NCBI GenBank assembly: GCA_964463175.1 | Contig: CAYXBJ010000178.1 | Span: 52,431-116,430 of the forward strand | Direction: 5' to 3' | DNA length: 64,000 nt | DNA from: an uncultured bacterium | GTDB lineage: Bacteria > Methylomirabilota > Methylomirabilia > Rokubacteriales > DASRDR01 | In this document: in pieces, positions 1-64,000 of the stretch | How positions within the stretch are numbered: position 1 is the first letter of the stretch | Layout of the letters: every line of letters begins with the position of its first letter | Notes under the pieces: model-generated | Told to the model about the DNA's origin: nothing | The model's database searches: none | Seen by the model: the letters and a program-made list of their open reading frames with translations, nothing else | Position numbers and translations under genes: made by a program

Positions 1-198
1 GACTACGTCGGGAAGTACCCCCAGGCGATCACCGCGCGTGACCAGCTCCAGTACGCGCACGCCGAGCTGCCGGTGAAGAACATCATCGAGGTCAAGCGGG
101 CCATCGTCACGTCGCTCCAGACGGTGGTCACCACCAGCCAGCCCGTCGCGCCGATCCTGGCCGACGCGCAGAAGCGGGTGGACGAGATCCTGAAGTAG
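1..198 (+). CDS. C-terminal fragment of a protein of unknown function (5' end lies outside the window)
   Basis: Frame 1 reads ...DYVGKYPQAITARDQLQYAHAELPVKNIIEVKRAIVTSLQTVVTTSQPVAPILADAQKRVDEILK and stops at TAG 196-198. No diagnostic motif. Confidence 0.4.
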   Translation, partial: DYVGKYPQAITARDQLQYAHAELPVKNIIEVKRAIVTSLQTVVTTSQPVAPILADAQKRVDEILK

Positions 199-223
199 CC
201 CGCGCCACGCGAGCCGACCGCCC

Positions 224-267
224 GGCCGGCGGCGGCCCGGGGCCCTCGCCCCCGGCTGCCGCCGGCC
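224..267. terminator. GC-rich hairpin between convergent genes (putative bidirectional terminator)
   Basis: GGCCGGCGGCGGCC (224-237) pairs with GGCTGCCGCCGGCC (254-267): a 14-bp stem with one G.U wobble and a 16-nt loop. It sits between the + strand stop at 198 and the - strand stop at 454. Confidence 0.3.
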
Positions 268-453
268 CGGACGGCCTGGACGTTTGCACCACCGGGGCGC
301 GCGACACTCGGCCCTGCCTTCGAAACGACCCCGGCGACGACCTCGATCGACTCGTGGCGCTTGGACCGGAGCCCCGGCGGTGCGGATCGCCTCCCTTCTC
401 GGGCCACGGTGGCGGGACCCGGGGCGACGACGGCTCAGTGCGGGAGGATTCGG

Positions 454-1362
454 TCAGCCGCTCCCCTTCCGGAAGTACTGGATCGTGCCGGCGAACCGAT
501 AGAACAGCGGGGCCACGAAGCTGCGCACCAACCCGCCAGGCCCCGTCGCGACGACCGGGAACATCGGCCGCATGACGGGCGACAGGCCCGCCTCACGCCC
601 GAGGCGCCGGAGCGCCCCGTGCGTGAAGCAGTTGATGTGCTCCAGCGGATGGAACGCGTCCTTCCTGGCGCGCCAGGCCGGCGAGCCGAGCCGCTTCACC
701 CCCCAGCCGGCGTCCGGCACGGCGACTCGCATCACGCCCCCCGCCTTCAGCGCCGCCGCGAGCTTCTTCATGCTCTGGCCCGGATTCGGGATGTGCTCGA
801 ACGATTGCTCGCTGTTCACAAAGTCGAAATGCGCGCCGGGGAGCGCGTCGATGCTAACGATCTCCGCGCCGAACGTGCGAGCGTACTCCTGACGCTCCTC
901 CGACAGCTCGGTACCGTAGGCGCGGAATCCGAAGGCGGTGGCCATCCGACACCAGTAGCCCCAGCCCATGCCGTGGTCCAGCACTGCAATCTCGCGTGGA
1001 CGCTTCCGCGCGAAGGCGGCGATGTGCCCCATCTCCCTGGCGTAGCCCGAGTACAGGCCGTGGTCGCTGCCGAGCCGCTTCTCCCGCGACTCGCCCGACA
1101 CGATCCATTCCGAATACAGCCGCCCCAGATCACGGTCCCTCAAGATCGCGGTTTGCCACATGAAACCGCAGCCGTTGCATCGCGCAATCTCGTAGTCCGC
1201 GCCGCTCAGCACCTCCGGATCGATCCGGCCCGCGTAGTATTCGGTTAGAAAGCCGTACACCACGGGATCGAGGAACGCCTTGGAAAGAAGAATGGTCTTC
1301 TCGGGCCGGCTGCACACTTCACACGCGAGGCGAAGGCGAAAGTGCGGATGATCATCCTGCAT
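454..1362 (-). CDS. Class I SAM-dependent methyltransferase with N-terminal zinc-ribbon (sugar C/O-methyltransferase-like)
   Basis: N-terminal CxxC...CxxC (CEVCSRP...CNGCGFMW), followed by a glycine-rich SAM-binding core (VLDHGMGWGYW) and acidic motif. Confidence 0.75.
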   Translation of the reverse strand: MQDDHPHFRLRLACEVCSRPEKTILLSKAFLDPVVYGFLTEYYAGRIDPEVLSGADYEIARCNGCGFMWQTAILRDRDLGRLYSEWIVSGESREKRLGSDHGLYSGYAREMGHIAAFARKRPREIAVLDHGMGWGYWCRMATAFGFRAYGTELSEERQEYARTFGAEIVSIDALPGAHFDFVNSEQSFEHIPNPGQSMKKLAAALKAGGVMRVAVPDAGWGVKRLGSPAWRARKDAFHPLEHINCFTHGALRRLGREAGLSPVMRPMFPVVATGPGGLVRSFVAPLFYRFAGTIQYFRKGSG

Positions 1363-1379
1363 GCGCGCCTCCCGCGACC

Positions 1380-2252
1380 CTATGAGTCGAGCCGGCCCCG
1401 CACGACGAGATCTCCGTCGGTCAGGACGAACCGCTCAATGACCTCGCGAACGCCCTCTTCCTCCGCGGTGCCGCACACGACGTCCGCCCTGGCCCGGACG
1501 CCCTCCGGCGCGTGCCCCATGGCCACGCCCAGGCCCGCCGCCTCAATCATCTCGACGTCGTTCCAGTTGTCGCCGATGGCAATGGTCTCGGCGGCGGTGA
1601 GCGTGAGCGCCTCCAGCATGGCCTGGAGCGCCTCGCCCTTGGACACACCGGGCGGGAGGATCTCGAGGTACACGGGCTCCGACTGGACCGCGTGCACCGG
1701 CAGCGCCGCGTCACGGACCGCTTGCTGGAGACTGCCGACCCGCCCTTCGGAGCCGATGATCAGGAGCTTGTAGGGATCGGCCGCGGAGAGAAACGGCTCG
1801 AACGACGGCACGACCTCTGCGGTCAGCCCGTCGTCCGCGGCGTAGGCCTCGGTGAGCGGATGCGGCCGCTCGACGAGGACGCGGTCGTCCGCGTAGAGAT
1901 GGGGCTGGACGTCGGGGTCGAGCCGCACGATCGCGAGCGCGGCCCGAGCGGTCGCGGCGGGCAAGCGGCGCTCGTACAGAGTCCGCTTCGTCTCGAACTC
2001 GAGGATCTGGCCACCGTTGTAGAGGATCGCAGGAGGGTCGACGCCGAGAGCGCGAACCCACGGCTCGGCCGAGCGCCACATCCGTCCAGTGGCCACGCAG
2101 ACGCGGACGCCCCGCGCTTGCGCCGATGCGATGGCATCGCGCACCCCGGGCGTGATGCCGAGCCGCCGTGACCGTGCCGTCCCGTCCAGGTCGATGACGA
2201 CGAGGCGATAGCCGGCGGTCCTCTCCGCTGATCGGCGCTCTCGGCCGCTCAC
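1380..2252 (-). CDS. HAD-IIB (Cof-type) sugar phosphatase
   Basis: RLVVIDLDGT (HAD motif I), VATGR, and C-terminal GDNWNDVEM (motif IV). The first ~160 codons of the track ORF overlap the epimerase gene and are not credible. Start set at GTG 2250-2252 (VSGRERR...); true start uncertain. Confidence 0.65.
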   Translation of the reverse strand: MSGRERRSAERTAGYRLVVIDLDGTARSRRLGITPGVRDAIASAQARGVRVCVATGRMWRSAEPWVRALGVDPPAILYNGGQILEFETKRTLYERRLPAATARAALAIVRLDPDVQPHLYADDRVLVERPHPLTEAYAADDGLTAEVVPSFEPFLSAADPYKLLIIGSEGRVGSLQQAVRDAALPVHAVQSEPVYLEILPPGVSKGEALQAMLEALTLTAAETIAIGDNWNDVEMIEAAGLGVAMGHAPEGVRARADVVCGTAEEEGVREVIERFVLTDGDLVVRGRLDS

Positions 2253-2328
2253 AAGGACAGCGCGAGGCTCGGCCCGCTCAGGGACGGCGCGGCAGGGCGG
2301 TGAGGGGGCAGGAGCCGTCCAACCGAGC

Positions 2329-3345
2329 TCAGCACGCCGGCACGCGGTAGTACGCGCGATACCACTCCACGAAGCGGGCGACACCGTCCTCGATCGTCGT
2401 CCGGGGACGATAGCCGAAGTCACGGACGAGGTCGTCGATGTCGGCCCGGGTGGCGGGCACGTCGCCGGGCTGGAGGGGCAGGAAGTTCTTCTTGGCGGTG
2501 CGACCCAGGCACTTCTCGAGCACCTCGATGTACCGGAGAAGCTCGACGGGTCGGTCGTTCCCGATGTTGTAGATGCGGTAGGGCCCTCGGCTGGTCCCCG
2601 GATCGGGCCGGTCGCCAGACCAGGCGGGATCCGCCGCCGGTGGCTCGGCAAGGACCCGCACGATCCCCTCGACGACATCGTCGACGTAGGTGAAGTCTCG
2701 TTGCATCCGGCCCTCGTTGAAGACATCGATCGGCCGGTCCTCGAGGATCGCTCGGGTAAACAGGAAGAGCGCCATGTCCGGTCGCCCCCACGGGCCGTAC
2801 ACCGTGAAGAACCGGAGACCCGTGCACGGTAAGCCGTACAGGTGCGCGTAGCTGTGCGCCATCAGCTCGTTGGCCTTCTTCGTCGCGGCGTAGAGGCTCA
2901 ACGGATGGTCGACGTTGTCGTGCACGGAAAAGGGCAGCCGCGTGTTGGCGCCGTAGACGGAGCTGGATGACGCGAACACGAGGTGCTCGACCCGCTGGTG
3001 CCGGGAACCCTCGAGCACGTTGAGGAATCCGACCAGGTTCGCGTCGACATAGGCGTGGGGGTGCGAGAGCGAGTGGCGCACCCCCGCCTGCGCGGCCAAG
3101 TGGACGATGCGGGCGGGCCGGAGACGCCCGAAGAGATCGGCCATCGCCTCGCGGTCGCTCACATCCGCCAGCTCGAAGCCGAACCCGGCCTGCGCCGCCA
3201 GCCGGTCGAGTCGCGCCTGCTTCAGAGCGGGGTCGTAGTAGTCGCTCAGGTTGTCGATGCCCACGACGCGGTGGCCGTCGGTGAGGAGACGCTGGGCGAC
3301 GTGATAGCCGATGAACCCAGCGGCGCCGGTGACGAGGACGGTCAC
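2329..3345 (-). CDS. NAD-dependent UDP-uronate 4-epimerase (CapI/WbnF/TviC family, extended SDR)
   Basis: MTVLVTGAAGFIGYHV Rossmann motif, YAATK catalytic YxxxK, length 338 aa. Stop overlaps the upstream dehydrogenase gene by 4 nt. Confidence 0.85.
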   Translation of the reverse strand: MTVLVTGAAGFIGYHVAQRLLTDGHRVVGIDNLSDYYDPALKQARLDRLAAQAGFGFELADVSDREAMADLFGRLRPARIVHLAAQAGVRHSLSHPHAYVDANLVGFLNVLEGSRHQRVEHLVFASSSSVYGANTRLPFSVHDNVDHPLSLYAATKKANELMAHSYAHLYGLPCTGLRFFTVYGPWGRPDMALFLFTRAILEDRPIDVFNEGRMQRDFTYVDDVVEGIVRVLAEPPAADPAWSGDRPDPGTSRGPYRIYNIGNDRPVELLRYIEVLEKCLGRTAKKNFLPLQPGDVPATRADIDDLVRDFGYRPRTTIEDGVARFVEWYRAYYRVPAC

Positions 3346-4667
3346 GCCTTGATGACCTTCTCGCGGCCCGCCCGGACGTCGCGGGTGGCGTTGCGCGTGT
3401 CCACCACCACCACCGCATGCCGCACGACTTCCTCGTAGTCGATCGCCGAGTGGTCCGTCACGATGAGCACCGCGTCGGCGGCGCCCAGGGACTCGGCAGT
3501 CAGCGGGGTAGACTCGAGGTCGAACTGGTAGTGGCGGCCCCGTCCGAGCCGCGGGACGTGCGGATCGTGGTAAGCGATCTGCGCGCCACGCCTGGCCAGG
3601 ATCGAGAGGATGCGCAACGCCGGCGACTCGCGGATATCACCGGTGTCCCGCTTGTATGCGACTCCCAGCACCAGGACCCGCGCGCCGCGCAAAGTGGTTC
3701 CCCGGAGGTCCAGCGCGTCTCGGAGTCGGCTCACGACGTACTCCGGCATGGCGCTGTTGACCTCGCCGGCCAGCTCAATGAACCGCGTGTGAAAGTCGTA
3801 GGCACGGGCCTTCCACGTCAGATAGAAGGGATCGATGGGGATACAGTGGCCGCCGAGGCCCGGCCCCGGGTAGAAGGGCGTGAACCCGAACGGTTTCGTC
3901 GCCGCGGCCCCGATGACCTCCCACACGTCGATCCCCATCCGGTCGAAGCACATCTTCAGCTCGTTGACGAGCGCGATGTTGACCGCCCGGTAGATGTTCT
4001 CGAGGAGCTTGGACGCCTCGGCGACTCGAGTGCTGGACACCGCCACGACCTTGGCCACGACCGGCTCGTACAGCAGGGCGGTCAGGTCGCGGCAGACCTC
4101 CGTGCATCCCGACACGAGCTTGGGCGTGTTCCCGAGGGCGTAACGCGAGTTCCCCGGGTCCTCGCGCTCGGGCGAGTAGCCCAGTGCGATGTCGCGGCCA
4201 ACGGCGAGACCGCGTGCCTCGAGGATCGGGCGGACGAGCTCCTCGGTGGTGCCCGGGTACGTCGTGCTCACGAGCACGACGAGCTGTCCCGGCCTGAGGT
4301 GGGGCGCGATGGTCGAAGCCGTTCCCGACACCGCCGAGAGGTCGGGCTCCCCGTGCTCGTCGAGCGGCGTCGGCACGCAGATGATCAGCACGTCGCACTC
4401 GCCCGCCCGGCCGAAGTCGTTGGTCGCGGCCAGGCGCCCCGACGACACGAGGGCGGCCACGCGGTTCGAGGGGATGTCCATGAGGTAGGAGCGCCCCGCG
4501 GCGAGCGCCTCCGGCTTCTTGGGGTCGATGTCGAAGCCGAGGACCCGGTAGCCAGCGTCGGCGAACGCCAGCGCCTGCGGCAGGCCCACGTAACCGAGGC
4601 CGACGACTCCGACGACGCCGGTGCGATCCCGGAGACGACCACGCAACCCTTCCAGCACGCTCCTCAC
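3342..4667 (-). CDS. Nucleotide-sugar 6-dehydrogenase (UDP-GlcNAc/UDP-ManNAc/UDP-glucose dehydrogenase family; TviB/WecC-like)
   Basis: GVVGLGYVGLP NAD-binding motif, catalytic-Cys region GGHCIPIDP, C-terminal UDP-binding domain. Paired with the downstream 4-epimerase as in TviB-TviC. Confidence 0.85.
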   Translation of the reverse strand: MRSVLEGLRGRLRDRTGVVGVVGLGYVGLPQALAFADAGYRVLGFDIDPKKPEALAAGRSYLMDIPSNRVAALVSSGRLAATNDFGRAGECDVLIICVPTPLDEHGEPDLSAVSGTASTIAPHLRPGQLVVLVSTTYPGTTEELVRPILEARGLAVGRDIALGYSPEREDPGNSRYALGNTPKLVSGCTEVCRDLTALLYEPVVAKVVAVSSTRVAEASKLLENIYRAVNIALVNELKMCFDRMGIDVWEVIGAAATKPFGFTPFYPGPGLGGHCIPIDPFYLTWKARAYDFHTRFIELAGEVNSAMPEYVVSRLRDALDLRGTTLRGARVLVLGVAYKRDTGDIRESPALRILSILARRGAQIAYHDPHVPRLGRGRHYQFDLESTPLTAESLGAADAVLIVTDHSAIDYEEVVRHAVVVVDTRNATRDVRAGREKVIKA

Positions 4668-4966
4668 CTCCGTTCTTCCTCACGGCCCCAATGCAGGGCT
4701 CCGGCGCGTCCAGAAAACCCGGGTGACGCTCCGAGCATCAAGGACCTTCGTCGGCCCTTCGAAAGGTACACCGATGTCATCGCGCGTGTCGCGCACGACG
4801 AACACCGCGTGTCGTCGATGCGGACAGGCTCACCGGCCACGACGAGCGGCGCATCTTGGGCACCGTGTTCATGCACCCTGGGGGGCCCGCTCATGCGCGC
4901 GCATGAACGTCAACGCTTCCGTCCCGTGGCGGCCGTCGGTTCGCATCGGATCTCGCCCACGTGTCC

Positions 4967-5764
4967 TCAGTGGCCCGCGGATCGACGCTTGAACAGGAGG
5001 ATGGCCATGTTGGCATATCCCTTCTGTTCGACAAGGTCGTGGTCGGGCAGAGCCTCCAGTAGGCTCCGGATGCGTCCTGCGTCTCCCCGCGTTTCGCCCA
5101 CGATCCACTCGATCTCTCGAACTCGCGCCGATCCCTTGAAGATCGTGGTTTCGGATCCCTCGATGTCGAACTTCAGCAACTGCGGCGGCGAGGGCATTCT
5201 GCCTATGGCCACATCGAGGGGAGTCCCCTGCACCTGAACCGCCACGAAGTCGGCGTGATGAGAACTCGGCAGCACGAGCGAGCCCCGGGTGCTACGCAGG
5301 CGGTGCTCGAAGAATGCGACCGGTTTCTCTTCAGTCGACACCGCTTCCCGAAAGCAGCGAACACCATCAAGAGTGCCTACGTTCTTTACGAGAAGGTCGA
5401 AGTTCCCCGATAGCGGCTCATATACATGAAGACAGCGCGGCCGGAAATGGCACCAGAGGGACAGCACCGAGAATCCGATGTGGCCTCCAAGATCCAGGAT
5501 GCTCGAGATGGAATCGATGGGTACACTGAACTGCACATAGGTCTGCTCCCACACGACCTCTTTGAGGATCATGACGTCGGCGGGTCGCATGGTCCACGGG
5601 AACTCGGATCCTCCGACCCTGAGAGACACGCTCATCGAGCGCTTCACGGCGCCCGACATCTTGGCAAACGGAAGGGCAAGAGCGAGCTTCAGCCCTCCGA
5701 ATCCAGGGCTGAGCTGCCGACCCATGCGCGCGCAGGTCGCAAGCGTCCGGAGATTCGACATCAC
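4967..5764 (-). CDS. FkbM-family methyltransferase
   Basis: LDLGGHIGFSVL SAM motif, LKFDIEGSE. GC ~55% against a ~70% flank. Confidence 0.7.
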   Translation of the reverse strand: MMSNLRTLATCARMGRQLSPGFGGLKLALALPFAKMSGAVKRSMSVSLRVGGSEFPWTMRPADVMILKEVVWEQTYVQFSVPIDSISSILDLGGHIGFSVLSLWCHFRPRCLHVYEPLSGNFDLLVKNVGTLDGVRCFREAVSTEEKPVAFFEHRLRSTRGSLVLPSSHHADFVAVQVQGTPLDVAIGRMPSPPQLLKFDIEGSETTIFKGSARVREIEWIVGETRGDAGRIRSLLEALPDHDLVEQKGYANMAILLFKRRSAGH

Positions 5765-6028
5765 GCCGTCATTTCACGAGGAAGACGTAGAAGCCGCTCA
5801 CCTGTTTCGTACTCGCCCTTCCGCCGATGCGGTCCATCCCACCGCGCGACGCTCAGCCCGAATGGACTGAGCTCAAACCACGTCTCGATCGCCCCGCGAA
5901 TGGCCACGCACTCCATTCGCCCGAAGGGCTTGAAGAGCATTGGCGATGCCGTCCCCCAGTGTATCGCCGGAAGTCTTGAGCGCCCACGGCGCGTCTAGGA
6001 CTGGGATCCGCTGGCGCTTCGTCACAGC

Positions 6029-7243
6029 TCATCCGTCCCGCGAGCCGGCTCGAGCGCGAATCGGCTTGGATTCCTGGGCGCGGCGGCGGCGCCACAGGTC
6101 CTCGTAGAGCGCGAGCACGGCATCCGAAGCCCGTCCGGCAGCGTATTCCGACACGGCGATGCGCCGGGATTCCTCACCGAACTGCCTCCGTCGCGGCTCG
6201 TCCGTCAGCAATTCGGTGATCGCCGAGGCGAGGCCGGTCGCGTCCCTCGGCCGGACCAGGAGCCCGTTGACGCCCGGCCGGACGATCTCGCGACAGCCGG
6301 CAATGTCGGTCGCGACCAGCGGCCGGCCCATCGCGGCAGCCTCCAGGAGCACCCGGGACATGCCCTCTCGATAGGAAGGCAGGGCGACGATCGCCGCCAG
6401 CGCGAGGAGGCGCTGAACGTCGTGACGCTCACCGAGATACGTCACGGCACCAGCCCGCTCCCACCTCTGGACCTCATCCAGCCGGATGGCCGTGGGATTG
6501 CCGGTATCGATCGGCCCGACGAGCAGGAATCGCGCCTCGCGGACCTGCGCGCACACGCGGGGCGCGGCCTGGGCGAACTCACGGACGCCCTTGTCCCCGA
6601 GGATCCGGCAGATCATGACCACCGGCAGAGTGTCGTCGCTCAGATTCAGAGCACGGCGGAGGGCGCCGACGTCGTCGGGGCTCACGGCTCCCGGTGAGAA
6701 CTCCTCGACGTCAACGCCCTCCCCAGCCTGGATGACGCGCACCTTGGGATGGCCCGAGACTCCCAGAGCGCGCGGATCCTCCGTGTTGAGGAAGAGCATC
6801 GCGTCGCTCAGCCGGAGCGCCGCTCGCTGCAGCGACAGCACGATCCGTCGCGTCACCGGTCGCTCGCCCGTGAACGCGTAGCCAAGGCCGGTCAGCTGTG
6901 ACACGACCACCGGACGCGGCCGCAGGCTCCGGGCCGCGATCGAGCCGTAGGCCGCCGGCTTGGCCGTGAACTGGTGGACGAGATCCGGTCGGATCTCACG
7001 GTACAGCCGGACGAGGCGCCAGAGAGCCGAGAGCTCCCTCACCGCGCTCGTCGAGCTCCGGCGAAGCCTCCAGTCCCGGACGCGGGCGCCGATCCGCTCG
7101 AAGGGATCGCCGTCCAGATCACGCGGGGCGATGATCCACACGTCCGTCCCGGCCGCCAGCAGCCGCTCCACGAGCGGCCGGCGGAAGCGCCAGGTATCCT
7201 TCAGCGAGTTGGCGACGAGAGCCACCCGCCGGAGGGCCGTCAC
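6029..7243 (-). CDS. Glycosyltransferase family 4 (GT-B)
   Basis: C-terminal EGMSRVLLEAAAMGRPLVATDIAG (E-x7-E GT4 signature). Start taken at GTG 7241-7243, overlapping the upstream TGA as GTGA. The track ORF's extra N-terminus overlaps the upstream gene. Confidence 0.8.
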   Translation of the reverse strand: MTALRRVALVANSLKDTWRFRRPLVERLLAAGTDVWIIAPRDLDGDPFERIGARVRDWRLRRSSTSAVRELSALWRLVRLYREIRPDLVHQFTAKPAAYGSIAARSLRPRPVVVSQLTGLGYAFTGERPVTRRIVLSLQRAALRLSDAMLFLNTEDPRALGVSGHPKVRVIQAGEGVDVEEFSPGAVSPDDVGALRRALNLSDDTLPVVMICRILGDKGVREFAQAAPRVCAQVREARFLLVGPIDTGNPTAIRLDEVQRWERAGAVTYLGERHDVQRLLALAAIVALPSYREGMSRVLLEAAAMGRPLVATDIAGCREIVRPGVNGLLVRPRDATGLASAITELLTDEPRRRQFGEESRRIAVSEYAAGRASDAVLALYEDLWRRRRAQESKPIRARAGSRDG

Positions 7244-8436
7244 GCCGCGCGCCTCGCGACCGACTCGTACACCGCCAGCGTCTCCTGGGCCATGCGATCC
7301 ACCGTGAACATCGTACGCACTCGCTCCAGCCCTCGCTCTCCCATCCGGCGAGCCAGCGCCGGGTCGCGCAGGAGCGAGACGATCGCCCGAGCAAACTCCT
7401 CCGGGCAATCCGAGCGGACCAGCATGCCGGTCTCCCCATCGGCCACGATCTCGGAGATCGGTGCGATCGCGCTCGCCACCACGGGCCGCCCCGCCGCCAT
7501 CGCCTCGACCACCACCTGGCCGAACCCCTCGGCGCGGCTCGCGAAGGCAAAGACGACGAGCTCCTGCAGGAACCCGGGAACGTCATCGCGGTATCCGACG
7601 AGCTTGACGTGCTCCTCGACCCCCGCGGCGCGCACCATTTCCTCCAATTCCCGCCCGTACCCCAGCGGATCGTTCCCCGCGATGAGCAGGGAGGCCGCCG
7701 GGACGGCCTGGACAACAGCGGGCATCGCCCGGATCAGGACGTCATGACCCTTCCGGGGCTCGAGTCGGCCAATCGATCCGATCACCGGATCGGCCCCGCG
7801 CCCGTCACCGCCGGCTGATATCCGCGTGCCCTCGAACGGGTCGACCTCGATCCCGTAGTGGACCACGCGGATGCGCGACGGGTCGATGCCCACCGTGGTG
7901 ACGAGCCAGTCACTCACGCGGTGAGAGATGGCGATCAGCGCGTCGGCACGCCGCCACACCGCGCGGAAGACCCGGGCGTGCCACGACGTCGTCCAGTGAA
8001 TGTCGTACACGTCATGAATCGAGGCCACGAGAGGCGTCGAGGGATGGAGGGTTCGGCCCACGGCGCCTACCAGATCCGTCCGCAGTAAATGCGTGTGCAG
8101 GACGGTCGGGCGCTCGCTAGCCAGAAGCCGCCGGAGCCGGAGCATGGCGACCGGATCGAAGAGGCCGCGCATGCGAAGGTCGACGACCCGGACCCCCGCC
8201 CGCTCGAAATCCGGAACGAGCGAACGGGTCCCCCACCCCGCGGTTTCCTCGAGATGCGCGACGACGATCTCGACGCCGAGGCGCCGGAGCGCCCGACAGA
8301 GGTGCAGCAGGTGCACCTCGGCGCCTCCCACGAGGAGGGTTTTGACGAGGTGGAGAACCTTCACGGCCGGCGGTCCGCGGCCGAGGCCGGCGCCGACGGT
8401 CGGCGCGCAGGACCCGCTGCGCCGATACAACCCCAT
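7240..8436 (-). CDS. Glycosyltransferase family 4
   Basis: EGFGQVVVEAMAAGRPVVASAIAPISEIV motif. Possible alternative GTG start at VKVLHLV. Confidence 0.8.
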   Translation of the reverse strand: MGLYRRSGSCAPTVGAGLGRGPPAVKVLHLVKTLLVGGAEVHLLHLCRALRRLGVEIVVAHLEETAGWGTRSLVPDFERAGVRVVDLRMRGLFDPVAMLRLRRLLASERPTVLHTHLLRTDLVGAVGRTLHPSTPLVASIHDVYDIHWTTSWHARVFRAVWRRADALIAISHRVSDWLVTTVGIDPSRIRVVHYGIEVDPFEGTRISAGGDGRGADPVIGSIGRLEPRKGHDVLIRAMPAVVQAVPAASLLIAGNDPLGYGRELEEMVRAAGVEEHVKLVGYRDDVPGFLQELVVFAFASRAEGFGQVVVEAMAAGRPVVASAIAPISEIVADGETGMLVRSDCPEEFARAIVSLLRDPALARRMGERGLERVRTMFTVDRMAQETLAVYESVARRAA

Positions 8437-8484
8437 CCGCGCTCGGTGGCCTGACCGACCGTCATCGGCACGAATCCCGGCGCA

Positions 8485-9822
8485 TCAGATACGCAGCCAC
8501 ATCCACAGAGCGGTGAAGACGGCCACGCTCGTCCACCACAGCGCGAAGGCGAGCTTGTATCGCTGCCACCCGCCGGCCTCCATGCCCCACGCCGACAGAA
8601 GGAACATCAGGCCCAGCATCGCCGTACGCTGCCGGTAGGGATCGCTTCCGATGGCGACGCCCATGCTGGTCAGGGCAAAGACGGCAAACGCGATCACCGA
8701 GCAGATCAGCGCGACCCCGTTACGACGCGACAGCCAGCCACCGATCAGCGCGAACGGCATCAGCACGTACCAGACCGCGGCGTTCATGGCCTCGAGCAGC
8801 GTGTCGATCCCGGTGTCGAACAGGAACCTGAGCGGGGACGGCGACAAGAGGCCTCTGACGAAGAGCACTCCCAGGTTCGCCGGGGACAGCGCGTTACCGG
8901 GCGTTATGAAGCGCATCACGGTGGCGGTGGACTCGCCGAATCGCTGCATGAAGTACTGCTCTTGCGTCAGCCGGCTCATCACCATGTCCGCCACCGGACC
9001 CACGAACAGTGGCGAGACGACCGCGACCCCCAACGCCCCGGCCATGCCGAGGCGAACCCATGATCGGCCACGAATCATGTCGCGAAGGCTCGGCTGATCC
9101 CCGAACACGAGATAGAGGAGGAGGCCTAGCGCCCCGATGACTGCCCAGGTCGCACCCCGGAGCCAGTACAGAACGACGACAGGGACCGTCGCGCCGATGA
9201 TCCGGCGGGGAAGCGAACGGCCGGGTCTCGCCAGAAACCACGGAACGAGCGTCAGCAGAACGGCCGTCGGCACCTCCTTGAGCACGAGCGTCGAGAACAC
9301 GACGAGAGGAGGCAGATACGCCGTGAACCGGAATGCGCGCCGAGCCACAGCTTCATCGCGGAACAGCCACCGTCCCAAGTCCCACACGAGGAACGGCAAC
9401 AGCGCACCGAGCATGACGTTCAGCATCTTGGGGACGAGAATGTTCGGCGCGAGTCCGACGTACAGCAACGTCACGATCTGGTAGTAGCCGATCCCAGGTG
9501 CCAACGAGAAGAGTCCGTACGCCTGCGTCAGCCCGGCCGCGTGAAATCCCAGTTCATCGTCGTACAAGAACAATGATGTCAGGATCACGGCCACCACAAC
9601 TCGGAGTACGAACACACGCGTGAACAGGATGATCCGGTTGGGCATGGCGCTGCTCCGGACCACCAGCATGAGTCCCATCAGGTAGAAGATCACGGCGGCC
9701 GCGATCGCCGGAAGCACGGGAGCCTCGCCGAGTGCCACGACCCGCTCCGGCTGCATCATCCCGGCGACGCGGTACACGGCGAGACCCACGAGTGCGGCGA
9801 CCACGAGGAGGACGGCCAGCAT
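8485..9822 (-). CDS. Polytopic inner-membrane protein (>=10 TM), candidate Wzy-type polymerase / function unknown
   Basis: Hydrophobic throughout (MLAVLLVVAALVGLAVY..., many predicted helices), no soluble domain. Start taken at MLAVLL; the track ORF begins 37 codons earlier. GC slightly lower than flank. Confidence 0.5.
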   Translation of the reverse strand: MLAVLLVVAALVGLAVYRVAGMMQPERVVALGEAPVLPAIAAAVIFYLMGLMLVVRSSAMPNRIILFTRVFVLRVVVAVILTSLFLYDDELGFHAAGLTQAYGLFSLAPGIGYYQIVTLLYVGLAPNILVPKMLNVMLGALLPFLVWDLGRWLFRDEAVARRAFRFTAYLPPLVVFSTLVLKEVPTAVLLTLVPWFLARPGRSLPRRIIGATVPVVVLYWLRGATWAVIGALGLLLYLVFGDQPSLRDMIRGRSWVRLGMAGALGVAVVSPLFVGPVADMVMSRLTQEQYFMQRFGESTATVMRFITPGNALSPANLGVLFVRGLLSPSPLRFLFDTGIDTLLEAMNAAVWYVLMPFALIGGWLSRRNGVALICSVIAFAVFALTSMGVAIGSDPYRQRTAMLGLMFLLSAWGMEAGGWQRYKLAFALWWTSVAVFTALWMWLRI

Positions 9823-9954
9823 GGGCAACCCCACTCCCCGTCCTCCGCGCGATGCGCCGCCGGCCGGTCTCACGCGAGCGCGCACATCAGGCCTCATCGG
9901 CCCGTCGGGGCGTGCTGACGGCAGCAGTCCCATGCCCCCTCCACCACCATTCCG

Positions 9955-11172
9955 TCACGCTGCCTGGTCATCGAGACAGTCCAAGAGCCGTCGGGCTCTG
10001 CGATTCCACGTGTATCCCTCCACGGCCGTCCGAGCATTCCGAGAGAGGCGCCCGCCCAGCTCCGCATCCCGCAGAACGTCGGTGATGCCTCGCGCCAGCG
10101 CGCCGGCATCCCCCGGCTCGACCAGGAACGCCGTCTCCCCGTGGCGGAGCACCTCCCTCATCGCCGGCAGGTCGCTGGCCACGATGGGTGTCCCGCTGGC
10201 CATGTACTCGAACAGCTTCATCGGCGAGGTGAAATACGCCGAGAATTCGGTCCACGGCCACGGAATCGTCACGACGTCGAACGCCCGGGTCCACGACGGC
10301 ACGATCGTGTTGGGAACGCGATCGACGAAGCGAAATCGGTGCTCGGGCACGCCAGCCCGCCGCGCCACATCGACATACCCGGGAACCGCATCCATCGGGC
10401 CGCCAACACAGACCAGGAGCGGCTCGCGCCCGCCGAGTACGTCGAGCTGTCCGACCGCCGCAAGCAGCTCGCGTATGCCCTTTTCCATGTCCATCGTCTG
10501 GAACCGGCCGACGTATCCGATCAGCACCCGATCCAGCGGCAGCCCGAGGCGCCGTCGGCACTCCTCCCGCGAAGGAAGGTCCTGGAAGGGCCCGAGGTCG
10601 ACGGCATCGGGCAGGATCAGCACCCGGTCGGCCGGCGCCCCCTGCCCAATCAAACGCTGAGCGATGAACGACGTCAACGGCGCGATCAGGCGAAGCCCCC
10701 GCCGTCGCCGGAACGTCCGGCGCAGCAGCACGCCCTGCCCGCCTCCCGGAACCGTGTGGGCCTCGTACACCGTGGGCTGGCCCAGCCTCGTCAGCCAGTA
10801 CGCCGTCACCGCCTCCCGCGTGTAGTAGAGGTCTGCCCGGTCGGCGCGCGCTCGAATCGCGGCGTGCAGTCCCCAGGCCACGGAATGCGCGAAGAAGAGC
10901 CCACGCATGGCCGGGCGGGGCAACACCGTCTCGAGCCTCATCACGTCCAGGTTGGGCGCGGCGGCCACCTCGAAGATCTGGCGCACGCCGTAGTACTCGA
11001 ACACCGACTGCCGGCGAAGGCGAGCGTCTACCTGGTGACGAGCCGGGTGGATGAGCCGCACATCCACGCCGGCCAGCGACAGGGCCTCGCACATCTTGCA
11101 GATCTGGTAACCGTGTGCCTTCTCGGTCGGGAGGCGCGCGTTCGCGACGTAGACCAGCCGCTTGACGGTCAT
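9955..11172 (-). CDS. Glycosyltransferase family 4
   Basis: KLFEYMASGTPIVASDLPAMREVL motif; 405 aa. Confidence 0.8.
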   Translation of the reverse strand: MTVKRLVYVANARLPTEKAHGYQICKMCEALSLAGVDVRLIHPARHQVDARLRRQSVFEYYGVRQIFEVAAAPNLDVMRLETVLPRPAMRGLFFAHSVAWGLHAAIRARADRADLYYTREAVTAYWLTRLGQPTVYEAHTVPGGGQGVLLRRTFRRRRGLRLIAPLTSFIAQRLIGQGAPADRVLILPDAVDLGPFQDLPSREECRRRLGLPLDRVLIGYVGRFQTMDMEKGIRELLAAVGQLDVLGGREPLLVCVGGPMDAVPGYVDVARRAGVPEHRFRFVDRVPNTIVPSWTRAFDVVTIPWPWTEFSAYFTSPMKLFEYMASGTPIVASDLPAMREVLRHGETAFLVEPGDAGALARGITDVLRDAELGGRLSRNARTAVEGYTWNRRARRLLDCLDDQAA

Positions 11173-11954
11173 CGGGGCACCAGACGACGGCTCACGCGGT
11201 CAAGCCGCCGGTACCAGGTCTCCGCCGGCGAGACCTTCGCCAGAAACTCGCGGGGACCGCAGTCACGATCGACCCACACCCGAGGGAGCTGGAGCCAGTC
11301 GGGACTCGGTCCGACGAGTGCAGGCTCGGTCGTGACCGCCCACCGGAATCCTGCCTCGCCGACCATGGACACGATGCGCTCGTCCAGGCGCCCCTTCGGG
11401 TACGCGAAGGACACGACTTCAGTGCCCAGGGCATCTTCCAGCGCCCGCTTCGAGTCCCTGATCTCCACGGTAGCCACCTCCGGGGAGACCTGCGGCAGCT
11501 TCACGTGGCTTACTGTGTGGGCGCCGATCTCGTGCCCGAGCCGGGCAACCTCACGGACCTGACTCCACGTCATCATGGGACACCGGCCGGCCGACGCCGG
11601 GAACAGTCCGCCGACGAACCCGGTCGTCACGAAAAAGGTCGCCTTCAGGCCGAGGCGCTCCAGGATCGGCAAGGCCACCTCGTGGTTGTCCCGCATCCCG
11701 TCGTCGAACGTCACGACGGCCACGTTCGCCGGTCCCGCGCTCGACATGGCCGCCGCAAGATCGCGGAGCCGGACGATCTGGAACCGCTCCGCGAGCAAGC
11801 TCATCTGGTGAGCGAAGACATCTCGGTCGATGCTATTTTCGAGAGACTGCCCTACCGAGTGGTAGAGGGGAATCACCCGCACGCCACGGCCGGGACCGGT
11901 CGCAGTCCGCAACGCGCGGTACACGGCGCGTCGAGCGCGGTTACGCCAGGACAT
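11169..11954 (-). CDS. Polysaccharide deacetylase (NodB-homology, CE4)
   Basis: VTFDDGMRDN (TFDDG motif 1), HTVSH (motif 2), AYPKGR. Start taken at MSWRNRARR. Confidence 0.75.
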   Translation of the reverse strand: MSWRNRARRAVYRALRTATGPGRGVRVIPLYHSVGQSLENSIDRDVFAHQMSLLAERFQIVRLRDLAAAMSSAGPANVAVVTFDDGMRDNHEVALPILERLGLKATFFVTTGFVGGLFPASAGRCPMMTWSQVREVARLGHEIGAHTVSHVKLPQVSPEVATVEIRDSKRALEDALGTEVVSFAYPKGRLDERIVSMVGEAGFRWAVTTEPALVGPSPDWLQLPRVWVDRDCGPREFLAKVSPAETWYRRLDRVSRRLVPR

Positions 11955-12615
11955 CGGCAGCTCGGGCGCACACGACGTATCCGACGGGGCATCGCGGCCA
12001 CGAAAAGCGCCTCTCGGACCACGCATCCAGGTGCATGCAGGCCCAGTAGGCCACGGTCGGCACGATCGGTCGCGGTCGGAGGAACGGCTCGAGCAGGTAC
12101 GCAGCCGAGCACCACCGGCCGCCGAGGGCCTCGATCCGGGCGTCGACGAAACCCGCCCCGTCGAGGAGACGCGCGAGGCCCTGCTCAGTGAACCGCCAGT
12201 AGTCGGTCGGCTCCGGGTCGTACGGATAGACGAGGTTGGTCATCAGGAGCAGCGTGCCTCGGCGCTTCAGCACCCGCCGCACCTCGCCGAGGAACGTCGT
12301 CGGATCCCCGATGATGTTGAGGAATCCGCTGACGATCACGACGTCCGCCACGCCGCTTCGGAACGGGACGCCGCGGCTCAGGTCCGCCACGACGTTCGGC
12401 GAATACCCGGGATCGTAGTCGACACGGATCCTGACGACCGACGAGTCATCGTTCAATCCGAGCACGCGCGCGTACCCCGGGCGCAACCCGCTGGCCAGGT
12501 CGAGCACCACGCCGTGTATCTCGCCGCGCCAGGAGCCGAGCGCCCGATAACTGAGCATGCGCGCGATGCCCTTCCCTTCTCGGACGGCTCGCCATACCTC
12601 CCGGAACTGGATCAT
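11941..12615 (-). CDS. Class I SAM-dependent methyltransferase
   Basis: VLDLASGLRPGY glycine-rich motif; ATG 12613-12615 overlaps the upstream TGA (ATGA). The preceding 108 codons of the track ORF are out-of-frame overlap with the upstream GT. Confidence 0.7.
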   Translation of the reverse strand: MIQFREVWRAVREGKGIARMLSYRALGSWRGEIHGVVLDLASGLRPGYARVLGLNDDSSVVRIRVDYDPGYSPNVVADLSRGVPFRSGVADVVIVSGFLNIIGDPTTFLGEVRRVLKRRGTLLLMTNLVYPYDPEPTDYWRFTEQGLARLLDGAGFVDARIEALGGRWCSAAYLLEPFLRPRPIVPTVAYWACMHLDAWSERRFSWPRCPVGYVVCARAADVLA

Positions 12616-13673
12616 CGCCGCCTCAGCGATTCCAGGAGCGCGACGAGCCGGTCGAGGAGCCGGTCGAGACTGTGATGCTCGACCACGCGCCGGCGCAGAG
12701 CCTCCCCCATCGCTTCCCGATCGGCCTGACCCAGCGTCAGCAGCGGGTCGAGCCGGTCCGCCAGATCCGCGGCGTCGCCGTGGCGGAACAGGAGTCGGTC
12801 GGCCCAGTCGCCGAAGGTCTCGGCGAACCCCTCGTTTGCGGCGACGCTCGGCGTCGCGCAGGCCATCGCCTCCAATACCGCCTTGTCGAGGGCGCCCGTC
12901 GGGCAGAGGTTCACGTGGACGGCGCCGCGCCGCATCCACCCCGGGACCAGCTCGCTCGAGGCCCGGCCGACCAGTCGCACCCGGTCCTCGAGACCGCGGC
13001 TCGCGATCCGATCCCGGACCTCCTCCCGGTACGGAACGTCCCGGTCCGGCGCGTCACCGACGATGGCGCACTGCGCCTCGCGCCCCCGCTTCGTCAGGAT
13101 CTCCACGGCATCCACGAGGGTCAGCAGGTCCTTGATGGGCGAGACGCGCCCAACCGACACCACGAGGCCTGGATCCCGATCCGCCGGGCGGCCGGGGGAG
13201 AACAGGCGCGTGTCGATGCCGTGGCCCAGCAGGACCGCCTTGTCGTGACGGTACGGGTAGGACGTGGCGCCGGCGGAGACGACGCGATCGGACAAGTGAT
13301 GCGCAGCCTTCAGCGTCGGCGTGAGCTGCCGGTGAGCGTACCAGGTGACGAGCGGAATCCGGCGGGGACGCAGCAGCGGAGCGGCCAGCACCGTGAACTC
13401 CGGAATCATGTGGGAGAAGCACGCGTCCACGCCGCCCTCCCGGACCGCGCGCCAGAGGTACCGGTAAAAGCGCCACGCGCGCCGCGGCTCGCTGAATCCG
13501 AGCTCCTTGCCAACCGACCAGACGCGAACGTTCGCGGGCAGATCGACCCGGCCCCTTCGCATGGTGATCACGCGCACCGTCTCGGCCCGCTCCGCAAGGC
13601 CCGCCACCCAGCGCGCCGCGAAGGCGAGATCGCTGTCGAGGTCCATCGCCAGGTTGAAGACGAGCAGCTTCAC
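12612..13673 (-). CDS. Glycosyltransferase family 4
   Basis: GT-B fold with C-terminal ...NEGFAETFGDWADRLLFRHGDAADLADRL. Start taken at VKLLVFNLAMD (GTG). Confidence 0.7.
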   Translation of the reverse strand: MKLLVFNLAMDLDSDLAFAARWVAGLAERAETVRVITMRRGRVDLPANVRVWSVGKELGFSEPRRAWRFYRYLWRAVREGGVDACFSHMIPEFTVLAAPLLRPRRIPLVTWYAHRQLTPTLKAAHHLSDRVVSAGATSYPYRHDKAVLLGHGIDTRLFSPGRPADRDPGLVVSVGRVSPIKDLLTLVDAVEILTKRGREAQCAIVGDAPDRDVPYREEVRDRIASRGLEDRVRLVGRASSELVPGWMRRGAVHVNLCPTGALDKAVLEAMACATPSVAANEGFAETFGDWADRLLFRHGDAADLADRLDPLLTLGQADREAMGEALRRRVVEHHSLDRLLDRLVALLESLRRR

Positions 13674-13686
13674 CGCGCTACCAACC

Positions 13687-14898
13687 TCAGCGGGCGGCGG
13701 CTGCGCGCTGCGAACGGCGCGCCGTGCGCTCCCACATGCCGAGAAGTCGCTGGAGATACTCGTCCTCGGACAAGAGGTAGCCGTCGACGTGCGCGCGGCC
13801 TCGGGCGCCCATCGCGCGGGCTCGCGCCGGCTCCGCGAGCAGGTCGGCCATTCGCTCGCCCAGCCAGGCCACGTCCGTGAAGCTCGGCGCCACGAAACCC
13901 GTCTCGCCGTCGACCACCAGCTCGCGGGCACTCACAAACGGTCCGGCGAGGACCGGGGTGCCCATCAGATACGACTCGAGCGCGGTCCGCGGGAGCCCCT
14001 CGTAGAGAGAAGGCAGGGTTGTCACTGCCGCCGCGCCGTACCAGCCGCGAAGCGCGGTCGGCGGCACGCTTCCGAGCCACACCACTCGCCGCTCGATGCC
14101 AAGCGTCCGCGCGAGGTCTTGTAGCTGCCCACGCAACGGACCATCGCCGGCCAGGACGAGGGCAGCGTGCGGGACGCGGCACCCCGCGTGTTGAAAAGCA
14201 CGCAGCAGCACCCCAAGATTCTTTTGGGCGACGAAGCGACCAGTGAACACCGCGAGCGGCGCCGCTCCCAGGCCGCGCGCGTCGAGCTCTCGGGCGACGG
14301 TCAGCAGCTCTTCCTCTCGGACGGGCTCCTCGAAGACCCGGACGTTGGTCGGTGAGTGGAGCCACACCATGCGGCCCGCGAGCCTCGGAAACCGGCGCTC
14401 GAGCCGCTCGATCTCGCTTCGGGAGACGACGCGGATGGTATCGGCCCCGTGGACGACCCAGGTGCCGATCCGGCTCATCGCCCGATACAGCAGTGGCCGC
14501 TCGGCGATCCATTCGCGGCAATTCAGGAAGGTCGCGTGCAGCTGCACGTTCAGGGGGATTCCGTGCCGTCGCTTGAGCCAGACGCCCAAGAGCCCGTCGT
14601 CGAAGGGGGTTTGGGTGCTGACGAGATCGAAGGCCGTCCCGAGAGACCGGACCACCGGTAGCGCGCGGCGGGTAAAGCTGAAACGACTGCTCGGAACGGG
14701 ATGGATTCTCAGGCCCGCCGCCAGGTCGACCGAGCGCGCGGGCCAGGACCGTGGCACGCGTACCACGACATCGATCTGCCCATCGGGATAGCGCTCCCGC
14801 AGAGCCTGCGTGTAGCGAATGTGCCTAGCCGGCGTGTCCCCCACTTCCGGTCCCGGCCGGGCCAGTGTCTCATCGAAGCCGATCAGCAACAGTCTCAC
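13687..14898 (-). CDS. Glycosyltransferase family 4
   Basis: EGLPRTALESYLMGTPVLAGPFVSARELV motif. GTG start 14896-14898 is preceded by a GGAGGG Shine-Dalgarno about 8 nt upstream. Confidence 0.75.
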   Translation of the reverse strand: MRLLLIGFDETLARPGPEVGDTPARHIRYTQALRERYPDGQIDVVVRVPRSWPARSVDLAAGLRIHPVPSSRFSFTRRALPVVRSLGTAFDLVSTQTPFDDGLLGVWLKRRHGIPLNVQLHATFLNCREWIAERPLLYRAMSRIGTWVVHGADTIRVVSRSEIERLERRFPRLAGRMVWLHSPTNVRVFEEPVREEELLTVARELDARGLGAAPLAVFTGRFVAQKNLGVLLRAFQHAGCRVPHAALVLAGDGPLRGQLQDLARTLGIERRVVWLGSVPPTALRGWYGAAAVTTLPSLYEGLPRTALESYLMGTPVLAGPFVSARELVVDGETGFVAPSFTDVAWLGERMADLLAEPARARAMGARGRAHVDGYLLSEDEYLQRLLGMWERTARRSQRAAAAR

Positions 14899-15096
14899 CG
14901 ACGAAGTCCCTCCGCGGAGCTCACCGCCCCGAACCCATTCGCGTGCAACACGGACCTTCGAAGCGCGGGGCGGCGCGTCGGGGCGAAATGCCCGGCCAGG
15001 GCATGCGCCAGCTCGATGGTCCCGGTATTCCAGCCGATCGCGGGAGCACCACACCGGAACAGGGTCGGAATGCGAGGCATAGCCCGTCTGAATCTC

Positions 15097-16512
15097 TCAG
15101 CTCGAGCTAGACGCGAGCCGTTCTCGCAGCATCGAGCCACCGAGTATCCGGCGAAGCATGAGACTGCAGTACACCGTGAGGCCCACGGTCTGGGCGAGCA
15201 ATGCGAGGGCGATCCCGATATTCCCAAGTCGTGGCACCACCAATACCCACGCAAGAATCAGACCAGCGCTGGTGATTCCGGTGGCGAGCACGTACGCGCC
15301 AATCCGGTCGACCGCCATGTAGGCCGGGCGAAGCCAGAAGAACACGACTTGCCAGCCGGCTGCGAGCAGGAGGATCCGGGTAACTGGAATCGCCGGAAGA
15401 TACGCCGCCCCCACCAGCAGGACGAGGAACTCGCCCACAAGCACGGCGGCGCCGGCGGTCAGGAGGGCCAGCGGCATGCCGACGAGGAGAACCAGGCGCC
15501 ACACGTGTCGCCGGAACGCTTGCACGTCGCCTAACGCCCAGATGCGAATAAGCGCGGGGTAGGTGACCGTTTGGAGTGGACCGACCAGCAGCGCCAGCAG
15601 CGCGGCCACGCTCTTCGCGATCTTGTAATAGCCGACGTCGGTGGCCCCTCGGAAGAATCCCAGAATGGCCACGTCGAGCTGCTTCGACACCATGCCCACG
15701 GTAGCGTAGGCGCTGTTGAAGGCGAGAAAGCCCAGGACCTCGCGACGACGTCCGGCCAGCGTGGCACCGGATCCGTCGCTCAGCACGCCACCCCATTGGC
15801 GACGGGAGACGAGCGCCGACGCCAGACCGTAGAGGAGGCCATTTATCACCATCGAGATCGCATTGCCCCACACCACCCCGGCGACCTGCCATCCCGCCAA
15901 TAGGAACCAGAGAACCAGGCCACACCGGACGACATTGGTTGCGGCTTCGATCACGGCGATCGTCCCGAACCGCTGGAACGTAACGAGCACAGCAGTCGAG
16001 GTTCCAGCGACGGATCTCGGCACAAGCGCCAGCGTGTACGCGAAAATCAGCCACGCTAGCTCCGGCTGGTGGACGATCCGCACCGCGGCCCAGCCCGCCG
16101 TGAACGCCACGAGCACGGACGCCCCCAGAGCCACGCACAGATCGACGAGATACCCGAGCCGGCACATGGCCAGGGCGCGCCCGCGGTCTCCCCGGGCCTG
16201 GAACTCGCCCAGGTACTTGACCGAGGCCTCGGAGGAGCGCGCGTCCAGGATGTTGTACAGCAAGCCCGGGTAGGTCATCACCAGCGCGCTGACCCCGAAC
16301 AGCGACGGTCCAAGCCACCGGGCGACCAGCACGCCCAGGAGGACGTTCAGCCCCGCCCCGGCGACGTTCGAGATGGTGAGGATCCCGACGTGTCGGACGA
16401 ACGGTCGGCGGAGCCAGGCGGTGCCGATCGCGCGCCGGGCCGCTCCCCATACCCCCGGCCGGAAGCTCTCCTCGGGGTCGAGGGGCTCCGTCGGCGACTC
16501 GAACGTCTTCAC
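15097..16512 (-). CDS. Wzx-type oligosaccharide flippase (MOP superfamily, polysaccharide biosynthesis protein)
   Basis: ~12 predicted TM helices, 471 aa, typical PST-family composition (...LAFNSAYATVGMVSKQLDVAILGFF...). Confidence 0.75.
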   Translation of the reverse strand: MKTFESPTEPLDPEESFRPGVWGAARRAIGTAWLRRPFVRHVGILTISNVAGAGLNVLLGVLVARWLGPSLFGVSALVMTYPGLLYNILDARSSEASVKYLGEFQARGDRGRALAMCRLGYLVDLCVALGASVLVAFTAGWAAVRIVHQPELAWLIFAYTLALVPRSVAGTSTAVLVTFQRFGTIAVIEAATNVVRCGLVLWFLLAGWQVAGVVWGNAISMVINGLLYGLASALVSRRQWGGVLSDGSGATLAGRRREVLGFLAFNSAYATVGMVSKQLDVAILGFFRGATDVGYYKIAKSVAALLALLVGPLQTVTYPALIRIWALGDVQAFRRHVWRLVLLVGMPLALLTAGAAVLVGEFLVLLVGAAYLPAIPVTRILLLAAGWQVVFFWLRPAYMAVDRIGAYVLATGITSAGLILAWVLVVPRLGNIGIALALLAQTVGLTVYCSLMLRRILGGSMLRERLASSSS

Positions 16513-17636
16513 CGGCTCGCCGCCGCCGCGCGCAGCGCCTGTTCGGTCTCCGCCAGCATGCTGGGCCCGGCGGACCTGGTGGACGCGCGATCAACCTTGC
16601 AGCGCCCCCCGGAGCGAATGCGGGCCACGATCGTCGTCAGCGCGGCTTGCAGCGCGGCTGGGTCCCGCGGGTCGACAAGCGCGATCTCCGGGTATCTCTC
16701 CGCCACCTCCGGCGTCCCGCAGACGGCGGTCGCCACCGCGGGAAGCCCGAGCTCTGCCGCTTCGACCAGGACGTGCGGGTAGCCTTCGTAGGTCGAGTTC
16801 AGCACGAATGCGTCACAACCGGCCACCAGCGACAGCGTCTCTTCCACGCTCCGTCGCCCCGCGAAATGCACCCGAGCCGCCACGCCCCGCTCGGCGGCGC
16901 GACGCTCCAGCGCCGCGCGCTCGGGGCCATCTCCCACGATGACGAGGCCGACACCCTCCAGTCCGGCCAGCGCGTCGATGATGCCCGCGTGCCGCTTGGC
17001 TCGGATGAGCCGGCCGGCCGTGACGAGATTGACGTCAGTCGCGAGCGGCGGGGGCATCGGCAGGATCGACGGGGGCAGTGCCACCTCGTTGGGGATCACC
17101 GTGATCCTCGAGGCTGGCACCCCCTGCGCAGAGACCCATCGGGCGAGATAGCGGCTCGGAACGATCACATGGTCGGTCCGGGACAGCCACCAGCGTCGAA
17201 CCCGCTTGAGCCACTCGACCTTCCAGCCGTACCGGCGTGTCTGGAACGGCTCGAAATCGTCGTCGGTCCATCCCCGGGCCGTCGCCCACTCCCACGCGAA
17301 GTCTCCGACGACCTTCTGCACCTCCGGACGCCGGATGACGAGGGAACAAAAAATGGCTTCGATGGCGGGCCCGGTGACGAAGCAGACGTCGGCGTTCCGG
17401 GCGAGGCGCACGGCCGTCGCCGCGAACCCGAGCCATCGCAGCGGCCGGAACGCTGCCCGGGGCCTCCGGATCACCCGAAACGAGTACTCGCGGTCGTCGA
17501 GATCGGTCCGCTCGCTGAGGGTGAGGACGGTCACGGTGGAGCCGCGCGCCCCGAGGCCAGTGGCCACCAGCGGCACGTAGGTCGCCGGTCCGCCGATGTC
17601 GGGCGGGAAGATGGGTGTCATGATCAGGACTCTCAC
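16509..17636 (-). CDS. Glycosyltransferase family 4
   Basis: MRVLIMTPIFPPDIGGPATYV N-terminus, C-terminal EGYPHVLVEAAELGLPAVATAVCGTPEV. Stop overlaps the Wzx start (ATGA). Confidence 0.8.
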   Translation of the reverse strand: MRVLIMTPIFPPDIGGPATYVPLVATGLGARGSTVTVLTLSERTDLDDREYSFRVIRRPRAAFRPLRWLGFAATAVRLARNADVCFVTGPAIEAIFCSLVIRRPEVQKVVGDFAWEWATARGWTDDDFEPFQTRRYGWKVEWLKRVRRWWLSRTDHVIVPSRYLARWVSAQGVPASRITVIPNEVALPPSILPMPPPLATDVNLVTAGRLIRAKRHAGIIDALAGLEGVGLVIVGDGPERAALERRAAERGVAARVHFAGRRSVEETLSLVAGCDAFVLNSTYEGYPHVLVEAAELGLPAVATAVCGTPEVAERYPEIALVDPRDPAALQAALTTIVARIRSGGRCKVDRASTRSAGPSMLAETEQALRAAAASR

Positions 17637-17646
17637 GTCCCGGATC

Positions 17647-18750
17647 CTATCGAGTTTGGCCCGCGCGCCGCTTCGCGTCGGCGATCACGGGCAGATAGGC
17701 CCTCATCGGCCCCGCCGGGGGGAACAGACCCACTCGCTGGCTGTAGAGCCACACGTATCCGTCGCTCAATTCTAGCGCGTACTCGAGGGATCGCTGAAGC
17801 TCCGCCGGCGTGAAGTAGTCAGGGCGGTCCTGGTAGTCGAGCATCAGGCCGAATCCCGTGCGAACGTGCTGCCGGTAGCGCTCGGGCACGGCACTCAGCG
17901 ACATCGCGTCCTGGAGGACGCGCTGGCGGCCGGCCACGAAGTGCCACCGCCGCTTGAAGCCGTACGAAAATTCGTAGCCGTCGTGGAGCACCGCGCCGGG
18001 CGGAAGCACGTCGAGCAGACCATCGAGAAAAGCGGGCAGCAGCGCATATTCCGTCAGCTCGAGACGGCGCCCGTCCCGAATCAGGGACAGCGGCAGCGTG
18101 TACGCGAGCAGCGAGAGGATCACGGGGTCCCGGAGCCAGCTGGCCACCGCCGACATGACCTGGCGCCCCCGTCGACGCGCCGCCTCCGCCATCTCCGGAA
18201 AGGGCACGTCGGCGCTCTTCCGCTGGTCCTGGTAGCTGAAGAGCCGGTAGCCGTAGTGCTCGGGGTCCAGGAGGATGCCGCGCGTGCCGGTCACGGCAGC
18301 GATTCGCGCCAGCACGGACGCATTCCCGGCGATCACCTGCCATCGCGCGTCGTCCATCCAGCTCAGGCCTTCGGCGGAGAGACCCGGCGACAGGATCCAC
18401 GGCAGGAAGTTGTGCTGGAACCGCCGCCAGGACGGCGCCCGCAGGTCGTCCACCGCGGCGTCGAATTCCTCGAAACGGAACGCGCGGCGGCCCATCACCT
18501 GCCAGCCGAGCTGGTTCTCCGTGCTCCTCGCGCCCTGCGTCCACGCATCGCGCTGGATGGCGATCAAGATGCCGATCCCGTCCAGGGGCAGGTCTTCCAT
18601 CTCAGCCCAGCCGTTCCGCACCTGCTGGGTGTCCGGGCTGCTCCAGCCGTAGTACAGGACCTTGGCGGCCGAGCTCGCCGGGGCCGGCCGCCCGCCAAGC
18701 AGGAGGCACGCGGCGGCTCCGGTCAAAATGGTGCGCCTATCGAGCTTCAT
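17647..18750 (-). CDS. Predicted Tat/Sec-exported protein of unknown function
   Basis: MKLDRRTILTGAAACLLLGG twin-arginine-like signal. 367 aa soluble domain with no recognisable motif. Embedded between a GT and the priming transferase. Confidence 0.6.
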   Translation of the reverse strand: MKLDRRTILTGAAACLLLGGRPAPASSAAKVLYYGWSSPDTQQVRNGWAEMEDLPLDGIGILIAIQRDAWTQGARSTENQLGWQVMGRRAFRFEEFDAAVDDLRAPSWRRFQHNFLPWILSPGLSAEGLSWMDDARWQVIAGNASVLARIAAVTGTRGILLDPEHYGYRLFSYQDQRKSADVPFPEMAEAARRRGRQVMSAVASWLRDPVILSLLAYTLPLSLIRDGRRLELTEYALLPAFLDGLLDVLPPGAVLHDGYEFSYGFKRRWHFVAGRQRVLQDAMSLSAVPERYRQHVRTGFGLMLDYQDRPDYFTPAELQRSLEYALELSDGYVWLYSQRVGLFPPAGPMRAYLPVIADAKRRAGQTR

Positions 18751-18801
18751 GACGTGATTGCACGCGAGCGCCGCGACGGCGCTCTAGGTGCGCCGTGGAG
18801 C

Positions 18802-20268
18802 CTAACGCCCTGACGGCATCCCTGCCACGAAGGCGGTTCGCAGAAGGATGGCCAGGTCGAGAAGGAAGCCCTGGTTCTTGATGTAGTAGAGGTCGTACTC
18901 GAACTTCTCTCGGGAGTCCTCGAGAGACGCCGCGTAGCGGAAGTTCACCTGCGCCCACCCGGTGACACCGGGCTTCACGAGGAGCCGCGTGGAGTAGAGA
19001 CTGATCGTCTCCCGGAAGCCGTCGACGAAGTACGTGCCATCAGGGTCCGTCTTTCGCTTGCCCGACCGCATGATCGGAATGCGCTGGAGGAATCCCGCCA
19101 CGAAGACTTCCCGCTCCGGCCGCGGACCGACGAGGCTCATCTCGCCCTGCAGCACATTGATCAGCTGGGGCAACTCGTCCAGGCGCCACTTGCGCAGGAA
19201 GCGCCCGATGGAGGTGGTGCGCGGATCGTCCTCGGAGGCCCAGACCGGGCCGGTTCCGGCCTCGGCGTCCGGCACCATCGTGCGGAACTTCACGACCTTG
19301 AACACCCGGCCGTGCTGACCCAGCCGCTCCTGACGGTAGAACACCGGACCCTTTGATCCCATCTTCACGAGAGCCGCGACGCACAGCATGAGAGGTGCGG
19401 TCAGGACGAACAGCAGGGACCCCAGCGTCAGGTCCACCAGGCGCTTCACGCGCGGATTCATGAGCCGGATCTGGTTGAGGCTCAGGAAGAGTCCCCAGTG
19501 GTCCTGGTTGAAGGCGAGCGGCACCCGGCCGGTGAGCGTCTCGTACACGTGCAGGCCGTCGAGGATCTCGACCCCGCGCACGCGACAGCGAATCAGCTCC
19601 ATGACGAGATCCTCGTCACGGCGGTAGGGGGGAGCCAGGACGATGCACGTGGCATTCGCTTCCGCGGCCACCTGGCTCAGCGTTGCCGCCCCGACATATA
19701 CCGGAAGGTCGACCCGGCCGCCCTCGTTCTTCCCGTCGGAGCCCAGCACGAACCCGACCGGCTGGATCGAGCCGGCCGACGAGTTGAGCAAGAGCTCCGC
19801 GATGGCTTGACCCGCGTCGCCCGTCCCCAGGATCAGGGCGCGCCGCGGCGCCACGAAGTGCGCGGCGAACTGGTGCCCCACGAGACGCCAGACCCCGGAC
19901 ACCACCAGATTGATGAGCCCGAAGAGAATGAGAATGCCTCGACCGATCCGGTCGAGGCCCTGGAAGTAGACCAGCGACAGCGCGACCAGCCACGCGATCG
20001 CGTTGGCCGACACGTGGGTGACCAGCACCAGCGCGACGTCCCGGCGAATCCGCGAGATCTGGCTGCCGACCGCGTACAGGACCACGCCGTACACCAGCGA
20101 GACCACGGCAATCTGGGGCGCCTGCCTGAAGAGGTAGACAGGCGCTCCCGCGACGCCCAGCCGGAGGACGACCGCCAGCGCCAGGGACAGAAGCGCCCAC
20201 AGCCCCTCGATCAGGAGCAGGCGGACGTCGGTTGTCCGGACGCCCTCGAATCGCCGCCAGCGGCCCAC
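18802..20268 (-). CDS. Polyprenyl-phosphate hexose-1-phosphate transferase (WbaP/CpsE/EpsB-type bacterial sugar transferase), priming enzyme
   Basis: N-terminal TM helices and a central domain. C-terminal catalytic domain reads VFYRQERLG...FKVVKFRTM...MSLVGPRPE...KPGVTGWAQV. A ~25-aa insertion precedes KPGVTGWAQV. Confidence 0.85.
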   Translation of the reverse strand: MGRWRRFEGVRTTDVRLLLIEGLWALLSLALAVVLRLGVAGAPVYLFRQAPQIAVVSLVYGVVLYAVGSQISRIRRDVALVLVTHVSANAIAWLVALSLVYFQGLDRIGRGILILFGLINLVVSGVWRLVGHQFAAHFVAPRRALILGTGDAGQAIAELLLNSSAGSIQPVGFVLGSDGKNEGGRVDLPVYVGAATLSQVAAEANATCIVLAPPYRRDEDLVMELIRCRVRGVEILDGLHVYETLTGRVPLAFNQDHWGLFLSLNQIRLMNPRVKRLVDLTLGSLLFVLTAPLMLCVAALVKMGSKGPVFYRQERLGQHGRVFKVVKFRTMVPDAEAGTGPVWASEDDPRTTSIGRFLRKWRLDELPQLINVLQGEMSLVGPRPEREVFVAGFLQRIPIMRSGKRKTDPDGTYFVDGFRETISLYSTRLLVKPGVTGWAQVNFRYAASLEDSREKFEYDLYYIKNQGFLLDLAILLRTAFVAGMPSGR

Positions 20269-20280
20269 TGCGCTTCTCTC

Positions 20281-21459
20281 CTACCGGCGCAGTCGCGCGA
20301 GCGTCTCTCGGATCGTGTCGATCACGTACTCGACCGACTCCGCCGGCATGTCCGGATAGATGGGCAGCGAGATGGCTCCCGCGAACTGCCGCTCGGCCGA
20401 CGGGAACATCCCCGGCTGGTACCCGAAGCTCCGCTGGTAGGCGGGGTGCAGGTTCAGCGGCATGAAGTGGACGCTTGTGCCGATCCCCCGCGCCGCGAGC
20501 TCCCGCATCACGTCGTCGCGCCCCTTCGACAGGGCGTCCAGGTTCAGGCTGAGGACGTACAGGTGCCATGCGTGCACGTCACCCGACGGCTCGCTCGGAA
20601 TGCGGCAGGTGTCCAGGCCGTGGAGGCCCTCGCTGTAGCGCAAGGCGATCTCCCGACGCTGTTTTTGGAAGGCCTCGGCCTTGCGGAGCTGATGGAGGCC
20701 GATGGCCGCCGCGATGTCCGACAGGTTGTACTTGAACCCGTGGTCCTCGACCTCGTAATACCAGTTCCCCCGGTCACCGTAGCGATTCCAGGCGTCGGCG
20801 TTCAGACCGAACAGGCGCATGCGGCGAATCCGATCGGCCAGGTCATCGCGGTTGGTGGTGACCATGCCGCCCTCGCCGGTCGTGATCGTCTTCGTCGCGT
20901 AGAAGCTGAACCCCGCCACGTCGCCGAGGGTCCCGACCATCCGGCCCCGATTGGTCGCGGGAAACGCGTGCGCCGCATCCTCGATGACCGCGATGCCGTG
21001 CTGGCGCGCGAGTGCCATGATCGGATCCATGTCGCAGGCCCGTCCGGCAAAGTGCACGACGATGATCGCCTTGGTCCGATCGGTCACGTGGGACGCGAGG
21101 GTTCCGGCATCCACGTTCGGGTTCTCGAGACTGGAGTCGGCCAGCACCGGGCGCGCGCCGAGGTGAATCGCCGTGGCGGCCGTCGCGGTGAAGGTGTAGG
21201 CCGGGACGATGACCTCGTCGCCAGCGCCGACACCGACCGCCTCGAGGCCCAAGTGCAGAGCGCCGGTGCACGAGCTCACCGCGATGGCATGCTGGGCGCC
21301 GGTGAATACGGCGAACTCGCGCTCGAACCGCCGGGCCCGGGGGCCGGTCGTTAGCCAGCCAGATCTCAAGGTGTCCACGACCTCTCCGATCTCCTCTTCG
21401 CCGATCGAAGGAACGTGGTAGGGAACCTTCTTGATGGGCCGCGGCTCAATGCTGTCCAT
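20281..21459 (-). CDS. DegT/DnrJ/EryC1/StrS-family PLP-dependent sugar aminotransferase
   Basis: ...FSFYATKTITTGEGGMV (PLP-Lys region), 392 aa. Confidence 0.85.
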   Translation of the reverse strand: MDSIEPRPIKKVPYHVPSIGEEEIGEVVDTLRSGWLTTGPRARRFEREFAVFTGAQHAIAVSSCTGALHLGLEAVGVGAGDEVIVPAYTFTATAATAIHLGARPVLADSSLENPNVDAGTLASHVTDRTKAIIVVHFAGRACDMDPIMALARQHGIAVIEDAAHAFPATNRGRMVGTLGDVAGFSFYATKTITTGEGGMVTTNRDDLADRIRRMRLFGLNADAWNRYGDRGNWYYEVEDHGFKYNLSDIAAAIGLHQLRKAEAFQKQRREIALRYSEGLHGLDTCRIPSEPSGDVHAWHLYVLSLNLDALSKGRDDVMRELAARGIGTSVHFMPLNLHPAYQRSFGYQPGMFPSAERQFAGAISLPIYPDMPAESVEYVIDTIRETLARLRR

Positions 21460-23191
21460 TTGTTCGCTCCGCGTTTTCGCTCGCCAGCGGTAATCTGATT
21501 TCCAGGAGCGCCCCTCCTTGCTCGCAGGACATCAGCGAGGTCGTGCCCCCGTGTGCATTGACCACACTCCGAACGACCGACAGGCCGAGCCCCAGGTGCG
21601 GCCGGCTCTTCGTCGACACCAGCGGCGCGAAGACATCGTCTCGCGCGGCAAGCCCCAGTCCGCTGTCCTGCACGGAAATCAAGGCATGTCCGTTCTCGCG
21701 AGCCGTCCGCACGCGGATCTCTCCGCCTTCCGGCATGGCCTCGACGGCGTTCTCGATCGCATGGGCGAGAGCGGCCACGAAGTCAGGCATGGTGCGAGCC
21801 AGCAGAGGCTCGCTCATCAGCTCGAGACTGAGCCGGACCGGCGCGCGGCTCAGGTCGGTTCCCGCCTCCAGGCTGGCCCGGGCCATACTCATGACTCGCC
21901 GAACCACCTTGTTGAGGTCGGCCTCCCCGGTCCCGCCGGAGGTCTCGGACTCGTCCCCGCGAAGCGCACCGAGCACCGAACTGACCTCGCGCGTCACGGC
22001 CCCGGCCAGCGTGCTTGCTTCCAGCGAGCTCATTGGGGTGGACCCGTTCTCCCTCGTCAGGAGCTCCTGGATCCGGACTGGGAGGAGCGCCTCCACGAGT
22101 CGGTCGATCCCCTTGAGCGCCTCGCGCAGGGCAACGCGCTGGCTGGACGACAGCGTCTCGTAGGCTGCACGCCCGACGCATGCCCGCTCGTGCACGTGGT
22201 CCTCCAGCGTCGAGACCATCGCCAGCGCGTGGGTCGCAATCTCGGCCCGGTGCCGGAACGCCTCCAGCTCCCAATCGCTGAGCTGTAGCTCGTCCTCCAC
22301 GTACAGGCAGATGAGCCCCAGCAGTCGCCCCGCGCTCATGAGCGGCAGGGTGATCCGGGTCCACCGCCCGCTGTCCGGTATCGCCGCCCACAGGGGGTCC
22401 AGCGGATCGTCCGCGACGCTCGCGACTCCGATCGGCCACTCGGACTGCGTCCGGCCCCGGGCCAGCGCCAGCATCATCTGGGCCGCGTCCACGGAGGTCA
22501 CCGGCTCGGGGAATCGGTAGCGCGCAGCGACCGCGATGTCCCCCGCCGGAGTCACACGGAACAGGAGACCGCGCACTGACATCCCGAGCCACCCGCTCGC
22601 CTCCGAGGCGCACATGGCCAGGACGTCTTCGATGGTCCGGGCGTCGAACGTCTCGCGCACCATCCGGAGGAGAGACGCCATGGCCCGGACCTGCTGGCGC
22701 AGCCGCCCCGCCTCCCAGGCCTGAGCGGAGCTGGCGATGAACTCGTCGAGGATCGCGCGGCATCGCTCGCGCTTCTCGGCGCTCAAGGGCTCCCGCGCTG
22801 CGGAACGCATCTCGCCCAGCCCCAGAACGCCGACCGTCTCGTCGCCGTGCCGGATGGGCAGGAGGTAGATGGCGCGCAGGTCCGGAACCATCGACTGGGC
22901 CGCCTCGTCCTGGATGGCGACCTGATCGGCCGCTTCGAGATCGACGAACACCTCTTCGTGGCCCTGGAACGCCGCCCGGTGCGAGGGCGCCGTCGCGAGC
23001 GCCACCCGCGACCACAACGGGAGCGGCACGTCGAGGGGTCGCGCCGTCCCGACCGCCTTGACCGTGAGGCAGAAGGTCGGACGGTCCCACAGGGCGACGC
23101 TGGCAATGGTGACCGGCAGGCTGTCGGCGAGCTTCTGGGCAAGCTGCTGAGCCGCGGTCTCGAGGCCGAGCATGGTTCCGTTTCCGTTCAT
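21446..23191 (-). CDS. Cytoplasmic GAF-domain sensor histidine kinase
   Basis: C-terminal HATPase_c (ENAVEAMPEGGEIRV...DSGLGL...GLGLSVV). Upstream GAF-like regions; no TM segments. Start taken at MNGNGTMLG; the first ~124 codons of the track ORF overlap the upstream gene. Confidence 0.65.
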   Translation of the reverse strand: MNGNGTMLGLETAAQQLAQKLADSLPVTIASVALWDRPTFCLTVKAVGTARPLDVPLPLWSRVALATAPSHRAAFQGHEEVFVDLEAADQVAIQDEAAQSMVPDLRAIYLLPIRHGDETVGVLGLGEMRSAAREPLSAEKRERCRAILDEFIASSAQAWEAGRLRQQVRAMASLLRMVRETFDARTIEDVLAMCASEASGWLGMSVRGLLFRVTPAGDIAVAARYRFPEPVTSVDAAQMMLALARGRTQSEWPIGVASVADDPLDPLWAAIPDSGRWTRITLPLMSAGRLLGLICLYVEDELQLSDWELEAFRHRAEIATHALAMVSTLEDHVHERACVGRAAYETLSSSQRVALREALKGIDRLVEALLPVRIQELLTRENGSTPMSSLEASTLAGAVTREVSSVLGALRGDESETSGGTGEADLNKVVRRVMSMARASLEAGTDLSRAPVRLSLELMSEPLLARTMPDFVAALAHAIENAVEAMPEGGEIRVRTARENGHALISVQDSGLGLAARDDVFAPLVSTKSRPHLGLGLSVVRSVVNAHGGTTSLMSCEQGGALLEIRLPLASENAERTNGQH

Positions 23192-23204
23192 CGGAGTTGG
23201 CCCG

Positions 23205-26123
23205 TCACGATCCCGTGCCGGCCCCGACGGTGGCCAGGCCACGCAGGGCCGCAGCGTTGTCGGGCTGGCGCCGGAGCACGGTGCGATACTGCTGGATCGC
23301 CCGGTCGGCAAGTCCCGCCCGCGCGTACAGGTCGCCGAGCTCCGCGCCAAGGTCGCCGTCCGCCGGGCGGAGCCGCTGCGCCACTTCGTAGCTCGCGATC
23401 GCTTCCCGCAGGTAGCCGGCGCCCCGAAGGGCCTGCGCCGCCGCCCGGTGGAGGCGCCAATCGTCGCCGCCGACCGCGGCCGCCGTCCGGTACTCCTGGA
23501 ACGCCTCGGCGGCCTGCCCCCGCTGCTCGAGCAGCCGGCCGAGCTCGAGATGGACCCAGCCATCGTTCGGCTTGTCGCGAAGGATCTGGCGCCACAGCGT
23601 CACCGCCCGCTCCCACTGGCCGCGCTGGACAAACAGGGCGGCGAGCTCTCCCTGGACACGGTGGCGCCGGCTGGCCGGGCCAGGACCGGACTCGGCCAGA
23701 GTCGCAGCGGTGGCGAGCGCGATGTCCGCCTCCATCCCCTGGTTCGTCTGGGCGTAAACCATGGCGAGGACGGCGAAGACCTCCGCCTCTCCCGGCGCCA
23801 GCACCAGAGTGCGGCGGGCCTGTTCGAGCGCGGCCAGCGGGTCTTTCCGATTGATCAGCACCCGCGCGTACGCGAGTCGCGCCTCCACCTCGGTGGCGGG
23901 CTCCTGCGCGAGCGCGATCGCCTGCTCGAACGCGGCGGTGGCGCCCTGCGTTCGCCCGCGGCGCTCCAGATACGATCCGAGCCCGAGGAGCAGGTCGAAC
24001 TTCTGCGGCACGGTCGCCAGGATGAGCTGGTCGTCCACCTGCCGGGCCAGCAAGTCCTCGACAACGCCGTCGAGGAAGCCGGGGTTCAAGGCCACGGCCC
24101 GGCCGAACGCCGCGCTCGCCACCTCGTAGCGGTCCGGTTGACCGACGGCATTCAGCGCGAACGACCCCATGCGCCGGTGTCGATTCGCGTTCTGGGGGTC
24201 CCAGCGGACGGCGTCCTGGAAGTGCGCCAGGGCTTCGGGGAACACGCTCCGCTCCGACCCGACGGTCCCCGCGAGCCGCGGGTCAATCGGGGTCTGGATC
24301 GGGCTCTTCTGGACGACCTGGCGAACATTCTCCAGGGTTCCGAGGAACCAGCCGAACCGCTCGTGCGTGTCGGCCGCCCGCGGCCGGAGCTGGAGGCTCG
24401 TCCGATACGCCTCGTACGCGTCCGCGAGCAGGGGCTGCGCCGCCTCGAACTTCGCTGCGACGGACAGGTCGGACAGGCGCGCGCCGCTCGCGGTGATCCC
24501 GAGCGTCCAGGCGCGGCGCCCGAGCTCGGCGGAGACGTCGGCGAAGTCCGACCAGGCGGCCGGGTTCGAGCGATCCCAGGCAACGGCCGTCCGGAGGCCG
24601 GCGCGCGCCCGGATCAGATCCCCCTGCGGCGTCCCATCCCTTCGCCAGACACTGGTCACCGTGGAGGCGGCACTCGCTCGTTGCCATCCGGCGACGCTCG
24701 GGGGCGCCAGCAGCACCGTGGCGGCGACCACCGCCACCAGGGCGACGAAGACACTCACCGTGCTCCATCCCGGATTCAGGCGCCAGCCCCACCGCTCCAG
24801 GCCAACACGCTCCCCTTCACCATCCCGGTGGAGGGTCGCCGCCAGCGGCAGCAGCCCGGCAATCAGCGCCAGCATCACCGCATTGCCTGGCATGTGGAGC
24901 CCGAAGTCCACGACACTGTGAACCGTGACCGCGACGATCGCGCCAGTGCCTCCCAGCAGGAGCCCGCGGACGAACGGATCGCGGCGACCGCGCCACGCCT
25001 GCACCAGGGATGTCAGCAGCGCCACCAGTGCCCATCCGGCGATCAGCAGGCCCACCACTCCCGTCTCGGCCAGCAGCTGCAGGAAGTCGTTGTGCGCGTA
25101 GTCCACGAACTTGTCGGCCGGAACCTCGACTGGTTGATAGGGCGCGAAGCCATCCCGGAACGCGCCGAGCCCGATCCCGGCGACCGGCGCATCACCGACG
25201 ACTCGCAGCGTCGTCGCCCAGATTCTCGAGCGCAGATCCGACGCGGGCTCCCGCAGCACCTCGGAGAATCGGTCGGTCACCGCCCCGAGTCCGACCCAGC
25301 CGGCGTAGGTGACAACGCCGAGCGCGAGCGCCAGGATGGCCAGCGTGACGTGGTTCCCGGATCGAGCCGTGCGCGCCATGGCGAGCATGGCCAGCACGCC
25401 GACCACGGTACTCACCACACCGCCGCGGGAGAGCGTGAGGGCGAGCGCGAGCGCCAGGACAAGCACGCCACCGACCAGGAACACTCGCACCGTCAGACCC
25501 TCGAGGGCCCCCGCGGGAGGCGCCGACTCGGACCGCCCCGCGTGTCCGCGGCGCGAATGGGCGGAGGGACGCAAGAGCAGTCCCAGGGCCATGAACAGGG
25601 CGATGGAGAAGTAGAGGGCCTGGTGGTTCGGGTTGACGAAGGTGCTCGTCAGGCGGCCCGACGGGCTGGCCGCGAGCCCGCTCCAACCGATCTTGAGCTG
25701 TCCAGCAAACCCCACCCCGGCCAGGACGACCGCCCAGCCAACCAGCGCGAGCGTCAGCCGGGTGAGGCGCGCGCGGGTCATCGGGAGGCCGGTGACCACG
25801 AGGAACAGACCGAAGTAGGCGAAGTAAAGCCGCGCGCTCTCCCAGGTTGCGTACCGGTTGATCGAGCCGCCGGGCGAGAAGACCTGCCAGCCGACGAGGA
25901 CGGCCATCGCCACCGCCGGTCCCAGCAGTGGAGTCCGGCGAATCTCGAGCTCTCCGGACACCGCCATCCGAACGATCCACAGGGCGAGCAGCAGCGCCAC
26001 GCCGCCCTCGATGCCCGCCTGGGCCCAGGGCACGACGGCACCGAGGGGCAGCGGCGCGAACATCAGGAGCGCCACCACTCCGACCTCGATGACGGCGTCG
26101 ATAACCCGGGCGAGTCCAGTCAC
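23205..26123 (-). CDS. O-antigen ligase/polymerase-family (Wzy_C domain) membrane protein fused to a long C-terminal TPR-repeat domain
   Basis: N-terminal ~430 aa polytopic with Wzy_C hallmarks (LALTLSRGG, YAHNDFLQLLAETGVVGL). C-terminal ~450 aa of TPR-like repeats (...AYARVLINRKDPLAALEQARRTLVLAPGEAE..., ...LGDLYARAGLADRAIQQYRTVLRRQPDNAAALRGLA). Confidence 0.75.
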   Translation of the reverse strand: MTGLARVIDAVIEVGVVALLMFAPLPLGAVVPWAQAGIEGGVALLLALWIVRMAVSGELEIRRTPLLGPAVAMAVLVGWQVFSPGGSINRYATWESARLYFAYFGLFLVVTGLPMTRARLTRLTLALVGWAVVLAGVGFAGQLKIGWSGLAASPSGRLTSTFVNPNHQALYFSIALFMALGLLLRPSAHSRRGHAGRSESAPPAGALEGLTVRVFLVGGVLVLALALALTLSRGGVVSTVVGVLAMLAMARTARSGNHVTLAILALALGVVTYAGWVGLGAVTDRFSEVLREPASDLRSRIWATTLRVVGDAPVAGIGLGAFRDGFAPYQPVEVPADKFVDYAHNDFLQLLAETGVVGLLIAGWALVALLTSLVQAWRGRRDPFVRGLLLGGTGAIVAVTVHSVVDFGLHMPGNAVMLALIAGLLPLAATLHRDGEGERVGLERWGWRLNPGWSTVSVFVALVAVVAATVLLAPPSVAGWQRASAASTVTSVWRRDGTPQGDLIRARAGLRTAVAWDRSNPAAWSDFADVSAELGRRAWTLGITASGARLSDLSVAAKFEAAQPLLADAYEAYRTSLQLRPRAADTHERFGWFLGTLENVRQVVQKSPIQTPIDPRLAGTVGSERSVFPEALAHFQDAVRWDPQNANRHRRMGSFALNAVGQPDRYEVASAAFGRAVALNPGFLDGVVEDLLARQVDDQLILATVPQKFDLLLGLGSYLERRGRTQGATAAFEQAIALAQEPATEVEARLAYARVLINRKDPLAALEQARRTLVLAPGEAEVFAVLAMVYAQTNQGMEADIALATAATLAESGPGPASRRHRVQGELAALFVQRGQWERAVTLWRQILRDKPNDGWVHLELGRLLEQRGQAAEAFQEYRTAAAVGGDDWRLHRAAAQALRGAGYLREAIASYEVAQRLRPADGDLGAELGDLYARAGLADRAIQQYRTVLRRQPDNAAALRGLATVGAGTGS

Positions 26124-26881
26124 TTGGAGCGTGCCTCTCCCGACGAGCGGCCCTTGACCGGGTCATAAGCGCTTCGCGTGTAATACCCGTCGTACGTGTC
26201 GTAGTACCGCTTGGAGTAGCCGTGCGCCGCGGCATCGAACCGGTTGAGCACGGCGCCGATGATCCGTCCCCTCACCGCCTCGATGCGCTCCTTTGCGCGC
26301 CGCAGCGCCACCTCTGGTGTCTGCCCGCTGTCCACGACCAGCAGCACGCCGTCGACGTGCGGCGCGAGCGCGCACGCATCGCTCGTTGCGAGCGCCGGCG
26401 GGGAATCGAGGATCACGACGTCGAAGCGCTCCGCCACCGTGTTCAGGAACTCGTGCATCCGTCGGGAGCCCAGGAGCTCGGCGGGGTTCGGAGGCGTCGG
26501 ACCACTCACCACCAGGGAGAGATTCGGGACGGCGCTCTTGAGGAGCACCGCGGCCAGGAGCGAGTCGCCGACGAGGTACGACGACAGCCCCGGCGTGGTG
26601 GGCTGCCGGAACAGACTGTGGACGCTGGGGCGCCGGAGGTCCGCCTCGACCAGGAGGACCGAGCGTTCCCCCTGCGCCATGCTGATCGCCAGATTGGCCG
26701 CGGTCGTCGACTTGCCCTCACCGGGGCCGGCGCTCGTCACCAGGATGCGCCGGAGCGGGACGTCGGGATTCGCGTAATGGAGGTTGTTCCGGAGCACCCG
26801 GAATGCCTCGGCGGCGAACGACTGAGGGTCATTCAGCGTCACGAGGCTCGAGGGCGAGGACGAGCTCTTCAACGGGGTCAT
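26120..26881 (-). CDS. Bacterial tyrosine autokinase, cytoplasmic subunit (CpsD/CapB-like BY-kinase)
   Basis: Walker A SAGPGEGKSTTAANLA, Walker A' VLLVEADLRRP, Walker B DVVILDSPP, C-terminal Tyr cluster YSKRYYDTYDGYYTRSAY. Confidence 0.85.
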   Translation of the reverse strand: MTPLKSSSSPSSLVTLNDPQSFAAEAFRVLRNNLHYANPDVPLRRILVTSAGPGEGKSTTAANLAISMAQGERSVLLVEADLRRPSVHSLFRQPTTPGLSSYLVGDSLLAAVLLKSAVPNLSLVVSGPTPPNPAELLGSRRMHEFLNTVAERFDVVILDSPPALATSDACALAPHVDGVLLVVDSGQTPEVALRRAKERIEAVRGRIIGAVLNRFDAAAHGYSKRYYDTYDGYYTRSAYDPVKGRSSGEARSK

Positions 26882-26895
26882 CTCCTCTCTCCGAC

Positions 26896-28254
26896 CTAGC
26901 TACGCGCTCGGGGGAGCATGGGAATCAGGGAGAACACGGGTACACCGAGCGCATGCTCCACCTGCTCGGGCGTGCGAACGCTGTCGTCCATGTATTCGAG
27001 GAAGAAGGCAGCGCCGAGGCCCACGATCAGCCCCATGAGCGCGCCGAGCGCCAGGTTCAGCGTCTTTCGCGGCTTGATGGGGGACGTGGGGACGATGGCC
27101 GCCTCCACGATCCGGATGTTGTTCGAGTCCAGACCCTGGCTGAGGCTCGTCTCCTTGAGGCGCTTCAGCAGCACGTCATACAGCTGCTGGTTCGAATCCG
27201 CCTCTCGCTTCAGGATCCCGTACTGGATCTCCTTCTTCCCGAGAGCCTGGGCCTCGTCGCGGTACTGGTTCACGGCCTGGAGCATCGCGTTCTCGCGCGC
27301 CTTGAGCGCGTTGTACTCGCTCTCCATGCTGAGCGAGAGCCGGCCCACCTCTTCGCGGATCTTCAGCTGGATCTCGTCGATCTGGGACTGGATCTTGACG
27401 ACCTCGGGGTGCTTCTCGCGGTATGTCTTGAGGAGCTTGGAGCGCTGAACCTCGAGCTCGACGAGCTGGCCCTTCAGCTTCTGGATCAACGGATTGTTGA
27501 TCACCATCGGCGAGGACTCCAGCAGCTCGGGCTGCGTCGAGGCGCGCTTGAGCTCGCCCAGGCGCGTCTCCATCTCGAGCCGCTTGGCCTTCGCCTCGAT
27601 GTACCCGCTGTTGAATTCGGCGAGCTTACGGACCCCCAGGCTTTGCTTCTCCTCGACCTGGACCAGCCCCGCCTGCTCGCGGTAACGCTGAAGCGCCAGC
27701 TCCGACTCGTTCACCTTGTTCTTGAGGTCGGAGACCTGCGCGGTGAGCCAGCTGAGGGCATCGCGCGCGGACGACAGCTTCAGCTCGAGATTCTGATGGA
27801 CGTACGTGGTCGCCAGGGTATTGGCGATCTCCGCCGCGAGCTTGGGGTCCTCGTCCTCGACACGGATCTCGATCAGGCGCGTGTTCCGGATCGGCTCGAC
27901 CGAGATCGCGCCGAGGAACGACGACGCCGGATCGGCCGCCAGGGCCAGCCCCGGCTTCTTCGTCTTGAGCTCGAGGGTATCGATCACCCGCTCGGCCACG
28001 GGCCGGCTCTTGACGATCTGGACCTGCGTCTCGAAGAACTCCGTGGATTCGGGCGCGATGCCCGCGGCGTCCTGGAAGTTCACCACCCGCGGCCCCTCAC
28101 GCTCGAGGAGCGCCTTGGTCGCCGCCCGGTAGACCGGACGCTGGAGATAGGTGCCGAGAGCCACCGTCGCGACGATCACGACGAAGCACGCGACGACCAG
28201 CCAGGCGTGCTTCCGCAGCACACGGATGTACTCACGCAGATGGACCTGTTCCAT
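26896..28254 (-). CDS. Polysaccharide co-polymerase (Wzz/GumC/CpsC-like PCP-2b, transmembrane subunit without kinase domain)
   Basis: N-terminal TM (LVVACFVVIVATVALGTYL), long coiled-coil periplasmic domain, C-terminal TM (LNLALGALMGLIVGLGAAFFL). Start may be the upstream M (28290). Confidence 0.8.
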   Translation of the reverse strand: MEQVHLREYIRVLRKHAWLVVACFVVIVATVALGTYLQRPVYRAATKALLEREGPRVVNFQDAAGIAPESTEFFETQVQIVKSRPVAERVIDTLELKTKKPGLALAADPASSFLGAISVEPIRNTRLIEIRVEDEDPKLAAEIANTLATTYVHQNLELKLSSARDALSWLTAQVSDLKNKVNESELALQRYREQAGLVQVEEKQSLGVRKLAEFNSGYIEAKAKRLEMETRLGELKRASTQPELLESSPMVINNPLIQKLKGQLVELEVQRSKLLKTYREKHPEVVKIQSQIDEIQLKIREEVGRLSLSMESEYNALKARENAMLQAVNQYRDEAQALGKKEIQYGILKREADSNQQLYDVLLKRLKETSLSQGLDSNNIRIVEAAIVPTSPIKPRKTLNLALGALMGLIVGLGAAFFLEYMDDSVRTPEQVEHALGVPVFSLIPMLPRARS

Positions 28255-28304
28255 GAAACCCTCACTCGACACGGTGTGTCCCGGCGGCATTGCGGCCCCC
28301 TAGC

Positions 28305-29450
28305 CTAGAAGTAGCTCTCCGGCACGACGACCACGTCGTTGGCCGTGAGCGGAATGTCCCTGTCCTTGCGGCCCCGCTTGATGACCTCGTTGAGATCCAC
28401 GACGATCGTTTCCTGGCGACCGTCGCGATAAGTCCGGATGATCTTCGTCCGGTTCGGGGCAGCCTTGTCGGTGAAGCCTCCCGCGAGCGCGACGCCCTCG
28501 ATGGCGGTCCCCGCCTGCTCGAGCTGGTAGGCGCCGGGCTTCTTCACCTCGCCCATGACGTAGAAGGTGTTCCCGGCCGGCACGAGGACCGTGTCCCCCT
28601 CCGCCAGCAGAAAGTCGCGGGCGCGTGGGTCGGCGCCGCTCAGATCGATCGGGATCGTCTCCTGGCTGCCGTCCGGCTGCTTCCTGAGCACCTTGGAGAC
28701 CGACGAGGCGGCCCGCTCCGAGAAGCCGCCGGCCAGCGTGATGGCCTCGAGTGCCGAGGTCTCCTTCTCCAGCACGAAGGCGCCGGGCTTCTTCACCTCG
28801 CCCATGACGTAGAAGCTCGTCTGCTTCGCGATGTAGACGGTGTCACCGTTCTCGAGGGGAAGGTTCTCCGAGCTGTCGCCGTCGAGGAGCTTCCGGAGAC
28901 TCACGCGAATCGTCGTGCTACCCGCCGCGCCCGGAGTCACGGGACCATCGGCCTTCGGGAGGCGAACGACCACCGCCTGGCGGCCCGCGAACTTGCTGGG
29001 GCCCCCCGCCTGGGACAGCACGTCCAGCAGCGTCGAGCGCCCGGTGAGGAAGTAGGTGCCGGGCTTGTCGGCCTCGCCCAGGACGAAGACCCGTTGCGAC
29101 CGGTACTCCTGGACCGACACGGTCACCTGGGGATCGACGAGGTAGTCCTTCCCGAGCTGCTGCTGGAGGCGGGTCTCCAACTCGGTCGGGGTCAGGCCTC
29201 CCGCCGCCACGTCTCCGATCAGAGGAAAGGGCATGCGTCCGTCCCCCGCAATGACCGACGTGCGGGCGAGGTCCTCATGTCCGTAGACCGTGATCTTCAG
29301 AATGTCCCCGGGTCCGATCCGGTAGTCCTGGCCCTTGGGGCTGGAGGCCTGAGCGCGTGCGGCGCCCGCCCCGAGTAGGAGCAGACCCAAGGCCAGCAGG
29401 AGGAGGCCGTAGAGGGGGAGCCTCGATCGGTGGGCGAGCTTCATCATCAT
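28305..29450 (-). CDS. Outer-membrane polysaccharide export protein (OPX/Wza family), short form with two SLBB-type repeats; no C-terminal OM helix
   Basis: Signal peptide. Poly_export-like N-domain (DYRIGPGDILKITVYGHEDL), two GDT..FYVMGEVKKPGAY repeats. Ends ...VVVPESYF. Confidence 0.85.
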   Translation of the reverse strand: MMMKLAHRSRLPLYGLLLLALGLLLLGAGAARAQASSPKGQDYRIGPGDILKITVYGHEDLARTSVIAGDGRMPFPLIGDVAAGGLTPTELETRLQQQLGKDYLVDPQVTVSVQEYRSQRVFVLGEADKPGTYFLTGRSTLLDVLSQAGGPSKFAGRQAVVVRLPKADGPVTPGAAGSTTIRVSLRKLLDGDSSENLPLENGDTVYIAKQTSFYVMGEVKKPGAFVLEKETSALEAITLAGGFSERAASSVSKVLRKQPDGSQETIPIDLSGADPRARDFLLAEGDTVLVPAGNTFYVMGEVKKPGAYQLEQAGTAIEGVALAGGFTDKAAPNRTKIIRTYRDGRQETIVVDLNEVIKRGRKDRDIPLTANDVVVVPESYF

Positions 29451-29590
29451 CTGGAGTTGTTCCTATGCTTTCAGACGCCGGCAGGAGCAGCCGTCCGAGG
29501 TCGCGATAAGGCAGAAGTCCCTGTTGGGCACGATTTAGGTACTACGAGCAACTCTCGTGCCTAGAGTCAGGGAGGAGCAGGCGGGCTAGG

Positions 29591-31222
29591 CTAGAAGTAG
29601 CTCTCCGGGACGACGACGACGTCGTTGGCGGCCAGCGGTAAGTCCTTGTCTTTCCTACCGCGCTTGATCACCTCGTTGAGGTCCACGACGAATGTCTCCT
29701 GGCGGCCATCAGGCAGCGTACGGATCACTTTGGTGCGATTTGGCGCTGCCTTGTCCGTGAATCCGCCCGCCATGGCGATCGCTTGGATCGCGGTCGTGGT
29801 CTGATCAAGCTGATAGGCTCCTGGCTTCTTCACTTCGCCCATCACGTAGAAGGTGTTCCCGACGGGCACCAGGAGAATATCTCCATCCTTGAGGAGGAAT
29901 TCCCTTGCCTTTGGATCCGCCCCGGAGAGATCCAGGATATGGATCTCCTCCGTCCCGGAGGCAAGTCGGCGCGTGAGCTTCACCTGGGTATGGAGGGCCT
30001 TCTCGGTGAACCCCCCGGCGAGCGTCAGCGCCCCCACCGCCGTCGTGGCCGGATCGAGCGGGTAAGCGCCCGGCTTCCGCACCTCACCCAGGACGTAGAA
30101 CGCGTTGCCGGACGGGACCAGGAGCGTGTCGCCGTCGCGGAGTGGATAGTCGCGGCCGGCACGATCCGACCCCGAGAGGTCCAGGACGACGGTCTGCTCC
30201 TCCCCGGAGGCTCCCCGGCGAATCAGCTTGACCTGGCTCTGACCCGCCTTCTCGGTGAACCCCCCGGCGATCGTCACCGCCCCGAAGGCGGTCGTCGACT
30301 TCTCGAGGGGATAGGCTCCGGGCTTCCGCACCTCGCCCGACACGAAGAACGTGTTGCCGCGCGGGATGAGCAGGGTGTCACCCTCGGCGATTTGCACGTC
30401 CCGGGCGCGCGGATCAGCCAGGTCGACATCGAGGCTCTCCTGACTGCCGTCCGCCCGCTTTCGCAGGATCTTGGCCCCGCTCGGCGCGGCCCGATCGGTG
30501 AAGCCGCCGGCGAGCGTCACCGCCTCGAGGGCGTTCGTCTCCTTGTCCATTGCGTAGGCGCCCTGGCGCAGAACCTCCCCCAGGACGAAGAACGAGGTCA
30601 GCTTCGGGACATAGACGGTGTCGCCGTTCTGGAGGAGGATGTTCTCGCCCGGCACGCCATCCAGCAGGCGTTTGAGATCGGCGCGGAACGCGACGCTGCC
30701 CGCCGCGCCCGGGGTCACAGGGCCATCGGACTGAGCCCCGCGAACGACCACGACTTGGCGCCCGGCGTTCTTGCCAGGCCCTCCGGCCTGGGACAGGACG
30801 TCTAGCAGCATTGTCTGGCCGGTCAGCGCGTAGGTCCCGGCCTTGTCCACCTCGCCCAGCACGAAGACGCGCTGGGAACGATACTCCGCCACGGTGACGG
30901 AGACCTGCGGGTTGACGAGATAGTCCTTCCCGAGGAGGTCCCGGAGGAGCGTCTCGATAGCACCCGGCGTGAGGCCGCCCACGCGAACATCGCCGATCAG
31001 CGGGAACTGGAACGAGCCGTCCCCCGAGACGACGACCTGCTTTGTCAGGTCGTCGTGCCCCCAGACGGTGATCTTCAGGACGTCCTTCGCCCCGACCTTG
31101 TACTCCGTCGGACCGCCGCTACCCGCAGCCTGGGCGGCAGCGGGACCCGCGGGAACGAGCAGGAGGGCAACGAGTAGGAGGGCGGTCATGGCCGCCGGAA
31201 ACCATCGCACACTTACACCCAT
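29591..31222 (-). CDS. OPX/Wza-family export protein, long paralog with four SLBB-type repeats; no C-terminal OM helix
   Basis: Signal peptide (MTALLLVALLLVPAGPAAAQA). EYKVGAKDVLKITVWGHDDL, then four GDT..(F/Y)V.GEV(R/K)KPGAY repeats. The last ~90 aa are near-identical to the short paralog. Start set at MGVSVRW (31220-31222); the track ORF's upstream 160 codons are not credible. Confidence 0.8.
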   Translation of the reverse strand: MGVSVRWFPAAMTALLLVALLLVPAGPAAAQAAGSGGPTEYKVGAKDVLKITVWGHDDLTKQVVVSGDGSFQFPLIGDVRVGGLTPGAIETLLRDLLGKDYLVNPQVSVTVAEYRSQRVFVLGEVDKAGTYALTGQTMLLDVLSQAGGPGKNAGRQVVVVRGAQSDGPVTPGAAGSVAFRADLKRLLDGVPGENILLQNGDTVYVPKLTSFFVLGEVLRQGAYAMDKETNALEAVTLAGGFTDRAAPSGAKILRKRADGSQESLDVDLADPRARDVQIAEGDTLLIPRGNTFFVSGEVRKPGAYPLEKSTTAFGAVTIAGGFTEKAGQSQVKLIRRGASGEEQTVVLDLSGSDRAGRDYPLRDGDTLLVPSGNAFYVLGEVRKPGAYPLDPATTAVGALTLAGGFTEKALHTQVKLTRRLASGTEEIHILDLSGADPKAREFLLKDGDILLVPVGNTFYVMGEVKKPGAYQLDQTTTAIQAIAMAGGFTDKAAPNRTKVIRTLPDGRQETFVVDLNEVIKRGRKDKDLPLAANDVVVVPESYF

Positions 31223-31269
31223 GGCGTGACCCTGGACAGCGCGAAACACCGGCAGACGTCGTGCGCGGC

Positions 31270-32463
31270 TCAGTAGGTCAGTATCACGCTCGCCTTGATG
31301 CGGTTGTCCGTGTAGCTGAACTCGTTGAAGTTCGAGTTCAGGTCCAGGTAGTTGTAGCCGATCTCGAACGCCAGCCACTTCTTCATCTGGTACTTGAGGC
31401 TCACCCCGGCCTCGAAGAACACGTCCTCGCGCTGGGCGGTCTTCGTCCCGACGGTGCTGTCCTCCGGATAGTCGTTGACGCCGCCGAGCCCTCTCACCCG
31501 GAGGACCAGCCGCTCGCTGAGGAAGTGCCGGACTTCGACACCAGCGTAGTTCGAGACGTAGTAGAGCTGTCCCTCGAACGTCGACTCGACGTTCGCTCGG
31601 CCACCGAAGACCCGGACCTCCGACGGCTCGCGGTACTTCCAGATGATGTTCCCCTCGACGATCAAGCCGTCCCAGTCCTTCACCAGCGGATTGTCGTAAT
31701 TCTTCCACTCCCAGCCCGCCTTGACGAGAAGCGTCGTCTTCGCGGTGACATCGCCCTTGAGACCGAGCCAGAACCGCCAGCCCTCGGAGTCGCGGACGGC
31801 GGCGGACGCGGCGTCATCGTAGCGAACCACCACGTAGTCGAGCTCGCCAAGGACCGACGTCTTCGGCAAGAAGCGATAGAAGAACGTTCCGGTCCCGGTG
31901 TAGTCTTGGCGGTTGAGATTCTCTTCGGGGGCATCGTAGTCGACGAGGAACCAGCGGAAGTTCGCGTCGAACGAATAGCGCTCCCGGAGGGTGTAGTTCG
32001 CTCCGGCGTCGAGCGTGTTCTCGGTCCGCTCGACAAGCTGCGTCAGCTCCGGCACCGGGAACCCGGCGAAGTCGTCGGTGATGATGAACCGATCGCTGAG
32101 CCGCAGCGAAAGATTCCAGGGAAAGTTGTACTGCCCATCGACCAGGGCGTTGTGGTGGACGGTGTTGAGATCGGTGTTGTCGGTGTACTCGAGGATGTCG
32201 GCGCGGTAGCCGATGCGCGCGGTGTAGTGGTTGCCCGGAAGCTCGATGAGGATACCCGGGCTGATGACCCAGATGAAATCCTGGATCTTGTCGGTGTTTG
32301 TGAGCAGGATGTTGTCGTCGTACTCGCCCGACAGCTCGAGCGACGTGAGTATCCGGAAGGGGCCGAGCTGGATGTTACCCTGGGCAGCCGCGGGCCCCGC
32401 CAGCCCCATGATCAGCAGCAGGGCGATTCCAACCGAGATCCCCGCAGCGCGCCCTCTCAACAT
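31270..32463 (-). CDS. Predicted outer-membrane beta-barrel protein (candidate OM partner of the helix-less OPX proteins)
   Basis: Signal peptide MLRGRAAGISVGIALLLIMGLAGPAAAQG. Alternating hydrophobic/aromatic beta-strand pattern throughout; aromatic C-terminus ...IKASVILTY. GC ~53-55%. Confidence 0.55.
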   Translation of the reverse strand: MLRGRAAGISVGIALLLIMGLAGPAAAQGNIQLGPFRILTSLELSGEYDDNILLTNTDKIQDFIWVISPGILIELPGNHYTARIGYRADILEYTDNTDLNTVHHNALVDGQYNFPWNLSLRLSDRFIITDDFAGFPVPELTQLVERTENTLDAGANYTLRERYSFDANFRWFLVDYDAPEENLNRQDYTGTGTFFYRFLPKTSVLGELDYVVVRYDDAASAAVRDSEGWRFWLGLKGDVTAKTTLLVKAGWEWKNYDNPLVKDWDGLIVEGNIIWKYREPSEVRVFGGRANVESTFEGQLYYVSNYAGVEVRHFLSERLVLRVRGLGGVNDYPEDSTVGTKTAQREDVFFEAGVSLKYQMKKWLAFEIGYNYLDLNSNFNEFSYTDNRIKASVILTY

Positions 32464-32559
32464 ACCCCTCCCGGTGACAAAGCAGCGCCACCGTCGGGCA
32501 ACAGACCCGGTACGGTGGCGGCGCTGGTTAGGTTCGCTCTGAACGACCTGGCCGACGGC

Positions 32560-33132
32560 CTACTCGTTCCCGGTCGGGCTCGTCTGCTGCGAGATCCACC
32601 CCGGCAGGTTCGTCTGGAAATTCTCGGGCGGCAGGCCCCCGTAGGTCTCCACGAACTTGAGGATGGTGAACGTCCCCAGGGTCTGGAGGAACGGCACCGA
32701 CCCGCCCGACTGCGCGATCGGACCCGTCCCCGACATGCGGATGGTGATGTTGCCCGGATCGTCCCCGAGGGTGCGACCGACGATCTCGGCCTTGTTGGGC
32801 TCCACCACGATCACCCGGCCATTCGGCAAGAGGATCTCGACGCGTCCCTCGCTGCTCTCCACGAGGATGAGGTTCTTGGCCGAGGTGACCACTCGCGCCT
32901 CGCCGACGAGCGTCTTGACGACCAGCTTGCTCGCGTCCGGCTGGAAGGAGGTCTCGGCCGACGCGCCCTGTCCCAGCACCAACTCGAGACCGCCGAAGGA
33001 GGTCTTGCTAGGTCCGTTGATGATGCGCTTCTCGTCTTCCGCGGCCCAGGTGGCCGTGGCAGCAACCACGATCAGTGCGGCGAGCAATGCCGACAATGCC
33101 CTACGCGTCATATTCCCCTTCCCCCAATCCTC
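32560..33132 (-). CDS. Small secreted protein of unknown function (first gene downstream of the sigma-54 promoter)
   Basis: ATG 33130-33132 is preceded by GGGGAAGGGGAAT (strong Shine-Dalgarno). Signal peptide MTRRALSALLAALIVVAATATWA|AEDE. ~190 aa, no known motif. Confidence 0.6.
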   Translation of the reverse strand, partial: EDWGKGNMTRRALSALLAALIVVAATATWAAEDEKRIINGPSKTSFGGLELVLGQGASAETSFQPDASKLVVKTLVGEARVVTSAKNLILVESSEGRVEILLPNGRVIVVEPNKAEIVGRTLGDDPGNITIRMSGTGPIAQSGGSVPFLQTLGTFTILKFVETYGGLPPENFQTNLPGWISQQTSPTGNE

Positions 33133-33191
33133 GGGCCCATCAGGCCCGGCAGGTACAAGAACTCTATTCAAGGAAACGCGGCAACGATACA

Positions 33192-33207
33192 GCAAGGTGA
33201 GTGCCAA
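33192..33207 (-). promoter_or_regulatory. Sigma-54 (RpoN) -24/-12 promoter directing transcription toward 33132 and the downstream OM/OPX genes
   Basis: Minus-strand sequence TTGGCACTCACCTTGCT matches TGGCAC-N5-TTGC exactly (GG and GC elements, correct spacing). It lies about 60 nt upstream of ATG 33132. Confidence 0.6.
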
Positions 33208-33302
33208 TGGCAAGAGGCTCGACGATTGCCTTGGATGGCGGCCCTCTCGAAGCAAGGAACCGGCTGAAGGGGCCGCCAGTTCCAGGTCAGTTCTCTTGCG
33301 GC

Positions 33303-33313
33303 CTTCCGGGAAG
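33303..33313. promoter_or_regulatory. Inverted repeat CTTCC-G-GGAAG, candidate enhancer-binding-protein site (UAS) about 110 bp upstream of the sigma-54 promoter
   Basis: Perfect 5-bp arms with a 1-bp spacer, in the divergent intergenic region 33133-33400. Confidence 0.3.
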
Positions 33314-33334
33314 ATCAGTGCCCGTGAAATTGCC

Positions 33335-33364
33335 TTGACAGTCCCCCGGTCTGCTCCGGATAGT
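33335..33364 (+). promoter_or_regulatory. Possible sigma-70-type promoter for the NtrC-like gene
   Basis: TTGACA (33335-33340), 17-18 nt spacer, GGATAGT. Lies 37 nt upstream of ATG 33401. Confidence 0.25.
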
Positions 33365-33400
33365 GGAGAGCAGGAGAAATTCCGTAGACTTTTTCCCCTA

Positions 33401-34831
33401 ATGGACCAACCGGTCGTTCTCATAATCCACGAAGACGCGGCTGTCCGGGCCCTGCTCGGGCGGATGCTGCCCTCCTTCGGGTACACGGTCCGGACCGTGA
33501 CATCCGGGGAAGAGGCTATCGACCAGCTCACCCAGGGGGATGTCACCGTCGCCCTCCTGGACCTGGACCTCCCCGGCATGTCGGGCGCCGACACCCTCCG
33601 CGCGATCCGGGCCATGTCCCCTGCTCCCGAAGTCGTGGTCACGTCCGCCCGGGGGACCGTGACGGCTGCCGCGGATGTCGCTCGCCACGGCGCCTTCGAC
33701 TTCGTCCCGCAGCCCTTCGACCTAAAGGACTTGAACCACGTCCTCCGCACGGCCCACGACCAGGCCGTCCGGCGACGCCAGGCGCTCCACCTCGAGGCCG
33801 CGCTCAAGGCCCACGACCCGTTCCCCGAGATCGTCGGCCGGAGCACGGGGATCAAGCGAGTGCTCGCTCTCGTCAACAAAGCCGCGCGGACGCTCTCCCC
33901 CGTCCTCATCCAGGGCGAGAGCGGCACGGGCAAGGAGCTGGTGGCCCGGGCGCTGCACGCCAACAGCCCTCGCGCGAACGCGCCCCTCACAATCGTCGAT
34001 TGCGGCGCCCTCCAGGACACCCTCCTCGAGAGCGAGCTCTTCGGTCACGAGCGCGGTGCGTTCACCGGTGCCCACGGGCTCAAGCACGGGCTCTTCGAGA
34101 CCGCCAACCAGGGCACTCTCTTCCTGGACGAAATAGGCGAGATGAGCCCGGCGACCCAGGTGAAGGTCCTGCGCGCGCTCCAGTCCGGGGAGTTCCGGCG
34201 GATCGGCTCGAACCGCCACATCAAGGCCGATATCCGGGTGATCGCCGCGACGAACAAGGAACTGAAGGACGAAGTCCAGCGCGGCCGCTTCCGGGAAGAT
34301 CTCTACTACCGGATCGCGGTCATCGAGATCTACATGCCCGCGCTCCGGGAGCGGACGGATGACATCCCGCTCTTGGTCGAGCACTTCCTGCGGATCAACG
34401 CCTACGGCGGGCGGGAGCGCCTGCACGTCACGCCGGACGCCATGACGAGCCTGGCGCGGTATGCGTGGCCGGGCAACATCCGCGAGCTGCGGAATGTCAT
34501 CGAGCGGCTGTCGGTCCTCGCGGACAGCCAGGTGCTCACGGTCGACGCCCTGCCGCCGGCCATCGTGAAGGCGTCCCAGGAGCCCACCGAGTCGGCGGGG
34601 CTCCCCCGGCCGGCGGACGCCGGCCGGACCGACGGCGGGGGCGACATGACGCTCGACGATGTGGAGCGGCACCACATCATGCGGACCCTCGAGCGCCACC
34701 GCTGGAACAAGAAGCGGGTCGCGGGCATCCTTGGCATCGACACCAAGACGCTGTACAACAAGCTGCGCCGCTACGGGGTCCCCATCGGCTCACGTGGTGA
34801 CGGCGATGCGGCCGCCAGTTCCTCTGCCTAG
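33401..34831 (+). CDS. Sigma-54-dependent transcriptional activator (NtrC/Fis family; receiver + AAA+ + HTH)
   Basis: Receiver domain (ALLDLDLPGMSG). AAA+ with Walker A GESGTGKELVARALH and GAFTGA motif (ERGAFTGA), ...DIRVIAATN. C-terminal Fis-type HTH (RWNKKRVAGILGIDTKTLYNKLRRYG). Confidence 0.85.
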   Translation: MDQPVVLIIHEDAAVRALLGRMLPSFGYTVRTVTSGEEAIDQLTQGDVTVALLDLDLPGMSGADTLRAIRAMSPAPEVVVTSARGTVTAAADVARHGAFDFVPQPFDLKDLNHVLRTAHDQAVRRRQALHLEAALKAHDPFPEIVGRSTGIKRVLALVNKAARTLSPVLIQGESGTGKELVARALHANSPRANAPLTIVDCGALQDTLLESELFGHERGAFTGAHGLKHGLFETANQGTLFLDEIGEMSPATQVKVLRALQSGEFRRIGSNRHIKADIRVIAATNKELKDEVQRGRFREDLYYRIAVIEIYMPALRERTDDIPLLVEHFLRINAYGGRERLHVTPDAMTSLARYAWPGNIRELRNVIERLSVLADSQVLTVDALPPAIVKASQEPTESAGLPRPADAGRTDGGGDMTLDDVERHHIMRTLERHRWNKKRVAGILGIDTKTLYNKLRRYGVPIGSRGDGDAAASSSA

Positions 34832-34852
34832 ACCAGGAGCCTGGAGACAACC

Positions 34853-35287
34853 ATGAGCGATGATGCGGCGAGCCGTCCGCCCCGGACGGCCGCAACAGAG
34901 GAACGCGAGCGCATCCTCGTCTGCGACGACGATCCGCGCGTGAGGGAAACGATCGTCGAGGCCATGGCCGTCGAGTCGCTGGACGTGGACACCGCAGACC
35001 GCGCCGTGGACGCGATCCAGCGGATCATGCACACGAGCTACCGGGCGCTGATCCTGGACCTGAAGCTCCCCGGTCTGGGCGGGCTCGACGCCATCGCCGT
35101 CGTGAAACGGTTCGACGAGGCGCTGCCGATCATCGTGATGACGGGCCACGCCTCCTACCAGGTGGAGCAGGCGGCCCGGGCGGCCGGGATCTTTTACTAC
35201 CTCGTCAAGCCGTTCAACCTCGACGAGCTGCTGGCCGCGGTCCGCGCCGCGGTCCGGTTCCGGGAGGGTAGTCGGCGGCGCAGCTGA
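34853..35287 (+). CDS. Single-domain response regulator (CheY-like receiver)
   Basis: VCDDD, LILDLKLPGLGG, IVMTGHAS, YLVKPF; 144 aa, no output domain. Confidence 0.8.
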   Translation: MSDDAASRPPRTAATEERERILVCDDDPRVRETIVEAMAVESLDVDTADRAVDAIQRIMHTSYRALILDLKLPGLGGLDAIAVVKRFDEALPIIVMTGHASYQVEQAARAAGIFYYLVKPFNLDELLAAVRAAVRFREGSRRRS

Positions 35288-35308
35288 CGCCGGGGCGAGC
35301 CCGAGGGC

Positions 35309-35653
35309 TCAGGCCTCGGCGAGCAGTCCCCGCACCACTTCGGTCAGGCGGTCGCGGAGCTCCGGATCATCCGGCTCGTAGACATCGAGGATTCCCAGCA
35401 CCCGGACCTTGGGTGCGTGCGCGGGCCAGTGCTTCCGGATGTAAGCCTCGTGTTCCGGTTCCATGACGCAGACCACGTTCGCCCACGCGAGATCCCGTGA
35501 CGTGAGCGGGCGGCCGCCGGGGTCGGGATCGACGCCGGCCGAGCGCGCTTCGTGCTCGCCGCGTCTCGCGACGCTCCAGCTGAGCACCTGAAAGATCTGC
35601 TCACCGACCCGGCTCCGGCAGACATTGCCTCGGCAGACGAACAGGACCCGCAT
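35309..35653 (-). CDS. Low-molecular-weight protein-tyrosine phosphatase (Wzb-like, LMW-PTP/ArsC fold)
   Basis: P-loop VCRGNVCRS (CX5R), DVYEPDD (D-P-Y-like general-acid region); 114 aa. Confidence 0.7.
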   Translation of the reverse strand: MRVLFVCRGNVCRSRVGEQIFQVLSWSVARRGEHEARSAGVDPDPGGRPLTSRDLAWANVVCVMEPEHEAYIRKHWPAHAPKVRVLGILDVYEPDDPELRDRLTEVVRGLLAEA

Positions 35654-35803
35654 GAGTCGAAGGATACCATCGGGGAGCGCCGGCTCTCTTCCGCGGCTCC
35701 GTCATGACGGACCGGGCGGCAGCAGCGGGCACGATCTCCTTGCCCGCGAGCACTTCCGGCGCCAGCGGCTCGGGCCGATCACGGCGGCGGCCCGCGGGCA
35801 ACG

Positions 35804-36502
35804 TCACGCTCGGCCCCCCTCGCCGAGCTGACCGTCGCTCAACGCCAGGACGCGGTCGGCGGCGCGGGCGAGCTCCGCGCTGTGCGTGACCAGCACCACC
35901 GCCGATCGGCCGCTGCGCGCCCGGGCCCGGAGCTCGGCGAGCAGGATGGCGGCGTTCTCCGGGTCCAGGTTCCCGGTGGGCTCGTCCGCCAGGATGACCG
36001 CCGGATCGTTGAGCACGGCGCGACAGAACGCGACCCGCTGCTGCTCCCCGCCGGAGAGCGCCGGCGGGTACTGCTCCGCCCGCTCCGACATGCCCAGTCT
36101 CTGGAGAAGGCTGAGCGCCTCCGTCTCGGCGGCCGCCCGCGCCCGCCCGACGTAGCGGGCAGCGAGGAGCACGTTCTCGCGCGCGGTCATCTCCGGGATG
36201 AGGTTGTACGTCTGGAACACGAAGCCCAGGTGCCGGCCGCGAAAGCCAGCCAATGCTCGACGGCTCGCGCCGGTCAGGCGCTCGTCGCCGAACCAGAGCT
36301 CGCCCCCGTCGCTCCGGTCGAGGCACCCCAGGAGGTTCAGGAGCGTGGACTTCCCCGACCCCGAGCGTCCGACGACGGCCAGAAGCTCCCCGCGGGTCAG
36401 GGCGAGGTCCACCCCGCGGAGCACCTCGAGCACGCGGCCGTCCGGGGTCCGGAAGCGTTTGGTCAGGCCGATTGCCCGGAGGAGCGGAGCGCCGGAGCCC
36501 AC
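35804..36502 (-). CDS. ABC transporter ATP-binding protein (LolD/MacB-NBD/FtsE-like)
   Basis: GRSGSGKSTLLN Walker A, LSGGEQQRVAFCRAV signature, ILADEPTGNLD Walker B. GTG start just downstream of the permease stop. The 5' 145 codons of the track ORF are an out-of-frame read of the permease gene. Confidence 0.8.
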   Translation of the reverse strand: MGSGAPLLRAIGLTKRFRTPDGRVLEVLRGVDLALTRGELLAVVGRSGSGKSTLLNLLGCLDRSDGGELWFGDERLTGASRRALAGFRGRHLGFVFQTYNLIPEMTARENVLLAARYVGRARAAAETEALSLLQRLGMSERAEQYPPALSGGEQQRVAFCRAVLNDPAVILADEPTGNLDPENAAILLAELRARARSGRSAVVLVTHSAELARAADRVLALSDGQLGEGGRA

Positions 36503-36506
36503 GGCG

Positions 36507-37697
36507 TCAGGCCCCGCGCCGGATCGCCTCGGCCGGCGACACCCGGAGGATTCGGACGGTCGCGTACGCGCCGGCGATCGCTCCGAGCACGAGCGCGAAC
36601 CCGAGGGCGAACACCACGAGCCGGCCCGAGAACAGGAACAGGTGCTGGCCCACCTGGGCCGCGCGGGTGTCGAACGCCATCCCGCCGAGCACCGCGACGG
36701 CCGTCCCGAGCAGGCCCCCGCCAAGACTGACGGCGACGCTCTCTCCCAGGACCTCGCCGAGCAGGCGCAGGTCGGTCGCGCCGAGGGCCTGCTTGATCCC
36801 GAAGTCGCGGATCCGCTCGAAGGTCGCGGCCGCGACCGTGTTCGAGAGGGACAGCCCCCCGATGAGGAGCCCGACTCCGGTGACGCCGGCCATGAGCCAG
36901 GAAAAGAACGCCGTCGATCCGGCCAGCTGGTTCGCAATCTCGCTCGGGGCGACGACGTTGACGCCGGCCACCTCGTGGCGGATGCGCTCCGCGAGCGCGT
37001 CCGGATCGACGCCGTCCGCCCACCCCACTGCCGCCCCCGTGTTGAGATCGCTGGGCGTCAGGAGCCCGGCCGTCATGAACAGCGCGCGGAGCGTGGGATC
37101 GAGCCCGAGCCAGAGCTCGCGAGCGTCCTCGATCGGCACGAGGGCGAAGCGGTCGGGCGCGGTGAGCAGGCGCTCGCCGACGCCGACGACCTCGAAGTCG
37201 CGCTCGCCGATTCGGAGTCGGCTGCCGGCGTGCAGGCCGTGCCCCGCCGCCAGGTCGGCGCCGACGACAGCGCGGCCCCGATCGGCCACGGTCAGGCTAC
37301 GCCCTTCCGCGATGGGGAACGTCCGGTAGTTCCGGTTCGGCGACGGGATGCTCAGATCGACGCCCAGGACGAGCTCCTGGGTCACCGAGAAGATCTGGGA
37401 CGTGGCCGGGTTCAGCGGGACCATGACCTGGGGCTGGACCGCCGCGACGCCGGGAACCCGGCGGATCGCCTCGATGGTCTGCCGGCGCAAGAGGCCGCCG
37501 GACGTGAAGCCCGTCCCGGTTCCGATGCCCGCGCCGGCCACCGAGATCTGGCCCAGCACGAAGCGGTGCCCCCCGTCGATGAACCGGCTGATGCGGTCAG
37601 AGAGCGCGCCCAGAGCCACGAGCCCCGCGATCCCGACGGCGATGCCGGCGACCGCGAAGCCATAGCCTCGTGGCAGCACGCGCCACCGCCGGCGCAT
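36507..37697 (-). CDS. ABC transporter permease, FtsX/MacB/LolC-E family (4 TM with large periplasmic domain)
   Basis: N-terminal TM. MacB-PCD-like periplasmic region. C-terminal FtsX domain (...IKQALGATDLRLLGEVLGESVAVSLGGGLLG...). Confidence 0.75.
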   Translation of the reverse strand: MRRRWRVLPRGYGFAVAGIAVGIAGLVALGALSDRISRFIDGGHRFVLGQISVAGAGIGTGTGFTSGGLLRRQTIEAIRRVPGVAAVQPQVMVPLNPATSQIFSVTQELVLGVDLSIPSPNRNYRTFPIAEGRSLTVADRGRAVVGADLAAGHGLHAGSRLRIGERDFEVVGVGERLLTAPDRFALVPIEDARELWLGLDPTLRALFMTAGLLTPSDLNTGAAVGWADGVDPDALAERIRHEVAGVNVVAPSEIANQLAGSTAFFSWLMAGVTGVGLLIGGLSLSNTVAAATFERIRDFGIKQALGATDLRLLGEVLGESVAVSLGGGLLGTAVAVLGGMAFDTRAAQVGQHLFLFSGRLVVFALGFALVLGAIAGAYATVRILRVSPAEAIRRGA

Positions 37698-37722
37698 CGC
37701 GCCTCGGCCGCTCACCCGTCGG

Positions 37723-38976
37723 TCACGCGGCCGCCTTTCGACGCGCGTCGAAGGCACGGACCACCAGCGCGACGTGGGTTCCGCCCCGGGCCAGGCCGTG
37801 CACCAGCGTCGTCTCCGGCCGGCTCTCCATCGCATGCGTCACGAACCGTAGATCTCGACGGATGGGCTCGGAGAGGGGGAGCGCCGGCACGGCGGAGCCC
37901 GCCACCGCGAGCGCCGCGGCGGCCACGCGCAGGCCGCCGAGGCCGGCGTGGTCTCCCGCGAGCGGGGTGAGCGCGGTCAGGCGGGCGGGCGCCGTGCCGA
38001 GCGCGTGCGCCACCACGTCCAGCTCGCAGGCGTCGTGCGCCGGATGGCCGCTTCCCGTGAGATACGCGACCTCGACCGCATCCGACGGAACGCCGGCGGC
38101 GGCGAGGGCGCGACGGACCGTCGCCGGGTCGCGGTGTCGTGTTGCCGGAAATCCGTGGGCGGGCGCCGGGAGATTGCCCCACGCGGCCCCGGCGAGCTCG
38201 CCGTAGACCCGCGCGCCCCGGGTCAGCGCCATCTCCGCCGACTCCAGGACGACGAACGTCGCTCCCTCCCCCAGCACGGTGCCGCTCGCCTGCCGGTCGA
38301 AGGGCCGACAGCCCTCGGGACCCGGCTCCGCTCGGGACATCGTTCCGAGCCGGCTCAGCTCTCGGTAAAGGATCGGGCAGATCTCGTCGCACCCGCCGGC
38401 GAGGACCATGCTCGCCCGTCCCGCGGCGATCAACGCGGCGCCCCGGGCGACCGCCAGGTCGCCGGCCACGTCGACCGCGTTCAACGTGAGCATGGGGCCG
38501 CGCACGCCAACCGCGATCGACACCTGCGCGGCCATGGCGTTCATCACCGTGTTCGGGAAGGTGAGCGGCGAGAGGCCGAAGACCCCTCGCTGGAGAAATC
38601 CGAGCGCGAAGGCCTCCGGCGACCGGAAGTCGCCCCAGTGGGAGCCGAGGACGAGCCCGAGACCGGAGAGCTGCTCCGACTGGAGACTCGCGTCGCCCAG
38701 GGCCAAGCGGGCGGCCACGACCGCGAGCTGGCTCGCGCGCGCCAGCCGGCGCGCTTCGCTCTCCGGCAGGGACAGGACGCGATCGTCGACCTCCGCGCCC
38801 AGCCGGCTCGAGCAGTCGTCGGTCGGAAACGCCCGGATCGGCGCGACCGCGGAGCGGCCGCCGGCGAGGGCCTCGGCGACCGCGGCCCCGTTGCCGGCGC
38901 CGAACGCGCTGACGCTTCCGACGCCGGTGACGACGATGCGCGGCCGGCCGCCGCGCCGGCGCTCAGTCGCCGGCAT
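37723..38976 (-). CDS. Beta-ketoacyl synthase-like protein lacking the active-site Cys (chain-length-factor/KS-beta-like)
   Basis: Thiolase-fold KAS architecture (IVVTGVGSVSAFG..., C-terminal GGTHVALVV). The nucleophile position (canonically ACSS/ACAS) reads NAVDVAGDLA, and the His-His motifs are degenerate. Overlaps the upstream KS stop by 14 nt. Confidence 0.7.
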   Translation of the reverse strand: MPATERRRGGRPRIVVTGVGSVSAFGAGNGAAVAEALAGGRSAVAPIRAFPTDDCSSRLGAEVDDRVLSLPESEARRLARASQLAVVAARLALGDASLQSEQLSGLGLVLGSHWGDFRSPEAFALGFLQRGVFGLSPLTFPNTVMNAMAAQVSIAVGVRGPMLTLNAVDVAGDLAVARGAALIAAGRASMVLAGGCDEICPILYRELSRLGTMSRAEPGPEGCRPFDRQASGTVLGEGATFVVLESAEMALTRGARVYGELAGAAWGNLPAPAHGFPATRHRDPATVRRALAAAGVPSDAVEVAYLTGSGHPAHDACELDVVAHALGTAPARLTALTPLAGDHAGLGGLRVAAAALAVAGSAVPALPLSEPIRRDLRFVTHAMESRPETTLVHGLARGGTHVALVVRAFDARRKAAA

Positions 38977-40183
38977 CGAGGCGGCGCGGCGCGGCCACGC
39001 GCCGGAGCAGAAGGCTCAAGTTCTGACCGCCGAACCCGAAGGAGTTCGACAAGGCGTACTCGATCGAGGCCCGGCGGGCGACGTTCGGCACGCAGTCGAA
39101 CGCGACCTCGGGGTCCGGCTCCGCGAGATTGGCGGTGGGCGGAACGAGACCGTGGACGAGCGTCAGCACCGTCGCGATCGCCTCCAGCGCGCCGGCCGCC
39201 GCCATCGCGTGTCCGACCAGCGACTTGTTGGCGCTCACCAGCACCGCGTCCGGGTCGAACAGCTTGCGGAGCGCGGCGGCCTCGGTGCGATCGTTCTGGG
39301 GCGTGCCGGTCCCGTGCGCGTTGACGTATCCCACGGCGCTCGCCGGGACCCCGGCGCGGTCCAGGGCCTCCGCCATCGCCCGAACGCTCCCCTCGCCGTC
39401 GGGATGGGGCGAGGTCAGGTGGTACGCGTCGGTGCTCAGCCCGTAGCTGGAAAGCTCCGCGTAGCCGCGGGCGCCGCGCGCGCGCGCGTGGGCCTCGTCT
39501 TCCAGCACGACGAACCCGGCGCCCTCGCCGAGCGACATGCCCCGGCGATCCCGGGCGAACGGCCGGCACGGGTCGGGGTCGAGGAGCTTGAGGGCGTTGA
39601 AGCCCATGAAGCAGATGCGGGTCATCGCGTCCACGCCGCCCGCGAGCGCCACCGGCACCTCGCCGGCGGCGATCAGCTCCGCGGCCAGCCCGAGCGCCGC
39701 CCCGCCCGAGCTGCAGGCGAGGACCACGGTCTCCTTGGGGCCGGTCGTGCCGTAGCGGCGCGCGACGACGTCGGCATGGCTGAAGGGCAGGATCGTTCGG
39801 AGGGCGGTCCGGAGCTGCGGGTCGTCGGTCCCCTCGCGCTCGCGGTGCCAGAACCAGTCCTCGGCCTCCAGCATGCCGCCTCCGATGCCGCCGACCACCA
39901 CGGCCGCGGGGCGGAGCTCGCGGCGCGACAGGCCGGAGTCGCGGACGGCCTCGTCCACCGCGGCCACCGCGAAGCGGTCGGCTCGAGCCCGACGCGGCGA
40001 CACGCGGGACAGGACGGTGGCGGCGGGAACCTCGGCGCCGATCCGGGCGCGGAATCCCGTGGTGTCGAAGAGGCCGATGGGGCCGATCGTGCACCGCCCC
40101 GCGGTGAGACCATCCCAGAAGGCGTCCCGACCCGCGCCGTACGCGCTGACGACCCCCAGGCCCGTGACCAGAACCCGCTTCAC
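38963..40183 (-). CDS. Beta-ketoacyl-ACP synthase (KAS II / FabF-like), catalytically intact
   Basis: VLACSSG (Cys), NAHGTGT (His), KSLVGHAMAAAG (His), GFGGQN C-terminus. Confidence 0.85.
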   Translation of the reverse strand: MKRVLVTGLGVVSAYGAGRDAFWDGLTAGRCTIGPIGLFDTTGFRARIGAEVPAATVLSRVSPRRARADRFAVAAVDEAVRDSGLSRRELRPAAVVVGGIGGGMLEAEDWFWHREREGTDDPQLRTALRTILPFSHADVVARRYGTTGPKETVVLACSSGGAALGLAAELIAAGEVPVALAGGVDAMTRICFMGFNALKLLDPDPCRPFARDRRGMSLGEGAGFVVLEDEAHARARGARGYAELSSYGLSTDAYHLTSPHPDGEGSVRAMAEALDRAGVPASAVGYVNAHGTGTPQNDRTEAAALRKLFDPDAVLVSANKSLVGHAMAAAGALEAIATVLTLVHGLVPPTANLAEPDPEVAFDCVPNVARRASIEYALSNSFGFGGQNLSLLLRRVAAPRRLDAGD

Positions 40184-40190
40184 CTGGTGG

Positions 40191-40466
40191 TCACGCCCCC
40201 GGGGCCCGCGCGGCGACGAAGCGCACCAGGGCGCCGAACGTCCCGAAATGCGTCGCCACGTCCTCCCCTTCCTGGATCACGATGCCGAACCGCTCCTCCA
40301 GCGCGATCGACAGCTCGATGAAGTCGAGCGAGTCGAGCCCGAGCGTGCCCTCGATGCCCTTGGGGAGCGGCGTCTCGGAGGTCAGCGCGGACAGACGCGC
40401 CGGGTCGAACCGGAGTCGCTTGACGATGATGTCGCGCAACTCCCCGATGATCGCTCGCTCGTCCAT
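40191..40466 (-). CDS. Acyl carrier protein
   Basis: LGLDSLDFIELSIALEERFG (DSL phosphopantetheine site); 91 aa. Confidence 0.8.
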   Translation of the reverse strand: MDERAIIGELRDIIVKRLRFDPARLSALTSETPLPKGIEGTLGLDSLDFIELSIALEERFGIVIQEGEDVATHFGTFGALVRFVAARAPGA

Positions 40467-40484
40467 CCGTCCTCCCGTCCCTGC

Positions 40485-41444
40485 CTACCGGCCCCAGAGG
40501 ACCGCCCCGTACTCGCTTCGCCACGTGGCGGTCAAGAGCCACGGCTCCGGCGTCCCCTCGCGTCGCGTCCGGGCCAGCGCGAGGAGCGGACCCATCGCCA
40601 GCGCTTCGCCCAGCCGGGGCACCGCCGGGGGTGCGCCGATCTCCTGGAGCATCCGCGCCTCGGCGGCTCCCCGGCCGGCGCCGGCCGCGCCGCTCCACAC
40701 GAGGCGCGGTGCCTGGCCGTCGAGCGCCTGCCCGAGCACCGCGGCGACCGCACGCCGCGCCCCCGACGGCCCGGCGAGCGCGGACGCCCAGCGGAGACGG
40801 CCCGCCCCGCCCGCGTCCAGCAGAAGGCATGCGGCCCCCTCGATGAGCGGGCCGGCGTACAGCCGGCGAGCGCGGCGGAACAGGTCCCAGACCTCGTGGA
40901 ACGCCTCGACGGCGAGCACGAGCACCCGGTCCGCGCGCCCCTCGGCCAGCCAGCGCGCGGCCCACCAGAGGGCCTGCAGCGTCGCCGGAGCGCCACCCAT
41001 GAGGTTCACGTAGGCGCCACGGATCCCGAGCTCGATCGTCACCTCCCCCGGCACCGCGCTGGGTGAGGTGTACGGGAAGTGAAGCGTCGTCGAGGTCTCG
41101 TCCTCGAGGAACGCCCGGTTGGCGGCCGCGTAGCCCGTCGCGCTCACATACAGGATACCCGTTCGCGGCCCGGCCAGGTCGTCCTCGGCCAGACCGGCGT
41201 CGGCGACGGCCGCCTTGGCGGCGGCGACCGCGAACAGGCACTCGCGGGTCGCGCGGCGGAATCGATCGCCGTCCAGGACCGGCGTCGGCGCGGTCACGAG
41301 GCCACGACCGTGCTCGCCGGGTCGCGTCGACGCATCGGGGAGCCCGGGAATCCCGTCGCCCCAGCCTGTCACCACTCCGATCCCGAGGATCCGGGGCGTG
41401 GGCGGAGTCGCGAGCTCCGGTGGCGCCAGTGCGGCCGCCCTCAC
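40485..41444 (-). CDS. KS N-terminal-domain-like protein without catalytic Cys (degenerate ketosynthase half)
   Basis: ILGIGVVTGWG start. The region aligned to the KS nucleophile reads GAYVNLMGGAPATLQALWWAARWL (no Cys), then ADRVLVLAVE. Lacks the C-terminal His-His half. Overlaps the upstream KS gene (ATGA). Confidence 0.5.
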   Translation of the reverse strand: MRAAALAPPELATPPTPRILGIGVVTGWGDGIPGLPDASTRPGEHGRGLVTAPTPVLDGDRFRRATRECLFAVAAAKAAVADAGLAEDDLAGPRTGILYVSATGYAAANRAFLEDETSTTLHFPYTSPSAVPGEVTIELGIRGAYVNLMGGAPATLQALWWAARWLAEGRADRVLVLAVEAFHEVWDLFRRARRLYAGPLIEGAACLLLDAGGAGRLRWASALAGPSGARRAVAAVLGQALDGQAPRLVWSGAAGAGRGAAEARMLQEIGAPPAVPRLGEALAMGPLLALARTRREGTPEPWLLTATWRSEYGAVLWGR

Positions 41445-42685
41445 GGCGTCTCGTCCCCCACCGCCAGCACCAGACTAGCGTTGCAGCCGCCGAAGCCCAG
41501 CGACGTCGACAAGCTCACGCGCGGGCGCCAGGCGCGCGCCGTATTCGGCACGCAGTCCAGGTCGCAGGCGGGATCCGCCTCGCCATAGTTCAGCGTGGGC
41601 GGCACCTGGCCGTGACGGCCCGCGAGCAGACACATGATGGCCTCGAGCGTCGCCGCCGCGCCCATGGTGTGGCCAAGGTGCGCCTTGATGGAGTTCACCG
41701 GGATCTCGTATGCGCGCCGGCCGAGGACGCGCTTGAGCACCTCGGTCTCCAGGCGGTCGTTCGCCGGCGTCCCGGTTCCGTGCGCGCTCACCATCTCCAG
41801 CGCGTCCGGCTCGAGCCCCGCCTCCGCAAGCGCCGCGCGCACGGACAGCTCGAGCCCCCGGCCTTCCGGATCCGGGGCCGTGATGTGGGCGCCGTCCGCC
41901 GTGCTCGCGTGGCCGAGAAGGTGTCCGATCGGGGCGCGCCCGCGGCGAGCCGCCGCGTCGACGCGCTCCAGCACCACCAGGCCCGCTCCCTCGCCCAGGA
42001 GGAGACCGTTGCGCCGCCGATCGAACGGGCGGACGGGGTCCCGCGTCAACGAGCGCAGCGCGTTGAAGCCGCGCTGGACGAAGCGGCAGAGCGCATCCGC
42101 CCCGCCGGCGAGCACGACGTCGGCCTGCCCCGCCCGCAGGAGATCGGCGGCGAGTCCCAGGCTCGTGGCGCCCGACGCGCACGCGGTGGTCACGGTCAGG
42201 ACCGGCCCCCGGGCCCCCAACCAGCGCGCCAGGTTCCGCGTCGGTCCGTCGTACGCGGAGCTGCTCAAGGCGGCCAGCGGGGCCGTTGCCGCGAGGGCAC
42301 GACTCGCCTCGTCGATCCCGCCCAGCGCGGTGCCGATCACCACGCCGATCCGGGCGCCCTCGGGCAGCGCGTCTCTCAGCCCCGCCGTCTCGAGAGCCTC
42401 GCGGGCCGCGTGAACGAGGAATCGCGTGGTCCGGCAGTACGGGTTGCGTCGGGAGGGCCCGGCGCCACCCGGTGGCGGCGCCGAGACCTCGCGCCGCAGC
42501 TTCTTGATCTCGCCCCCTCGCGTGACGCGGAGGTCGTCCACCCGAAAGCCTTCGATCTCGCTGATGCCGGAGGCGCCCGTCACCAGCCCGGCCCAGAACG
42601 CGTCGAGGTCCTGCCCGATCGCGGTCACCACGCCGGCGCCCGTGATCGCGACGGGAGACACGCGGGGCGCGAGGGCCCGCGTCAC
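41441..42685 (-). CDS. Beta-ketoacyl-ACP synthase (KAS I/II-like), catalytically intact
   Basis: VTTACASG (Cys), SAHGTGT (His), KAHLGHTMGAAA (His), GFGGCN. Confidence 0.85.
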   Translation of the reverse strand: MTRALAPRVSPVAITGAGVVTAIGQDLDAFWAGLVTGASGISEIEGFRVDDLRVTRGGEIKKLRREVSAPPPGGAGPSRRNPYCRTTRFLVHAAREALETAGLRDALPEGARIGVVIGTALGGIDEASRALAATAPLAALSSSAYDGPTRNLARWLGARGPVLTVTTACASGATSLGLAADLLRAGQADVVLAGGADALCRFVQRGFNALRSLTRDPVRPFDRRRNGLLLGEGAGLVVLERVDAAARRGRAPIGHLLGHASTADGAHITAPDPEGRGLELSVRAALAEAGLEPDALEMVSAHGTGTPANDRLETEVLKRVLGRRAYEIPVNSIKAHLGHTMGAAATLEAIMCLLAGRHGQVPPTLNYGEADPACDLDCVPNTARAWRPRVSLSTSLGFGGCNASLVLAVGDETP

Positions 42686-43039
42686 GCGAGGGGCCCCCGG
42701 TCATCGTGGGTGCTGAGCGGCCGATCGATCCCCGCGGGAACCGGACGGCCCGCCGACGCGACAGTCACGCCCACGGGACGCTCCCGATCGACGGAGGGCG
42801 GAGTCAGCGCGCGCGCCGGCAGCGCGAGCACGCGTCGGAGCGGCGAGAGAGGTCGAGCGGGAAAACCCCGACAGCGCCCGGGGCGCCGGCCGTGAGGGGC
42901 CCAACCCACGAGGCTGGATGGGATCCGCCGCGCCCACCCCCGCGGCATACGTACCTCATAGGCCGCTCATTGTGGGCATCGGCCATGGCGTTCGTCAACA
43001 ACCGCGACGGAGGCAGCCGGGCCCGGCGGAGCGTCCCGC

Positions 43040-44011
43040 TCAGCGATTCAGGGGCCGGCGGAGGAAGCCGAAAAGACCCTGGGGCAGGAAGATGACCATG
43101 AGGATGAACAGAACCCCCACCGGAATGAGGTAGTACTCCGTGAAGTAGCGGGACACGCCCTCCCGGAGCAGCAGGAAGAAGGCCGCCCCCGCGAACGGCC
43201 CGACCAGGGTTCCGATGCCTCCCATGACGTTGAAGATGACCACTTCCCCCGAGACCACGAAGAACACGAAGTCCGGCGCGGCGAACTTGTTCTGGAGCGC
43301 GTACAGCACGCCGGCCAGGCCGGCGACGAGCCCCGACAGCATCACCGCCACCATCTTGTACCGCTCCACGTGATACCCGATCGCCCGGGTGCGCGGCTCG
43401 TTCTCCCGGATCGACTGGAGCACCATCCCGAACGGCGATCGGGTCACGCGGCGGACGGCGAGGTACGAGAGCGTCACCACCGCCAGCACGAACCAGTGGA
43501 ACGTCGACAGCGTGAAGCGCCAGTCCCCCAGGCCGGGTATCGAGAAGGGCGGCTGTCTGAAGGTCAGGCCGTTCTCCCCGCCGGTCACCTTCGTCCAGGT
43601 GAAGATGACGACGTAGAAGATCTGGGAGAACACGAGGGTGGAGATCGCGAAGTAGATGTCGCGCAATCGCGTCGCGAAGAAGGCGACGAAGACGGCGACC
43701 GCGCCCGCCCCGACGAGACCGTAGAGCCCCGCCAGCCAGAGGCTCGGCGGCTTGACCGTGAGGAGGGCGGCGGCCGCCCCGTACATGCCGAGCCCGAAGA
43801 AGGCCGAATGGCCGAACGACACCATCCCGGCGTACCCGATGAGGATGTCCGAGGACATCGCGAGCAACCCCCAGATCAGGATCTCGGTAACGAAGCGCTG
43901 CCAGAACGGCGGCAGGACCAGCGGCGTCGCGGCGAGCGCGGCCAGCACGGCCCCGAAGCCGATCCAGTAGCCCATCGCGCCCCGATCCGATCGCGCGGTG
44001 CCCGCCGTCAT
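43040..44011 (-). CDS. Branched-chain amino acid (HAAT-family) ABC permease, LivM-like
   Basis: ATG overlaps the upstream stop (ATGA). Ten TM segments, ...SFGHSAFFGLGMY...; 323 aa. Confidence 0.8.
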   Translation of the reverse strand: MTAGTARSDRGAMGYWIGFGAVLAALAATPLVLPPFWQRFVTEILIWGLLAMSSDILIGYAGMVSFGHSAFFGLGMYGAAAALLTVKPPSLWLAGLYGLVGAGAVAVFVAFFATRLRDIYFAISTLVFSQIFYVVIFTWTKVTGGENGLTFRQPPFSIPGLGDWRFTLSTFHWFVLAVVTLSYLAVRRVTRSPFGMVLQSIRENEPRTRAIGYHVERYKMVAVMLSGLVAGLAGVLYALQNKFAAPDFVFFVVSGEVVIFNVMGGIGTLVGPFAGAAFFLLLREGVSRYFTEYYLIPVGVLFILMVIFLPQGLFGFLRRPLNR

Positions 44012-44868
44012 TTCGGGGTCGGCACGAACAGCCCGGTCGGCCGGACGAGCATGGTGAGGACCAGCACGACGAAGGACACGATCACCGCCTGCGCCGGACT
44101 GACCACGATCGCCGCGTAGGCCTCGACCAGGCTGATGAAGATCGCGGCCAGGATCGACCCGCCGAGGTTGCCCATGCCCCCGACCACGACCACGATGAAG
44201 GCGCGGAGCGTGAAGTCGAGGCCCATGGTCTGGGTGACCCCGCCGAGCGGCCCGAACAGAACCCCGCTCGCGGCGGCCATCGCCGCGCCGATCGCGAAGA
44301 CCCCGGTGTGCACTAGGGGCACCGGGATGCCCATCGCCGAGGCCATCACCCGGTCCTGGGTGGTGGCCCGGATCCAGATGCCGAATCGGCCGTGCTTCAG
44401 GAAGAGCCACAGGGCGAGGATGATCGCGCCGGACAGCCCCGCGGTCAGGATCCGGTACCACGGGTACTCGAGGTAGAAGAGCGTGAACCGGCCCGTCACC
44501 GGCTCCTGGATCTGCCGCGCCGAGGGACCCCACTGCCAGATCGCATACTTCTGGAGGACGAGCGACACGCCGAAGGTCGCGAGGATCGTCGTCAGGGGAT
44601 CGCGGCCGAGCAAGGGTCGCAGCGTCGTCGCCTGCAGGAGGGCGCCGAAGACGCCGATGATCAGCGCGGCCACCACCAGGGCGAGCCAGAAGCTGCCCGT
44701 CGCCGCGATGGTCGCGGCGCCGACGAAGCCTCCGAGCATCACGAGGTCCCCGTGAGCGAAGTTGACGACGTCCATGATCCCGAAGATGAGCGTCAGCCCC
44801 GACGCCACGAGGGCCAGGATCATTCCGTTCACGAGCCCGTTGACGGTCTGGATAAGGATCTGGTCCAC
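44008..44868 (-). CDS. HAAT-family ABC permease, LivH-like
   Basis: MDQILIQTVNGLVNGMILALVASGLTLIFGIMDVVNFAHGD... typical LivH N-terminus. Confidence 0.85.
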   Translation of the reverse strand: MDQILIQTVNGLVNGMILALVASGLTLIFGIMDVVNFAHGDLVMLGGFVGAATIAATGSFWLALVVAALIIGVFGALLQATTLRPLLGRDPLTTILATFGVSLVLQKYAIWQWGPSARQIQEPVTGRFTLFYLEYPWYRILTAGLSGAIILALWLFLKHGRFGIWIRATTQDRVMASAMGIPVPLVHTGVFAIGAAMAAASGVLFGPLGGVTQTMGLDFTLRAFIVVVVGGMGNLGGSILAAIFISLVEAYAAIVVSPAQAVIVSFVVLVLTMLVRPTGLFVPTPK

Positions 44869-44872
44869 GGAG

Positions 44873-45579
<707 letters not shown>

Positions 45580-45580
<1 letters not shown>

Positions 45581-46368
45581 CAGGTCTTGAGGTAGACCTC
45601 CTGGACGCGGGCGTTCGCCTGGATCTCGGCGGGCGTGCCCTCGGCCAGGACCTCCCCGTAGTGCAGCACGGTGATCGTGCGGGCGAGCCCCATCACGACC
45701 TCCATGTCGTGCTCGACAATGAGGATAGTGTAGTCCGCGGCGATCCGGCGGACGAGCTCCACCGTGGCCCGCGTCTCGACGGCGCTCATGCCGGCAGTCG
45801 GCTCGTCCAGGCACAGGACTCGCGGCTCGGTGGCGAGCGCGATGCCGATCTCGAGGTTGCGCTGCTCGCCGTGCGACAGGTTGGCTGCCTGCTCCTCCGC
45901 CTTCTCCTCGAGGCCGACCTCCGCCAGCACGCGCCGCGCGCGCTCCACGATGTCGGGATACGCCAGATGGTGTCGCCAGAGATTCCAGGCGTGCCGGCGG
46001 GACTGGACGGCGATGCGCACGTTCTCCAGCACGCTGGCGCCCGGGAGGATGTTGGTGATCTGGTAGCTCCGCGCGATCCCCTTGTGGGAGATCGCGTGGG
46101 GCGGGAGCCCCGTGACGTCGTCCCCGTCCAGGACGATGCGGCCGGCGGTGGGACGCAGTACCCCCGTCAGGCAGTTGAAGAGCGTGGACTTACCCGCGCC
46201 GTTGGGGCCGATGACGGCGCGGACCTCGCCGGGCACCACGGCGATCGAGACCTGGTTCAGGGCGGTCAGCCCGCCGAACTGCACGCTCAGCCCTTCGGTC
46301 CGGAGGATCGGCGGAGCGGCTCCCGGCTGGGGTCGGGACACCGCTCCGCCGGCGCGCGCGTCGGTCAC
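45580..46368 (-). CDS. HAAT-family ABC ATPase, LivG-like
   Basis: GPNGAGKSTLFN, LSHGEQRNLEIGIAL, LCLDEPTAGM. Confidence 0.85.
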
Positions 46369-46377
46369 GAGGCCGTG

Positions 46378-47682
46378 CTACGAGAACTGGCAGGCCGGTG
46401 GGACGATCGTCTTTTCCTTGGGGATCACGTCGAGGACCTTGTACTTCCCGCCGCGGAGCTCGAACAGGAGCTCCCGCGTGAACGCCTGGTGGTCCTCCTT
46501 GCGGAGGATCTTGTCGCCCTGCGGGAAGTCCTCGCCTTCCTTCATCTCCAGTCCTTCCAGGGCCTCGATCAGTTTCATCGTGTCCTTCCGCCCCTGGAAG
46601 CCCGACTTCTGCATGCCGATCCGGAGCGCGTTGACTCCCTCGAAGTTGGACTGCACGTAGCGGTCTGGCAGGGGCCCGCTCGGATCGATCTGCTTCAGGC
46701 GCGCCGCACCGTCCTCGAGGAACCGCTTGTTGTGCGGCGTGTTGAGCACGCCCTCCATCACCGGAATGTAGCGGTCGATGCCGACGAACCCCTCGCCCTT
46801 GCTGCCGATCGCCGGCAGTGCGGTCGTCACGGCGATGGCGCCATCGCCGGCCAGCCGGTACTTCTTGCTGAGCCCCAGGTCGAAGCTCTGGGTGACGAAC
46901 GCGATGCCCTGAGGTCCGAAGAAGATCCCGAACAACCCGTCGAAGTTCCCGGTGACCTTCGCCAGGAACGGCGTCATGTCCGCCGTCCCCAGGGGGATAC
47001 CGGTGGTCTCGACGACGGTGCCGCCGTTCTTCGAGATCTGCTCGGTGTAGGCATCGCGGGTCGACTGCCCCCACGCGTAGTCGGCGTACGCGATGTGCCA
47101 GCGCTTGCCGATCTTGTTGACCATGTACGGGGCGGCCGCCACCGCCTGGGCCGGCGCGAAATCGAACGGCCGGAAGGTGAAGCGGCTGCACTTGGTCGTG
47201 GTGATCGTGGTGTCGAGGCACACCGTGATCATGTTGACGAGCTTGTGCTCCTCGTAGACCGGCATGCAGGCGAGGCACACGTTGGAGAGATAGCCGCCGG
47301 CGTGGGCGTCGATCTGATCGTCGACGACGAGCTTCTCGGCCTTGCGCCGGCCGACGTCGGGTTTCGACTCGTAGTCGGCGACGAGAAGCTCGATCGGCCG
47401 GCCGTTGACGCCACCCGACTTGTTGATGCGGTCCACCGCCATCTGCACGCCGACGAGCGCGGTCTTACCGCCGGAGGCCGCGGTGCCCGAGAGGGGCTGG
47501 AGCGTCCCGATCTTGAAGGGCTTGGCCTGTCCGAACGCCTCCCGCCACGGCGCCGGCACCAGCATCGTCGCCCCGAGGGCGCCGGCCACCCCGGCGGACA
47601 GACCGAGGAACCGCCGGCGCGTCGTCTTGCCGCTCCACCACATCTCCCGCGTCCAGGGCTCGTCCTGCCAGCGCTCCGCCAT
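46378..47682 (-). CDS. Periplasmic substrate-binding protein, Leu/Ile/Val-binding (type I PBP) family, Tat-type signal
   Basis: TTRRRFLGLSAGVAGALGA signal, then FKIGTLQPLSGTAASGGK... GGAGGAAT Shine-Dalgarno upstream of ATG 47682. Confidence 0.8.
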   Translation of the reverse strand: MAERWQDEPWTREMWWSGKTTRRRFLGLSAGVAGALGATMLVPAPWREAFGQAKPFKIGTLQPLSGTAASGGKTALVGVQMAVDRINKSGGVNGRPIELLVADYESKPDVGRRKAEKLVVDDQIDAHAGGYLSNVCLACMPVYEEHKLVNMITVCLDTTITTTKCSRFTFRPFDFAPAQAVAAAPYMVNKIGKRWHIAYADYAWGQSTRDAYTEQISKNGGTVVETTGIPLGTADMTPFLAKVTGNFDGLFGIFFGPQGIAFVTQSFDLGLSKKYRLAGDGAIAVTTALPAIGSKGEGFVGIDRYIPVMEGVLNTPHNKRFLEDGAARLKQIDPSGPLPDRYVQSNFEGVNALRIGMQKSGFQGRKDTMKLIEALEGLEMKEGEDFPQGDKILRKEDHQAFTRELLFELRGGKYKVLDVIPKEKTIVPPACQFS

Positions 47683-47759
47683 CGTCAGATTCCTCCCTGT
47701 CAGGTGTCGGAAGGTCGGCTGAGAGTCGTCCGCTCCGGGTGGCCCCCTCTATACTCCAG

Positions 47760-47785
47760 CGCGAGGCCCGGGCGCAAGCCTCGCG
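47760..47785 (-). terminator. Hairpin downstream of the PaaK-like gene
   Basis: CGCGAGGC-ccgggcgcaa-GCCTCGCG: perfect 8-bp stem with a 10-nt loop, ~70 nt after the stop at 47855. Confidence 0.3.
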
Positions 47786-47854
47786 TGATCGCCGGCTCGA
47801 CGCGCTGTCGGATCGTCGCGCCGGCACCCTCGCGCGCGAAGCCGAGCGCGCGAC

Positions 47855-49078
47855 TCAGTCCCACTTCCTCCGGTCGTCGATCTTCTTCGCGTTCGGGAGA
47901 ATGGTCGCGGGCGCCACCACGCGGATGGCGCCCCGGAGCTTCATCACTTCCCGGATCGCCTCCACCATGCCGTCGCTCACCTGCTCCGCGCTCGCACCGG
48001 GCGCCAGCTCGACGTGGAACTCGAGCTCGTCCTGGTGGCCCTCGCGCGTCACCACGACCTGCCAGCGCGCCACGGCCGGGAAGCGGGCGGCGATCTCGTC
48101 GGCCTGGCGGGGATGCACGAACATGCCGCGGACCTTGGTCACCTCGTCGACGCGCCCGCGCCAGCCGAGCATGCGGGGAGCGGTGCGCCCGCACGGGCAC
48201 GGTGCCTCGGTGATCACGGACAGATCCCCGGTCCCGAACCGGATCATCGGGTAGGCGCGGTGGTTGACGGTGCAGACGATCTCGCCGGTCTCTCCGGCCG
48301 CCAGCGGGGCCCCGGTCTCGGGGTCGCAGATCTCGAGGACCACGTCCTCCATGACGTGCATGCCGTCGGCTTCCCGGCATTCGTAGGCGACGATCCCGAG
48401 ATCGGCGGTGCCGAAGCCCTGACGCGTCAGGATTCCGTGGTCGGTCTCGATGGCCCGCCGCAGCGAGGGCGGCAGCGCCTCGGCGCCGACCTGGGCGACC
48501 TCGAGCGGCAGTCGTCCCAGCCCCTTCTCGTCGGCGTGCTTCAGGATGGCGAGGAGGAACGAGGGCGTGCCGACGTAGCCGGTGACGCCGAGATCCAGGA
48601 TGGTCCGGACCTGCACCTCCACGTTGCCCGGGCCGGTCGGCACGACCGTGCAGCCGAGCAGGGCGAGCCCGCGGTCGAAGAGGTGCGCGGCCGGCGTCAG
48701 GTGGTAGAGGAACGTGTCGATGACGACGTCGCCCGGCCGAAAGCCGCCGGCGTACGCCGCGGTCTCGGTGCGCCACGGGCTCCAGTCGCGCCGCGAGAAC
48801 GGCTCGTAGATCGGTCCCGGTGACACGAACACCCAGCCCAGGTCCGCGGGCGACACGGCCGAGAAGCCCCCGAACGGCGGCGTCGCGCGCTGTGCATCCG
48901 GCATGGTCGCCTTCTTCATGACCGGGAGGCGGGCGAGGTCGGCCGGCGTCCGCACGGAAGCCGGGCGGAGACCCGCGGCCTCCAGACGCCGGCGCACGCC
49001 GGGCGCGCGCCGCCAGGCGTGGGCCACCAGCGCCCGCACCCAGGCGCCCTGATAGGCGCTGCGCGCCCGCACGCCCAT
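47855..49078 (-). CDS. Phenylacetate-CoA ligase family protein (PaaK-like / coenzyme F390 synthetase-like adenylating enzyme)
   Basis: ...FSRRDW..., TSGTTG-equivalent region, C-terminal ...KVRGMFVHPRQAD... Start uncertain (M at 49078 or GTG upstream). Confidence 0.7.
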   Translation of the reverse strand: MGVRARSAYQGAWVRALVAHAWRRAPGVRRRLEAAGLRPASVRTPADLARLPVMKKATMPDAQRATPPFGGFSAVSPADLGWVFVSPGPIYEPFSRRDWSPWRTETAAYAGGFRPGDVVIDTFLYHLTPAAHLFDRGLALLGCTVVPTGPGNVEVQVRTILDLGVTGYVGTPSFLLAILKHADEKGLGRLPLEVAQVGAEALPPSLRRAIETDHGILTRQGFGTADLGIVAYECREADGMHVMEDVVLEICDPETGAPLAAGETGEIVCTVNHRAYPMIRFGTGDLSVITEAPCPCGRTAPRMLGWRGRVDEVTKVRGMFVHPRQADEIAARFPAVARWQVVVTREGHQDELEFHVELAPGASAEQVSDGMVEAIREVMKLRGAIRVVAPATILPNAKKIDDRRKWD

Positions 49079-49187
49079 CGTCTCGCGCTTCCGGTCGTAG
49101 TAGCCGCGCAGGCGATCGGCGCGCTTCACGGCATCCACCGTCGGGAACGCGCCGAGCGAGGCGCCTCGGCCGCGCCGTGGCCTCCGC

Positions 49188-50024
49188 TCATGAGAGCCAG
49201 CGCTTGCGGCGCCGGTAGTGCTTGACGTCCCGGTAGCTCTTCCGCTGGCCGACCCCGGAGAGCCCGAGATAGAACTCCTTGACGTCCTCGTTCTCGCTGA
49301 TGGTGGACGCGTCTCCGTCCAGCACGATCCGCCCGCTCTCCATGACGTACGCGTACCGGGCAAAGCTGAGCGCCATGGCGGCGTTCTGCTCGGCGAGCAG
49401 GACGGCGACCTGCTCCTCCCGGTTCAGACGGCTCACGATCTCGAAAATCTCCTGGACCAGCATCGGGGCCAGCCCCATGGACGGCTCGTCGAGGAGCATG
49501 AGCCGCGGGCGCGCCATCAGCGCCCGCCCGATCGCCAGCATCTGCTGCTCGCCGCCTGACACGTATCCCGCTCGCACCGTCCGGCGGTCCTTCAGGCGGG
49601 GGAAGTATCGATACACGCGCTGGATGTCCTCGTCGATCGCCCGCCGGTCGCGCCGCGTGTACGCACCGGTCAGGAGGTTCTCCTCGACCGTGAGGTGCTC
49701 GAAGATGTGCCGTCCCTCCATCACCTGCACGACGCCGCGCCTCACGATGTCAGCAGGATCGCGGGTCTGGATGGGAGACCCCTGGAACTCGATCGCGCCC
49801 TTGGTCACCTCGCCCCGCTCCGTGCGAAGCAGCCCCGAGACAGCCTTGAGGGTCGTGCTCTTGCCTGCCCCGTTGGCCCCGAGCAGGGCGACGATGCTTC
49901 CCTCGGGCACTTGGAGGGAGACCCCTTTGAGCACGAGGATCACGTGGTCATAGATGACCTCGATGTTGTTGACGGTCAGCAGCGCCTTCCCGTTCTCGCT
50001 CATGAGTCTTCGCCGGAGCGCCAT
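49188..50024 (-). CDS. HAAT-family ABC ATPase (LivF-like) of the second system
   Basis: GANGAGKSTTLK, VSGGEQQMLAIGRAL, LLDEPSMGL. Confidence 0.8.
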   Translation of the reverse strand: MALRRRLMSENGKALLTVNNIEVIYDHVILVLKGVSLQVPEGSIVALLGANGAGKSTTLKAVSGLLRTERGEVTKGAIEFQGSPIQTRDPADIVRRGVVQVMEGRHIFEHLTVEENLLTGAYTRRDRRAIDEDIQRVYRYFPRLKDRRTVRAGYVSGGEQQMLAIGRALMARPRLMLLDEPSMGLAPMLVQEIFEIVSRLNREEQVAVLLAEQNAAMALSFARYAYVMESGRIVLDGDASTISENEDVKEFYLGLSGVGQRKSYRDVKHYRRRKRWLS

Positions 50025-50070
50025 CGGCCCGCGAGCCCCGCAGGGCCCGCGGGCCGGTAGCCCACCGCGG

Positions 50071-51384
50071 CTAGCTCTTCGGGCAGTCCCGCGGCGTGTA
50101 GTTGAGCTTCTTGCCCTCCTCGACCGCCGCCTCCTCGATCTTCGGTCGTACCACGTCGCGCATGGGCTCGATCCAGTCGGAGACGATGTTCCACTTCTTT
50201 CCGTCCCACTGCTGGACCTGCGCCATGCCGTTGCCCTCGTGGTTCTCGCAGGTGACCTTGAGGGGTCGGATGAGCCCCTTCATGCCGAGCTGCTCGAGGC
50301 GCTGATCGGTGATGTTCAGATTCTCGAAGCCCCAGCGGATCTCCTCATTGGTCAGCTGCTTGTTACCGTACTTGGCCATCGCCGTCCGGATGGCCTCGAC
50401 GTTCAGCATCGCGTTGACGATCATGCGGTTGTACAGCACCTCGCCGATGCCATCGCGCCGGCCGGCACCCTTCCCCTGCTCGTAGAGGTAGTGGTTGATG
50501 TCCTGGTGAACCTTGAAGCCGGCGCCCGGGGCGGTGAACGTCATCGCCTTGTAGCCCTTGGCGCCATCGCCGGCGGGGATGACGTCGATCTCGGTACCCG
50601 TCCACCAGTTACCGACCACGTGGTCCATCTTCATCCCGTGGGAGGCCGCCTCCTTCACCGCCACCTGGTTCATGACCCCCCAGCCGGAGATGTAGATCCA
50701 GTCCGGATTGATCCGGCGAACCTGGAGCCAGGTCGCCCCCTGCTCCTGCCCCGGATGATCGACGGGAAGCAGCGTGAGGTCGAATCCGTACTGCTTGGAC
50801 AAAAGCTCGAGGGTCGGATTCGCCTCCTTGCCATACGGGCTGTTGTGGAAGATGTGGACCAGCTTCTTGCCCTTCAGCTTGTCCATCCCGCCTTCCTGCT
50901 GACCCACGTACTTGACGAAGGCCGACGCCTGGCTCCAGTAGGTCATCGGGAAGTTGAAGACCCACGGAAACCAGCGGCCGTCGGCCGCTGCTGTCATGCC
51001 GTAGCCCATCGAGTGGACGACGACCTTGTCGACCGCCGCCTTGGGGATGAGCTGGTAGGTGATGCCCGTGCTGTACGGATTGACGAGCACCGGCCCCTTC
51101 CCCTTCAGGCGCTCGTAGCACTCCACACCCTGTTTCGTGTCGTACTGCGTCTCGCACTCCTCGACCACGATCTTGAACCCGTTGATGCCTCCGTCCCGCT
51201 CGTTCACCAGCGCGAAGTAATCGAGGGCCGCGTTGGCGATCGGGGTGCCGCTCGGCGCGTACGGGCCGGTGCGGTAGACGAGGAGCGGGATGAAAAACGT
51301 CTTGTCCTGGGCGGGCGCCAGCGACCACGCCCCGAGCGCGATGACCGCCGTCAGGACCACGCTCAACATGACACGCAGCTTCAT
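50071..51384 (-). CDS. Periplasmic substrate-binding protein (type I PBP, Liv-like family)
   Basis: Signal peptide MKLRVMLSVVLTAVIALGAWSLAPAQD; 437 aa. Confidence 0.8.
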   Translation of the reverse strand: MKLRVMLSVVLTAVIALGAWSLAPAQDKTFFIPLLVYRTGPYAPSGTPIANAALDYFALVNERDGGINGFKIVVEECETQYDTKQGVECYERLKGKGPVLVNPYSTGITYQLIPKAAVDKVVVHSMGYGMTAAADGRWFPWVFNFPMTYWSQASAFVKYVGQQEGGMDKLKGKKLVHIFHNSPYGKEANPTLELLSKQYGFDLTLLPVDHPGQEQGATWLQVRRINPDWIYISGWGVMNQVAVKEAASHGMKMDHVVGNWWTGTEIDVIPAGDGAKGYKAMTFTAPGAGFKVHQDINHYLYEQGKGAGRRDGIGEVLYNRMIVNAMLNVEAIRTAMAKYGNKQLTNEEIRWGFENLNITDQRLEQLGMKGLIRPLKVTCENHEGNGMAQVQQWDGKKWNIVSDWIEPMRDVVRPKIEEAAVEEGKKLNYTPRDCPKS

Positions 51385-51451
51385 GGTGACCTCCTTGTCG
51401 GTGGTGGTGAGCTACGGACGTCCTCCGAATCCTCCATCGCGCCAACGGCCT

Positions 51452-52528
51452 TCAGTACGGGAAGGGCCACATTCGGAGCTTCTCCTTGGTGACCTGCCAC
51501 AGGCGCGCCAGCCCGCTCGGCTCGACGATCAGGAAGAAGACGATGAGCCCGCCGAACACCATCAGCTCGATTTCCTTCTGGAGCGCCGTCGGCATCTTGA
51601 CACCCAGCCAGTGGGGCACGTTCGTGAGCAGGATCGGGATCAGGATGATGAAGGCGGCCCCCAGGAACGAGCCGAGGATCGAGCCCAGTCCTCCGATGAT
51701 GATCATGAACAGCACGAGGAACGACTGGTTGATGTCGAAGGCCAGCGTCTCCGCGCTACCGAGGAACAGGAACACGAGCTCGGCCCCGGCCACGCCGCAG
51801 TAGAACGAGCTGATTCCGAACGCGAGCAGCTTCGTCCGGAGCGGCCGCACGCCGATGATTTCGGCGGCGATGTCGCGGTCGCGGATCGCCATCCACGCCC
51901 GGCCGATCCGGCCGCGCACGAGATTCTTGGCGACCAGGGCGAATACCGCGACGAAGGCCAGGCCCACGAGGTAACGCGCCGAGGCCGTCGAGTTGGGGCC
52001 GGTCAGCAGCACCCCGAACATGGCCCGGTTCGGAGCGGTGATCGTGCCGGACGACGCGTAGTTCACGAACCACGGCACCTTGTTGAAGAGCCAGAGGAGG
52101 AAGAACTGCGCGGCCAGCGTGGCGACCGCCAGGTAGAAGCCTTTGATCCGGAGGCTCGGGAGTCCGAAGATCAGGCCGACCCCGGCCGCGATGACCCCCG
52201 CGGCGAGGAAAACGAGGACGATGCTCGCGCGGGGAAACGACGTGGTCAGCTTGAAGGCCGAGTACGCGCCCACCGCCATGAACCCGCCGGTGCCGAGCGA
52301 CAGCTGCCCGGCGTAGCCGGTGAGGAGGTTCAGCCCGATGGCCGCCAACGCGTAGACCAGGAACGGGATGAGGATCGCCTGGAGCCAGTAGTCGTTCGCG
52401 ACGAGCGGCGGGACGAGCGCGGCGGCCACCAGGACCAGCCCGGCCACCCATCGATCCTGGACGATCGGGAAGATCGCCTGGTCGCTCGCATAGCTGGTCT
52501 TGAACTGGCCGGCCTCGCGGTAGATCAC
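51452..52528 (-). CDS. HAAT-family ABC permease, LivM-like
   Basis: ...LTGYAGQLSLGTGGFMAVGAY...; 358 aa, polytopic. Confidence 0.8.
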   Translation of the reverse strand: MIYREAGQFKTSYASDQAIFPIVQDRWVAGLVLVAAALVPPLVANDYWLQAILIPFLVYALAAIGLNLLTGYAGQLSLGTGGFMAVGAYSAFKLTTSFPRASIVLVFLAAGVIAAGVGLIFGLPSLRIKGFYLAVATLAAQFFLLWLFNKVPWFVNYASSGTITAPNRAMFGVLLTGPNSTASARYLVGLAFVAVFALVAKNLVRGRIGRAWMAIRDRDIAAEIIGVRPLRTKLLAFGISSFYCGVAGAELVFLFLGSAETLAFDINQSFLVLFMIIIGGLGSILGSFLGAAFIILIPILLTNVPHWLGVKMPTALQKEIELMVFGGLIVFFLIVEPSGLARLWQVTKEKLRMWPFPY

Positions 52529-52601
52529 GCGCTCACCGCTCCTTCATGGGGTCCGCGCCCGTCGCGCGACCGAGCTCGGCCCGGGGCCGGTCGCTGGCGC
52601 C

Positions 52602-53536
52602 TCATACCCGCTCGATGATCTTCTCGCCGAAGAGGCCCTGCGGCCGGAACACCAGGAACACCAGCGCGACCACATATGCGAACCAGTTCTCGATCGCTCC
52701 GCCGACCAGCGGCCCCCAGTAGACCTCGCCGATCTTCTCCCCCACCCCGATGATGAGGCCGCCCGCGATCGCGCCCGGCACCGACGTGAAGCCGCCCAGG
52801 ATCAGGACGGGCAGCGCCTTCAGGGCGATGAGCGACAGCGAGAACTGGACTCCGCTCTTGGCGCCCCACATCACACCGGCGGCGATGGCCACGATGCCCG
52901 ACACCGACCAGACGACCACCCAGATGGTCTTGAGCGGGATGCCGATCGACAGGGCCGCCTCGTGGTCGTCGGCGACCGCCCGGAGGGCGCGGCCGATGCG
53001 CGTTCGCTGGAAGAAGATCGCCAGGATGGTGACCAGCACCGCGGCGGTCGCCGCCGCGGTCAGCTCCAGCCGGTTCACCAGCACGCCGTGGACGTTGAAC
53101 GACGTGTCGGGGATGCCGATGTCGAGCCTCTTCACGTTGGCGCCCCAGACGAGCTCGCCGAACCCCTCGAGGAAGAAGGAGAGGCCGATCGTCGCCATGA
53201 AAGGATGATGTATTCCTGGTTGACCAGCGGCCGCAGCACGAACCGCTCGATCGCGAACGCAAGCGCCACCATCACCGCCATGGTCAGCCCGAGCGCGAGC
53301 CAGACCGGCGCCCCGCGCTCCAGGAGGCCGACCAGCGTGAGCGCCGCGAACAGGACCATCACGCCCTGGGCGAAGTTGAAGACCCCCGAGGCCTTGAAGA
53401 TCAGGACGAACCCGAGGGCGACCAGCGAGTACATGAGCCCGGCCGCGATCCCGCCGATGAGCACCTCGACCAGAAAGGCCGGGTTGGCGACCATGTCGGC
53501 GAAGGGCGCGACCAGGACGGCGTGGAGGATCTCCAC
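52602..53536 (-). pseudogene. HAAT-family ABC permease, LivH-like, interrupted by a -1 frameshift near 53197 (or a sequencing error in a T-run)
   Basis: ORF 53132-53536 encodes the LivH N-terminus (MEILHAVLVAPFADMVANPAFLVEVLIGGIAAGLMYSLVALGFVLIFKASGVFNFAQG...RPLVNQEYIIL) and then runs into nonsense. ORF 52602-53198 continues in another frame with MATIGLSFFLEGFGELVWG... The junction is ...ATCATCCTTTCATGGCG... Confidence 0.55.
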
Positions 53537-53624
53537 GGCGCTCAGCTCCCGCCCGCTGCCCCGGGCCCCATCGCCTCAGCGGGCCCGCGGTCGGACACAG
53601 CGCGTCGTCCCCGCCCCGGGCGCA

Positions 53625-54482
53625 TCACTCGTGGGCAACCCCCAGGTACGCGTGGATCACCGCCGGATCGGCCCGGACCACCGCCGGCGGCCCGTCGGCG
53701 ATCTTGCGCCCGTAGTCCAGCACCGCCACCCGGTCCGAGATGTCCATGACGACGCTCATGTCGTGCTCGATCAGCATGATGGTCGTGCCGAACTCGTCGT
53801 TGACGTCGAGGATGAAGCGGCACATGTCCTCCTTCTCCTCGACGTTCATCCCCGCCATCGGCTCGTCAAGGAGGAGGAGCGTCGGCTCCGCGGCCAGCGC
53901 CCGCGCCAGGTCGACGCGCTTCTGCAGCCCGTACGGCAGCCGGCCGGCCGGTGTCTTGCGGACGGCCTGGATCTCCAGGAAATCGATGATCCGCTCGACG
54001 AAGGCACGGTGCTCGAGCTCCTGCCGTCGGGCCGGCCCCCAGTAGAGAGCGTCCCACAGGAAGCTCCCTCGCATCTTGAGAAGCCGCCCGGTCATGATGT
54101 TGTCGAGCACCGTCATGCCGCGGAACAAAGCGACGTTCTGGAACGTGCGGGCGAGGCCGAGAGCGGCCACGTCGGGGGCCCGGAGACGGGTCCGATCGCG
54201 CCCCTGGAAGAGAATGCGTCCCTCCTGAGGATGGTAGAAGCCGCTGATGACGTTGAGGAGCGTGGTCTTCCCCGCCCCGTTCGGCCCGATGATTGCCAGG
54301 ACCTCGCCCGGCTGCACGTCGAGGCTCACCTGGGTGAGCGCGTGGACGGCGCCGAAGCGAACGCTGATGCTGTCGACCTCGAGGAGGGGCGTCCCGCTGG
54401 GCTGGCCGTTCGTCGGCGCCGCTGTGGGCGCGCCCGCGGCGCGAGGCGGCCGGAGCGTCCCCGCGCCCGGCTGGGCGCTCAC
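53625..54482 (-). CDS. HAAT-family ABC ATPase, LivG-like
   Basis: GPNGAGKTTLLN, GLQKRVDLARAL, LLDEPMAGM. Confidence 0.8.
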   Translation of the reverse strand: MSAQPGAGTLRPPRAAGAPTAAPTNGQPSGTPLLEVDSISVRFGAVHALTQVSLDVQPGEVLAIIGPNGAGKTTLLNVISGFYHPQEGRILFQGRDRTRLRAPDVAALGLARTFQNVALFRGMTVLDNIMTGRLLKMRGSFLWDALYWGPARRQELEHRAFVERIIDFLEIQAVRKTPAGRLPYGLQKRVDLARALAAEPTLLLLDEPMAGMNVEEKEDMCRFILDVNDEFGTTIMLIEHDMSVVMDISDRVAVLDYGRKIADGPPAVVRADPAVIHAYLGVAHE

Positions 54483-56461
54483 GCGGTCGCCCCGCCGGCA
54501 TACACCTCGGCCTCCCGGATCCGCACGTCGGCCCGCACAGTGCCGGTCCGGCCGTCCTCGTAGGTGACCTTCGCCTCGACGGAGACGTGGTCCTGCCCCG
54601 AGTAGAGCGCCTCCACGAGCGTGGCGTACTTCTGGGCGATGAACCCCCGACGCACCTTCCGGGTCCGGGTGATCTCCTGGTCGTCGGGGTCGAGTTCCTT
54701 GTGGAGCATCAGGAAGCGCCGGACCTGCGCTCCGCGGAGTCGCGGCTCCTCGAGGAGGCTCCGGTTCATGCGCGCGATCTCATCCCGGACCAGATCGTAG
54801 ACCTCGGGCTTCTGGGAGAGGTCCGTGTAGCTCGTGTAGGCGAGGCCGCAACGCTCGGCCCAGCTCCCCACCGCAGTGATGTCGATGTTGAGGAGGGCGG
54901 CGACGTACGGCCGGTCCTGACCGACGCAGACCGCTTCCCGGATGTAGGGCGAGAACTTGAGCTTGTTCTCCAGATACTTCGGGGCGAAGAGCGTGCCGTC
55001 GGAGAGATGCCCGACGTCCCGCGCGCGGTCGATGATGCGGAGGTGCCCGTCCTTGTCGATGATGCCCGCGTCCCCGGAATGCACCCAGCCGTCCTCGATC
55101 GTCTGCCGGGTTGCATCCGGGTTCTTGTAGTAGCCGACGAAGACGCCGGGGCTCCGGTAGAGCACCTCGCCCGAGTCGTCGATCCGGATCTCGACGTCGG
55201 TCAGCGGGGTCCCCACGGTGTCGAGCCGGACCTCCCCGTCCCGCTGGATACAGATGAGCGCGCTCGACTCGGTCATGCCGTACAGCTGCTTCATGTTGAC
55301 CCCGAGCGCGCGATAGAACTCGAACAGCTCGGGCCCGATCGCCTCGCCCGCGGTGTAAGCGAGCCGGACCTGGCTCATGCCGAGGTTGTCCCGCAAGGGA
55401 CCGTAGACGAGCACGCGGCCGAGGGCATGGAGCACGCGATCCCCGACCGGAACGGACTCGCCGGCCAACCGTCGCCGCTCGACGCGCCGCGCGACGTCCA
55501 GGAAATACCGGATCACGCGGCGCTTGGCCGGCGCCGAGTCGTCGATCCGGATCATGGCCGTCGTCAGGATGCGCTGGTAGATCCCCGGCGGCGCGAAGAA
55601 GTACGTCGGACCGATCTCCCGGAGGTCCTGCAGCACGGTCGTCGTGCTCTCCGGGCAGTTGGTCGCGAAGCCGGTCAGGATCGACTGCGCGAACGAGAAC
55701 ATGTGGTCGCCGATCCACGCCATGGGCAGGTACGCGACGACCTCGTCGGTGGCGCGCAGCCCCTCGTACTCGATGGCGTTCCGGCCGGTGATGATGAGGT
55801 TCCGGTGGGACAGCATCGTCCCCTTCGGCTGGCCGGTGGTGCCCGACGTGTAGCAGATGATCGCGACGTCGTCCGCGGCACCCTTCGCGATCTCCTGCTC
55901 GAAGTAGCCCGGATGCTCGCGATCGAACCGCCGCCCGAGCTCCTGGACCGCCTCCAGGCTGATGAGGCCCGCGTCCTCGTAGTGCCGGAGGCCGCGGGGG
56001 TCTCCGTAGATGATGTGCTCGAGTCGCGGGCAGGTCGCCTTGACCTGGAGGAGCTTGTCGACCTGCTCCTGGTCTTCCACGACGGCGAAGCGCACTTCGG
56101 CGTGGTCGACGATGAACTCCATCTCCTTCTCGATGGAGTCCTGGTAGAGGGGCACCGGCACGCCGCCGAGCGCCTGGGCGGCCAGCATTCCCCAGTAGAG
56201 CTGCGGCCGGTTGTCGCCGACGATCGCCGTCTTGTCCCCGCGGCGGAATCCGAGGGCCGCCAGGCCGAGCGCGATCAGCCGTGCCTGCTCGAGGTACTGG
56301 CGCCAGGTATACCTCTGCCAGATTCCGTATTCCTTCTCCCGGATGGCGATCTTGTCGGGGAAGCGCTCGACGTTCCGGCGGAGCAGCTTCGGAAACGTGT
56401 CCAGCGCGGGATCCAGGTGGGTCTTGCCGTTCGTTGCGGTCGTCCGGTCCGCCTGCGCCAT
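54479..56461 (-). CDS. Long-chain-fatty-acid-CoA ligase / AMP-dependent synthetase (FadD-like, ACSL)
   Basis: YTSGTTGQPKG AMP-binding motif, ...GYGMTES..., ...LHSGDAGIIDKDGHLRIIDRARD. 660 aa from MAQADRTT. The track ORF's 250-codon N-terminal extension is not credible. Confidence 0.8.
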   Translation of the reverse strand: MAQADRTTATNGKTHLDPALDTFPKLLRRNVERFPDKIAIREKEYGIWQRYTWRQYLEQARLIALGLAALGFRRGDKTAIVGDNRPQLYWGMLAAQALGGVPVPLYQDSIEKEMEFIVDHAEVRFAVVEDQEQVDKLLQVKATCPRLEHIIYGDPRGLRHYEDAGLISLEAVQELGRRFDREHPGYFEQEIAKGAADDVAIICYTSGTTGQPKGTMLSHRNLIITGRNAIEYEGLRATDEVVAYLPMAWIGDHMFSFAQSILTGFATNCPESTTTVLQDLREIGPTYFFAPPGIYQRILTTAMIRIDDSAPAKRRVIRYFLDVARRVERRRLAGESVPVGDRVLHALGRVLVYGPLRDNLGMSQVRLAYTAGEAIGPELFEFYRALGVNMKQLYGMTESSALICIQRDGEVRLDTVGTPLTDVEIRIDDSGEVLYRSPGVFVGYYKNPDATRQTIEDGWVHSGDAGIIDKDGHLRIIDRARDVGHLSDGTLFAPKYLENKLKFSPYIREAVCVGQDRPYVAALLNIDITAVGSWAERCGLAYTSYTDLSQKPEVYDLVRDEIARMNRSLLEEPRLRGAQVRRFLMLHKELDPDDQEITRTRKVRRGFIAQKYATLVEALYSGQDHVSVEAKVTYEDGRTGTVRADVRIREAEVYAGGATA

Positions 56462-57261
56462 TAGCTTTTCGCCGTCCTCCCGATGACGGTGCGCGCCGGG
56501 TCGATGTGATCCCGGAGGAGCTCGATCTCGCGCGCGCTCGGCGGGGCGAGGCGCTCGATCCGCGCATCCATGCGCGGCTTGGCGCCCATCCCGGCGATGA
56601 CGTCGTCGACGCCCACGCCGTCGAGCACGCCGAGCAGCGTCAGCTCGCGCGTCGACTCGTCGAAGCCGAAGAGGCCTTTCGAGGTCACCACGCGCCAGGG
56701 CCCGGTGCCGGCCGGCAGCCCGGCGCGCTCGCGGGCGTCCGGCGTGCCGTCGAGATAGCCCGGCGAGGTGATGAAGTCCACCCGCGGCACGAACCGCCGA
56801 GGCTCGTGCATCATGACGACGATCGTCCGCCAGCAGCAGGACGCGACCTCGTTGGCCCCGCCCGACCCCGGGAAACGGCGCTTGGGATGCCGCCAGTCGT
56901 CCCCGAGCATGGTCGAGTTGATGTTGCCGTAGAGATCGATCTGCGTCGCCCCCAGGACCCCGTAATCGATGAGCCCCAGCTGCGACATGGCGAAGACCGT
57001 GTTCATGTTCGTCCAGGCGATGGAGCGGTAGCAGTTGGTCGGACCGCCCATCGTGTTCCGGACGAACGGGGTCAGCGGGGTGGGGCCGATCGCCCCGAAC
57101 TCGAACACCTGGACCAGGTGGGGCGCGTGCATTCGCTGGGCGAGCACCGCCGCGAACTGGGGCATCCCGAAGCCGATGAACGCGGTCTTCTGGTCCTCGA
57201 GCAGTCGCGCGCACTGCGCGATCATGAACTCGGCCTCGGTGAAGTCCCGGGGCTCGGTCAC
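56461..57261 (-). CDS. CoA-transferase subunit B (3-oxoacid/glutaconate CoA-transferase family I, beta subunit)
   Basis: ...IGFGMPQ..., ...GGANEVA...; GTG start overlapping the subunit A stop (GTGA). Confidence 0.7.
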   Translation of the reverse strand: MTEPRDFTEAEFMIAQCARLLEDQKTAFIGFGMPQFAAVLAQRMHAPHLVQVFEFGAIGPTPLTPFVRNTMGGPTNCYRSIAWTNMNTVFAMSQLGLIDYGVLGATQIDLYGNINSTMLGDDWRHPKRRFPGSGGANEVASCCWRTIVVMMHEPRRFVPRVDFITSPGYLDGTPDARERAGLPAGTGPWRVVTSKGLFGFDESTRELTLLGVLDGVGVDDVIAGMGAKPRMDARIERLAPPSAREIELLRDHIDPARTVIGRTAKS

Positions 57262-58238
57262 GGGCCGTACCCCTCGCGGATCGTGGCGCGACGCCGGAGG
57301 GCTTTCAGGCGCCGGAAGCCGACGCGCGTGTCGAGCATGTCCTCGTCGCTGTCGACGGAGTAGATGTACTTCTCCAGGTACTCGCCGAGGCGGCCGAGGC
57401 GCTCGAGGTTGTAGTACTCGGCGAAATGCTCGAAGTCGATCTCGTAGGCGCCGGGGAGCCCGCCGGGATACGCTCCGAACGGGGCGTGGACGACCGCGTC
57501 GACGAGGAAGTACGGGATGGTGGTCAGCCCGGGCGCCTTCCGGATCTCTTCGTGCTCGATGATCTCGTCGGCGGACACGATCACCTTGCGGGCCGACATG
57601 GCCGTCTCGAGCGGCTGGACCGCGGGCCCGAAGCAGCGCGCGTTGCCGTAGATGTCGGCCTGGTGCACGTGGACGAGCCCGACGTCCGGATTCAGCGCGG
57701 GCACGAGGGCGATCGGCTTCCCCGTGAACGGATCGCGGATCACCTTGGCGCCCGAGTAGCGGAGCGTGTCGGATCCGAGCAGCGCCCGGGTCGGCAGGAA
57801 CGGAACGCCCATGGCGCCCGCCTGCTGGCGAAGGGTGAGGGTGCCATTCGTCCACTCGGACACCGTGACGTCGCCCCGCTCGACCGCCCGGTTGAGGGTC
57901 TCGCCCAGGCCCATGAACCCGACATCGATCTTCGCGCACGCCCCCGCCGCCACGAGCAGCGTCGATTCCATCAGGGTGAACTTCGCGCAGTACCAAAGAT
58001 CCCGCCGCCGCTGCCGGATGATCTCCCGGACGAGGACGAGAGGGCCCCGGGTGAAGGAGGAGAAGTCGAATGAGACGTAATCCCCGTCGGCGACGAGACG
58101 GCCGACCGCGTCGGCGGCGGTCGTCGTCTTGTCGACCAGATCGCGCCGCTTCCGGTCACGCATCCAGGCCCGGAGGGTATCCGGGTCATGGAGCCGGTAT
58201 TCACCCTCGCCGGTGGCGAGAAGCTCCGCCTCTGGCAT
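57258..58238 (-). CDS. CoA-transferase subunit A (family I, alpha subunit)
   Basis: ...KVIVSADEII... region and size (326 aa) consistent with the GctA/ScoA-type alpha subunit. Confidence 0.7.
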   Translation of the reverse strand: MPEAELLATGEGEYRLHDPDTLRAWMRDRKRRDLVDKTTTAADAVGRLVADGDYVSFDFSSFTRGPLVLVREIIRQRRRDLWYCAKFTLMESTLLVAAGACAKIDVGFMGLGETLNRAVERGDVTVSEWTNGTLTLRQQAGAMGVPFLPTRALLGSDTLRYSGAKVIRDPFTGKPIALVPALNPDVGLVHVHQADIYGNARCFGPAVQPLETAMSARKVIVSADEIIEHEEIRKAPGLTTIPYFLVDAVVHAPFGAYPGGLPGAYEIDFEHFAEYYNLERLGRLGEYLEKYIYSVDSDEDMLDTRVGFRRLKALRRRATIREGYGP

Positions 58239-58480
58239 TCGTCAGCCTCGAAGCCGTCATGCGCCGGGGCTATGGGCGGGTCTACCCGTCGGTAGGCACC
58301 GACGCCCGAAGTGATCCCGAAAAGGTACGCGGAGTGTAGCGAACCGGTGAAGCGGCTGTCAAGAAGGACGCGGACTTACGTGACACAATGTCCTGAGTGA
58401 GACTGGCGACGCGCCCGCCTCTCGGGCCTGCGTGCCTGTCCGCGACGACGCCCCAACCATTCGACTGCGGAGGGACGATC

Positions 58481-59581
58481 ATGCCACCCTCGGGAGCCTC
58501 CGACCCCGCCGCGCGGCGGGACGCGCTCGCCAGCCGGCTCCTGGAGGCCACGCTCGGCCTCATGGAAGTGGGAGCGGTCCACCTCGGGGACCGGCTGGGC
58601 TTCTACCGGGCGCTCGCGCGCTCGGCCGGGATGACGTCTTCGCAGCTGGCAGCCGAGACGGCGACCCATGAGCGCTACGCGCGGGAGTGGCTCGAGCAGC
58701 AGGCGGTGAGCGGCGTCCTCGAGGTGGACGACCCCGGTCGCCCGGCCAGGGCTCGGCGATATTCCCTTCCCGCCGGCCACGCCGAGGTTCTGGCGGATCC
58801 CGACAGCCTCGCCACGATGCTGCCCTTCGCGCAGTTCGGGGTTGGCGTGATCCGGGTCATGCCCGCGCTGCTGGAGGCGTTCCGGACAGGTGGCGGGGTC
58901 TCGTGGGCCGCGTTCGGCGCGGACCTTCGCGAAGCGCAGGCGGCGCAGAACCGACCGGCGTTCCTCCGGCTCCTCGGTCAGGAATGGCTCCCCGCGATAC
59001 CGGATCTCCATGCCCGCCTTCAGGCCGATCCTGCCGCGCGGGTGGCCGACGTGGCATGCGGCGCCGGGTGGGCCGCCATCGGGATCGCACGCGCGTATCC
59101 CAACGCGCGCGTCGACGGTCTCGACCTCGATGGTCCCTCGATCGAGCTGGCGCGGGCCAACGTCGCCGAGGCCGGCCTCGGTGATCGCGTGACCATGATC
59201 GTTCGCGACGCCGCCGACCCGGCACTGGCGGGGCGATACGACCTGGTGACGATCTTCGAAGCCCTCCACGATCTGTCGCAACCGGTCGAGGTCCTCCGCG
59301 CGTGTCGCCAGCTGCTGGCGCCGGGCGGCTCGGTCCTCGTCGTCGACGAGCGGGTGGCCGACACGTTTGTGGCCCCGGGCGACCAGGTCGAGCGGCTGAT
59401 GTACGGTTTCAGCATCCTGTGCTGCCTTCCGGCGGGGATGGCCGACCAGCCCTCGGCCGCGACTGGCACCGTCATGCGAGCGGACACGCTGCGCCGTTAC
59501 GCCGCGGAGGCGGGGTTCCGGGACACCGAGGTGGCGCCGATCGCGAGCGACTTCTTTCGGTTCTACCGCTTGCGTCCGTAG
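58481..59581 (+). CDS. SAM-dependent methyltransferase (class I; O-methyltransferase-like with N-terminal dimerisation/winged-helix region)
   Basis: ATG 58481 is preceded by a GGAGGGA Shine-Dalgarno. VADVACGAGWAA glycine motif, DLVTIFEALHD. The track ORF begins 28 codons upstream. Confidence 0.75.
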   Translation: MPPSGASDPAARRDALASRLLEATLGLMEVGAVHLGDRLGFYRALARSAGMTSSQLAAETATHERYAREWLEQQAVSGVLEVDDPGRPARARRYSLPAGHAEVLADPDSLATMLPFAQFGVGVIRVMPALLEAFRTGGGVSWAAFGADLREAQAAQNRPAFLRLLGQEWLPAIPDLHARLQADPAARVADVACGAGWAAIGIARAYPNARVDGLDLDGPSIELARANVAEAGLGDRVTMIVRDAADPALAGRYDLVTIFEALHDLSQPVEVLRACRQLLAPGGSVLVVDERVADTFVAPGDQVERLMYGFSILCCLPAGMADQPSAATGTVMRADTLRRYAAEAGFRDTEVAPIASDFFRFYRLRP

Positions 59582-59635
59582 GCGCCGGACCGCGGCCGCC
59601 CGCCGTCGCCCGCCGCCGTGGTCGACGGCAGCCCG

Positions 59636-61036
59636 TCACCGTCCCAGCGCGGCGAGCATCTCCTCCACGCGAGTGAACTTCACCCGCGGGCGCCCGGCGG
59701 CCCGACCGCGCTCGACTTCGAGCGCGTCGAGCCGGAGCCAGTCGGTCCACGACACGCTGTGCGGCTGGCGCTGCTGGACGAGCGCGAGGGCGGCGCCGGA
59801 CTCCGGCTCGGAGGGCGCGAGCTGCCGATCCTGGCCGACGTCCTCGACCATGCACGCGACAGTCTCGGCGGCGTCGGGCTTGTTGGTGCCGATCACGCCC
59901 GTCGGGCCGCGCTTGATCCATCCGGCCACGTACTCCCCCGCCCGCGGCTCGCGGGTGTCCAGCTCGAGCACGCGCCCCTTGTCGTTCAAGATCACGCCCC
60001 AGGCGTCGTTGAACGGCACTCCGGGGATCGGCACGCCGCGATACCCGACGGAGCGGAAGACCAGACCCGCGGGCAGGTTCTCGAACCGATCGGTGGGACG
60101 GGCCTGCAGCGTCCCGGCCGCCGTCGCCTGGAGCTCGTTCTTCACGAGACGCATGCCGACCACGGCGCCGTTGTCGTCGCCCTGGAGGGCGACCGGGGAC
60201 ACCAGGAAGCGAATGACCAGCTGGCGGGGCTTGCCGCCCGCCGGGCGCCGCGCGAACTCGCGCAAGATCTCCACCTTCTTGAGCGTGCCGCGGTCGCCGC
60301 TTCGCTCGAGCTCGGCCCGGGTGAGCGGGTCCGGCTCCGTCTCGTCCGGCCGCGCGATCACGTCGGCGCCCGGCAGCTCGCCGAGCTCGCGGATCTCGGG
60401 ATTGGTGAAGCTCGCCTGCGCCGGTCCCCGTCGGCCGAGGAGATGCACCTCGCGCACGCGGCTGTCTCGGAGCGCGGCCAGCGCCCGGTCGCTGATGTCG
60501 GTCGTGGCCAGCTCCTCGGGAGTACGGCAGAGGATGCGCACCACGTCCACCGCGACGTTGCCGACCCCGACCACCGCCACGTGCTCCTGCGACAGATCGA
60601 AGCGGTGGTCCTGGTAGTCGGGGTGCCCGTTGTACCAGGCCACGAAGTCGGTCGCCGGATGGCTGCGCTGGAGGTCCTCGCCGGGGATGCCCATGTGGCG
60701 ATCGGTCTGGGCGCCCGTGGTGTAGACGATCTGATGATAGTGCGACCGGAGATCCTCGATCGTCACGTCCTTGCCCAGCTCGACGTGGCCGAAGAAGCGG
60801 AACCCCGGGTGGGCCGCCGTCTTGTCGAAGGTGGCCGTGACGGTCTTGATCTTCTGGTGGTCCGGAGCGACGCCGAACCGGACCAGCCCGTAGGGCGTCG
60901 GCAGCCGGTCATAGAGGTCGACCTCGACCGAGAGGCCCGGCTGCCGGAAGAGATGCTCGGCCGTGTAGAAGCCGGCCGGGCCGGCGCCGATCACGGCGAC
61001 CCGCAGCGGGTGCCCTTCCGTGCCGGGACGCGTCAC
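59636..61036 (-). CDS. FAD-dependent NADPH:ferredoxin/adrenodoxin oxidoreductase (FprA-like)
   Basis: VAVIGAGPAGFY FAD-binding GxGxxG and a second VAVVGVGNVAVD NADP motif; 466 aa. Confidence 0.8.
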   Translation of the reverse strand: MTRPGTEGHPLRVAVIGAGPAGFYTAEHLFRQPGLSVEVDLYDRLPTPYGLVRFGVAPDHQKIKTVTATFDKTAAHPGFRFFGHVELGKDVTIEDLRSHYHQIVYTTGAQTDRHMGIPGEDLQRSHPATDFVAWYNGHPDYQDHRFDLSQEHVAVVGVGNVAVDVVRILCRTPEELATTDISDRALAALRDSRVREVHLLGRRGPAQASFTNPEIRELGELPGADVIARPDETEPDPLTRAELERSGDRGTLKKVEILREFARRPAGGKPRQLVIRFLVSPVALQGDDNGAVVGMRLVKNELQATAAGTLQARPTDRFENLPAGLVFRSVGYRGVPIPGVPFNDAWGVILNDKGRVLELDTREPRAGEYVAGWIKRGPTGVIGTNKPDAAETVACMVEDVGQDRQLAPSEPESGAALALVQQRQPHSVSWTDWLRLDALEVERGRAAGRPRVKFTRVEEMLAALGR

Positions 61037-61100
61037 GGATCAGGGCTCGACGCCCGCGCGGCGCCGCGGGGCGCCGCGCGCTGGCCGGCTCGACGGAGCG

Positions 61101-61532
61101 TCAAGGCCGCATCCCGACCTGCATCTGCAGCGTGTCCACCTCGCCGAGGTACTGGTCGAGCTCGGCCTTCACGACGTCGCCGATCGAGACGATGCCGATC
61201 AGACGGCCCTCCACGACGACGGGGACGTGCCGGATGCGGCGCTCGGTCATCGTGTGGCGCACCGCCCGGAGGTCGTCGTCGGGCACGCCCACGATCACGT
61301 CCCGCGTCATGATCTCGCCCGCGCTCCGTCCGAAGAGCCGCTCGTCGCGCGTGGCCTCGCGGACGATGTCGCGCTCGGACAGCATGCCGACGGGCGCTCC
61401 GGCCGCATCCACGACGACCAGCGCCCCGATGTTGTGCTCCGCAAGGAGCCGCAGCGCCTGCCGGATCGACTGGTCCGGACGGCACGTCGTGACCTTGCCA
61501 CCCTTCCGCGCCAAGATGCTCGCGATGTTCAT
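61101..61532 (-). CDS. CBS-domain pair protein
   Basis: Two CBS motifs (...DQSIRQALRLLAEHNIGALVVVD..., ...RAVRHTMTERRIRHVPVVVEGRLIGIVSIGDVVKA); 143 aa. The track ORF is extended 5' by ~220 non-credible codons. Confidence 0.75.
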   Translation of the reverse strand: MNIASILARKGGKVTTCRPDQSIRQALRLLAEHNIGALVVVDAAGAPVGMLSERDIVREATRDERLFGRSAGEIMTRDVIVGVPDDDLRAVRHTMTERRIRHVPVVVEGRLIGIVSIGDVVKAELDQYLGEVDTLQMQVGMRP

Positions 61533-61744
61533 GTCACTCCACCGCCTTTGCCCGCTCACGCAGGCTCTCCTTCCGGAGTTTCCCGGTCGAGGTCCTCGGC
61601 AGCGGTCCGAACCTGACGGCGCCGGACATGCTGACCGGCGCGCCCCCCCTCGCGCGCCCGGCCCGAACGTCACAGGCGTGATGGCCAGCGCCTCCGACGT
61701 CGGGGCGACGGAGACGCAGGGCGTCTGATGGTTGACGGCCGAAC

Positions 61745-62542
61745 TCATGCGCCTCGCGCCGCAGCTGGCGGCGGGTAGAAGCGCGCCTCCCGCCGCTCGT
61801 CCCAGGCCCGGTTGGCTTCCTCGAGCTCCCAGGCGCGCATGCACTCCATCTGCGCGGCGACGACCTCGTCGATCATCCCGCGGGGATCCTCGTGAAGGGA
61901 GGCGAGGAGGAGTCGCTTCGTGTGACGCGTGGCGGTCGGCGCGGCCCCGAGACACTTCTCCACGACACGCCGGAGCTCGTCGTCGAACGCCGCGACCGGA
62001 GCCACCCAGTTCACCAGGCCCATCTGCAGACCCTGCTCGGGCGTCAGGTGGTCGTTCAGGAGAGCGAGCTCCTTGGCCCGTCCGAGCCCGACGACGCGGG
62101 CCAGCCGCAGAACGGCGCCGTCCGGAATCAGCCCGTGCCGGGTCGCGCCGAGGCCCAGCACCGCGTCGGCCGCGCAGAGCCGCAGGTCGCACGCGAGAGC
62201 GAGCTGGAGCCCGCCGCCGAGGCAGTAGCCGCGGATCGCCGCGACGACCAGCTTTCCCATGTCCTCGAGACCGTTGAGCGCGCGAATCCAGTCACGGAAG
62301 AACGGCTCGCCGACGGCGCCGGCCGACAGCGCGGTCCGGTCCATCCCGGAGGAAAACGCGCGCCCCTCGCCCGTCACCACGACCACCCAGGCGCCCGGGT
62401 CCTCCTCCGCGGTGGCGACGGCCGCGGCGAGCTCGCTTGCCAGCGGTCCGTCGAGGGCGTTCAGCACCTGGGGCCGGGTGAGGGTGATCCATCCCACCCC
62501 GTCCACGGACTCGTACCGGACGCGCGCGCCGCCGAGCTTCAC
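61745..62542 (-). CDS. Enoyl-CoA hydratase/isomerase (crotonase superfamily)
   Basis: VVVVTGEGRAFSSGMD, AAIRGYCLGGGLQLALACDLRL oxyanion-hole motifs. Confidence 0.8.
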   Translation of the reverse strand: MKLGGARVRYESVDGVGWITLTRPQVLNALDGPLASELAAAVATAEEDPGAWVVVVTGEGRAFSSGMDRTALSAGAVGEPFFRDWIRALNGLEDMGKLVVAAIRGYCLGGGLQLALACDLRLCAADAVLGLGATRHGLIPDGAVLRLARVVGLGRAKELALLNDHLTPEQGLQMGLVNWVAPVAAFDDELRRVVEKCLGAAPTATRHTKRLLLASLHEDPRGMIDEVVAAQMECMRAWELEEANRAWDERREARFYPPPAAARGA

Positions 62543-62641
62543 CGCGCCTACCCTAGCATGGCCCGCTGGCGCGGTTCCGTAGGCCGGCCCGGCGTGACAA
62601 GCGGCGAGCGACGCGGCCCGCCCGGCCGGGTGACGACGGAT

Positions 62642-63367
62642 CTAGGTGGCGCGAGGTCCGAGGACGAGGCGATCGTGAAGGGCCGTGAGGATCTCGTCGA
62701 TCGCCGCAGACGCCCAGATGCGGAAGAACGGGGAGGCCTGAAGCGCGCCGAACTCCTGATCCACGCGCGCCTTGGTCGCCTCCGGCGTCTCGCCCGCGCG
62801 TGGCACCCGGATGTGGCCGTAGACCAGTCGGTCTTTGTCGTAGATCCTCGGGTACTCGATGTAGTGGTACAGGTGTCGGAGATCGGCGGTATAGAAGACG
62901 ACGACCGGAATCGATTGCCACGTCTGCCCCCTCTTCTCGTTCAGGAACTCCGCCATGAGGTCGGCGTTGCTGTCGGGGGCTTCGACCAGGCTGGGCCGGT
63001 GGCTCTGGCTGAATCGCTCCCCGTCGCGGCGGAAGATCCGGAGCTCGAGCCCGCCAGCCTCGGCGAGCCGCTTCAGCATGGGGATGTCGCGCCGGCAGTC
63101 GGACGACCATTCCTCCGCGAGGACGAGGATCTTCCGCGGGCCGCCGGGCTGCGCGACGAGCCACCGGATGGCGGCGTTCTGGGCGTCGGACAGACGGAGC
63201 GAGTGGTACCAGCTGCGCATCCACCCGCTCCAGTCCCGGCGCGCATCGCCGGCGGGCGAGCCCTGGCGCCGCAGATTCTCGGGCGTGGCGATGTAGTGCA
63301 GATACTGATCGAAGGTCATGCCGGAGGCGTAGCGCTCCGGGGTGACCACGCTCGTCGTCCGGTCCAT
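62642..63367 (-). CDS. Thioredoxin-like-fold protein, single Cys (function unknown)
   Basis: ILVLAEEWSSDCRRDIP... resembles a thioredoxin-fold protein but has no CxxC. Start taken at MDRTTSVV, 14 nt from the upstream stop. Confidence 0.4.
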   Translation of the reverse strand: MDRTTSVVTPERYASGMTFDQYLHYIATPENLRRQGSPAGDARRDWSGWMRSWYHSLRLSDAQNAAIRWLVAQPGGPRKILVLAEEWSSDCRRDIPMLKRLAEAGGLELRIFRRDGERFSQSHRPSLVEAPDSNADLMAEFLNEKRGQTWQSIPVVVFYTADLRHLYHYIEYPRIYDKDRLVYGHIRVPRAGETPEATKARVDQEFGALQASPFFRIWASAAIDEILTALHDRLVLGPRAT

Positions 63368-63380
63368 CGAGCCTCCCGGG

Positions 63381-64000
63381 CTAGCCGGCCTCGAGGAGCG
63401 CGCGCGCGATGACCATGCGCTGCACCTCGGAGGTCCCCTCGCCGATCTCGCAGAGCTTGGCATCGCGGTAGAAGCGCTCCACCGGGAACTCCCGTGTGTA
63501 GCCGTACCCGCCGTGGACCTGCACCGCCTTGGACGCGCACCGCACCGCGACCTCGGAGGCGAACACCTTCGCCATCGACGCCTCCCGCATGACCGGGCGG
63601 CCCTGATCCTTCCCGTACGCGGCGCGGAGCGTCAGGAGCCGCGCCGCCTCGGTCTCGGTGGCGAGGTCCGCCAGCATCGCCCGGATCGCCTGGAATTGCC
63701 CGATGGGCTGCCCGAACGCCTGGCGCTCGCGCACGTACCGCACCGCGAGGTCGAGCGCGCCCTGGGCGAGCCCCACCGACATGGCCGCCATGGCGATCCG
63801 GCCGCCTTCCAGCACCTTCTTGGTGTCCTGGAAGCCCCGATTCCGCTCGCCCAGGAGGTTCTCCTTCGGCACGCGCACCGCCTCGAGGACGAGCTCCGCC
63901 GTGTCGGACGCGTGGAGCCCAAGCTTCTTGTAGCGCTGGCCGGCCCGGAACCCTGACATCCCCCGCTCGAGGATGAACGCCGACACGCCGCGTCCGCCCG
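63381..64000 (-). CDS. Acyl-CoA dehydrogenase, C-terminal part (5' end beyond window)
   Basis: ...[26 protein letters not shown]..., [26 protein letters not shown]: ACAD C-terminal helical domain with catalytic-Glu region. Confidence 0.8.

Follow-up and report, generated by a model that had tools for sequence, protein, structure and literature searches.

An FkbM-family methyltransferase gene with deviant third-position composition in a variable exopolysaccharide block of an uncultured bacterium

An FkbM-family methyltransferase gene located in the exopolysaccharide cluster of an uncultured bacterium is fairly likely to be an old, probably foreign accessory gene, kept by selection within a serotype-like variable block, while the long spacers at its sides are ordinary and their hairpins are free of signal. 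The analysis covered a 64-kb stretch of DNA (the window) together with related loci from other contigs. The original prediction had described a low-GC island, composed of the gene and two hairpin-bearing spacers, that was acquired laterally as a decoration module; overall, what it observed was partly confirmed and how it interpreted this was partly supported.

The gene occupies positions 4967..5761 on the minus strand and encodes a SAM-dependent methyltransferase of 264 aa, as assigned by PF05050, TIGR01444, conserved motifs and an AlphaFold model. Alternative starts are a GTG at 5764 and an ATG at 5725, the latter corresponding to the 252-aa JGI/NCBI call; the ATG at 5761 is favoured by the N-terminal alignment with homologs. 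The reading frame initially proposed (4967-5764, minus strand) and its family were borne out, since the protein exceeds the curated thresholds of PF05050 (Pfam, 26.3 bits, cut-off 22.7) and TIGR01444 (NCBIfam, 48.1 bits, cut-off 37.7). The motifs D90-x-G92-x-x-x-G96, E115-P116, N127, K197-x-D199-x-E201-G202-x-E204 and G222-E223 (264-aa numbering) are intact. The window protein keeps D90/G92/G96, E115-P116, K197/D199/E201/G202/E204 and G222-E223, positions that vary little or not at all across an alignment of 56 sequences. The DxGxxxG glycine-rich motif I is of the SAM-binding kind in class I methyltransferases; an acidic residue following strand 2 and the K-x-D-x-E-G-x-E motif of the family are likewise present. 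The AlphaFold2 model (pLDDT 92.7, pTM 0.91) includes an N-terminal extension of about 70 residues with two helices and a hairpin, and its top 50 Foldseek matches in the PDB are all class I SAM methyltransferases, with E-values down to 3e-9 and modest TM scores of 0.4-0.5; a PDB search with the sequence of the protein gave no match at E <= 1. The gene is real and intact and, judging from models and motifs, its product is a predicted class I SAM methyltransferase. Among 1.84 billion representative proteins a single fragment reached 71% identity (P0004, which is the ortholog on contig L093 discussed below), and the best matches after it, about 20, share at most 35% identity with the query. The 10 homologs that were looked up are all metagenomic singletons and none points to a donor.

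The gene is part of a single-strand exopolysaccharide locus of about 32 kb, of the Wzx/Wzy type. Flippase (Polysacc_synt, Wzx, 15097-16512), polymerase (Wzy_C-TPR, 23205-26123), priming transferase (Bac_transf, 18802-20268), co-polymerase (Wzz/GNVR, 26896-28290) and outer-membrane export genes (Poly_export, 28305-29450 and 29591-31150) are all found in one cluster, as expected of a Wzx/Wzy-dependent system, and the same strand run also encodes a ParA-like ATPase (26120-26881), a BBP2 porin, a DegT aminotransferase and seven GT4 glycosyltransferases. FkbM is placed at the junction between a conserved nucleotide-sugar module (dehydrogenase, epimerase and HAD phosphatase) and a hypervariable glycosyltransferase block, exactly the position between sugar-nucleotide genes and glycosyltransferase array that had been predicted. 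On one side lies a nucleotide-sugar 6-dehydrogenase (3342..4658, minus strand; UDP-N-acetyl-D-glucosamine dehydrogenase according to JGI), which contains the N, central and C domains of the Pfam UDPG_MGDP_dh group and scores 419.8 bits with TIGR03026. The conserved flank opens with this gene, and the boundary of the variable block falls at its start codon. On the other side lies GT_a (6029..7225, minus strand; Pfam Glycos_transf_1 and Glyco_trans_4), a GT4 glycosyltransferase that is the last gene of the array within the variable block and whose nearest non-self homologs show only 51-55% identity. A Methyltransf_23 gene at about 280-1421 represents a clean single-gene insertion in the vicinity. 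From family and context, the FkbM enzyme would most likely methylate a repeat-unit sugar or cap the end of the chain.

The composition of FkbM is atypical. Compared with the 47 other genes of the 64-kb window, its GC content is 60.4% versus 69.1% (z -2.9); with the window genes as reference, its GC3 is 0.73 versus 0.89 (z -4.1) and its codon bias B is 0.375 (z +4.5). It is the extreme of the 48 genes in all three measures (lowest GC, lowest GC3, highest bias), and the other 47, which include accessory genes of similar shortness, have a minimum GC3 of 0.81 and a maximum B of 0.292. The lowest-GC 800-bp segment of all 64 kb also falls inside the gene (0.600 at 5001; mean 0.691, sd 0.032). The check on sliding-window GC and codon usage that accompanied the original prediction bore out an atypical composition, mainly at the third codon positions: GC1 (z -1.4) and GC2 (z -0.7) are inside the normal range. 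The proposed island did not hold up. GC contents of 53-58% had been given for gene and spacers and about 73% for the adjacent glycosyltransferase gene, and the measured values are 60.4% (gene), 66.9% (left spacer), 63.6% (right spacer) and 70.7% (GT_a); hand-counted GC ran about 5-10 points below the true values. As both spacers are within the intergenic GC range found elsewhere in the window (0.59-0.89), the anomaly belongs to the gene alone and not to an island of 1.36 kb.

Since GC1 and GC2 are normal, the anomaly could reflect weak codon selection instead of foreign origin. The corresponding alternative is that FkbM is native and vertically inherited, with a GC3 brought down by weak expression, by a relaxation of selection on codons or by reduced GC-biased gene conversion, and that relatives lost it through block replacement. 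This explanation agrees with the restriction of the deviation to GC3, with the lower mean GC3 of the 17 neighbouring exopolysaccharide genes as a group (0.86 versus 0.89 for the whole 48-gene set) and with the ortholog on L093, which is likewise below its neighbour (GC3 0.82 versus 0.93). It is considered possible though rather unlikely, because the gene is far outside the range of the 47 others in both GC3 and B, and because outside a small lineage the approximately 20 next-best matches include none above 35% identity. The deviant third-position composition and the lack of a close homolog together suggest that the gene is of foreign origin.

Further evidence comes from related loci. Contigs L001-L010 and L123-L128 belong to the same population (99.7-99.96% identity) and therefore offer no structural contrast; FkbM is present in 16 of the 16 population contigs that cover the site. 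More distant relatives are represented by L091, L092, L093 and L122, whose dehydrogenases are 90-92% identical to that of the window at the amino acid level. DNA similarity to L091, L092 and L122 ends at 4670-4681, at the dehydrogenase start, and protein identity to related contigs is 80-96% in the flank and 24-56% in the variable block. Four related contigs, L091, L122, L092 and L131, which stand for three locus types, have no FkbM. L093 (JGI 3300037153), a contig of 1.4 kb, does carry it, upstream of the same dehydrogenase, and by dehydrogenase dS L093 is also the nearest relative (0.40 versus 0.54 and 0.84). With dS values of 0.4-0.8, the relatives compared are species or genera and not strains. 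Synteny gave a divided answer: the absence from four related contigs agrees with lateral acquisition, and the ortholog in the same place in L093 speaks against a recent one.

The L093 ortholog shares 71% amino acid identity with the window protein (dN/dS 0.16), and its dS, 1.10, amounts to 2.8 times the value for the neighbouring dehydrogenase. A divergence of 29% in protein indicates that the acquisition is old and not recent. For native inheritance, these loci cut both ways: the junction of gene and dehydrogenase is common to lineages separated by a dS of at least 0.4, but the gene is missing from three other locus types, and the excess of dS over the dehydrogenase is in keeping with an older or foreign allele, with the reservation that dS is also raised by weaker codon bias.

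The comparison also bears on how the gene would have arrived. In L091, L122, L092 and L131 it is the whole glycosyltransferase block upstream of the dehydrogenase that differs, not FkbM alone. L129 and L131 also carry the GT_b-GT_a pair, there not followed by FkbM, and no empty site, with GT_a adjoining the dehydrogenase in the absence of FkbM, occurs among the loci compared. The insertion of FkbM as a separate module, as initially envisaged, is not borne out by this pattern of wholesale block exchange. In wider searches, the dehydrogenase found no close relative in genome contigs (best among the matches listed, 52-62% identity, from many phyla), and GT_a found at best 43% identity in metagenome contigs, on a short fragment, with at most 40% over near-full-length matches; this metagenome collection lacks even the source population.

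The two spacers are unusual in length. They measure 299 or 308 bp to the dehydrogenase start and 264 or 267 bp to the glycosyltransferase stop, depending on the start codon used, and are the only gaps above 100 bp between 454 and 29450, other genes being separated by at most 76 bp or overlapping; this part of the original prediction (299 and 264 bp) stands. The left spacer (4659..4966, minus strand) extends from the FkbM stop to the dehydrogenase start and the right spacer (5762..6028, minus strand) from the GT_a stop to the FkbM start. Both are non-coding and unique. GC content is flat over the codon phases, and neither this measure nor tblastx against all fetched loci detected a coding signal, so that hidden genes or pseudogenes were rejected; open reading frames of up to 190 aa that overlap FkbM or the spacers in other frames or on the opposite strand were dismissed as noise of GC-rich frames. 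Across the window and about 130 loci neither spacer recurs, and a repeated element or MITE was consequently discarded. Within the left spacer, about 100 bp nearest the dehydrogenase (4668..4765, minus strand) align with L093 and not with L091, L092 or L122. The remaining 201 bp, immediately past the FkbM stop (4766..4966, minus strand), are missing in L093 as one alignment gap; they hold hairpin 1 and have no coding signal and no copy in the window or the fetched loci.

Such gaps might be regulatory: structured leaders or terminators in them would make expression of the methyltransferase independent or switchable and so lead to variable methylation of the polymer. They are the sole large intergenic gaps in an operon-like run of 29 kb, and the right spacer is invariant, with no SNPs among 12-16 population contigs. 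This proposal is nevertheless regarded as very improbable. An Rfam search of both spacers returned no credible match (the sole one was a snoRNA false positive of 15.9 bits), and a consensus scan of both found no sigma-70, sigma-54 or terminator-like sites. Neither a stem with U-tract nor folding beyond background was detected as a sign of a terminator or structured RNA, the folding energies being close to those of shuffled sequences (z -0.93 left, z +0.20 right). No simple-sequence repeats of the phase-variation kind occur at the spacers, and most of the left one is not conserved in L093. Both spacers, of roughly 300 bp, are ordinary non-coding DNA. The left one presumably carries the promoter and 5' UTR of the dehydrogenase and the right one would be the site of the FkbM promoter. 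The two probably turn FkbM and the downstream sugar-nucleotide genes into separate transcription units.

The hairpins exist. Hairpin 1 consists of the arms GTTCATGC (4867) and GCATGAAC (4901) separated by 26 nt and encloses the palindrome ATGCGCGCGCAT (4893-4904); it spans 4867..4908, 10 positions away from the interval originally given (4877-4918). Hairpin 2, GCGAATGG (5896) and CCATTCGC (5913) with a 9-nt loop, lies at 5896..5920 as predicted. Their role as meaningful marks of the flanks could not be sustained. In the window, inverted repeats with perfect 8-bp arms and a loop of 3-30 nt number 80, or 1.25 per kb, with 65 +/- 6.5 expected from Markov simulations, and two or more are present in 15% of 563-bp windows; 8-bp hairpins in DNA of 65-70% GC are background. 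In the minimum-energy fold of hairpin 1 the inner palindrome alone pairs, no T-tract is found at this hairpin, and its arms have no population SNPs. The spacer hairpins are at chance level and without detectable signal.

The same holds for candidate repeats. The 12-mer CATGCGCGCGCA has only two exact copies in the 64 kb, one at 4892 and one at 5723, with most of the FkbM reading frame between them; with one mismatch allowed, 4 copies were found versus 1.7 expected, a count equalled by 9 of 100 shuffles, and it was rejected as a flanking repeat. A flanking direct repeat, D1 (26 nt, 77%), was rejected as chance as well, the best alignment of the left spacer to the remaining island scoring 24 versus 22.3 +/- 2.5 for shuffles. 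The downstream copy of the flanking repeat is absent in L093. No significant direct or inverted terminal repeats flank FkbM, and no transposase, integrase, tRNA or element copies were found near it.

These results weigh on the model first proposed, a recent discrete cassette of FkbM and both spacers with hairpins or palindromes as recombination or terminator ends. In its favour are the two unusually long spacers that flank only this gene, the 12-mer with its two bracketing copies, the 201 bp of the left spacer that behave as an indel relative to L093, and the clean insertion of the Methyltransf_23 gene nearby. Against it stand the background frequency of the hairpins and the shuffle-like folding of the spacers, the chance-level repeats, the lack of mobile-element genes or copies, the absence of hairpin 1 from the one other FkbM-bearing locus (L093), the age implied by the divergence of the ortholog, and the neighbouring glycosyltransferase genes, which are equally lineage-specific. 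The model is already largely refuted and is given hardly any probability. What stands of the proposed lateral acquisition is the atypical composition and the absence from four contigs; the discrete, hairpin-bounded island does not.

The reading preferred here, of an old and probably foreign gene in an exchangeable block, implies that FkbM probably entered an ancestor that the window organism shares with the L093 lineage and that purifying selection has kept it since. The variable block, FkbM included, differs as a whole from one related organism to the next, and the break falls sharply at the start codon of the dehydrogenase. Another proposal, improbable as well, is that FkbM with its spacers forms an independently transcribed decoration module, shuffled among exopolysaccharide loci at the sugar-nucleotide boundary, and belongs to a deep FkbM clade of new sugar or position specificity, given the 35% ceiling of the next-best matches, the lack of a solved relative and the N-terminal extension. 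If this were true, the methylation pattern would, together with the Methyltransf_23 insertion, be the fastest-evolving trait of the polymer. On the preferred reading of block exchange, the locus of this uncultured 69%-GC bacterium has a flank of sugar-nucleotide genes that is conserved and a block of glycosyltransferase genes that can be exchanged, and its methyltransferases, specific to the lineage, are the parts shuffled last. The architecture is familiar from surface polysaccharides and of little importance beyond annotation; a study of the polymer would look first to FkbM and the Methyltransf_23 gene as possible sources of strain-specific O-methyl decorations.

Genomic islands and mobile cassettes (integron, MITE- or IS-bounded) resemble FkbM in atypical composition and in presence or absence among relatives, but FkbM lacks an integrase or transposase, a tRNA target, significant terminal repeats and a second copy. 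Closer parallels are the hypervariable polysaccharide cassettes between conserved flanks, of which the enterobacterial O-antigen clusters are examples. These share with the window a sharp drop of identity at a gene boundary (80-96% to 24-56% here), several cassette types at one locus in related genomes and a cassette-specific gene of atypically low GC. They differ in that the window block is mostly of host-like GC (65-71%), with FkbM alone deviating, that its locus has no IS elements and that the relatives are separated by a dS of 0.4-0.8 and are not strains. FkbM-family genes are cassette-specific markers in published LPS loci (bioRxiv 10.1101/2022.03.02.482478; PMC10888714); in the Xanthomonas LPS cassettes located between etfA and metB, an FkbM gene marks the BXO1 type (bioRxiv 10.1101/2022.03.02.482478), much as FkbM tells cassette types apart here. 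The FkbM methyltransferases of O-antigen, LPS, EPS and flagellin-glycosylation loci have the same family models, motifs and class I fold as the protein described here, which forms a very divergent branch of the known family, its approximately 20 next-best matches remaining at or below 35% identity beyond the one fragment at 71%. Homologs at 29% identity have, like the window gene, GT4 neighbours within Wzx/Wzy clusters; the homologs that were inspected touch or overlap the genes next to them, whereas about 300 bp separate the window gene from each neighbour. As a whole, the pattern of FkbM is ordinary for exopolysaccharide gene clusters.

The FkbM gene belongs to a Wzx/Wzy-type exopolysaccharide locus whose genes run along one strand between about 32.4 kb and 0.45 kb, in descending order. 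The run starts with a BBP2 porin, two Poly_export genes, a Wzz/GNVR plus ParA-like ATPase and a Wzy_C-TPR protein, continues with a GAF histidine kinase, a DegT aminotransferase, a Bac_transf priming enzyme, seven GT4 genes plus Wzx, a Methyltransf_11 gene, a polysaccharide deacetylase and a 482-aa protein, and ends with two glycosyltransferases (GT_b and GT_a), FkbM, a nucleotide-sugar dehydrogenase, an epimerase, a Cof-type HAD phosphatase and a Methyltransf_23 gene; a sigma-54 activator and a response regulator occur just past it. Neither Pfam nor NCBIfam gave a match for the 482-aa protein (8485-9933) or for a 367-aa protein (17647-18750), both encoded on the minus strand. The 482-aa protein, possibly a second polymerase or some other membrane protein, is weakly similar (24%) to the gene at the same position on the metagenomic contig L092, and an unassigned 523-aa protein occupies this position on contig L129. 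The Poly_export/SLBB genes (28305-29450 and 29591-31150, minus strand) are two tandem paralogs; the upstream copy has a lower GC3 and coincides with low-GC windows near 29.1 kb. Further low-GC windows, near 31.2-31.6 kb, lie over the porin gene and not over Poly_export. Sigma-54 promoter-like sites (TGGCAC-N5-TTGCW), present at chance level across the window, include two on the minus strand: one with a single mismatch at 29547-29562, between the Poly_export genes and some 100 bp ahead of the second one, and a perfect one at 33191-33206, about 730 bp upstream of the porin and inside the opposite-strand sigma-54 activator ORF.

The predicted FkbM reading frame (4967-5764, minus strand) is present as described, and matches Pfam PF05050 (Methyltransf_21, FkbM; 26.3 bits, cut-off 22.7) and NCBIfam TIGR01444 (FkbM family; 48.1 bits, cut-off 37.7). 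Public gene calls place the start at ATG 5725 (252 aa; JGI/NCBI) or ATG 5761 (264 aa; Logan), the latter being favoured by N-terminal alignment with homologs. In a 56-sequence alignment the protein retains the invariant or near-invariant family residues D90-x-G92-x-x-x-G96, E115-P116 and N127, as well as K197-F-D199-x-E201-G202-x-E204 and G222-E223. Its AlphaFold2 model is confident (pLDDT 92.7, pTM 0.91) and all of its PDB fold matches are class I SAM methyltransferases, none of them close (TM 0.4-0.5); no solved structure was detectable by sequence search. With its motifs kept and this predicted structure, the protein looks functional. FkbM homologs on two other contigs (L132 and L133; 29% identity) likewise reside among GT4, Wzx and Wzy genes, and FkbM-family genes have been described as cassette-specific components in O-antigen/LPS loci (PMC10888714; bioRxiv 10.1101/2022.03.02.482478). 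By analogy with these homologs and reports, we infer that the enzyme probably methylates a sugar of this polymer.

The original prediction placed the gene and both flanking spacers in a 1.36-kb island of about 53-58% GC. Measured GC is 60.4% for the gene, 66.9% for the left spacer and 63.6% for the right spacer, compared with 69.2% for the window, 69.2% for the adjacent dehydrogenase (for which no figure had been given) and 70.7% for the adjacent glycosyltransferase (about 73% predicted). The low-GC signal is thus real for the gene but had been overstated, and the island reduces to one deviating gene, as both spacers fall inside the range of the other intergenic stretches (GC 0.59-0.89, pooled 0.72). 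The minimum-GC 800-bp window of all 64 kb begins at 5001 (0.600; mean 0.691, sd 0.032). Against 47 other frame-checked genes, all from the 64-kb window, FkbM is extreme in GC (z -2.85), in GC3 (0.73 vs 0.888 +/- 0.039, z -4.1; lowest elsewhere 0.81) and in Karlin codon bias (0.375 vs 0.209 +/- 0.037, z +4.5; highest elsewhere 0.292). GC1 (z -1.4) and GC2 (z -0.7) are unremarkable, therefore the anomaly sits at synonymous positions. The main alternative, a native gene under relaxed codon selection, is unlikely but is retained, since the deviation is confined to third positions and the reference genes come from 64 kb. An exhaustive HMMER search of 1.84 billion representative proteins returned 1,660 family members, among which the only close relative is P0004, a 140-aa fragment with 71% identity, the next 20 or so matches having at most 35% identity to the query. 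Composition and this absence of close homologs make foreign origin the better explanation; no donor could be identified from the 10 homologs looked up, all of them metagenomic singletons.

The flanking spacers are unusually long, as had been predicted: at 308 bp (4659-4966, left) and 267 bp (5762-6028, from the GT stop to ATG 5761, right) they are the sole intergenic gaps above 100 bp between 454 and 29450, the remainder being at most 76 bp or overlapping. A further gap at 29.4-31.3 kb is only apparent and corresponds to the second Poly_export gene. The spacers lack phase-specific GC and are therefore non-coding. They contain no terminator-like, sigma-70-like or sigma-54 sites, and searches yielded no credible Rfam match, no copies elsewhere and no translated similarity to the fetched loci. 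It is considered very improbable that FkbM is a decoration module that is transcribed on its own, is shuffled, and comes from an FkbM clade not so far characterised. Both hairpins exist, hairpin 2 at 5896-5920 as located originally and hairpin 1 at 4867-4908, ten bases to the left of the position proposed, yet they carry no signal. The window contains 80 perfect 8-bp inverted repeats with loop lengths of 3-30 (1.25 per kb), compared with 65 +/- 6.5 from Markov simulations, and at least two are present in 15% of all 563-bp windows. Relative to dinucleotide shuffles, the spacers show no excess folding (z -0.93 and +0.20). A 26-nt direct repeat (77%) that includes the 12-mer CATGCGCGCGCA, found in the window only at 4892 and 5723, brackets most of the FkbM ORF; it was rejected as a real flanking repeat, as the best local alignment of the left spacer with the rest of the island scores 24 (shuffles 22.3 +/- 2.5) and the downstream copy is absent from L093, the sole comparable relative.

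L093, a 1.4-kb contig, carries the FkbM ortholog P0004 and, after it, the dehydrogenase, which is 92% identical in aa sequence. Its spacer measures 110 bp as opposed to 308 bp; the dehydrogenase-proximal 100 bp or so align, and L093 lacks the 201 bp directly after the window FkbM stop (4766-4966), including hairpin 1. This stretch, unique and non-coding, is either an insertion in the window or a deletion in L093; it holds four of the five population-variable sites of the left spacer (4785, 4801, 4851, 4856), the fifth (4764) being just outside. Dehydrogenase dS is 0.40 for L093, the closest relative, 0.54 for L091/L122 and 0.84 for L092. FkbM is far more diverged (dS 1.10, dN 0.17 against L093), which may reflect older alleles of the variable block or a dS inflated by weak codon bias; its dN/dS of 0.16 indicates purifying selection. 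In composition the L093 copy likewise falls below its neighbour, with 64% GC and GC3 0.82 as opposed to 70% and 0.93. A recent hairpin-bounded insert, as first proposed, is not supported: the hairpins are at background density, hairpin 1 is absent from L093, and the acquisition is probably older than the divergence from the L093 lineage (dS at least 0.4). Sixteen contigs from a single metagenome series encode exactly this FkbM protein. They match the window at 99.7-99.96% identity and every one carries the gene, so they represent one population. In two samples (JGI 3300036870 and 3300036992) the assembly breaks within the dehydrogenase 5' end (L120 and L121 vs L008 and L010), and separate contigs there bear FkbM up to the break point; such breaks can arise where co-occurring strains diverge and would fit a cassette boundary.

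Syntenic contigs from other organisms were obtained through the dehydrogenase cluster at 90% identity or above. DNA similarity to the window ends at 4681 (L091) and 4670 (L092), the ribosome-binding site/start of the dehydrogenase, and the flank proteins downstream of this breakpoint are 80-96% identical. L091 and L122 constitute one locus type, in which different small ORFs, or a gene in divergent orientation, are found upstream of the dehydrogenase. In L092 the glycosyltransferase block is collinear but only 24-55% identical and is followed by a 460-aa protein abutting the dehydrogenase; this protein (8622-10004), at the FkbM position, has no Pfam match and overlaps the dehydrogenase start by 4 bp. 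L131, found through a 52% GT_a homolog, has the epimerase/HAD/ABC-transporter flank in common (67-88% aa) and GT_b-like and GT_a-like genes, then GT, Methyltransf_11 and GT in place of FkbM (9219-13508), with no dehydrogenase before the epimerase by tblastn; many of its genes are fragmented and assembly errors are possible. L129 derives from an organism of 55% GC; its cluster ends after the GT_a homolog, and toxin-antitoxin genes (PemK, VapB, RHH) plus a GH123 hydrolase (11572-15510) separate the GT block from an opposite-strand dehydrogenase. None of the loci compared offered an empty site without FkbM, so single-gene acquisition is not demonstrable, and no mobility features mark the acquisition. 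The Methyltransf_23 gene (454-1362, minus strand, GC 66%) is a better example of the single-gene insertion originally envisaged: it is a clean 1.1-kb insertion (280-1421) relative to L091, L092 and L122, which hold only 30-123 bp at the site. At one breakpoint the HAD phosphatase gene has approximately its final 11 codons replaced, and the other lies just before a shared GC-rich hairpin that follows the convergent gene for the ABC-transporter substrate-binding protein.

The locus fits the familiar hypervariable surface-polysaccharide pattern: the flank with the sugar-nucleotide and ABC-transporter genes is conserved, the glycosyltransferase block can be exchanged and has its recombination breakpoint where two genes meet, and FkbM is an accessory component belonging to one type of cassette. 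FkbM adds a divergent protein to a well-known family, within a locus of an established type, and holds no surprise for a specialist.

Follow-up and report, generated by a model that had tools for sequence, protein, structure and literature searches.

The closest solved structure to the protein described here is that of WaaL from Cupriavidus metallidurans (CAZy GT121; PDB 7TPG/7TPJ). WaaL proteins have 12 TM helices without a periplasmic C-terminal domain, are linked to LPS-core/O-antigen genes and use lipid A-core as the acceptor. Polymerase families of clan GT-C1 carry R,R,D/E where WaaL has R,R,H, and ligases show an intermediate diversity, with many donors and one acceptor (Meitil et al. 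2024). PglL and PglS have relaxed glycan specificity; behind their Wzy_C core lies a C-terminal domain in the periplasm, which affects the choice of acceptor. The promonan cluster of Sphingomonas, which has been dissected experimentally, has a core of beta-barrel, OPX, AAA+ ATPase, PCP and kinase; its only Wzy-like gene encodes PrmJ, which carries the annotation 'O-antigen ligase family protein' and is needed for EPS. Periplasmic TPR solenoids are tied to polysaccharide export in PgaA, BcsC, AlgK and PelB of synthase-dependent systems and in PrsT of PEP-CTERM loci, and the TPR domain of PgaA binds both the polymer and its processing enzyme. Precedents for a transferase fused to an acceptor-side accessory domain are WadA of Brucella/Mesorhizobium, a bimodular ligase (GT121-GT25), and GT-C enzymes of the PMT_2/TMTC type that carry TPR domains. 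It is poorly understood how the synthesis of Wzx/Wzy polymers ends and how they come off undecaprenyl diphosphate and reach PCP/OPX.

Herein, we analyzed a 64-kb window, that is, the whole stretch of DNA under study, in which a 972-aa ORF (23205..26123, minus strand, GTG start) encodes a WaaL-fold Wzy_C membrane domain, a 13th TM helix and a TPR solenoid predicted to be periplasmic. A competing ORF of 998 aa lies on the opposite strand (23172..26168). The GC3 was 0.876 in the 972-aa frame vs 0.758 in the shadow frame. Wzy_C matched residues 220-361 (Pfam; E 8.9e-21, 74.7 bits, above the gathering cut-off of 31.7), and many TPR families matched the C-terminal arm (TPR_11 at E 2e-20, TPR_19, TPR_2 and others), with TPR motifs detectable from residue ~500 to 966. 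Sixty-two full-length homologues (946-1003 aa, 39-77% identity) were collected, and the AlphaFold2 (AF2) model had a mean pLDDT of 89.2 and a pTM of 0.82. Based on the GC3, the Pfam matches, the homologues and the model, the minus-strand ORF is the real gene and the opposite-strand ORF is not.

The preliminary description had proposed a Wzy_C domain fused to a TPR array of ~450 aa in one 972-aa polytopic protein, and the ORF, Pfam and AF2 results confirmed this fusion. Both hallmarks on which the proposal relied were present, LSRGG at residues 231-235 and YAHNDFLQLL at residues 342-351, and the length of the array was close to the estimate, being ~470 aa in the AF2 model (24 helices, residues 500-968). 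Relatives of the protein carry the JGI protein-cluster name 'TPR repeat protein/O-antigen ligase'. Full-text literature searches found no paper on a Wzy_C/O-antigen ligase fused to TPR, and no experimental study of this architecture was found in the literature.

Residues 1-450 (24774..26123, minus strand) form a 12-TM WaaL-like core with the GT-C_B fold, a cytoplasmic N-terminus and, as in WaaL, a large periplasmic loop before TM10. The Wzy_C match (25041..25466, minus strand) includes the LSRGG motif with the invariant R233, and the large periplasmic catalytic loop (residues 278-346; 25086..25292, minus strand) holds R298 and, in YAHND, H344. In a profile alignment, R233, R298 and H344 corresponded to R191, R265 and H313 of C. 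metallidurans WaaL, so that the two Und-PP-binding Arg residues and the conserved His of WaaL are all present; the three residues were invariant in 62/62 orthologues. The sequence identity to WaaL was just 17%, and WaaL was reached only by profile: phmmer against PDB sequences returned TPR proteins for the whole protein and nothing for the N-domain alone. Foldseek with the full-length model likewise gave TPR proteins only, and a second AF2 model of residues 1-495 was used. We assign the fusion protein to the enzymes with a WaaL fold (GT-C_B, Wzy_C) that use undecaprenyl-diphosphate-linked glycans.

Unlike WaaL proteins, this protein continues with a 13th TM helix (residues 451-494; 24642..24773, minus strand; hydropathy peak 2.65), which is predicted to run on as a single helix into the periplasm and was one unbroken helix in both AF2 models. 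It leads into a TPR-like solenoid (residues 495-968; 23220..24641, minus strand; Pfam TPR families and AF2), whose 24 helices make about 12 TPR-like pairs from residue ~500 to 968. The K+R count was 19 in the cytoplasmic loops vs 4 in the short periplasmic loops, and a CBM60 domain terminates the arm in two related proteins (loci L025 and L046). The 13 TM helices, the K+R bias, the orientation of the WaaL fold and the CBM60 at the arm end together support a predicted periplasmic location of the TPR arm, the placement assumed in the preliminary description, rather than a cytoplasmic one. The CBM60 at the tip further indicates that the arm operates outside the cytoplasm, in the presence of glycans. 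The membrane-proximal part of the solenoid holds the conserved non-structural residues W539, G547, R558, H587 and R601 and the motif RFGWFLG.

By both sequence and fold, the arm matched the TPR domains of OGT and SPY best. We looked by eye for an OGT-like asparagine ladder and rejected it, finding Glu/Ala at that position of the TPR repeats. Like PgaA, BcsC, AlgK, PelB and PrsT, the protein ties a periplasmic TPR solenoid to polysaccharide export, but those domains are outer-membrane tethered or lipoproteins and unfused to a glycan transferase, and the arm scored far under the cut-offs of their families. Its best NCBIfam match was PrsT (E 9e-20, 70 bits, cut-off 312). Given this score, and with no exosortase found among the window ORFs scanned, an XrtA/PEP-CTERM system was rejected. 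WadA differs from the present architecture by its fused domain (GT25), and PMT_2/TMTC-type enzymes differ by catalytic class (GT-C_A, with lipid-phosphate-monosaccharide donors); one protein collected among the homologues, P0118, is a PMT_2+TPR protein.

The gene has a fixed place in a module for Wzx/Wzy-type exopolysaccharide assembly and export and is translationally coupled within it; the order is beta-barrel, two OPX, PCP, BY-kinase, fusion protein and GAF kinase, all on the minus strand. The first gene of the module encodes a small secreted protein of 183 aa (32560..33111) with a conserved core and a variable Ser/Thr/Pro-rich tail, 71-88% identical in the loci L001-L003 and L009. Next come an outer-membrane beta-barrel (31270..32463; BBP2_2, PF10082, E 3e-36; TIGR03016 partial), a long OPX (29591..31222; Poly_export and five SLBB; likely ATG start at 31222, then a signal peptide) and a short OPX (28305..29450; Poly_export and SLBB; TIGR03027 above cut-off). 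The beta-barrel is the OPX partner in a composite translocon, a concept described previously (PMC9601211), and the composite OPX/beta-barrel type of EPS export was recognized by the BBP2_2 match, EpsE and pepcterm_export above cut-off and a partial EpsY. They are followed by an EpsF-like polysaccharide co-polymerase (PCP; 26896..28290; profile matches to Wzz and GNVR) and a BY-kinase-like P-loop ATPase (26120..26881; TIGR01007 E 2e-49, above cut-off; AAA_31), whose stop codon overlaps the GTG start of the fusion gene in GTGA. A soluble GAF-GAF histidine kinase (21446..23191) lies directly downstream of the fusion gene, a position kept in L001-L003.

Divergent from the module is a sigma-54-dependent response regulator (33401..34831, plus strand), followed by a single-domain response regulator (34853..35287, plus strand) and a Wzb-like low-molecular-weight protein tyrosine phosphatase (35309..35653, minus strand); the three were assigned from the Pfam, Response_reg and LMWPc annotations, respectively, of their orthologues in L001-L003. 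The window also encodes a Wzx flippase (15097..16512, minus strand; Pfam Polysacc_synt) and an initiating polyprenyl-phosphate glycosylphosphotransferase (PGT; 18802..20268, minus strand; Bac_transf; TIGR03025 above cut-off), which with the PCP mark a Wzx/Wzy-dependent locus. A GT2 polyprenyl-phosphate sugar synthase was absent from the locus.

This context bears on two explanations. The protein might be the organism's own LPS O-antigen ligase WaaL, joining the polymer to lipid A-core in a K-LPS-like manner, as its closest solved structure and the identical triad would suggest. However, no LPS-core genes were found within the 64-kb window, the gene always travels with OPX/PCP/kinase genes (in the window and in L001-L004), and WaaL lacks both the 13th helix and the 470-aa arm. 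We consider this explanation very unlikely; a robust grouping with the WaaL ligases of LPS core loci would have contradicted the preliminary description, but the gene lies in an EPS export module instead. Least probable of all is that the protein serves chiefly as a scaffold or sensor without catalysis, in which a PrsT-like anchored TPR reports the periplasmic polymer status to the GAF kinase and the sigma-54 regulator. PrsT is the arm's best NCBIfam match, and the sigma-54 response regulator and histidine kinase of the module recall the PrsK/PrsR/PrsT set. But the PrsT score is far under the cut-off, the window yielded no exosortase, and the invariance of the catalytic R, R, H and of many periplasm-facing residues argues at the sequence level for an active enzyme.

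We also considered, as a special form of a ligase-like enzyme, a PglL-like protein O-oligosaccharyltransferase. Its TPR would select acceptors among the proteins of the periplasm, such as the small secreted protein. PglL/PglS likewise pair Wzy_C with a periplasmic domain after the final TM helix, here TM13 and the TPR arm, although the likeness is an architectural analogy only and the arm is several times longer. In Neisseria PglO, acceptor choice is set by C-terminal periplasmic segments. The profile of the clade matched the solved 'oligosaccharyltransferase' 9rmk (E 4.5e-7), OGT and SPY, which supply the arm's best matches, are protein glycosyltransferases, and the small secreted protein, itself conserved, bears a variable tail rich in S/T/P. 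On the other hand, PglL_A (PF15864) and Wzy_C_2 (PF11846) were absent (E 0.001 with the whole protein, E 10 on fragments), and TfpM (NCBIfam NF058641) reached 16.7 bits vs a cut-off of 600. The match to WaaL far exceeded that to the O-OTase, and hits of TPR arrays to OGT are generic. Related arms carry a CBM60, which favours binding of glycans over peptides, and the gene itself forms part of a polymer-export operon. Such a transferase is therefore improbable, though less so than the LPS ligase.

The preliminary description had noted a second polytopic, fusion-free protein in the locus and treated it as a rival Wzy candidate. The protein exists (8485..9822, or 9933 from the longest start, minus strand) and has 12 hydrophobic segments, but its candidacy did not hold. 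There was no direct Pfam match; among its distant family members, 23 of 41 matched PMT_2 (best 5.8e-13) and 5 of 41 matched PMT, and we classify it as a divergent PMT_2/ArnT-like GT-C_A with an invariant YDDE..H motif (D89). Comparison of its family with that of the fusion protein by hhalign gave a probability of 0.4%, and a Wzy homologue was ruled out. The question of which of two is the Wzy thus becomes one of a WaaL-fold vs a PMT_2-like enzyme. We found no precedent for a PMT_2-like GT-C as repeat-unit polymerase.

A Wzy polymerase is the strongest competing explanation and a realistic one. The periplasmic TPR arm would hold the growing chain, dock to PCP/OPX, raise processivity and feed the channel. 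A polymerase is needed in a locus with Wzx, PGT, PCP, BY-kinase and OPX, and of the polytopic ORFs in the 35-kb locus, only the fusion gene encodes a WaaL/Wzy-superfamily member, the other polytopic protein belonging to the PMT_2 superfamily. PrmJ, of the same Pfam family and from the same kind of gene cluster, is the sole O-antigen-ligase-family protein there and was assigned as Wzy. Since Wzy and PCP are known to be linked in function, translational coupling of the gene to the kinase is in keeping with a polymerase; the CBM60 on the arm of two relatives fits chain holding. In other phyla, PCP and BY-kinase genes lay within 10 kb in 42/84 loci of relatives. A contig scan with patterns from the Wzy_C core only yielded mostly relatives lacking TPR.

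Against a polymerase stands the triad: it is R,R,H with an invariant His344, whereas the polymerases of the clan are reported to have R,R,D/E. His is an imperfect marker of ligases vs polymerases, since His also occupies this position in 3/5 of the short Wzy_C partners and some relatives of the clade have Glu. The conservation pattern also bears on the question. Module order was kept in the Rokubacteria loci L001-L004, down to 27% identity. Between the window and L001/L003, the export proteins were 60-74% identical, the membrane domain of the fusion protein 44-47% and the TPR arm 38-39%, whereas the PGT was 31% identical or absent and Wzx was undetectable; in L002, the fusion protein was 71% and Wzx 45% identical. 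The protein is thus 44-71% conserved despite a divergent or undetectable Wzx and differing glycosyltransferase sets, and does not diverge with them as a repeat-unit polymerase would. This intermediate diversity fits the description of ligases by Meitil et al.

The neighbouring genes point the same way. A second GT-C enzyme was present in 8/~11 loci with a clearly extended, TPR-fused version, as judged with a crude hydropathy filter in the 10 kb flank only. The partner is a short Wzy_C protein in L025, L046, L055 and L056, a Wzy-like protein in L003 whose Glu lies close to the position of the His, and PMT_2-like in the window and L004, with a weak PMT_2 match in L006. A second Wzy-like gene thus accompanies the long one in five loci (L003, L025, L046, L055 and L056), which argues against the long protein being the Wzy. 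Co-variation was compared in three loci (L025, L046 and L056). Between L025 and L056, the short Wzy_C proteins and Wzx were 53% identical each and the long proteins just 37%; between L025 and L046, the long proteins were 53% identical and the short ones just 24%. By sequence identity, it is the short partner, not the long protein, that tracks Wzx in L025/L056, the one pair tested for this. Among short-type relatives, a further polytopic ORF occurred in 6/9 loci in which Wzx was captured. Comparison of a single sequence with a profile by hhalign was insensitive (a Pfam-positive Wzy_C got 23%), leaving most Wzx-adjacent polytopic ORFs unclassified. Compared with the PrmJ type, which lacks a large TPR arm, TPR-fused proteins are usually accompanied by a second GT-C enzyme and are encoded in the conserved rather than the variable part of the locus.

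The comparative evidence therefore leans away from a repeat-unit-specific polymerase. With a variable second GT-C beside the TPR-fused versions, tracking Wzx in one pair, we tentatively prefer to regard the fusion protein as a conserved, glycan-unspecific ligase-like transfer step. By analogy with R191/R265 and H313 of WaaL, R233 and R298 would grip the diphosphate of the Und-PP-linked glycan and H344 would activate the acceptor hydroxyl. The TPR arm may bind the glycan chain, the PCP/OPX ring in the periplasm, or both, which would couple transfer to export. The step would be independent of the repeat-unit structure, with the finished Und-PP-linked polymer transferred en bloc or released; in the case of transfer, it would pass to a conserved acceptor (candidates are lipids, glycans and proteins) located where the export channel begins. 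The chain itself would be built by the variable second GT-C of each locus, short Wzy-like in some and the PMT_2-like 8485-9822 protein here.

Several points run against this ligase-like step. The PMT_2-like enzyme is the window's only alternative polymerase, and the locus holds no GT2 polyprenyl-phosphate sugar synthase that would account for it in another way. PrmJ, the lone O-antigen-ligase-family protein of the promonan cluster, is taken as Wzy. The identity gradient could stem from a conserved reducing-end sugar; genes for a DegT aminotransferase and a PGT often come after the module. To our knowledge, no ligase inside an EPS export module has been described.

A WaaL-fold enzyme that lies in an export module, is coupled to the kinase, carries a 470-aa arm and usually has a variable GT-C neighbour is a candidate for termination and hand-over. 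More speculatively, and on balance doubtful in this specific form, it could be a terminal enzyme dedicated to Wzx/Wzy-dependent EPS. Acting where the PCP/OPX channel opens, it would detach the completed polymer from undecaprenyl diphosphate, either passing it to a conserved anchor or releasing it, while the arm (CBM-tipped in some phyla) guides the chain. If true, a terminal enzyme would supply the missing step of how Wzy-made polymers leave the lipid carrier and enter export; if the protein is a polymerase, it would still be one equipped to reach the periplasmic export ring.

Similar fusions were found in Planctomycetia and Omnitrophota, two of which carry a carbohydrate-binding module at their end, and the architecture is widespread in rarely cultured soil and sediment phyla (Rokubacteria, Planctomycetia, Omnitrophota and Acidobacteria).

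The preliminary description had proposed that a 972-aa protein joins a Wzy_C domain to a long TPR array, and this fusion was confirmed. Its gene lies on the minus strand, running from a GTG start at 26123 down to 23205. Pfam placed Wzy_C on residues 220-361 (E 8.9e-21), a dozen TPR families also matched the protein, and the motifs LSRGG and YAHNDFLQLL occupied residues 231-235 and 342-351. There were 62 full-length homologues (946-1003 aa, 39-77% identity), and the AlphaFold2 model had a mean pLDDT of 89.2 and a pTM of 0.82. Because the G+C content of the window is ~69%, long ORFs occur on both strands, and an antisense ATG-started ORF of 998 aa (23172-26168, plus) spans the whole gene. Its GC1 was 0.87, its translation was Arg/Pro/Gly-rich, and its GC3 was 0.76 (0.758, versus 0.876 for the fusion protein); it was rejected as a shadow ORF of the kind that high-GC DNA produces. 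GC3, Pfam, the homologues, and the model identify the minus-strand frame as the real gene.

Hydropathy analysis gave 13 membrane helices, and with the N-terminus inside, Lys plus Arg numbered 19 in the cytoplasmic loops versus 4 in the short periplasmic loops. The WaaL structure has 12 helices, with both termini cytoplasmic. Since the fusion protein has a 13th helix (451-478, continuing as a single helix to residue 494 in AlphaFold2 models), everything after it is periplasmic, and the TPR domain lies in the periplasm, as had been supposed, rather than in the cytoplasm. This arm (residues 500-968) contained 24 helices in ~12 TPR-like pairs. A periplasmic location is consistent with the calcium-dependent carbohydrate-binding module CBM60 that closes the arm at the extreme C-terminus of two related proteins, from loci L025 and L046 (E 3-4e-9), and with the periplasmic C-terminal domain of PglL-type enzymes at the equivalent position. 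These two proteins (L025, 6006-8480; L046, 9974-12562) share the Wzy_C and TPR architecture of the fusion protein, with CBM60 in addition.

Among the 62 orthologues, conserved arm positions were mostly structural (Ala, Leu, Pro, Gly), and the non-structural ones (W539, G547, R558, H587, R601, and the motif RFGWFLG) formed a membrane-proximal cluster adjoining the catalytic domain. Median identities over 56 orthologues were 46% (membrane domain) and 41% (arm). The TPR domain of PgaA binds polymer (PMC9384988). By this analogy, and given CBM60 in relatives, the arm would most plausibly bind the chain and/or the ring of polysaccharide co-polymerase (PCP) and outer-membrane polysaccharide export (OPX) proteins, whether the enzyme is ligase-like or a polymerase.

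The clade profile retrieved WaaL (E 6.5e-16), aligning its R191, R265, and H313 with R233 (LSRGG), R298, and H344 (YAHND) of the fusion protein. In WaaL, the two arginines bind diphosphate and H313 is the proposed acceptor activator (Meitil et al. 2024). R233, R298, and H344 were invariant in 62 of 62 orthologues, as were E353, G355, D406, and N414. The WaaL motif H[NSQ]x9Gxx[GTY], reportedly described by Schild et al. (2005), is presumably also matched by the segment HNDFLQLLAETGVVG. A sister group of Wzy_C proteins of 559-642 aa (P0075, P0077, P0084-P0086, P0098, P0100, P0103, P0104, and P0111) has EHAE[ND/S] in place of xAHND, so that Glu occupies the position of the WaaL His and a His stands two residues earlier, and a short TPR-like motif at the C-terminus. 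This group may represent a polymerase-like branch within the clade.

The exopolysaccharide (EPS) biosynthesis and export genes were all on the minus strand, and two response-regulator genes, one sigma-54-dependent and the other single-domain (33401-35287), were on the plus strand. The minus-strand genes encode a low-molecular-weight tyrosine phosphatase (35309-35653), a small secreted protein (32560-33111), a BBP2_2 beta-barrel (31270-32463), two OPX proteins (28305-31222), a PCP (26896-28290), a BY-kinase-like ATPase (26120-26881) whose stop overlaps the start of the fusion gene (23205-26123) in GTGA, a soluble GAF-GAF histidine kinase (21446-23191), a DegT aminotransferase (20281-21459), an initiating phosphoglycosyl transferase (PGT; 18802-20268), and Wzx (15097-16512). 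Seven GT4 glycosyltransferases, a deacetylase, methyltransferases, and a UDP-glucose dehydrogenase complete the locus. The tandem OPX genes encode a short protein (381 aa) and a long one (~543 aa, five SLBB repeats); with the separate beta-barrel, they correspond to the composite translocon of Myxococcus, which likewise combines OPX with a separate barrel (PMC9601211). The regulatory layer of GAF-GAF kinase, response regulators, and phosphatase (21446-23191, 33401-35653) resembles PrsK/PrsR of PEP-CTERM loci, but no exosortase was found within the 64-kb window. LPS-core genes were not found there either; this is not an LPS-core locus, and judged by its context the fusion protein does not belong with the WaaL ligases of such loci, a grouping that would have told against the preliminary description.

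In three Rokubacteria contigs (L001, L002, and L003), counterparts with 43%, 71%, and 40% identity lie in an identical order of phosphatase, regulators, small protein, barrel, two OPX, PCP, kinase, fusion protein, and GAF kinase, followed by differing glycosyltransferase regions. A distant paralogous type (L004, 27% identity) retained barrel, a single OPX, PCP, kinase, and fusion protein. Between the window and L001/L003, identity dropped stepwise from the export proteins (60-74%) to the membrane domain (44-47%) and the arm (38-39%); the PGT was at 31% or not found, and no Wzx similarity was detectable. Against L002, the fusion protein was at 71% and Wzx at 45%. L001 also carries a fusion of a receiver domain with a Polysacc_synt_2 dehydratase.

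A second polytopic protein (8485-9822, minus), with 12 hydrophobic segments, sits among the GT4 genes and had been regarded as another Wzy candidate, which was not borne out. It had no direct Pfam match, and a word-based search gave 7 homologues versus 942 representatives by full profile search. Among 41 distant family members sampled, 23 matched PMT_2 (best 5.8e-13) and 5 matched PMT; the motif YDDE..H, including Asp89, was invariant, and profile comparison with the fusion-protein family gave a probability of 0.4%. Judged from sequence, these results mark it as a divergent GT-C_A (ArnT/PMT-like) enzyme. Besides it, the locus encodes no polytopic proteins other than Wzx, PGT, and the fusion protein. 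No GT2 polyprenyl-phosphate sugar synthase was found in the locus; candidate donors are a lipid-diphosphate oligosaccharide and a lipid-phosphate monosaccharide synthesised at some other place. The L004 locus also holds a member of this family.

A species-genome scan gave 504 relatives of the Wzy_C core. We analysed 84 loci (78 from the scan and 6 fetched earlier), and in 42 of them genes for PCP and kinase lay no more than 10 kb away; most of these relatives were 420-480 aa long. TPR-bearing long forms occurred in Planctomycetia (L025), Omnitrophota (L046, L056), a deltaproteobacterium (L016), and Bryobacteraceae (L026), with a shorter extension in L055. A second GT-C enzyme accompanied the long form in 8 of ~11 loci, in a small and crude survey. 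The partner was a short Wzy_C protein beside Wzx (L025, L056) or elsewhere in the locus (L046, L055), a Wzy-like protein with Glu adjoining the His position (L003), or PMT_2-like (the window and L004; a weak match in L006). Between L025 and L056, the short Wzy_C and Wzx were each 53% identical and the long proteins 37%, whereas between L025 and L046 the long protein was 53% identical and the short one 24%. In these comparisons, it is the short gene that behaves as a glycan-specific cassette with Wzx, and not the long gene. Where short-type loci had Wzx captured, 6 of 9 contained a further polytopic ORF, mostly without family assignment. A gene of ~260 aa between the kinase and TPR-fused genes (L025, 5038-6006; L056, 8299-9201; L046, 9110-10001) occupies the place of the Rokubacteria GAF kinase; by eye, its product has a helix-turn-helix and HD-domain look (HDIGH, HHER.DG).

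For the fusion protein, its fold and catalytic triad, the location of its arm in the periplasm, and its constant position within the export module are established; for its reaction, we infer a ligase-like or a polymerase role, two readings that lie close together. The reading we favour, a ligase-like step that would be glycan-unspecific and act on a putative acceptor, is a tentative proposal, somewhat short of even; with the protein-acceptor variant included, it has about an even chance. The ligase-like reading draws on the R,R,H triad, as known polymerases of the WaaL/Wzy clan have Asp/Glu in place of this His, and on a sequence diversity of the intermediate level reported for ligases (Meitil et al. 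2024), together with a location among the conserved genes of the locus and the recurring variable GT-C partner. Its weak points are that His is an imperfect ligase marker and that the partners come from a survey both small and crude. A polymerase role, which we consider possible but rather less probable than not, has in its favour that the pathway requires a polymerase, that the fusion protein is the sole WaaL/Wzy-type protein in the locus of the window, that such a function is not known for PMT_2-like enzymes, and that the related promonan cluster relies on just one O-antigen-ligase-family protein, named Wzy.

Relatives are labelled 'O-antigen ligase family protein' or 'TPR repeat protein/O-antigen ligase' in databases, so the combination of Wzy_C and TPR is already on record; our literature search found no publication describing or testing the fusion. 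Set against known families, the fusion protein failed the marker tests for PglL/PglS and TfpM and the context test for WaaL; of three comparative tests for a serotype-specific Wzy, it failed two.

Past ~36 kb, the DNA encodes functions unrelated to the EPS locus, among them a MacB/FtsX-type ABC permease (36507-37835) followed by at least three beta-ketoacyl synthases (37723-42685, minus) and, farther along, a 911-aa AMP-binding enzyme and two sets of ABC transporters for branched-chain amino acids. Between the PGT gene and a GT4 gene lies a 367-aa protein (17647-18750, minus) with a twin-arginine-like signal (DRRTILTG); it had no Pfam/NCBIfam match and is conserved in L002 (17400-18587). The small secreted protein (~180 aa) heads the module and has orthologues in L001 (3051-3578), L002 (3021-3560), and L003 (3125-3676), for which no Pfam family was annotated. 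Its core is highly conserved (71-88% identity) and its C-terminal tail is variable and Ser/Thr/Pro/Gln-rich; it is possibly an anchor or a glycosylation acceptor.

Follow-up and report, generated by a model that had tools for sequence, protein, structure and literature searches.

A tandem pair of long and short OPX paralogues in a Wzx/Wzy-type exopolysaccharide locus of a Rokubacteria relative

Background

The closest described counterparts of the genes analyzed in this work are WzaB/WzpB/WzcB and WzaX (EpsY)/WzpX (EpsX) of M. xanthus, and VpsN/VpsM of V. cholerae. In these Class-3 systems the OPX protein consists of a Poly_export domain followed by SLBB domains only, and its gene adjoins genes for an outer-membrane β-barrel and for a PCP or BY-kinase (PMC9603273, PMC9601211, PMC12819527). 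In WzaB, experimental mapping places the porin contact in the SFF tail and the PCP contact in the α1β5 loop; SFF is needed for binding the β-barrel WzpB, and oligomerisation requires N-terminal lipidation (PMC12819527). Published models differ as to how Class-3 proteins bridge the periplasm from PCP to β-barrel porin, whether by OPX rings alone, by stacked rings, or with the help of an extending PCP. E. coli Wza (Class-1, 2J58) is built on Poly_export and SLBB ring-forming domains as well, and is partnered by a Wzc-type PCP and the phosphatase Wzb. Wza is lipidated, carries two SLBB, and crosses the outer membrane by a pore made of C-terminal amphipathic helices.

The locus described here lies in a 64-kb window, the whole stretch of DNA that was analyzed, from a relative of Candidatus Rokubacteria (Methylomirabilota), a group of uncultured soil bacteria. 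It resembles the Class-3 systems in domain order and gene neighbourhood, and departs from them in hosting two tandem OPX paralogues for one barrel and one PCP. The proteins, of 381 and 543 aa with three and five SLBB, are moreover much longer than the usual barrel-coupled OPX, 93% of which are <=280 aa in the Schwabe survey. We favor, with a probability of about 0.6, the view that they are an old, fixed Class-3 pair serving one Wzx/Wzy-type exopolysaccharide locus, and that they provide two conduits of alternative length sharing porin and PCP. A literature search on PF10082, tandem OPX genes and exopolysaccharide export in Rokubacteria returned nothing relevant.

Results

Organization of the locus

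The two OPX genes are adjacent on the minus strand, as are all genes described below unless otherwise stated. The upstream unit starts with a small ORF (32560..33111) encoding a putative secreted protein of 183 aa, which has a signal-peptide-like N-terminus and no family match. It continues with an outer-membrane β-barrel of 397 aa (31270..32463), presumably the porin with which the OPX proteins pair, and ends with the long OPX copy, OPX-B (543 aa, 29591..31222). Wzp porins are 18-stranded AlgE/PgaA-like β-barrels. The barrel of the present locus is assigned by Pfam to BBP2_2 (PF10082, E=3e-36, profile positions 4-376 of 378); weak matches to TIGR03016 and EpsL are both under cut-off. A 140-nt spacer separates OPX-B from the short copy, OPX-A (381 aa, 28305..29450). 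This is followed by the genes for an EpsF-like polysaccharide co-polymerase (PCP) with Wzz and GNVR domains (464 aa, 26896..28290), a BY-type tyrosine autokinase encoded as a separate gene (253 aa, 26120..26881; TIGR01007, 167.9 bits versus a cut-off of 108), and a membrane protein of 972 aa in which Wzy_C (O-antigen ligase/polymerase-like) is fused to TPR repeats (23205..26123). The priming transferase gene (Bac_transf, 18802-20268), the Wzx gene (15097-16512) and several GT4 genes have the same orientation as the PCP, kinase and Wzy_C genes. On the opposite side, a σ54-dependent NtrC-type response regulator is divergently encoded on the plus strand (33401..34831), and a Wzb-like low-molecular-weight phosphotyrosine phosphatase, kept in related loci, is found on the minus strand at 35309..35653. 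Genes comparable to the Wzc and Wzb partners of E. coli Wza are thus present in the window.

Wzx, priming transferase, PCP, BY-kinase and β-barrel occur once each in the 64-kb window, with no second barrel, PCP or kinase. An earlier, sequence-only reading of this DNA had proposed that a single pathway has two channel components differing in length, and the single set of partners fits the proposal.

The neighbourhood recalls PEP-CTERM loci in the EpsF-like PCP, the tyrosine kinase, the TIGR03016-like barrel and the σ54 response regulator. Both OPX proteins exceed the cut-off (180 bits) of TIGR03027, the XrtA/PEP-CTERM system exopolysaccharide export protein family, a 169-position model spanning only the Poly_export domain (D1) and the first SLBB, with 191.2 and 198.8 bits, and OPX-B exceeds that of TIGR03028 (EpsE; 282 versus 263). 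Unlike the XrtA/PEP-CTERM system, no exosortase is found among the genes of the window, and all matches of the neighbours to the PEP-CTERM equivalogs of the PrsK/PrsR/PrsT and EpsF/G/L series, TIGR03007/03017/03018/03016/02915/02917, are under cut-off.

Domains and docking ends of the OPX proteins

Poly_export (PF02563) is recognized with 88.8 bits in OPX-A and 84.2 bits in OPX-B (cut-off 28), and is followed in Pfam searches by three and five SLBB stretches (PF10531/PF22461), respectively. These domains, and the co-encoded PCP and Wzx/Wzy assembly genes, are those expected of OPX family members. The two and four GDT..(F/Y)V.GEV(K/R)KPGAY repeats counted in the sequence-only reading are all there, and one divergent first SLBB per gene accounts for the Pfam totals. 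In OPX-B, D1 (aa 38-111, 30890..31111) precedes unit 1 (30593..30868), which is of the SLBB_2 type with a loop insertion and is orthologous to OPX-A unit 1 (68% aa). Unit 2 (30350..30592) has its counterpart in OPX-A unit 2 (64% aa), and terminal unit 5 with the PESYF tail (29594..29851) in OPX-A unit 3 and tail (28308..28565), at 84% aa and 77% nt identity. The surplus of OPX-B consists of the middle units 3 and 4 (29852..30349), which are missing from OPX-A and are mutual closest relatives (65% aa, 70% nt). AlphaFold2 models of OPX-B (pLDDT 85) and OPX-A (pLDDT 79) display repeated β-grasp units and end with a β-strand without a C-terminal helix; inter-domain geometry is uncertain in these monomer models (pTM 0.37-0.42). 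The best Foldseek matches of the OPX-B model are Wza 2J58 (E=7e-21, 276 columns) and WzaB 9n9a. WzaB 9n9a is also the solved protein nearest in sequence (E=1.4e-27), and the nearest solved relative of OPX-A.

Judged from these features, both are Class-3 OPX proteins, periplasmic and devoid of outer-membrane helix and lipobox. After the last SLBB there is no Pfam match to Wza_C (PF18412) or GfcC (PF06251) at E<=0.01; the last SLBB_2 match stops at residue 538 of 543, and each protein ends within five residues of its last SLBB. The pairing with a barrel that distinguishes Class-3 proteins (Saïdi et al. 2022) is seen in the BBP2_2 gene, which lies directly upstream here and, in related loci, invariably sits next to the long OPX on its 5' side. 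Neither the helix nor the lipidation of Wza has a counterpart. WzaB is a lipoprotein as well, whereas OPX-A and OPX-B carry type I signal peptides with AxA-type signal-peptidase I sites, judged by inspection, and no cysteine in the N-terminal region; a lipobox-like pattern occurs in only 5 of 120 homologues.

The two ends plausibly involved in docking are alike in the two copies. WzaB (chain 9n9a) aligns via VFVPE up to its SFF end, and OPX-A and OPX-B terminate in VVVPESYF, so that the di-aromatic tail is S-Y-F in both copies and S-F-F in WzaB (VPESFF; Mellouk et al. 2026). The C-terminus E-[ST/R]-x-[F/L] is found in 115 of the 120 closest homologues. In 79 genome loci containing 75 OPX genes, presence of the tail motif correlates with a barrel homologue in the neighbourhood (9/17 versus 1/58, Fisher p=1.7e-6). 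The loop LGKDYLV[D/N]PQV is nearly identical in both copies, and occupies the position of the PCP contact of WzaB. Here R-Y-V-R-R of WzaB aligns with K-D-Y-L-V; since the twin arginines of the α1β5 loop are replaced by L-V, a PCP contact of OPX-A and OPX-B is suggested by positional analogy only. By comparison with WzaB, both paralogues would thus retain the porin-facing tail and the loop facing the PCP. Because both ends are kept in both proteins, each OPX probably assembles into a homo-oligomeric ring stack of its own, with the BBP2_2 barrel and the PCP as docking partners common to both stacks. Two observations weigh on the other side. D1 is the most diverged domain (59% aa), and different partners at the D1 end could be the cause, against shared docking. 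Similarly, the missing lipobox would count, by analogy, against a WzaB-like assembly, given the lipid requirement of WzaB.

Age of the duplication

The sequence-only reading had regarded the pair as a recent tandem duplication, with a near-identical C-terminal stretch of about 90 aa, a similarity extending into the DNA and the downstream spacer, and subsequent gain or loss of internal repeats. The C-terminal region is indeed the most similar part of the proteins, though at 75 of 90 residues, or 84% aa across the terminal SLBB unit versus 59-68% for the other domains, near-identity is an overstatement. The repeated strings at the two 3' ends also exist, one base away from where they had been placed (28301-28343 and 29587-29629), and match at 40 of 43 nt. 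Past the stop codon the alignment is limited to the 8 nt TAGsCTAG, beyond which the flanks cannot be aligned, and a repeated spacer was discarded. Whole-gene comparisons by blastn and word search give a DNA identity of about 70% and a maximum of 18 nt for exact common words. In the last 270 nt, 78% of all positions and 52% of third positions agree. In the terminal domain the same codon is used at 39 of 72 identical residues, where codon usage leads to an expectation of 40.3±3.8, and the DNA similarity therefore does not exceed what protein similarity and codon bias predict. By the Nei-Gojobori method pS is 0.50-0.65 over all four OPX-A/OPX-B domain pairs, indicative of saturated synonymous sites. 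All domains are under purifying selection, the terminal one most strongly (dN/dS 0.07), and this selection explains the match of the 3' ends. The match is neither residual identity nor detectable gene conversion.

A recent origin is also at odds with the occurrence of the pair in lineages whose orthologues are just 66-86% identical, and with the look of a truly younger event, a unit duplication in L093 in which DNA and protein identity are both 83%. We regard it as refuted by the synonymous sites, despite the 43-nt stretch and the similarity of the terminal domains. What stands of the earlier proposal is that the paralogues differ in SLBB number, and that this number is labile. Concerted evolution, in which occasional gene conversion keeps the terminal domains alike, could account for the high identity of the terminal unit compared with the other domains, and for the placement of the L085 OPX-B terminal unit among OPX-A terminal units in a neighbour-joining tree. 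The trees in question are however unbootstrapped and based on about 85 residues, and in the same trees of units and D1 copies cluster mostly by paralogue, not by genome. The OPX-A terminal unit is 94% identical to its L083 orthologue versus 84% to the neighbouring OPX-B, and the paralogue-specific residues QLEQAGTAIEGVALAGG and QLDQTTTAIQAIAMAGG are kept across genomes. Conversion further predicts a low pS in the terminal domain, where the value is the highest of all (0.65). Such a process looks improbable. On comparative grounds, the duplication and the difference in unit number are older than the split of the lineages bearing the pair.

In the same trees, which have no support values, the single five-unit OPX L088-B, L089 and L090 branch off before either clade, a hint that OPX-A has lost units rather than OPX-B gained them. 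Had units 2 and 4 recombined, with deletion of units 3 and 4, OPX-A unit 2 should be a chimera; its core is unit-2-like, and its tail is marginally closer to unit 4 (0.64 versus 0.59, segment-wise identities).

Errors of assembly had been considered too, as 83-aa repeats may confuse assembly programs, and frameshifted copies are present in L006, a long-read MAG. Two independent Logan assemblies (L001 and L002), 99.8-99.9% identical to window positions 28786-32817 and 29139-32199, reproduce the OPX-B gene and span both the barrel/OPX-B and the OPX-B/OPX-A junctions, and rule out an artefact. The within-gene units, <=70% identical in DNA, are too different to collapse. Decay of one copy into a pseudogene is contradicted by intact ORFs, dN/dS values of 0.07-0.33 and conservation in many assemblies. 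Collapse, expansion and decay can hence be given next to no weight.

Conservation and putative promoters

At least seven further independent assemblies contain a long and a short copy in this order, with OPX-B orthologues 66-86% identical. The succession barrel, long OPX, short OPX, PCP, kinase, Wzy-TPR is observed in L083/L084, L085, L086/L087, L088, L091, L093 and L006; these data come mostly from metagenome contigs, as a genome set with one genome per species gave few close relatives. In L083, L085, L086, L088, L091 and L093 the place of the small ORF is taken by a gene that codes for 169-262 aa and has no Pfam match, and an NtrC-type regulator is kept beside the locus. The two genes are ordinary conserved paralogues of an uncultured phylum. 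The lesson for annotation is that neither recent duplication nor faulty assembly need lie behind similar 3' ends in adjacent OPX genes.

Conservation bears also on the idea, raised earlier as an option, that each OPX is devoted to a different polymer, a second pathway being encoded elsewhere in the genome. In L003 the short and long copies are 5 kb apart, and related genomes host a second type of locus, whose only OPX is a long one (L089, L092). In turn, the pair is strictly adjacent in at least eight loci, one flippase, priming transferase, PCP and barrel are present in the 64-kb window, and the two copies do not differ in their docking ends, all of which make a substrate-specific pair quite unlikely. 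Some related loci have a single OPX, either long (L089, L092, L090) or short (L004, L005, L007). One OPX of either length suffices there, which counts against a need for two conduits.

Two sites resembling σ54-type (-24/-12) promoters, and considered putative promoters, are found on the minus strand. P1, TGGCACTCACCTTGCT (33191..33206), lies about 80 nt 5' of the small ORF, and a corresponding motif is at the matching relative position in L083, L084, L085, L086 and L091. P2, AGGCACGAGAGTTGCT (29547..29562), lies inside the spacer between OPX-B and OPX-A, and is the sole exact match to GGCACG-N4-TTGC in the window. GGCACG and TTGC are invariant within the otherwise unalignable spacers of L083, L085, L086 and L088; the motif is found also in L084, L091 and L093, and is absent from L003, L089 and L092, where the PCP gene directly follows OPX-B. 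The divergent NtrC-type regulator is a candidate activator of both sites. A conserved motif hence precedes two groups of genes, small ORF/barrel/OPX-B and OPX-A/PCP/kinase/Wzy, and its conservation in the spacer suggests that OPX-B and OPX-A probably stand at the end and at the head of different transcription units. Neither an intrinsic terminator nor a σ70 promoter was found between the OPX genes; as a terminator is missing, read-through from P1 is likely.

This arrangement would suit a division of labour, with OPX-B hanging from the outer membrane and OPX-A sitting on the PCP, and rings stacking or handing over the polymer in a two-tier conduit. The sites split the genes into barrel plus OPX-B and OPX-A plus PCP, D1 is the domain in which the copies differ most, and separate PCP-bound and porin-bound OPX populations have already been proposed (PMC9603273). 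Moreover, the extrapolated lengths add up to about 350 Å, close to the 327 Å measured for the M. xanthus periplasm (PMC9603273), though the width may differ in Rokubacteria. The porin-type tail and the α1β5 loop are however alike in both copies, so neither end is visibly specialised, and the likely read-through blurs the separation of the two groups. A two-tier conduit is accordingly an unlikely arrangement.

Discussion

In the preferred scenario, an old pair of alternative conduits sharing porin and PCP, one pathway would be equipped with two interchangeable periplasmic conduits. Extrapolation from the published 62 Å of WzaB and about 100 Å of Wza gives lengths of roughly 140 Å (four rings) for OPX-A and 215 Å (six rings) for OPX-B. 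Two lengths may serve compact versus extended states of the PCP, differences in periplasm width, or different forms of the polymer. That the lengths are put to use as a system is a more tentative proposition. The pair might be a length switch, bridging porin and PCP in two states of the envelope or of the PCP, or might build a stacked conduit of about 350 Å, in which case one σ54 promoter would drive the barrel together with the long copy, and another the PCP together with the short copy. If true, either would be a translocon architecture undescribed for Wzx/Wzy pathways.

The number of SLBB units ranges from 3 to 9 per protein among the 120 best homologues. The orthologue in L093 has six, the two newest being those that are 83% identical in both DNA and protein, and the long copy is still gaining units in some relatives. 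With the same two ends, a different number of middle rings, one porin and one PCP, these loci amount to a natural experiment on the role of conduit length.

Results

A long and a short Class-3 OPX protein with a common porin-type tail are encoded as a conserved pair in Rokubacteria. The window, with a G+C content of 69%, has Candidatus Rokubacteria MAGs as its nearest genome relatives. The locus is read on the minus strand. First in transcription order is a small secreted-protein ORF (33111-32560, 183 aa, no Pfam match), followed by an outer-membrane β-barrel gene (32463-31270, Pfam BBP2_2), the long OPX-B (31222-29591, 543 aa), a spacer of 140 nt between 29591 and 29450, and the short OPX-A (29450-28305, 381 aa). 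3' of OPX-A, on the same strand, lie genes for a Wzz/GNVR polysaccharide co-polymerase (PCP; 28290-26896), a BY-type tyrosine kinase encoded as a separate gene (26881-26120) and a Wzy_C-TPR protein (26123-23205). A GAF histidine kinase, an aminotransferase, a Bac_transf priming transferase, GT4 glycosyltransferases, one Wzx-type flippase, a deacetylase and sugar-nucleotide enzymes are encoded farther downstream. Divergent upstream genes encode a σ54-dependent NtrC-type response regulator (33401-34831, plus strand), a single-domain receiver and a low-molecular-weight phosphotyrosine phosphatase. In the 64 kb, OPX genes number two, whereas barrel, PCP and kinase are each encoded once.

According to Pfam, OPX-A consists of a Poly_export domain and three SLBB stretches, OPX-B of Poly_export and five. 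Units A1-A3 and B1-B5 were delimited by cutting both proteins at the FYVxGEV motif. A1 pairs with B1 (68% amino acid identity), A2 with B2 (64%) and A3 with B5 (84%); B3 and B4 are mutual best matches (65%). The sequence-only reading had counted four against two GEVKKPGAY-type units and had singled out the C-terminus as the most similar part of the two proteins. Both observations are correct, and the unit difference stands. Wza_C and GfcC modules are absent from both proteins, which stop no more than 5 residues past the last SLBB. Their N-termini resemble type I signal peptides, without a cysteine. In AlphaFold2 models (pLDDT 85 for OPX-B, 79 for OPX-A) both are strings of β-grasp domains with a final β-strand; the best Foldseek matches are Wza (2J58, E=7e-21) and the Class-3 OPX WzaB (9n9a), the latter being also the closest solved structure by sequence. 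Judged by its domains, the pair has the architecture defined as Class 3 by Saïdi et al., Poly_export-SLBB(1-7) (PMC9603273).

The same reading held that the similarity extends into the DNA and continues in the downstream spacer. An excess over what the protein requires is not borne out, nor is a repeated spacer. The strings it quoted, at 28301-28343 and 29587-29629, do match at 40 of 43 positions. By blastn, however, the two genes are only ~70% identical over their alignable parts, and the longest exact common word is 18 nt. The last 90 codons hold 75 identical residues, but only 47 identical third positions. In the A3/B5 terminal domain pS is 0.65, pN 0.10 and dN/dS 0.07 (Nei-Gojobori proportions); in the remaining domain pairs pS is 0.50-0.60 and dN/dS ~0.3. 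The same codon is used at 39 of the 72 identical A3/B5 residues, versus 40.3±3.8 expected from random draws from each gene's own codon usage. Past the stop codons only TAG-s-CTAG is in common, and the following 95 nt cannot be aligned. Since pS is at a saturated level, the same-codon count at expectation and the flanks unalignable, the 3' resemblance is protein-level constraint viewed through a strong GC3 codon bias.

Assembly error does not account for the duplication. Positions 28786-32817 and 29139-32199 recur at 99.8-99.9% identity in two independent Logan assemblies of other sequencing runs; both assemblies include the entire OPX-B with its junctions to the barrel gene and to OPX-A.

GC3 drops to 0.67-0.77 at 29690-29960 (OPX-B residues 421-510), versus ~0.9 in the remainder of the OPX pair and in the neighbouring genes. 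The low-GC3 stretch is exactly the domain closest in protein to OPX-A. It may reflect chance, a separate history, or selection that disfavours recombination between OPX-A and OPX-B.

The duplication had been taken as recent, a view contradicted by its distribution. An OPX-B query retrieves many proteins of ~540 aa with five units (53-86% identical), and many of ~380 aa with three. Among the best 120 matches, 72 have five SLBB units, 33 three and 7 four (partly truncated); six units occur in 3, seven in 1, eight in 2 and nine in 1. The tandem pair recurs in the same context in L083/L084 (OPX-B orthologues 86% identical), L085 (81%), L086/L087 (81%), L088 (66%), L091 (68%), L093 and L006, a MAG with frameshifts. 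The order in these loci is divergent response regulator, small ORF, barrel, long OPX, short OPX, PCP, kinase and Wzy-TPR. The window's A3 is 94% identical to A3 of L083 and 84% to its own B5, which in turn is 87% identical to B5 of L083. Terminal units cluster mostly by paralogue, and paralogue-specific residues are kept across genomes. Duplication and unit difference are thus old and fixed in the clade. In neighbour-joining trees (Poly_export domain plus unit 1, or single units) the A and B clades lie side by side, and the middle units form a separate old clade. These trees, which carry no support values, hint that OPX-A may derive from a five-unit ancestor.

The idea of paralogues gaining or losing repeats within one pathway is, in turn, supported. 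In L093 the long copy (5001-6881, protein P0003) has six units, the neighbouring short copy still three. The additional unit duplicates unit 3; the two newest units, 83% identical both in protein and in DNA, look as expected for a unit duplication of comparatively young age. Repeat number is still labile, and it is changing in the long copy only. Six, seven, eight or nine SLBB units are found in the close OPX-B relatives P0003, P0015, P0071, P0076, P0002 and P0087.

Other arrangements occur. In L003, whose B protein is 68% identical to OPX-B, a short 3-SLBB copy lies ~5 kb upstream of the barrel, not adjacent to the long one (3392-4972 vs 9959-11587). The more distant Rokubacteria L004, L005 and L007 have a single OPX of two or three units between barrel and PCP. 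A single 5-unit OPX is found in L090, as well as in L089 (6737-14774) and L092 (3700-11614). These last two represent a second, paralogous locus type of related bacteria, set in a FecR/CHASE2-cyclase context, with a barrel but neither a short OPX nor a σ54 motif after the OPX gene; PCP and kinase are fused in L089. In other phyla too, two OPX genes share a locus: an Acidobacteriota MAG (L055, 9698-11972) carries an adjacent pair of 2-SLBB OPX genes, and a Firestonebacteria MAG (L027, 9665-12067 and 16843-19209) two OPX of ~800 aa, 5 kb apart. In the database protein P0045 (929 aa) two tandem OPX genes are apparently fused by frameshifts: arginine/proline-rich garbled stretches separate the OPX segments; mid-protein, a signal peptide and a Poly_export domain start for a second time. 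An error in assembling its contig or in calling the genes is the probable cause.

Discussion

The spacer between the two OPX genes cannot be aligned between orthologous loci, except for GGCACG-N4-TTGC, which matches the σ54 -24/-12 consensus (P2; 29547-29562, minus strand). The motif is present in every tandem-pair locus, and absent where the PCP gene directly follows the long OPX. A similar site, TGGCAC-N5-TTGCT (P1; 33191-33206, minus strand), lies 5' of the small ORF next to the barrel gene, and is conserved in L083, L084, L085, L086 and L091. Both motifs hold position in orthologous loci despite unalignable surroundings. No terminator-like structure was found between OPX-B and OPX-A. P1 and P2 are putative promoters. 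Given the conserved motifs and the neighbouring σ54-dependent regulator, P1 would likely drive the small ORF, the barrel and OPX-B, possibly with readthrough, and P2 would likely drive OPX-A, PCP, kinase, Wzy and onward. By this split the porin would be co-expressed with OPX-B, and the inner-membrane machinery with OPX-A.

OPX genes are likewise paired with a β-barrel gene in Myxococcus xanthus and Vibrio systems (PMC9601211). In the survey of Schwabe et al., 93% of barrel-coupled OPX are ≤280 aa, so that the OPX described here are unusually long (381 and 543 aa); unusual is also the number, as two copies adjoin one barrel. WzaB binds the porin WzpB through its last three residues, S-F-F, and uses the α1β5 loop of Poly_export to bind its PCP (Mellouk et al., PMC12819527). 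Its chain ends in VFVPE+SFF, both OPX-A and OPX-B in VVVPESYF, and 115 of 120 homologues have a tail of the form E-[S/T/R]-x-[F/L]. Across 75 OPX genes from genome loci L003-L082, a tail E-[S/R/T]-x-[F/W/L] directly past the last SLBB coincides with a BBP2_2-like barrel gene within 1.5 kb (9/17 versus 1/58, Fisher p=1.7e-6). This suggests that the WzaB-type docking tail marks barrel-coupled OPX widely, in different phyla. The loop aligned to WzaB R103-R107, LGKDYLV(D/N)PQV, differs between the paralogue families only at D/N, though the WzaB arginines are not conserved. Both paralogues could plausibly dock the same barrel and the same PCP, and strong purifying selection on the barrel-facing ring would then explain the 84% identity of A3 and B5.

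Mixed OPX-A/OPX-B rings are unlikely: no matter which end is used to align the two proteins, their domains fall out of register. WzaB (Poly_export plus one SLBB) is 62 Å long, and Wza (plus two) ~100 Å (PMC12819527). Extrapolating ~38 Å for each added ring, OPX-A would measure ~140 Å and OPX-B ~215 Å. Two lengths might serve compact and extended PCP states, suit a periplasm of variable width, or build a stacked two-tier conduit. The pair would be of greater interest should the two lengths prove functionally distinct.

The position between P1 and the barrel gene is always occupied by a small secreted-protein ORF in related loci, and the protein encoded at 32560-33111 is a possible candidate for an unrecognised component of the export machinery. 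For two polysaccharide-cluster genes on the minus strand, 8485-9933 (482 aa) and 17647-18750 (367 aa), Pfam gives no hit at E<=1e-5. Immediately past the regulator genes, 35804-42685 (minus strand) encodes a MacB/FtsX-type ABC exporter and four ketoacyl-synthase-like proteins. This block is also found next to the orthologous locus L086, and may be linked to the polysaccharide system, perhaps through a lipid or polyketide modification.
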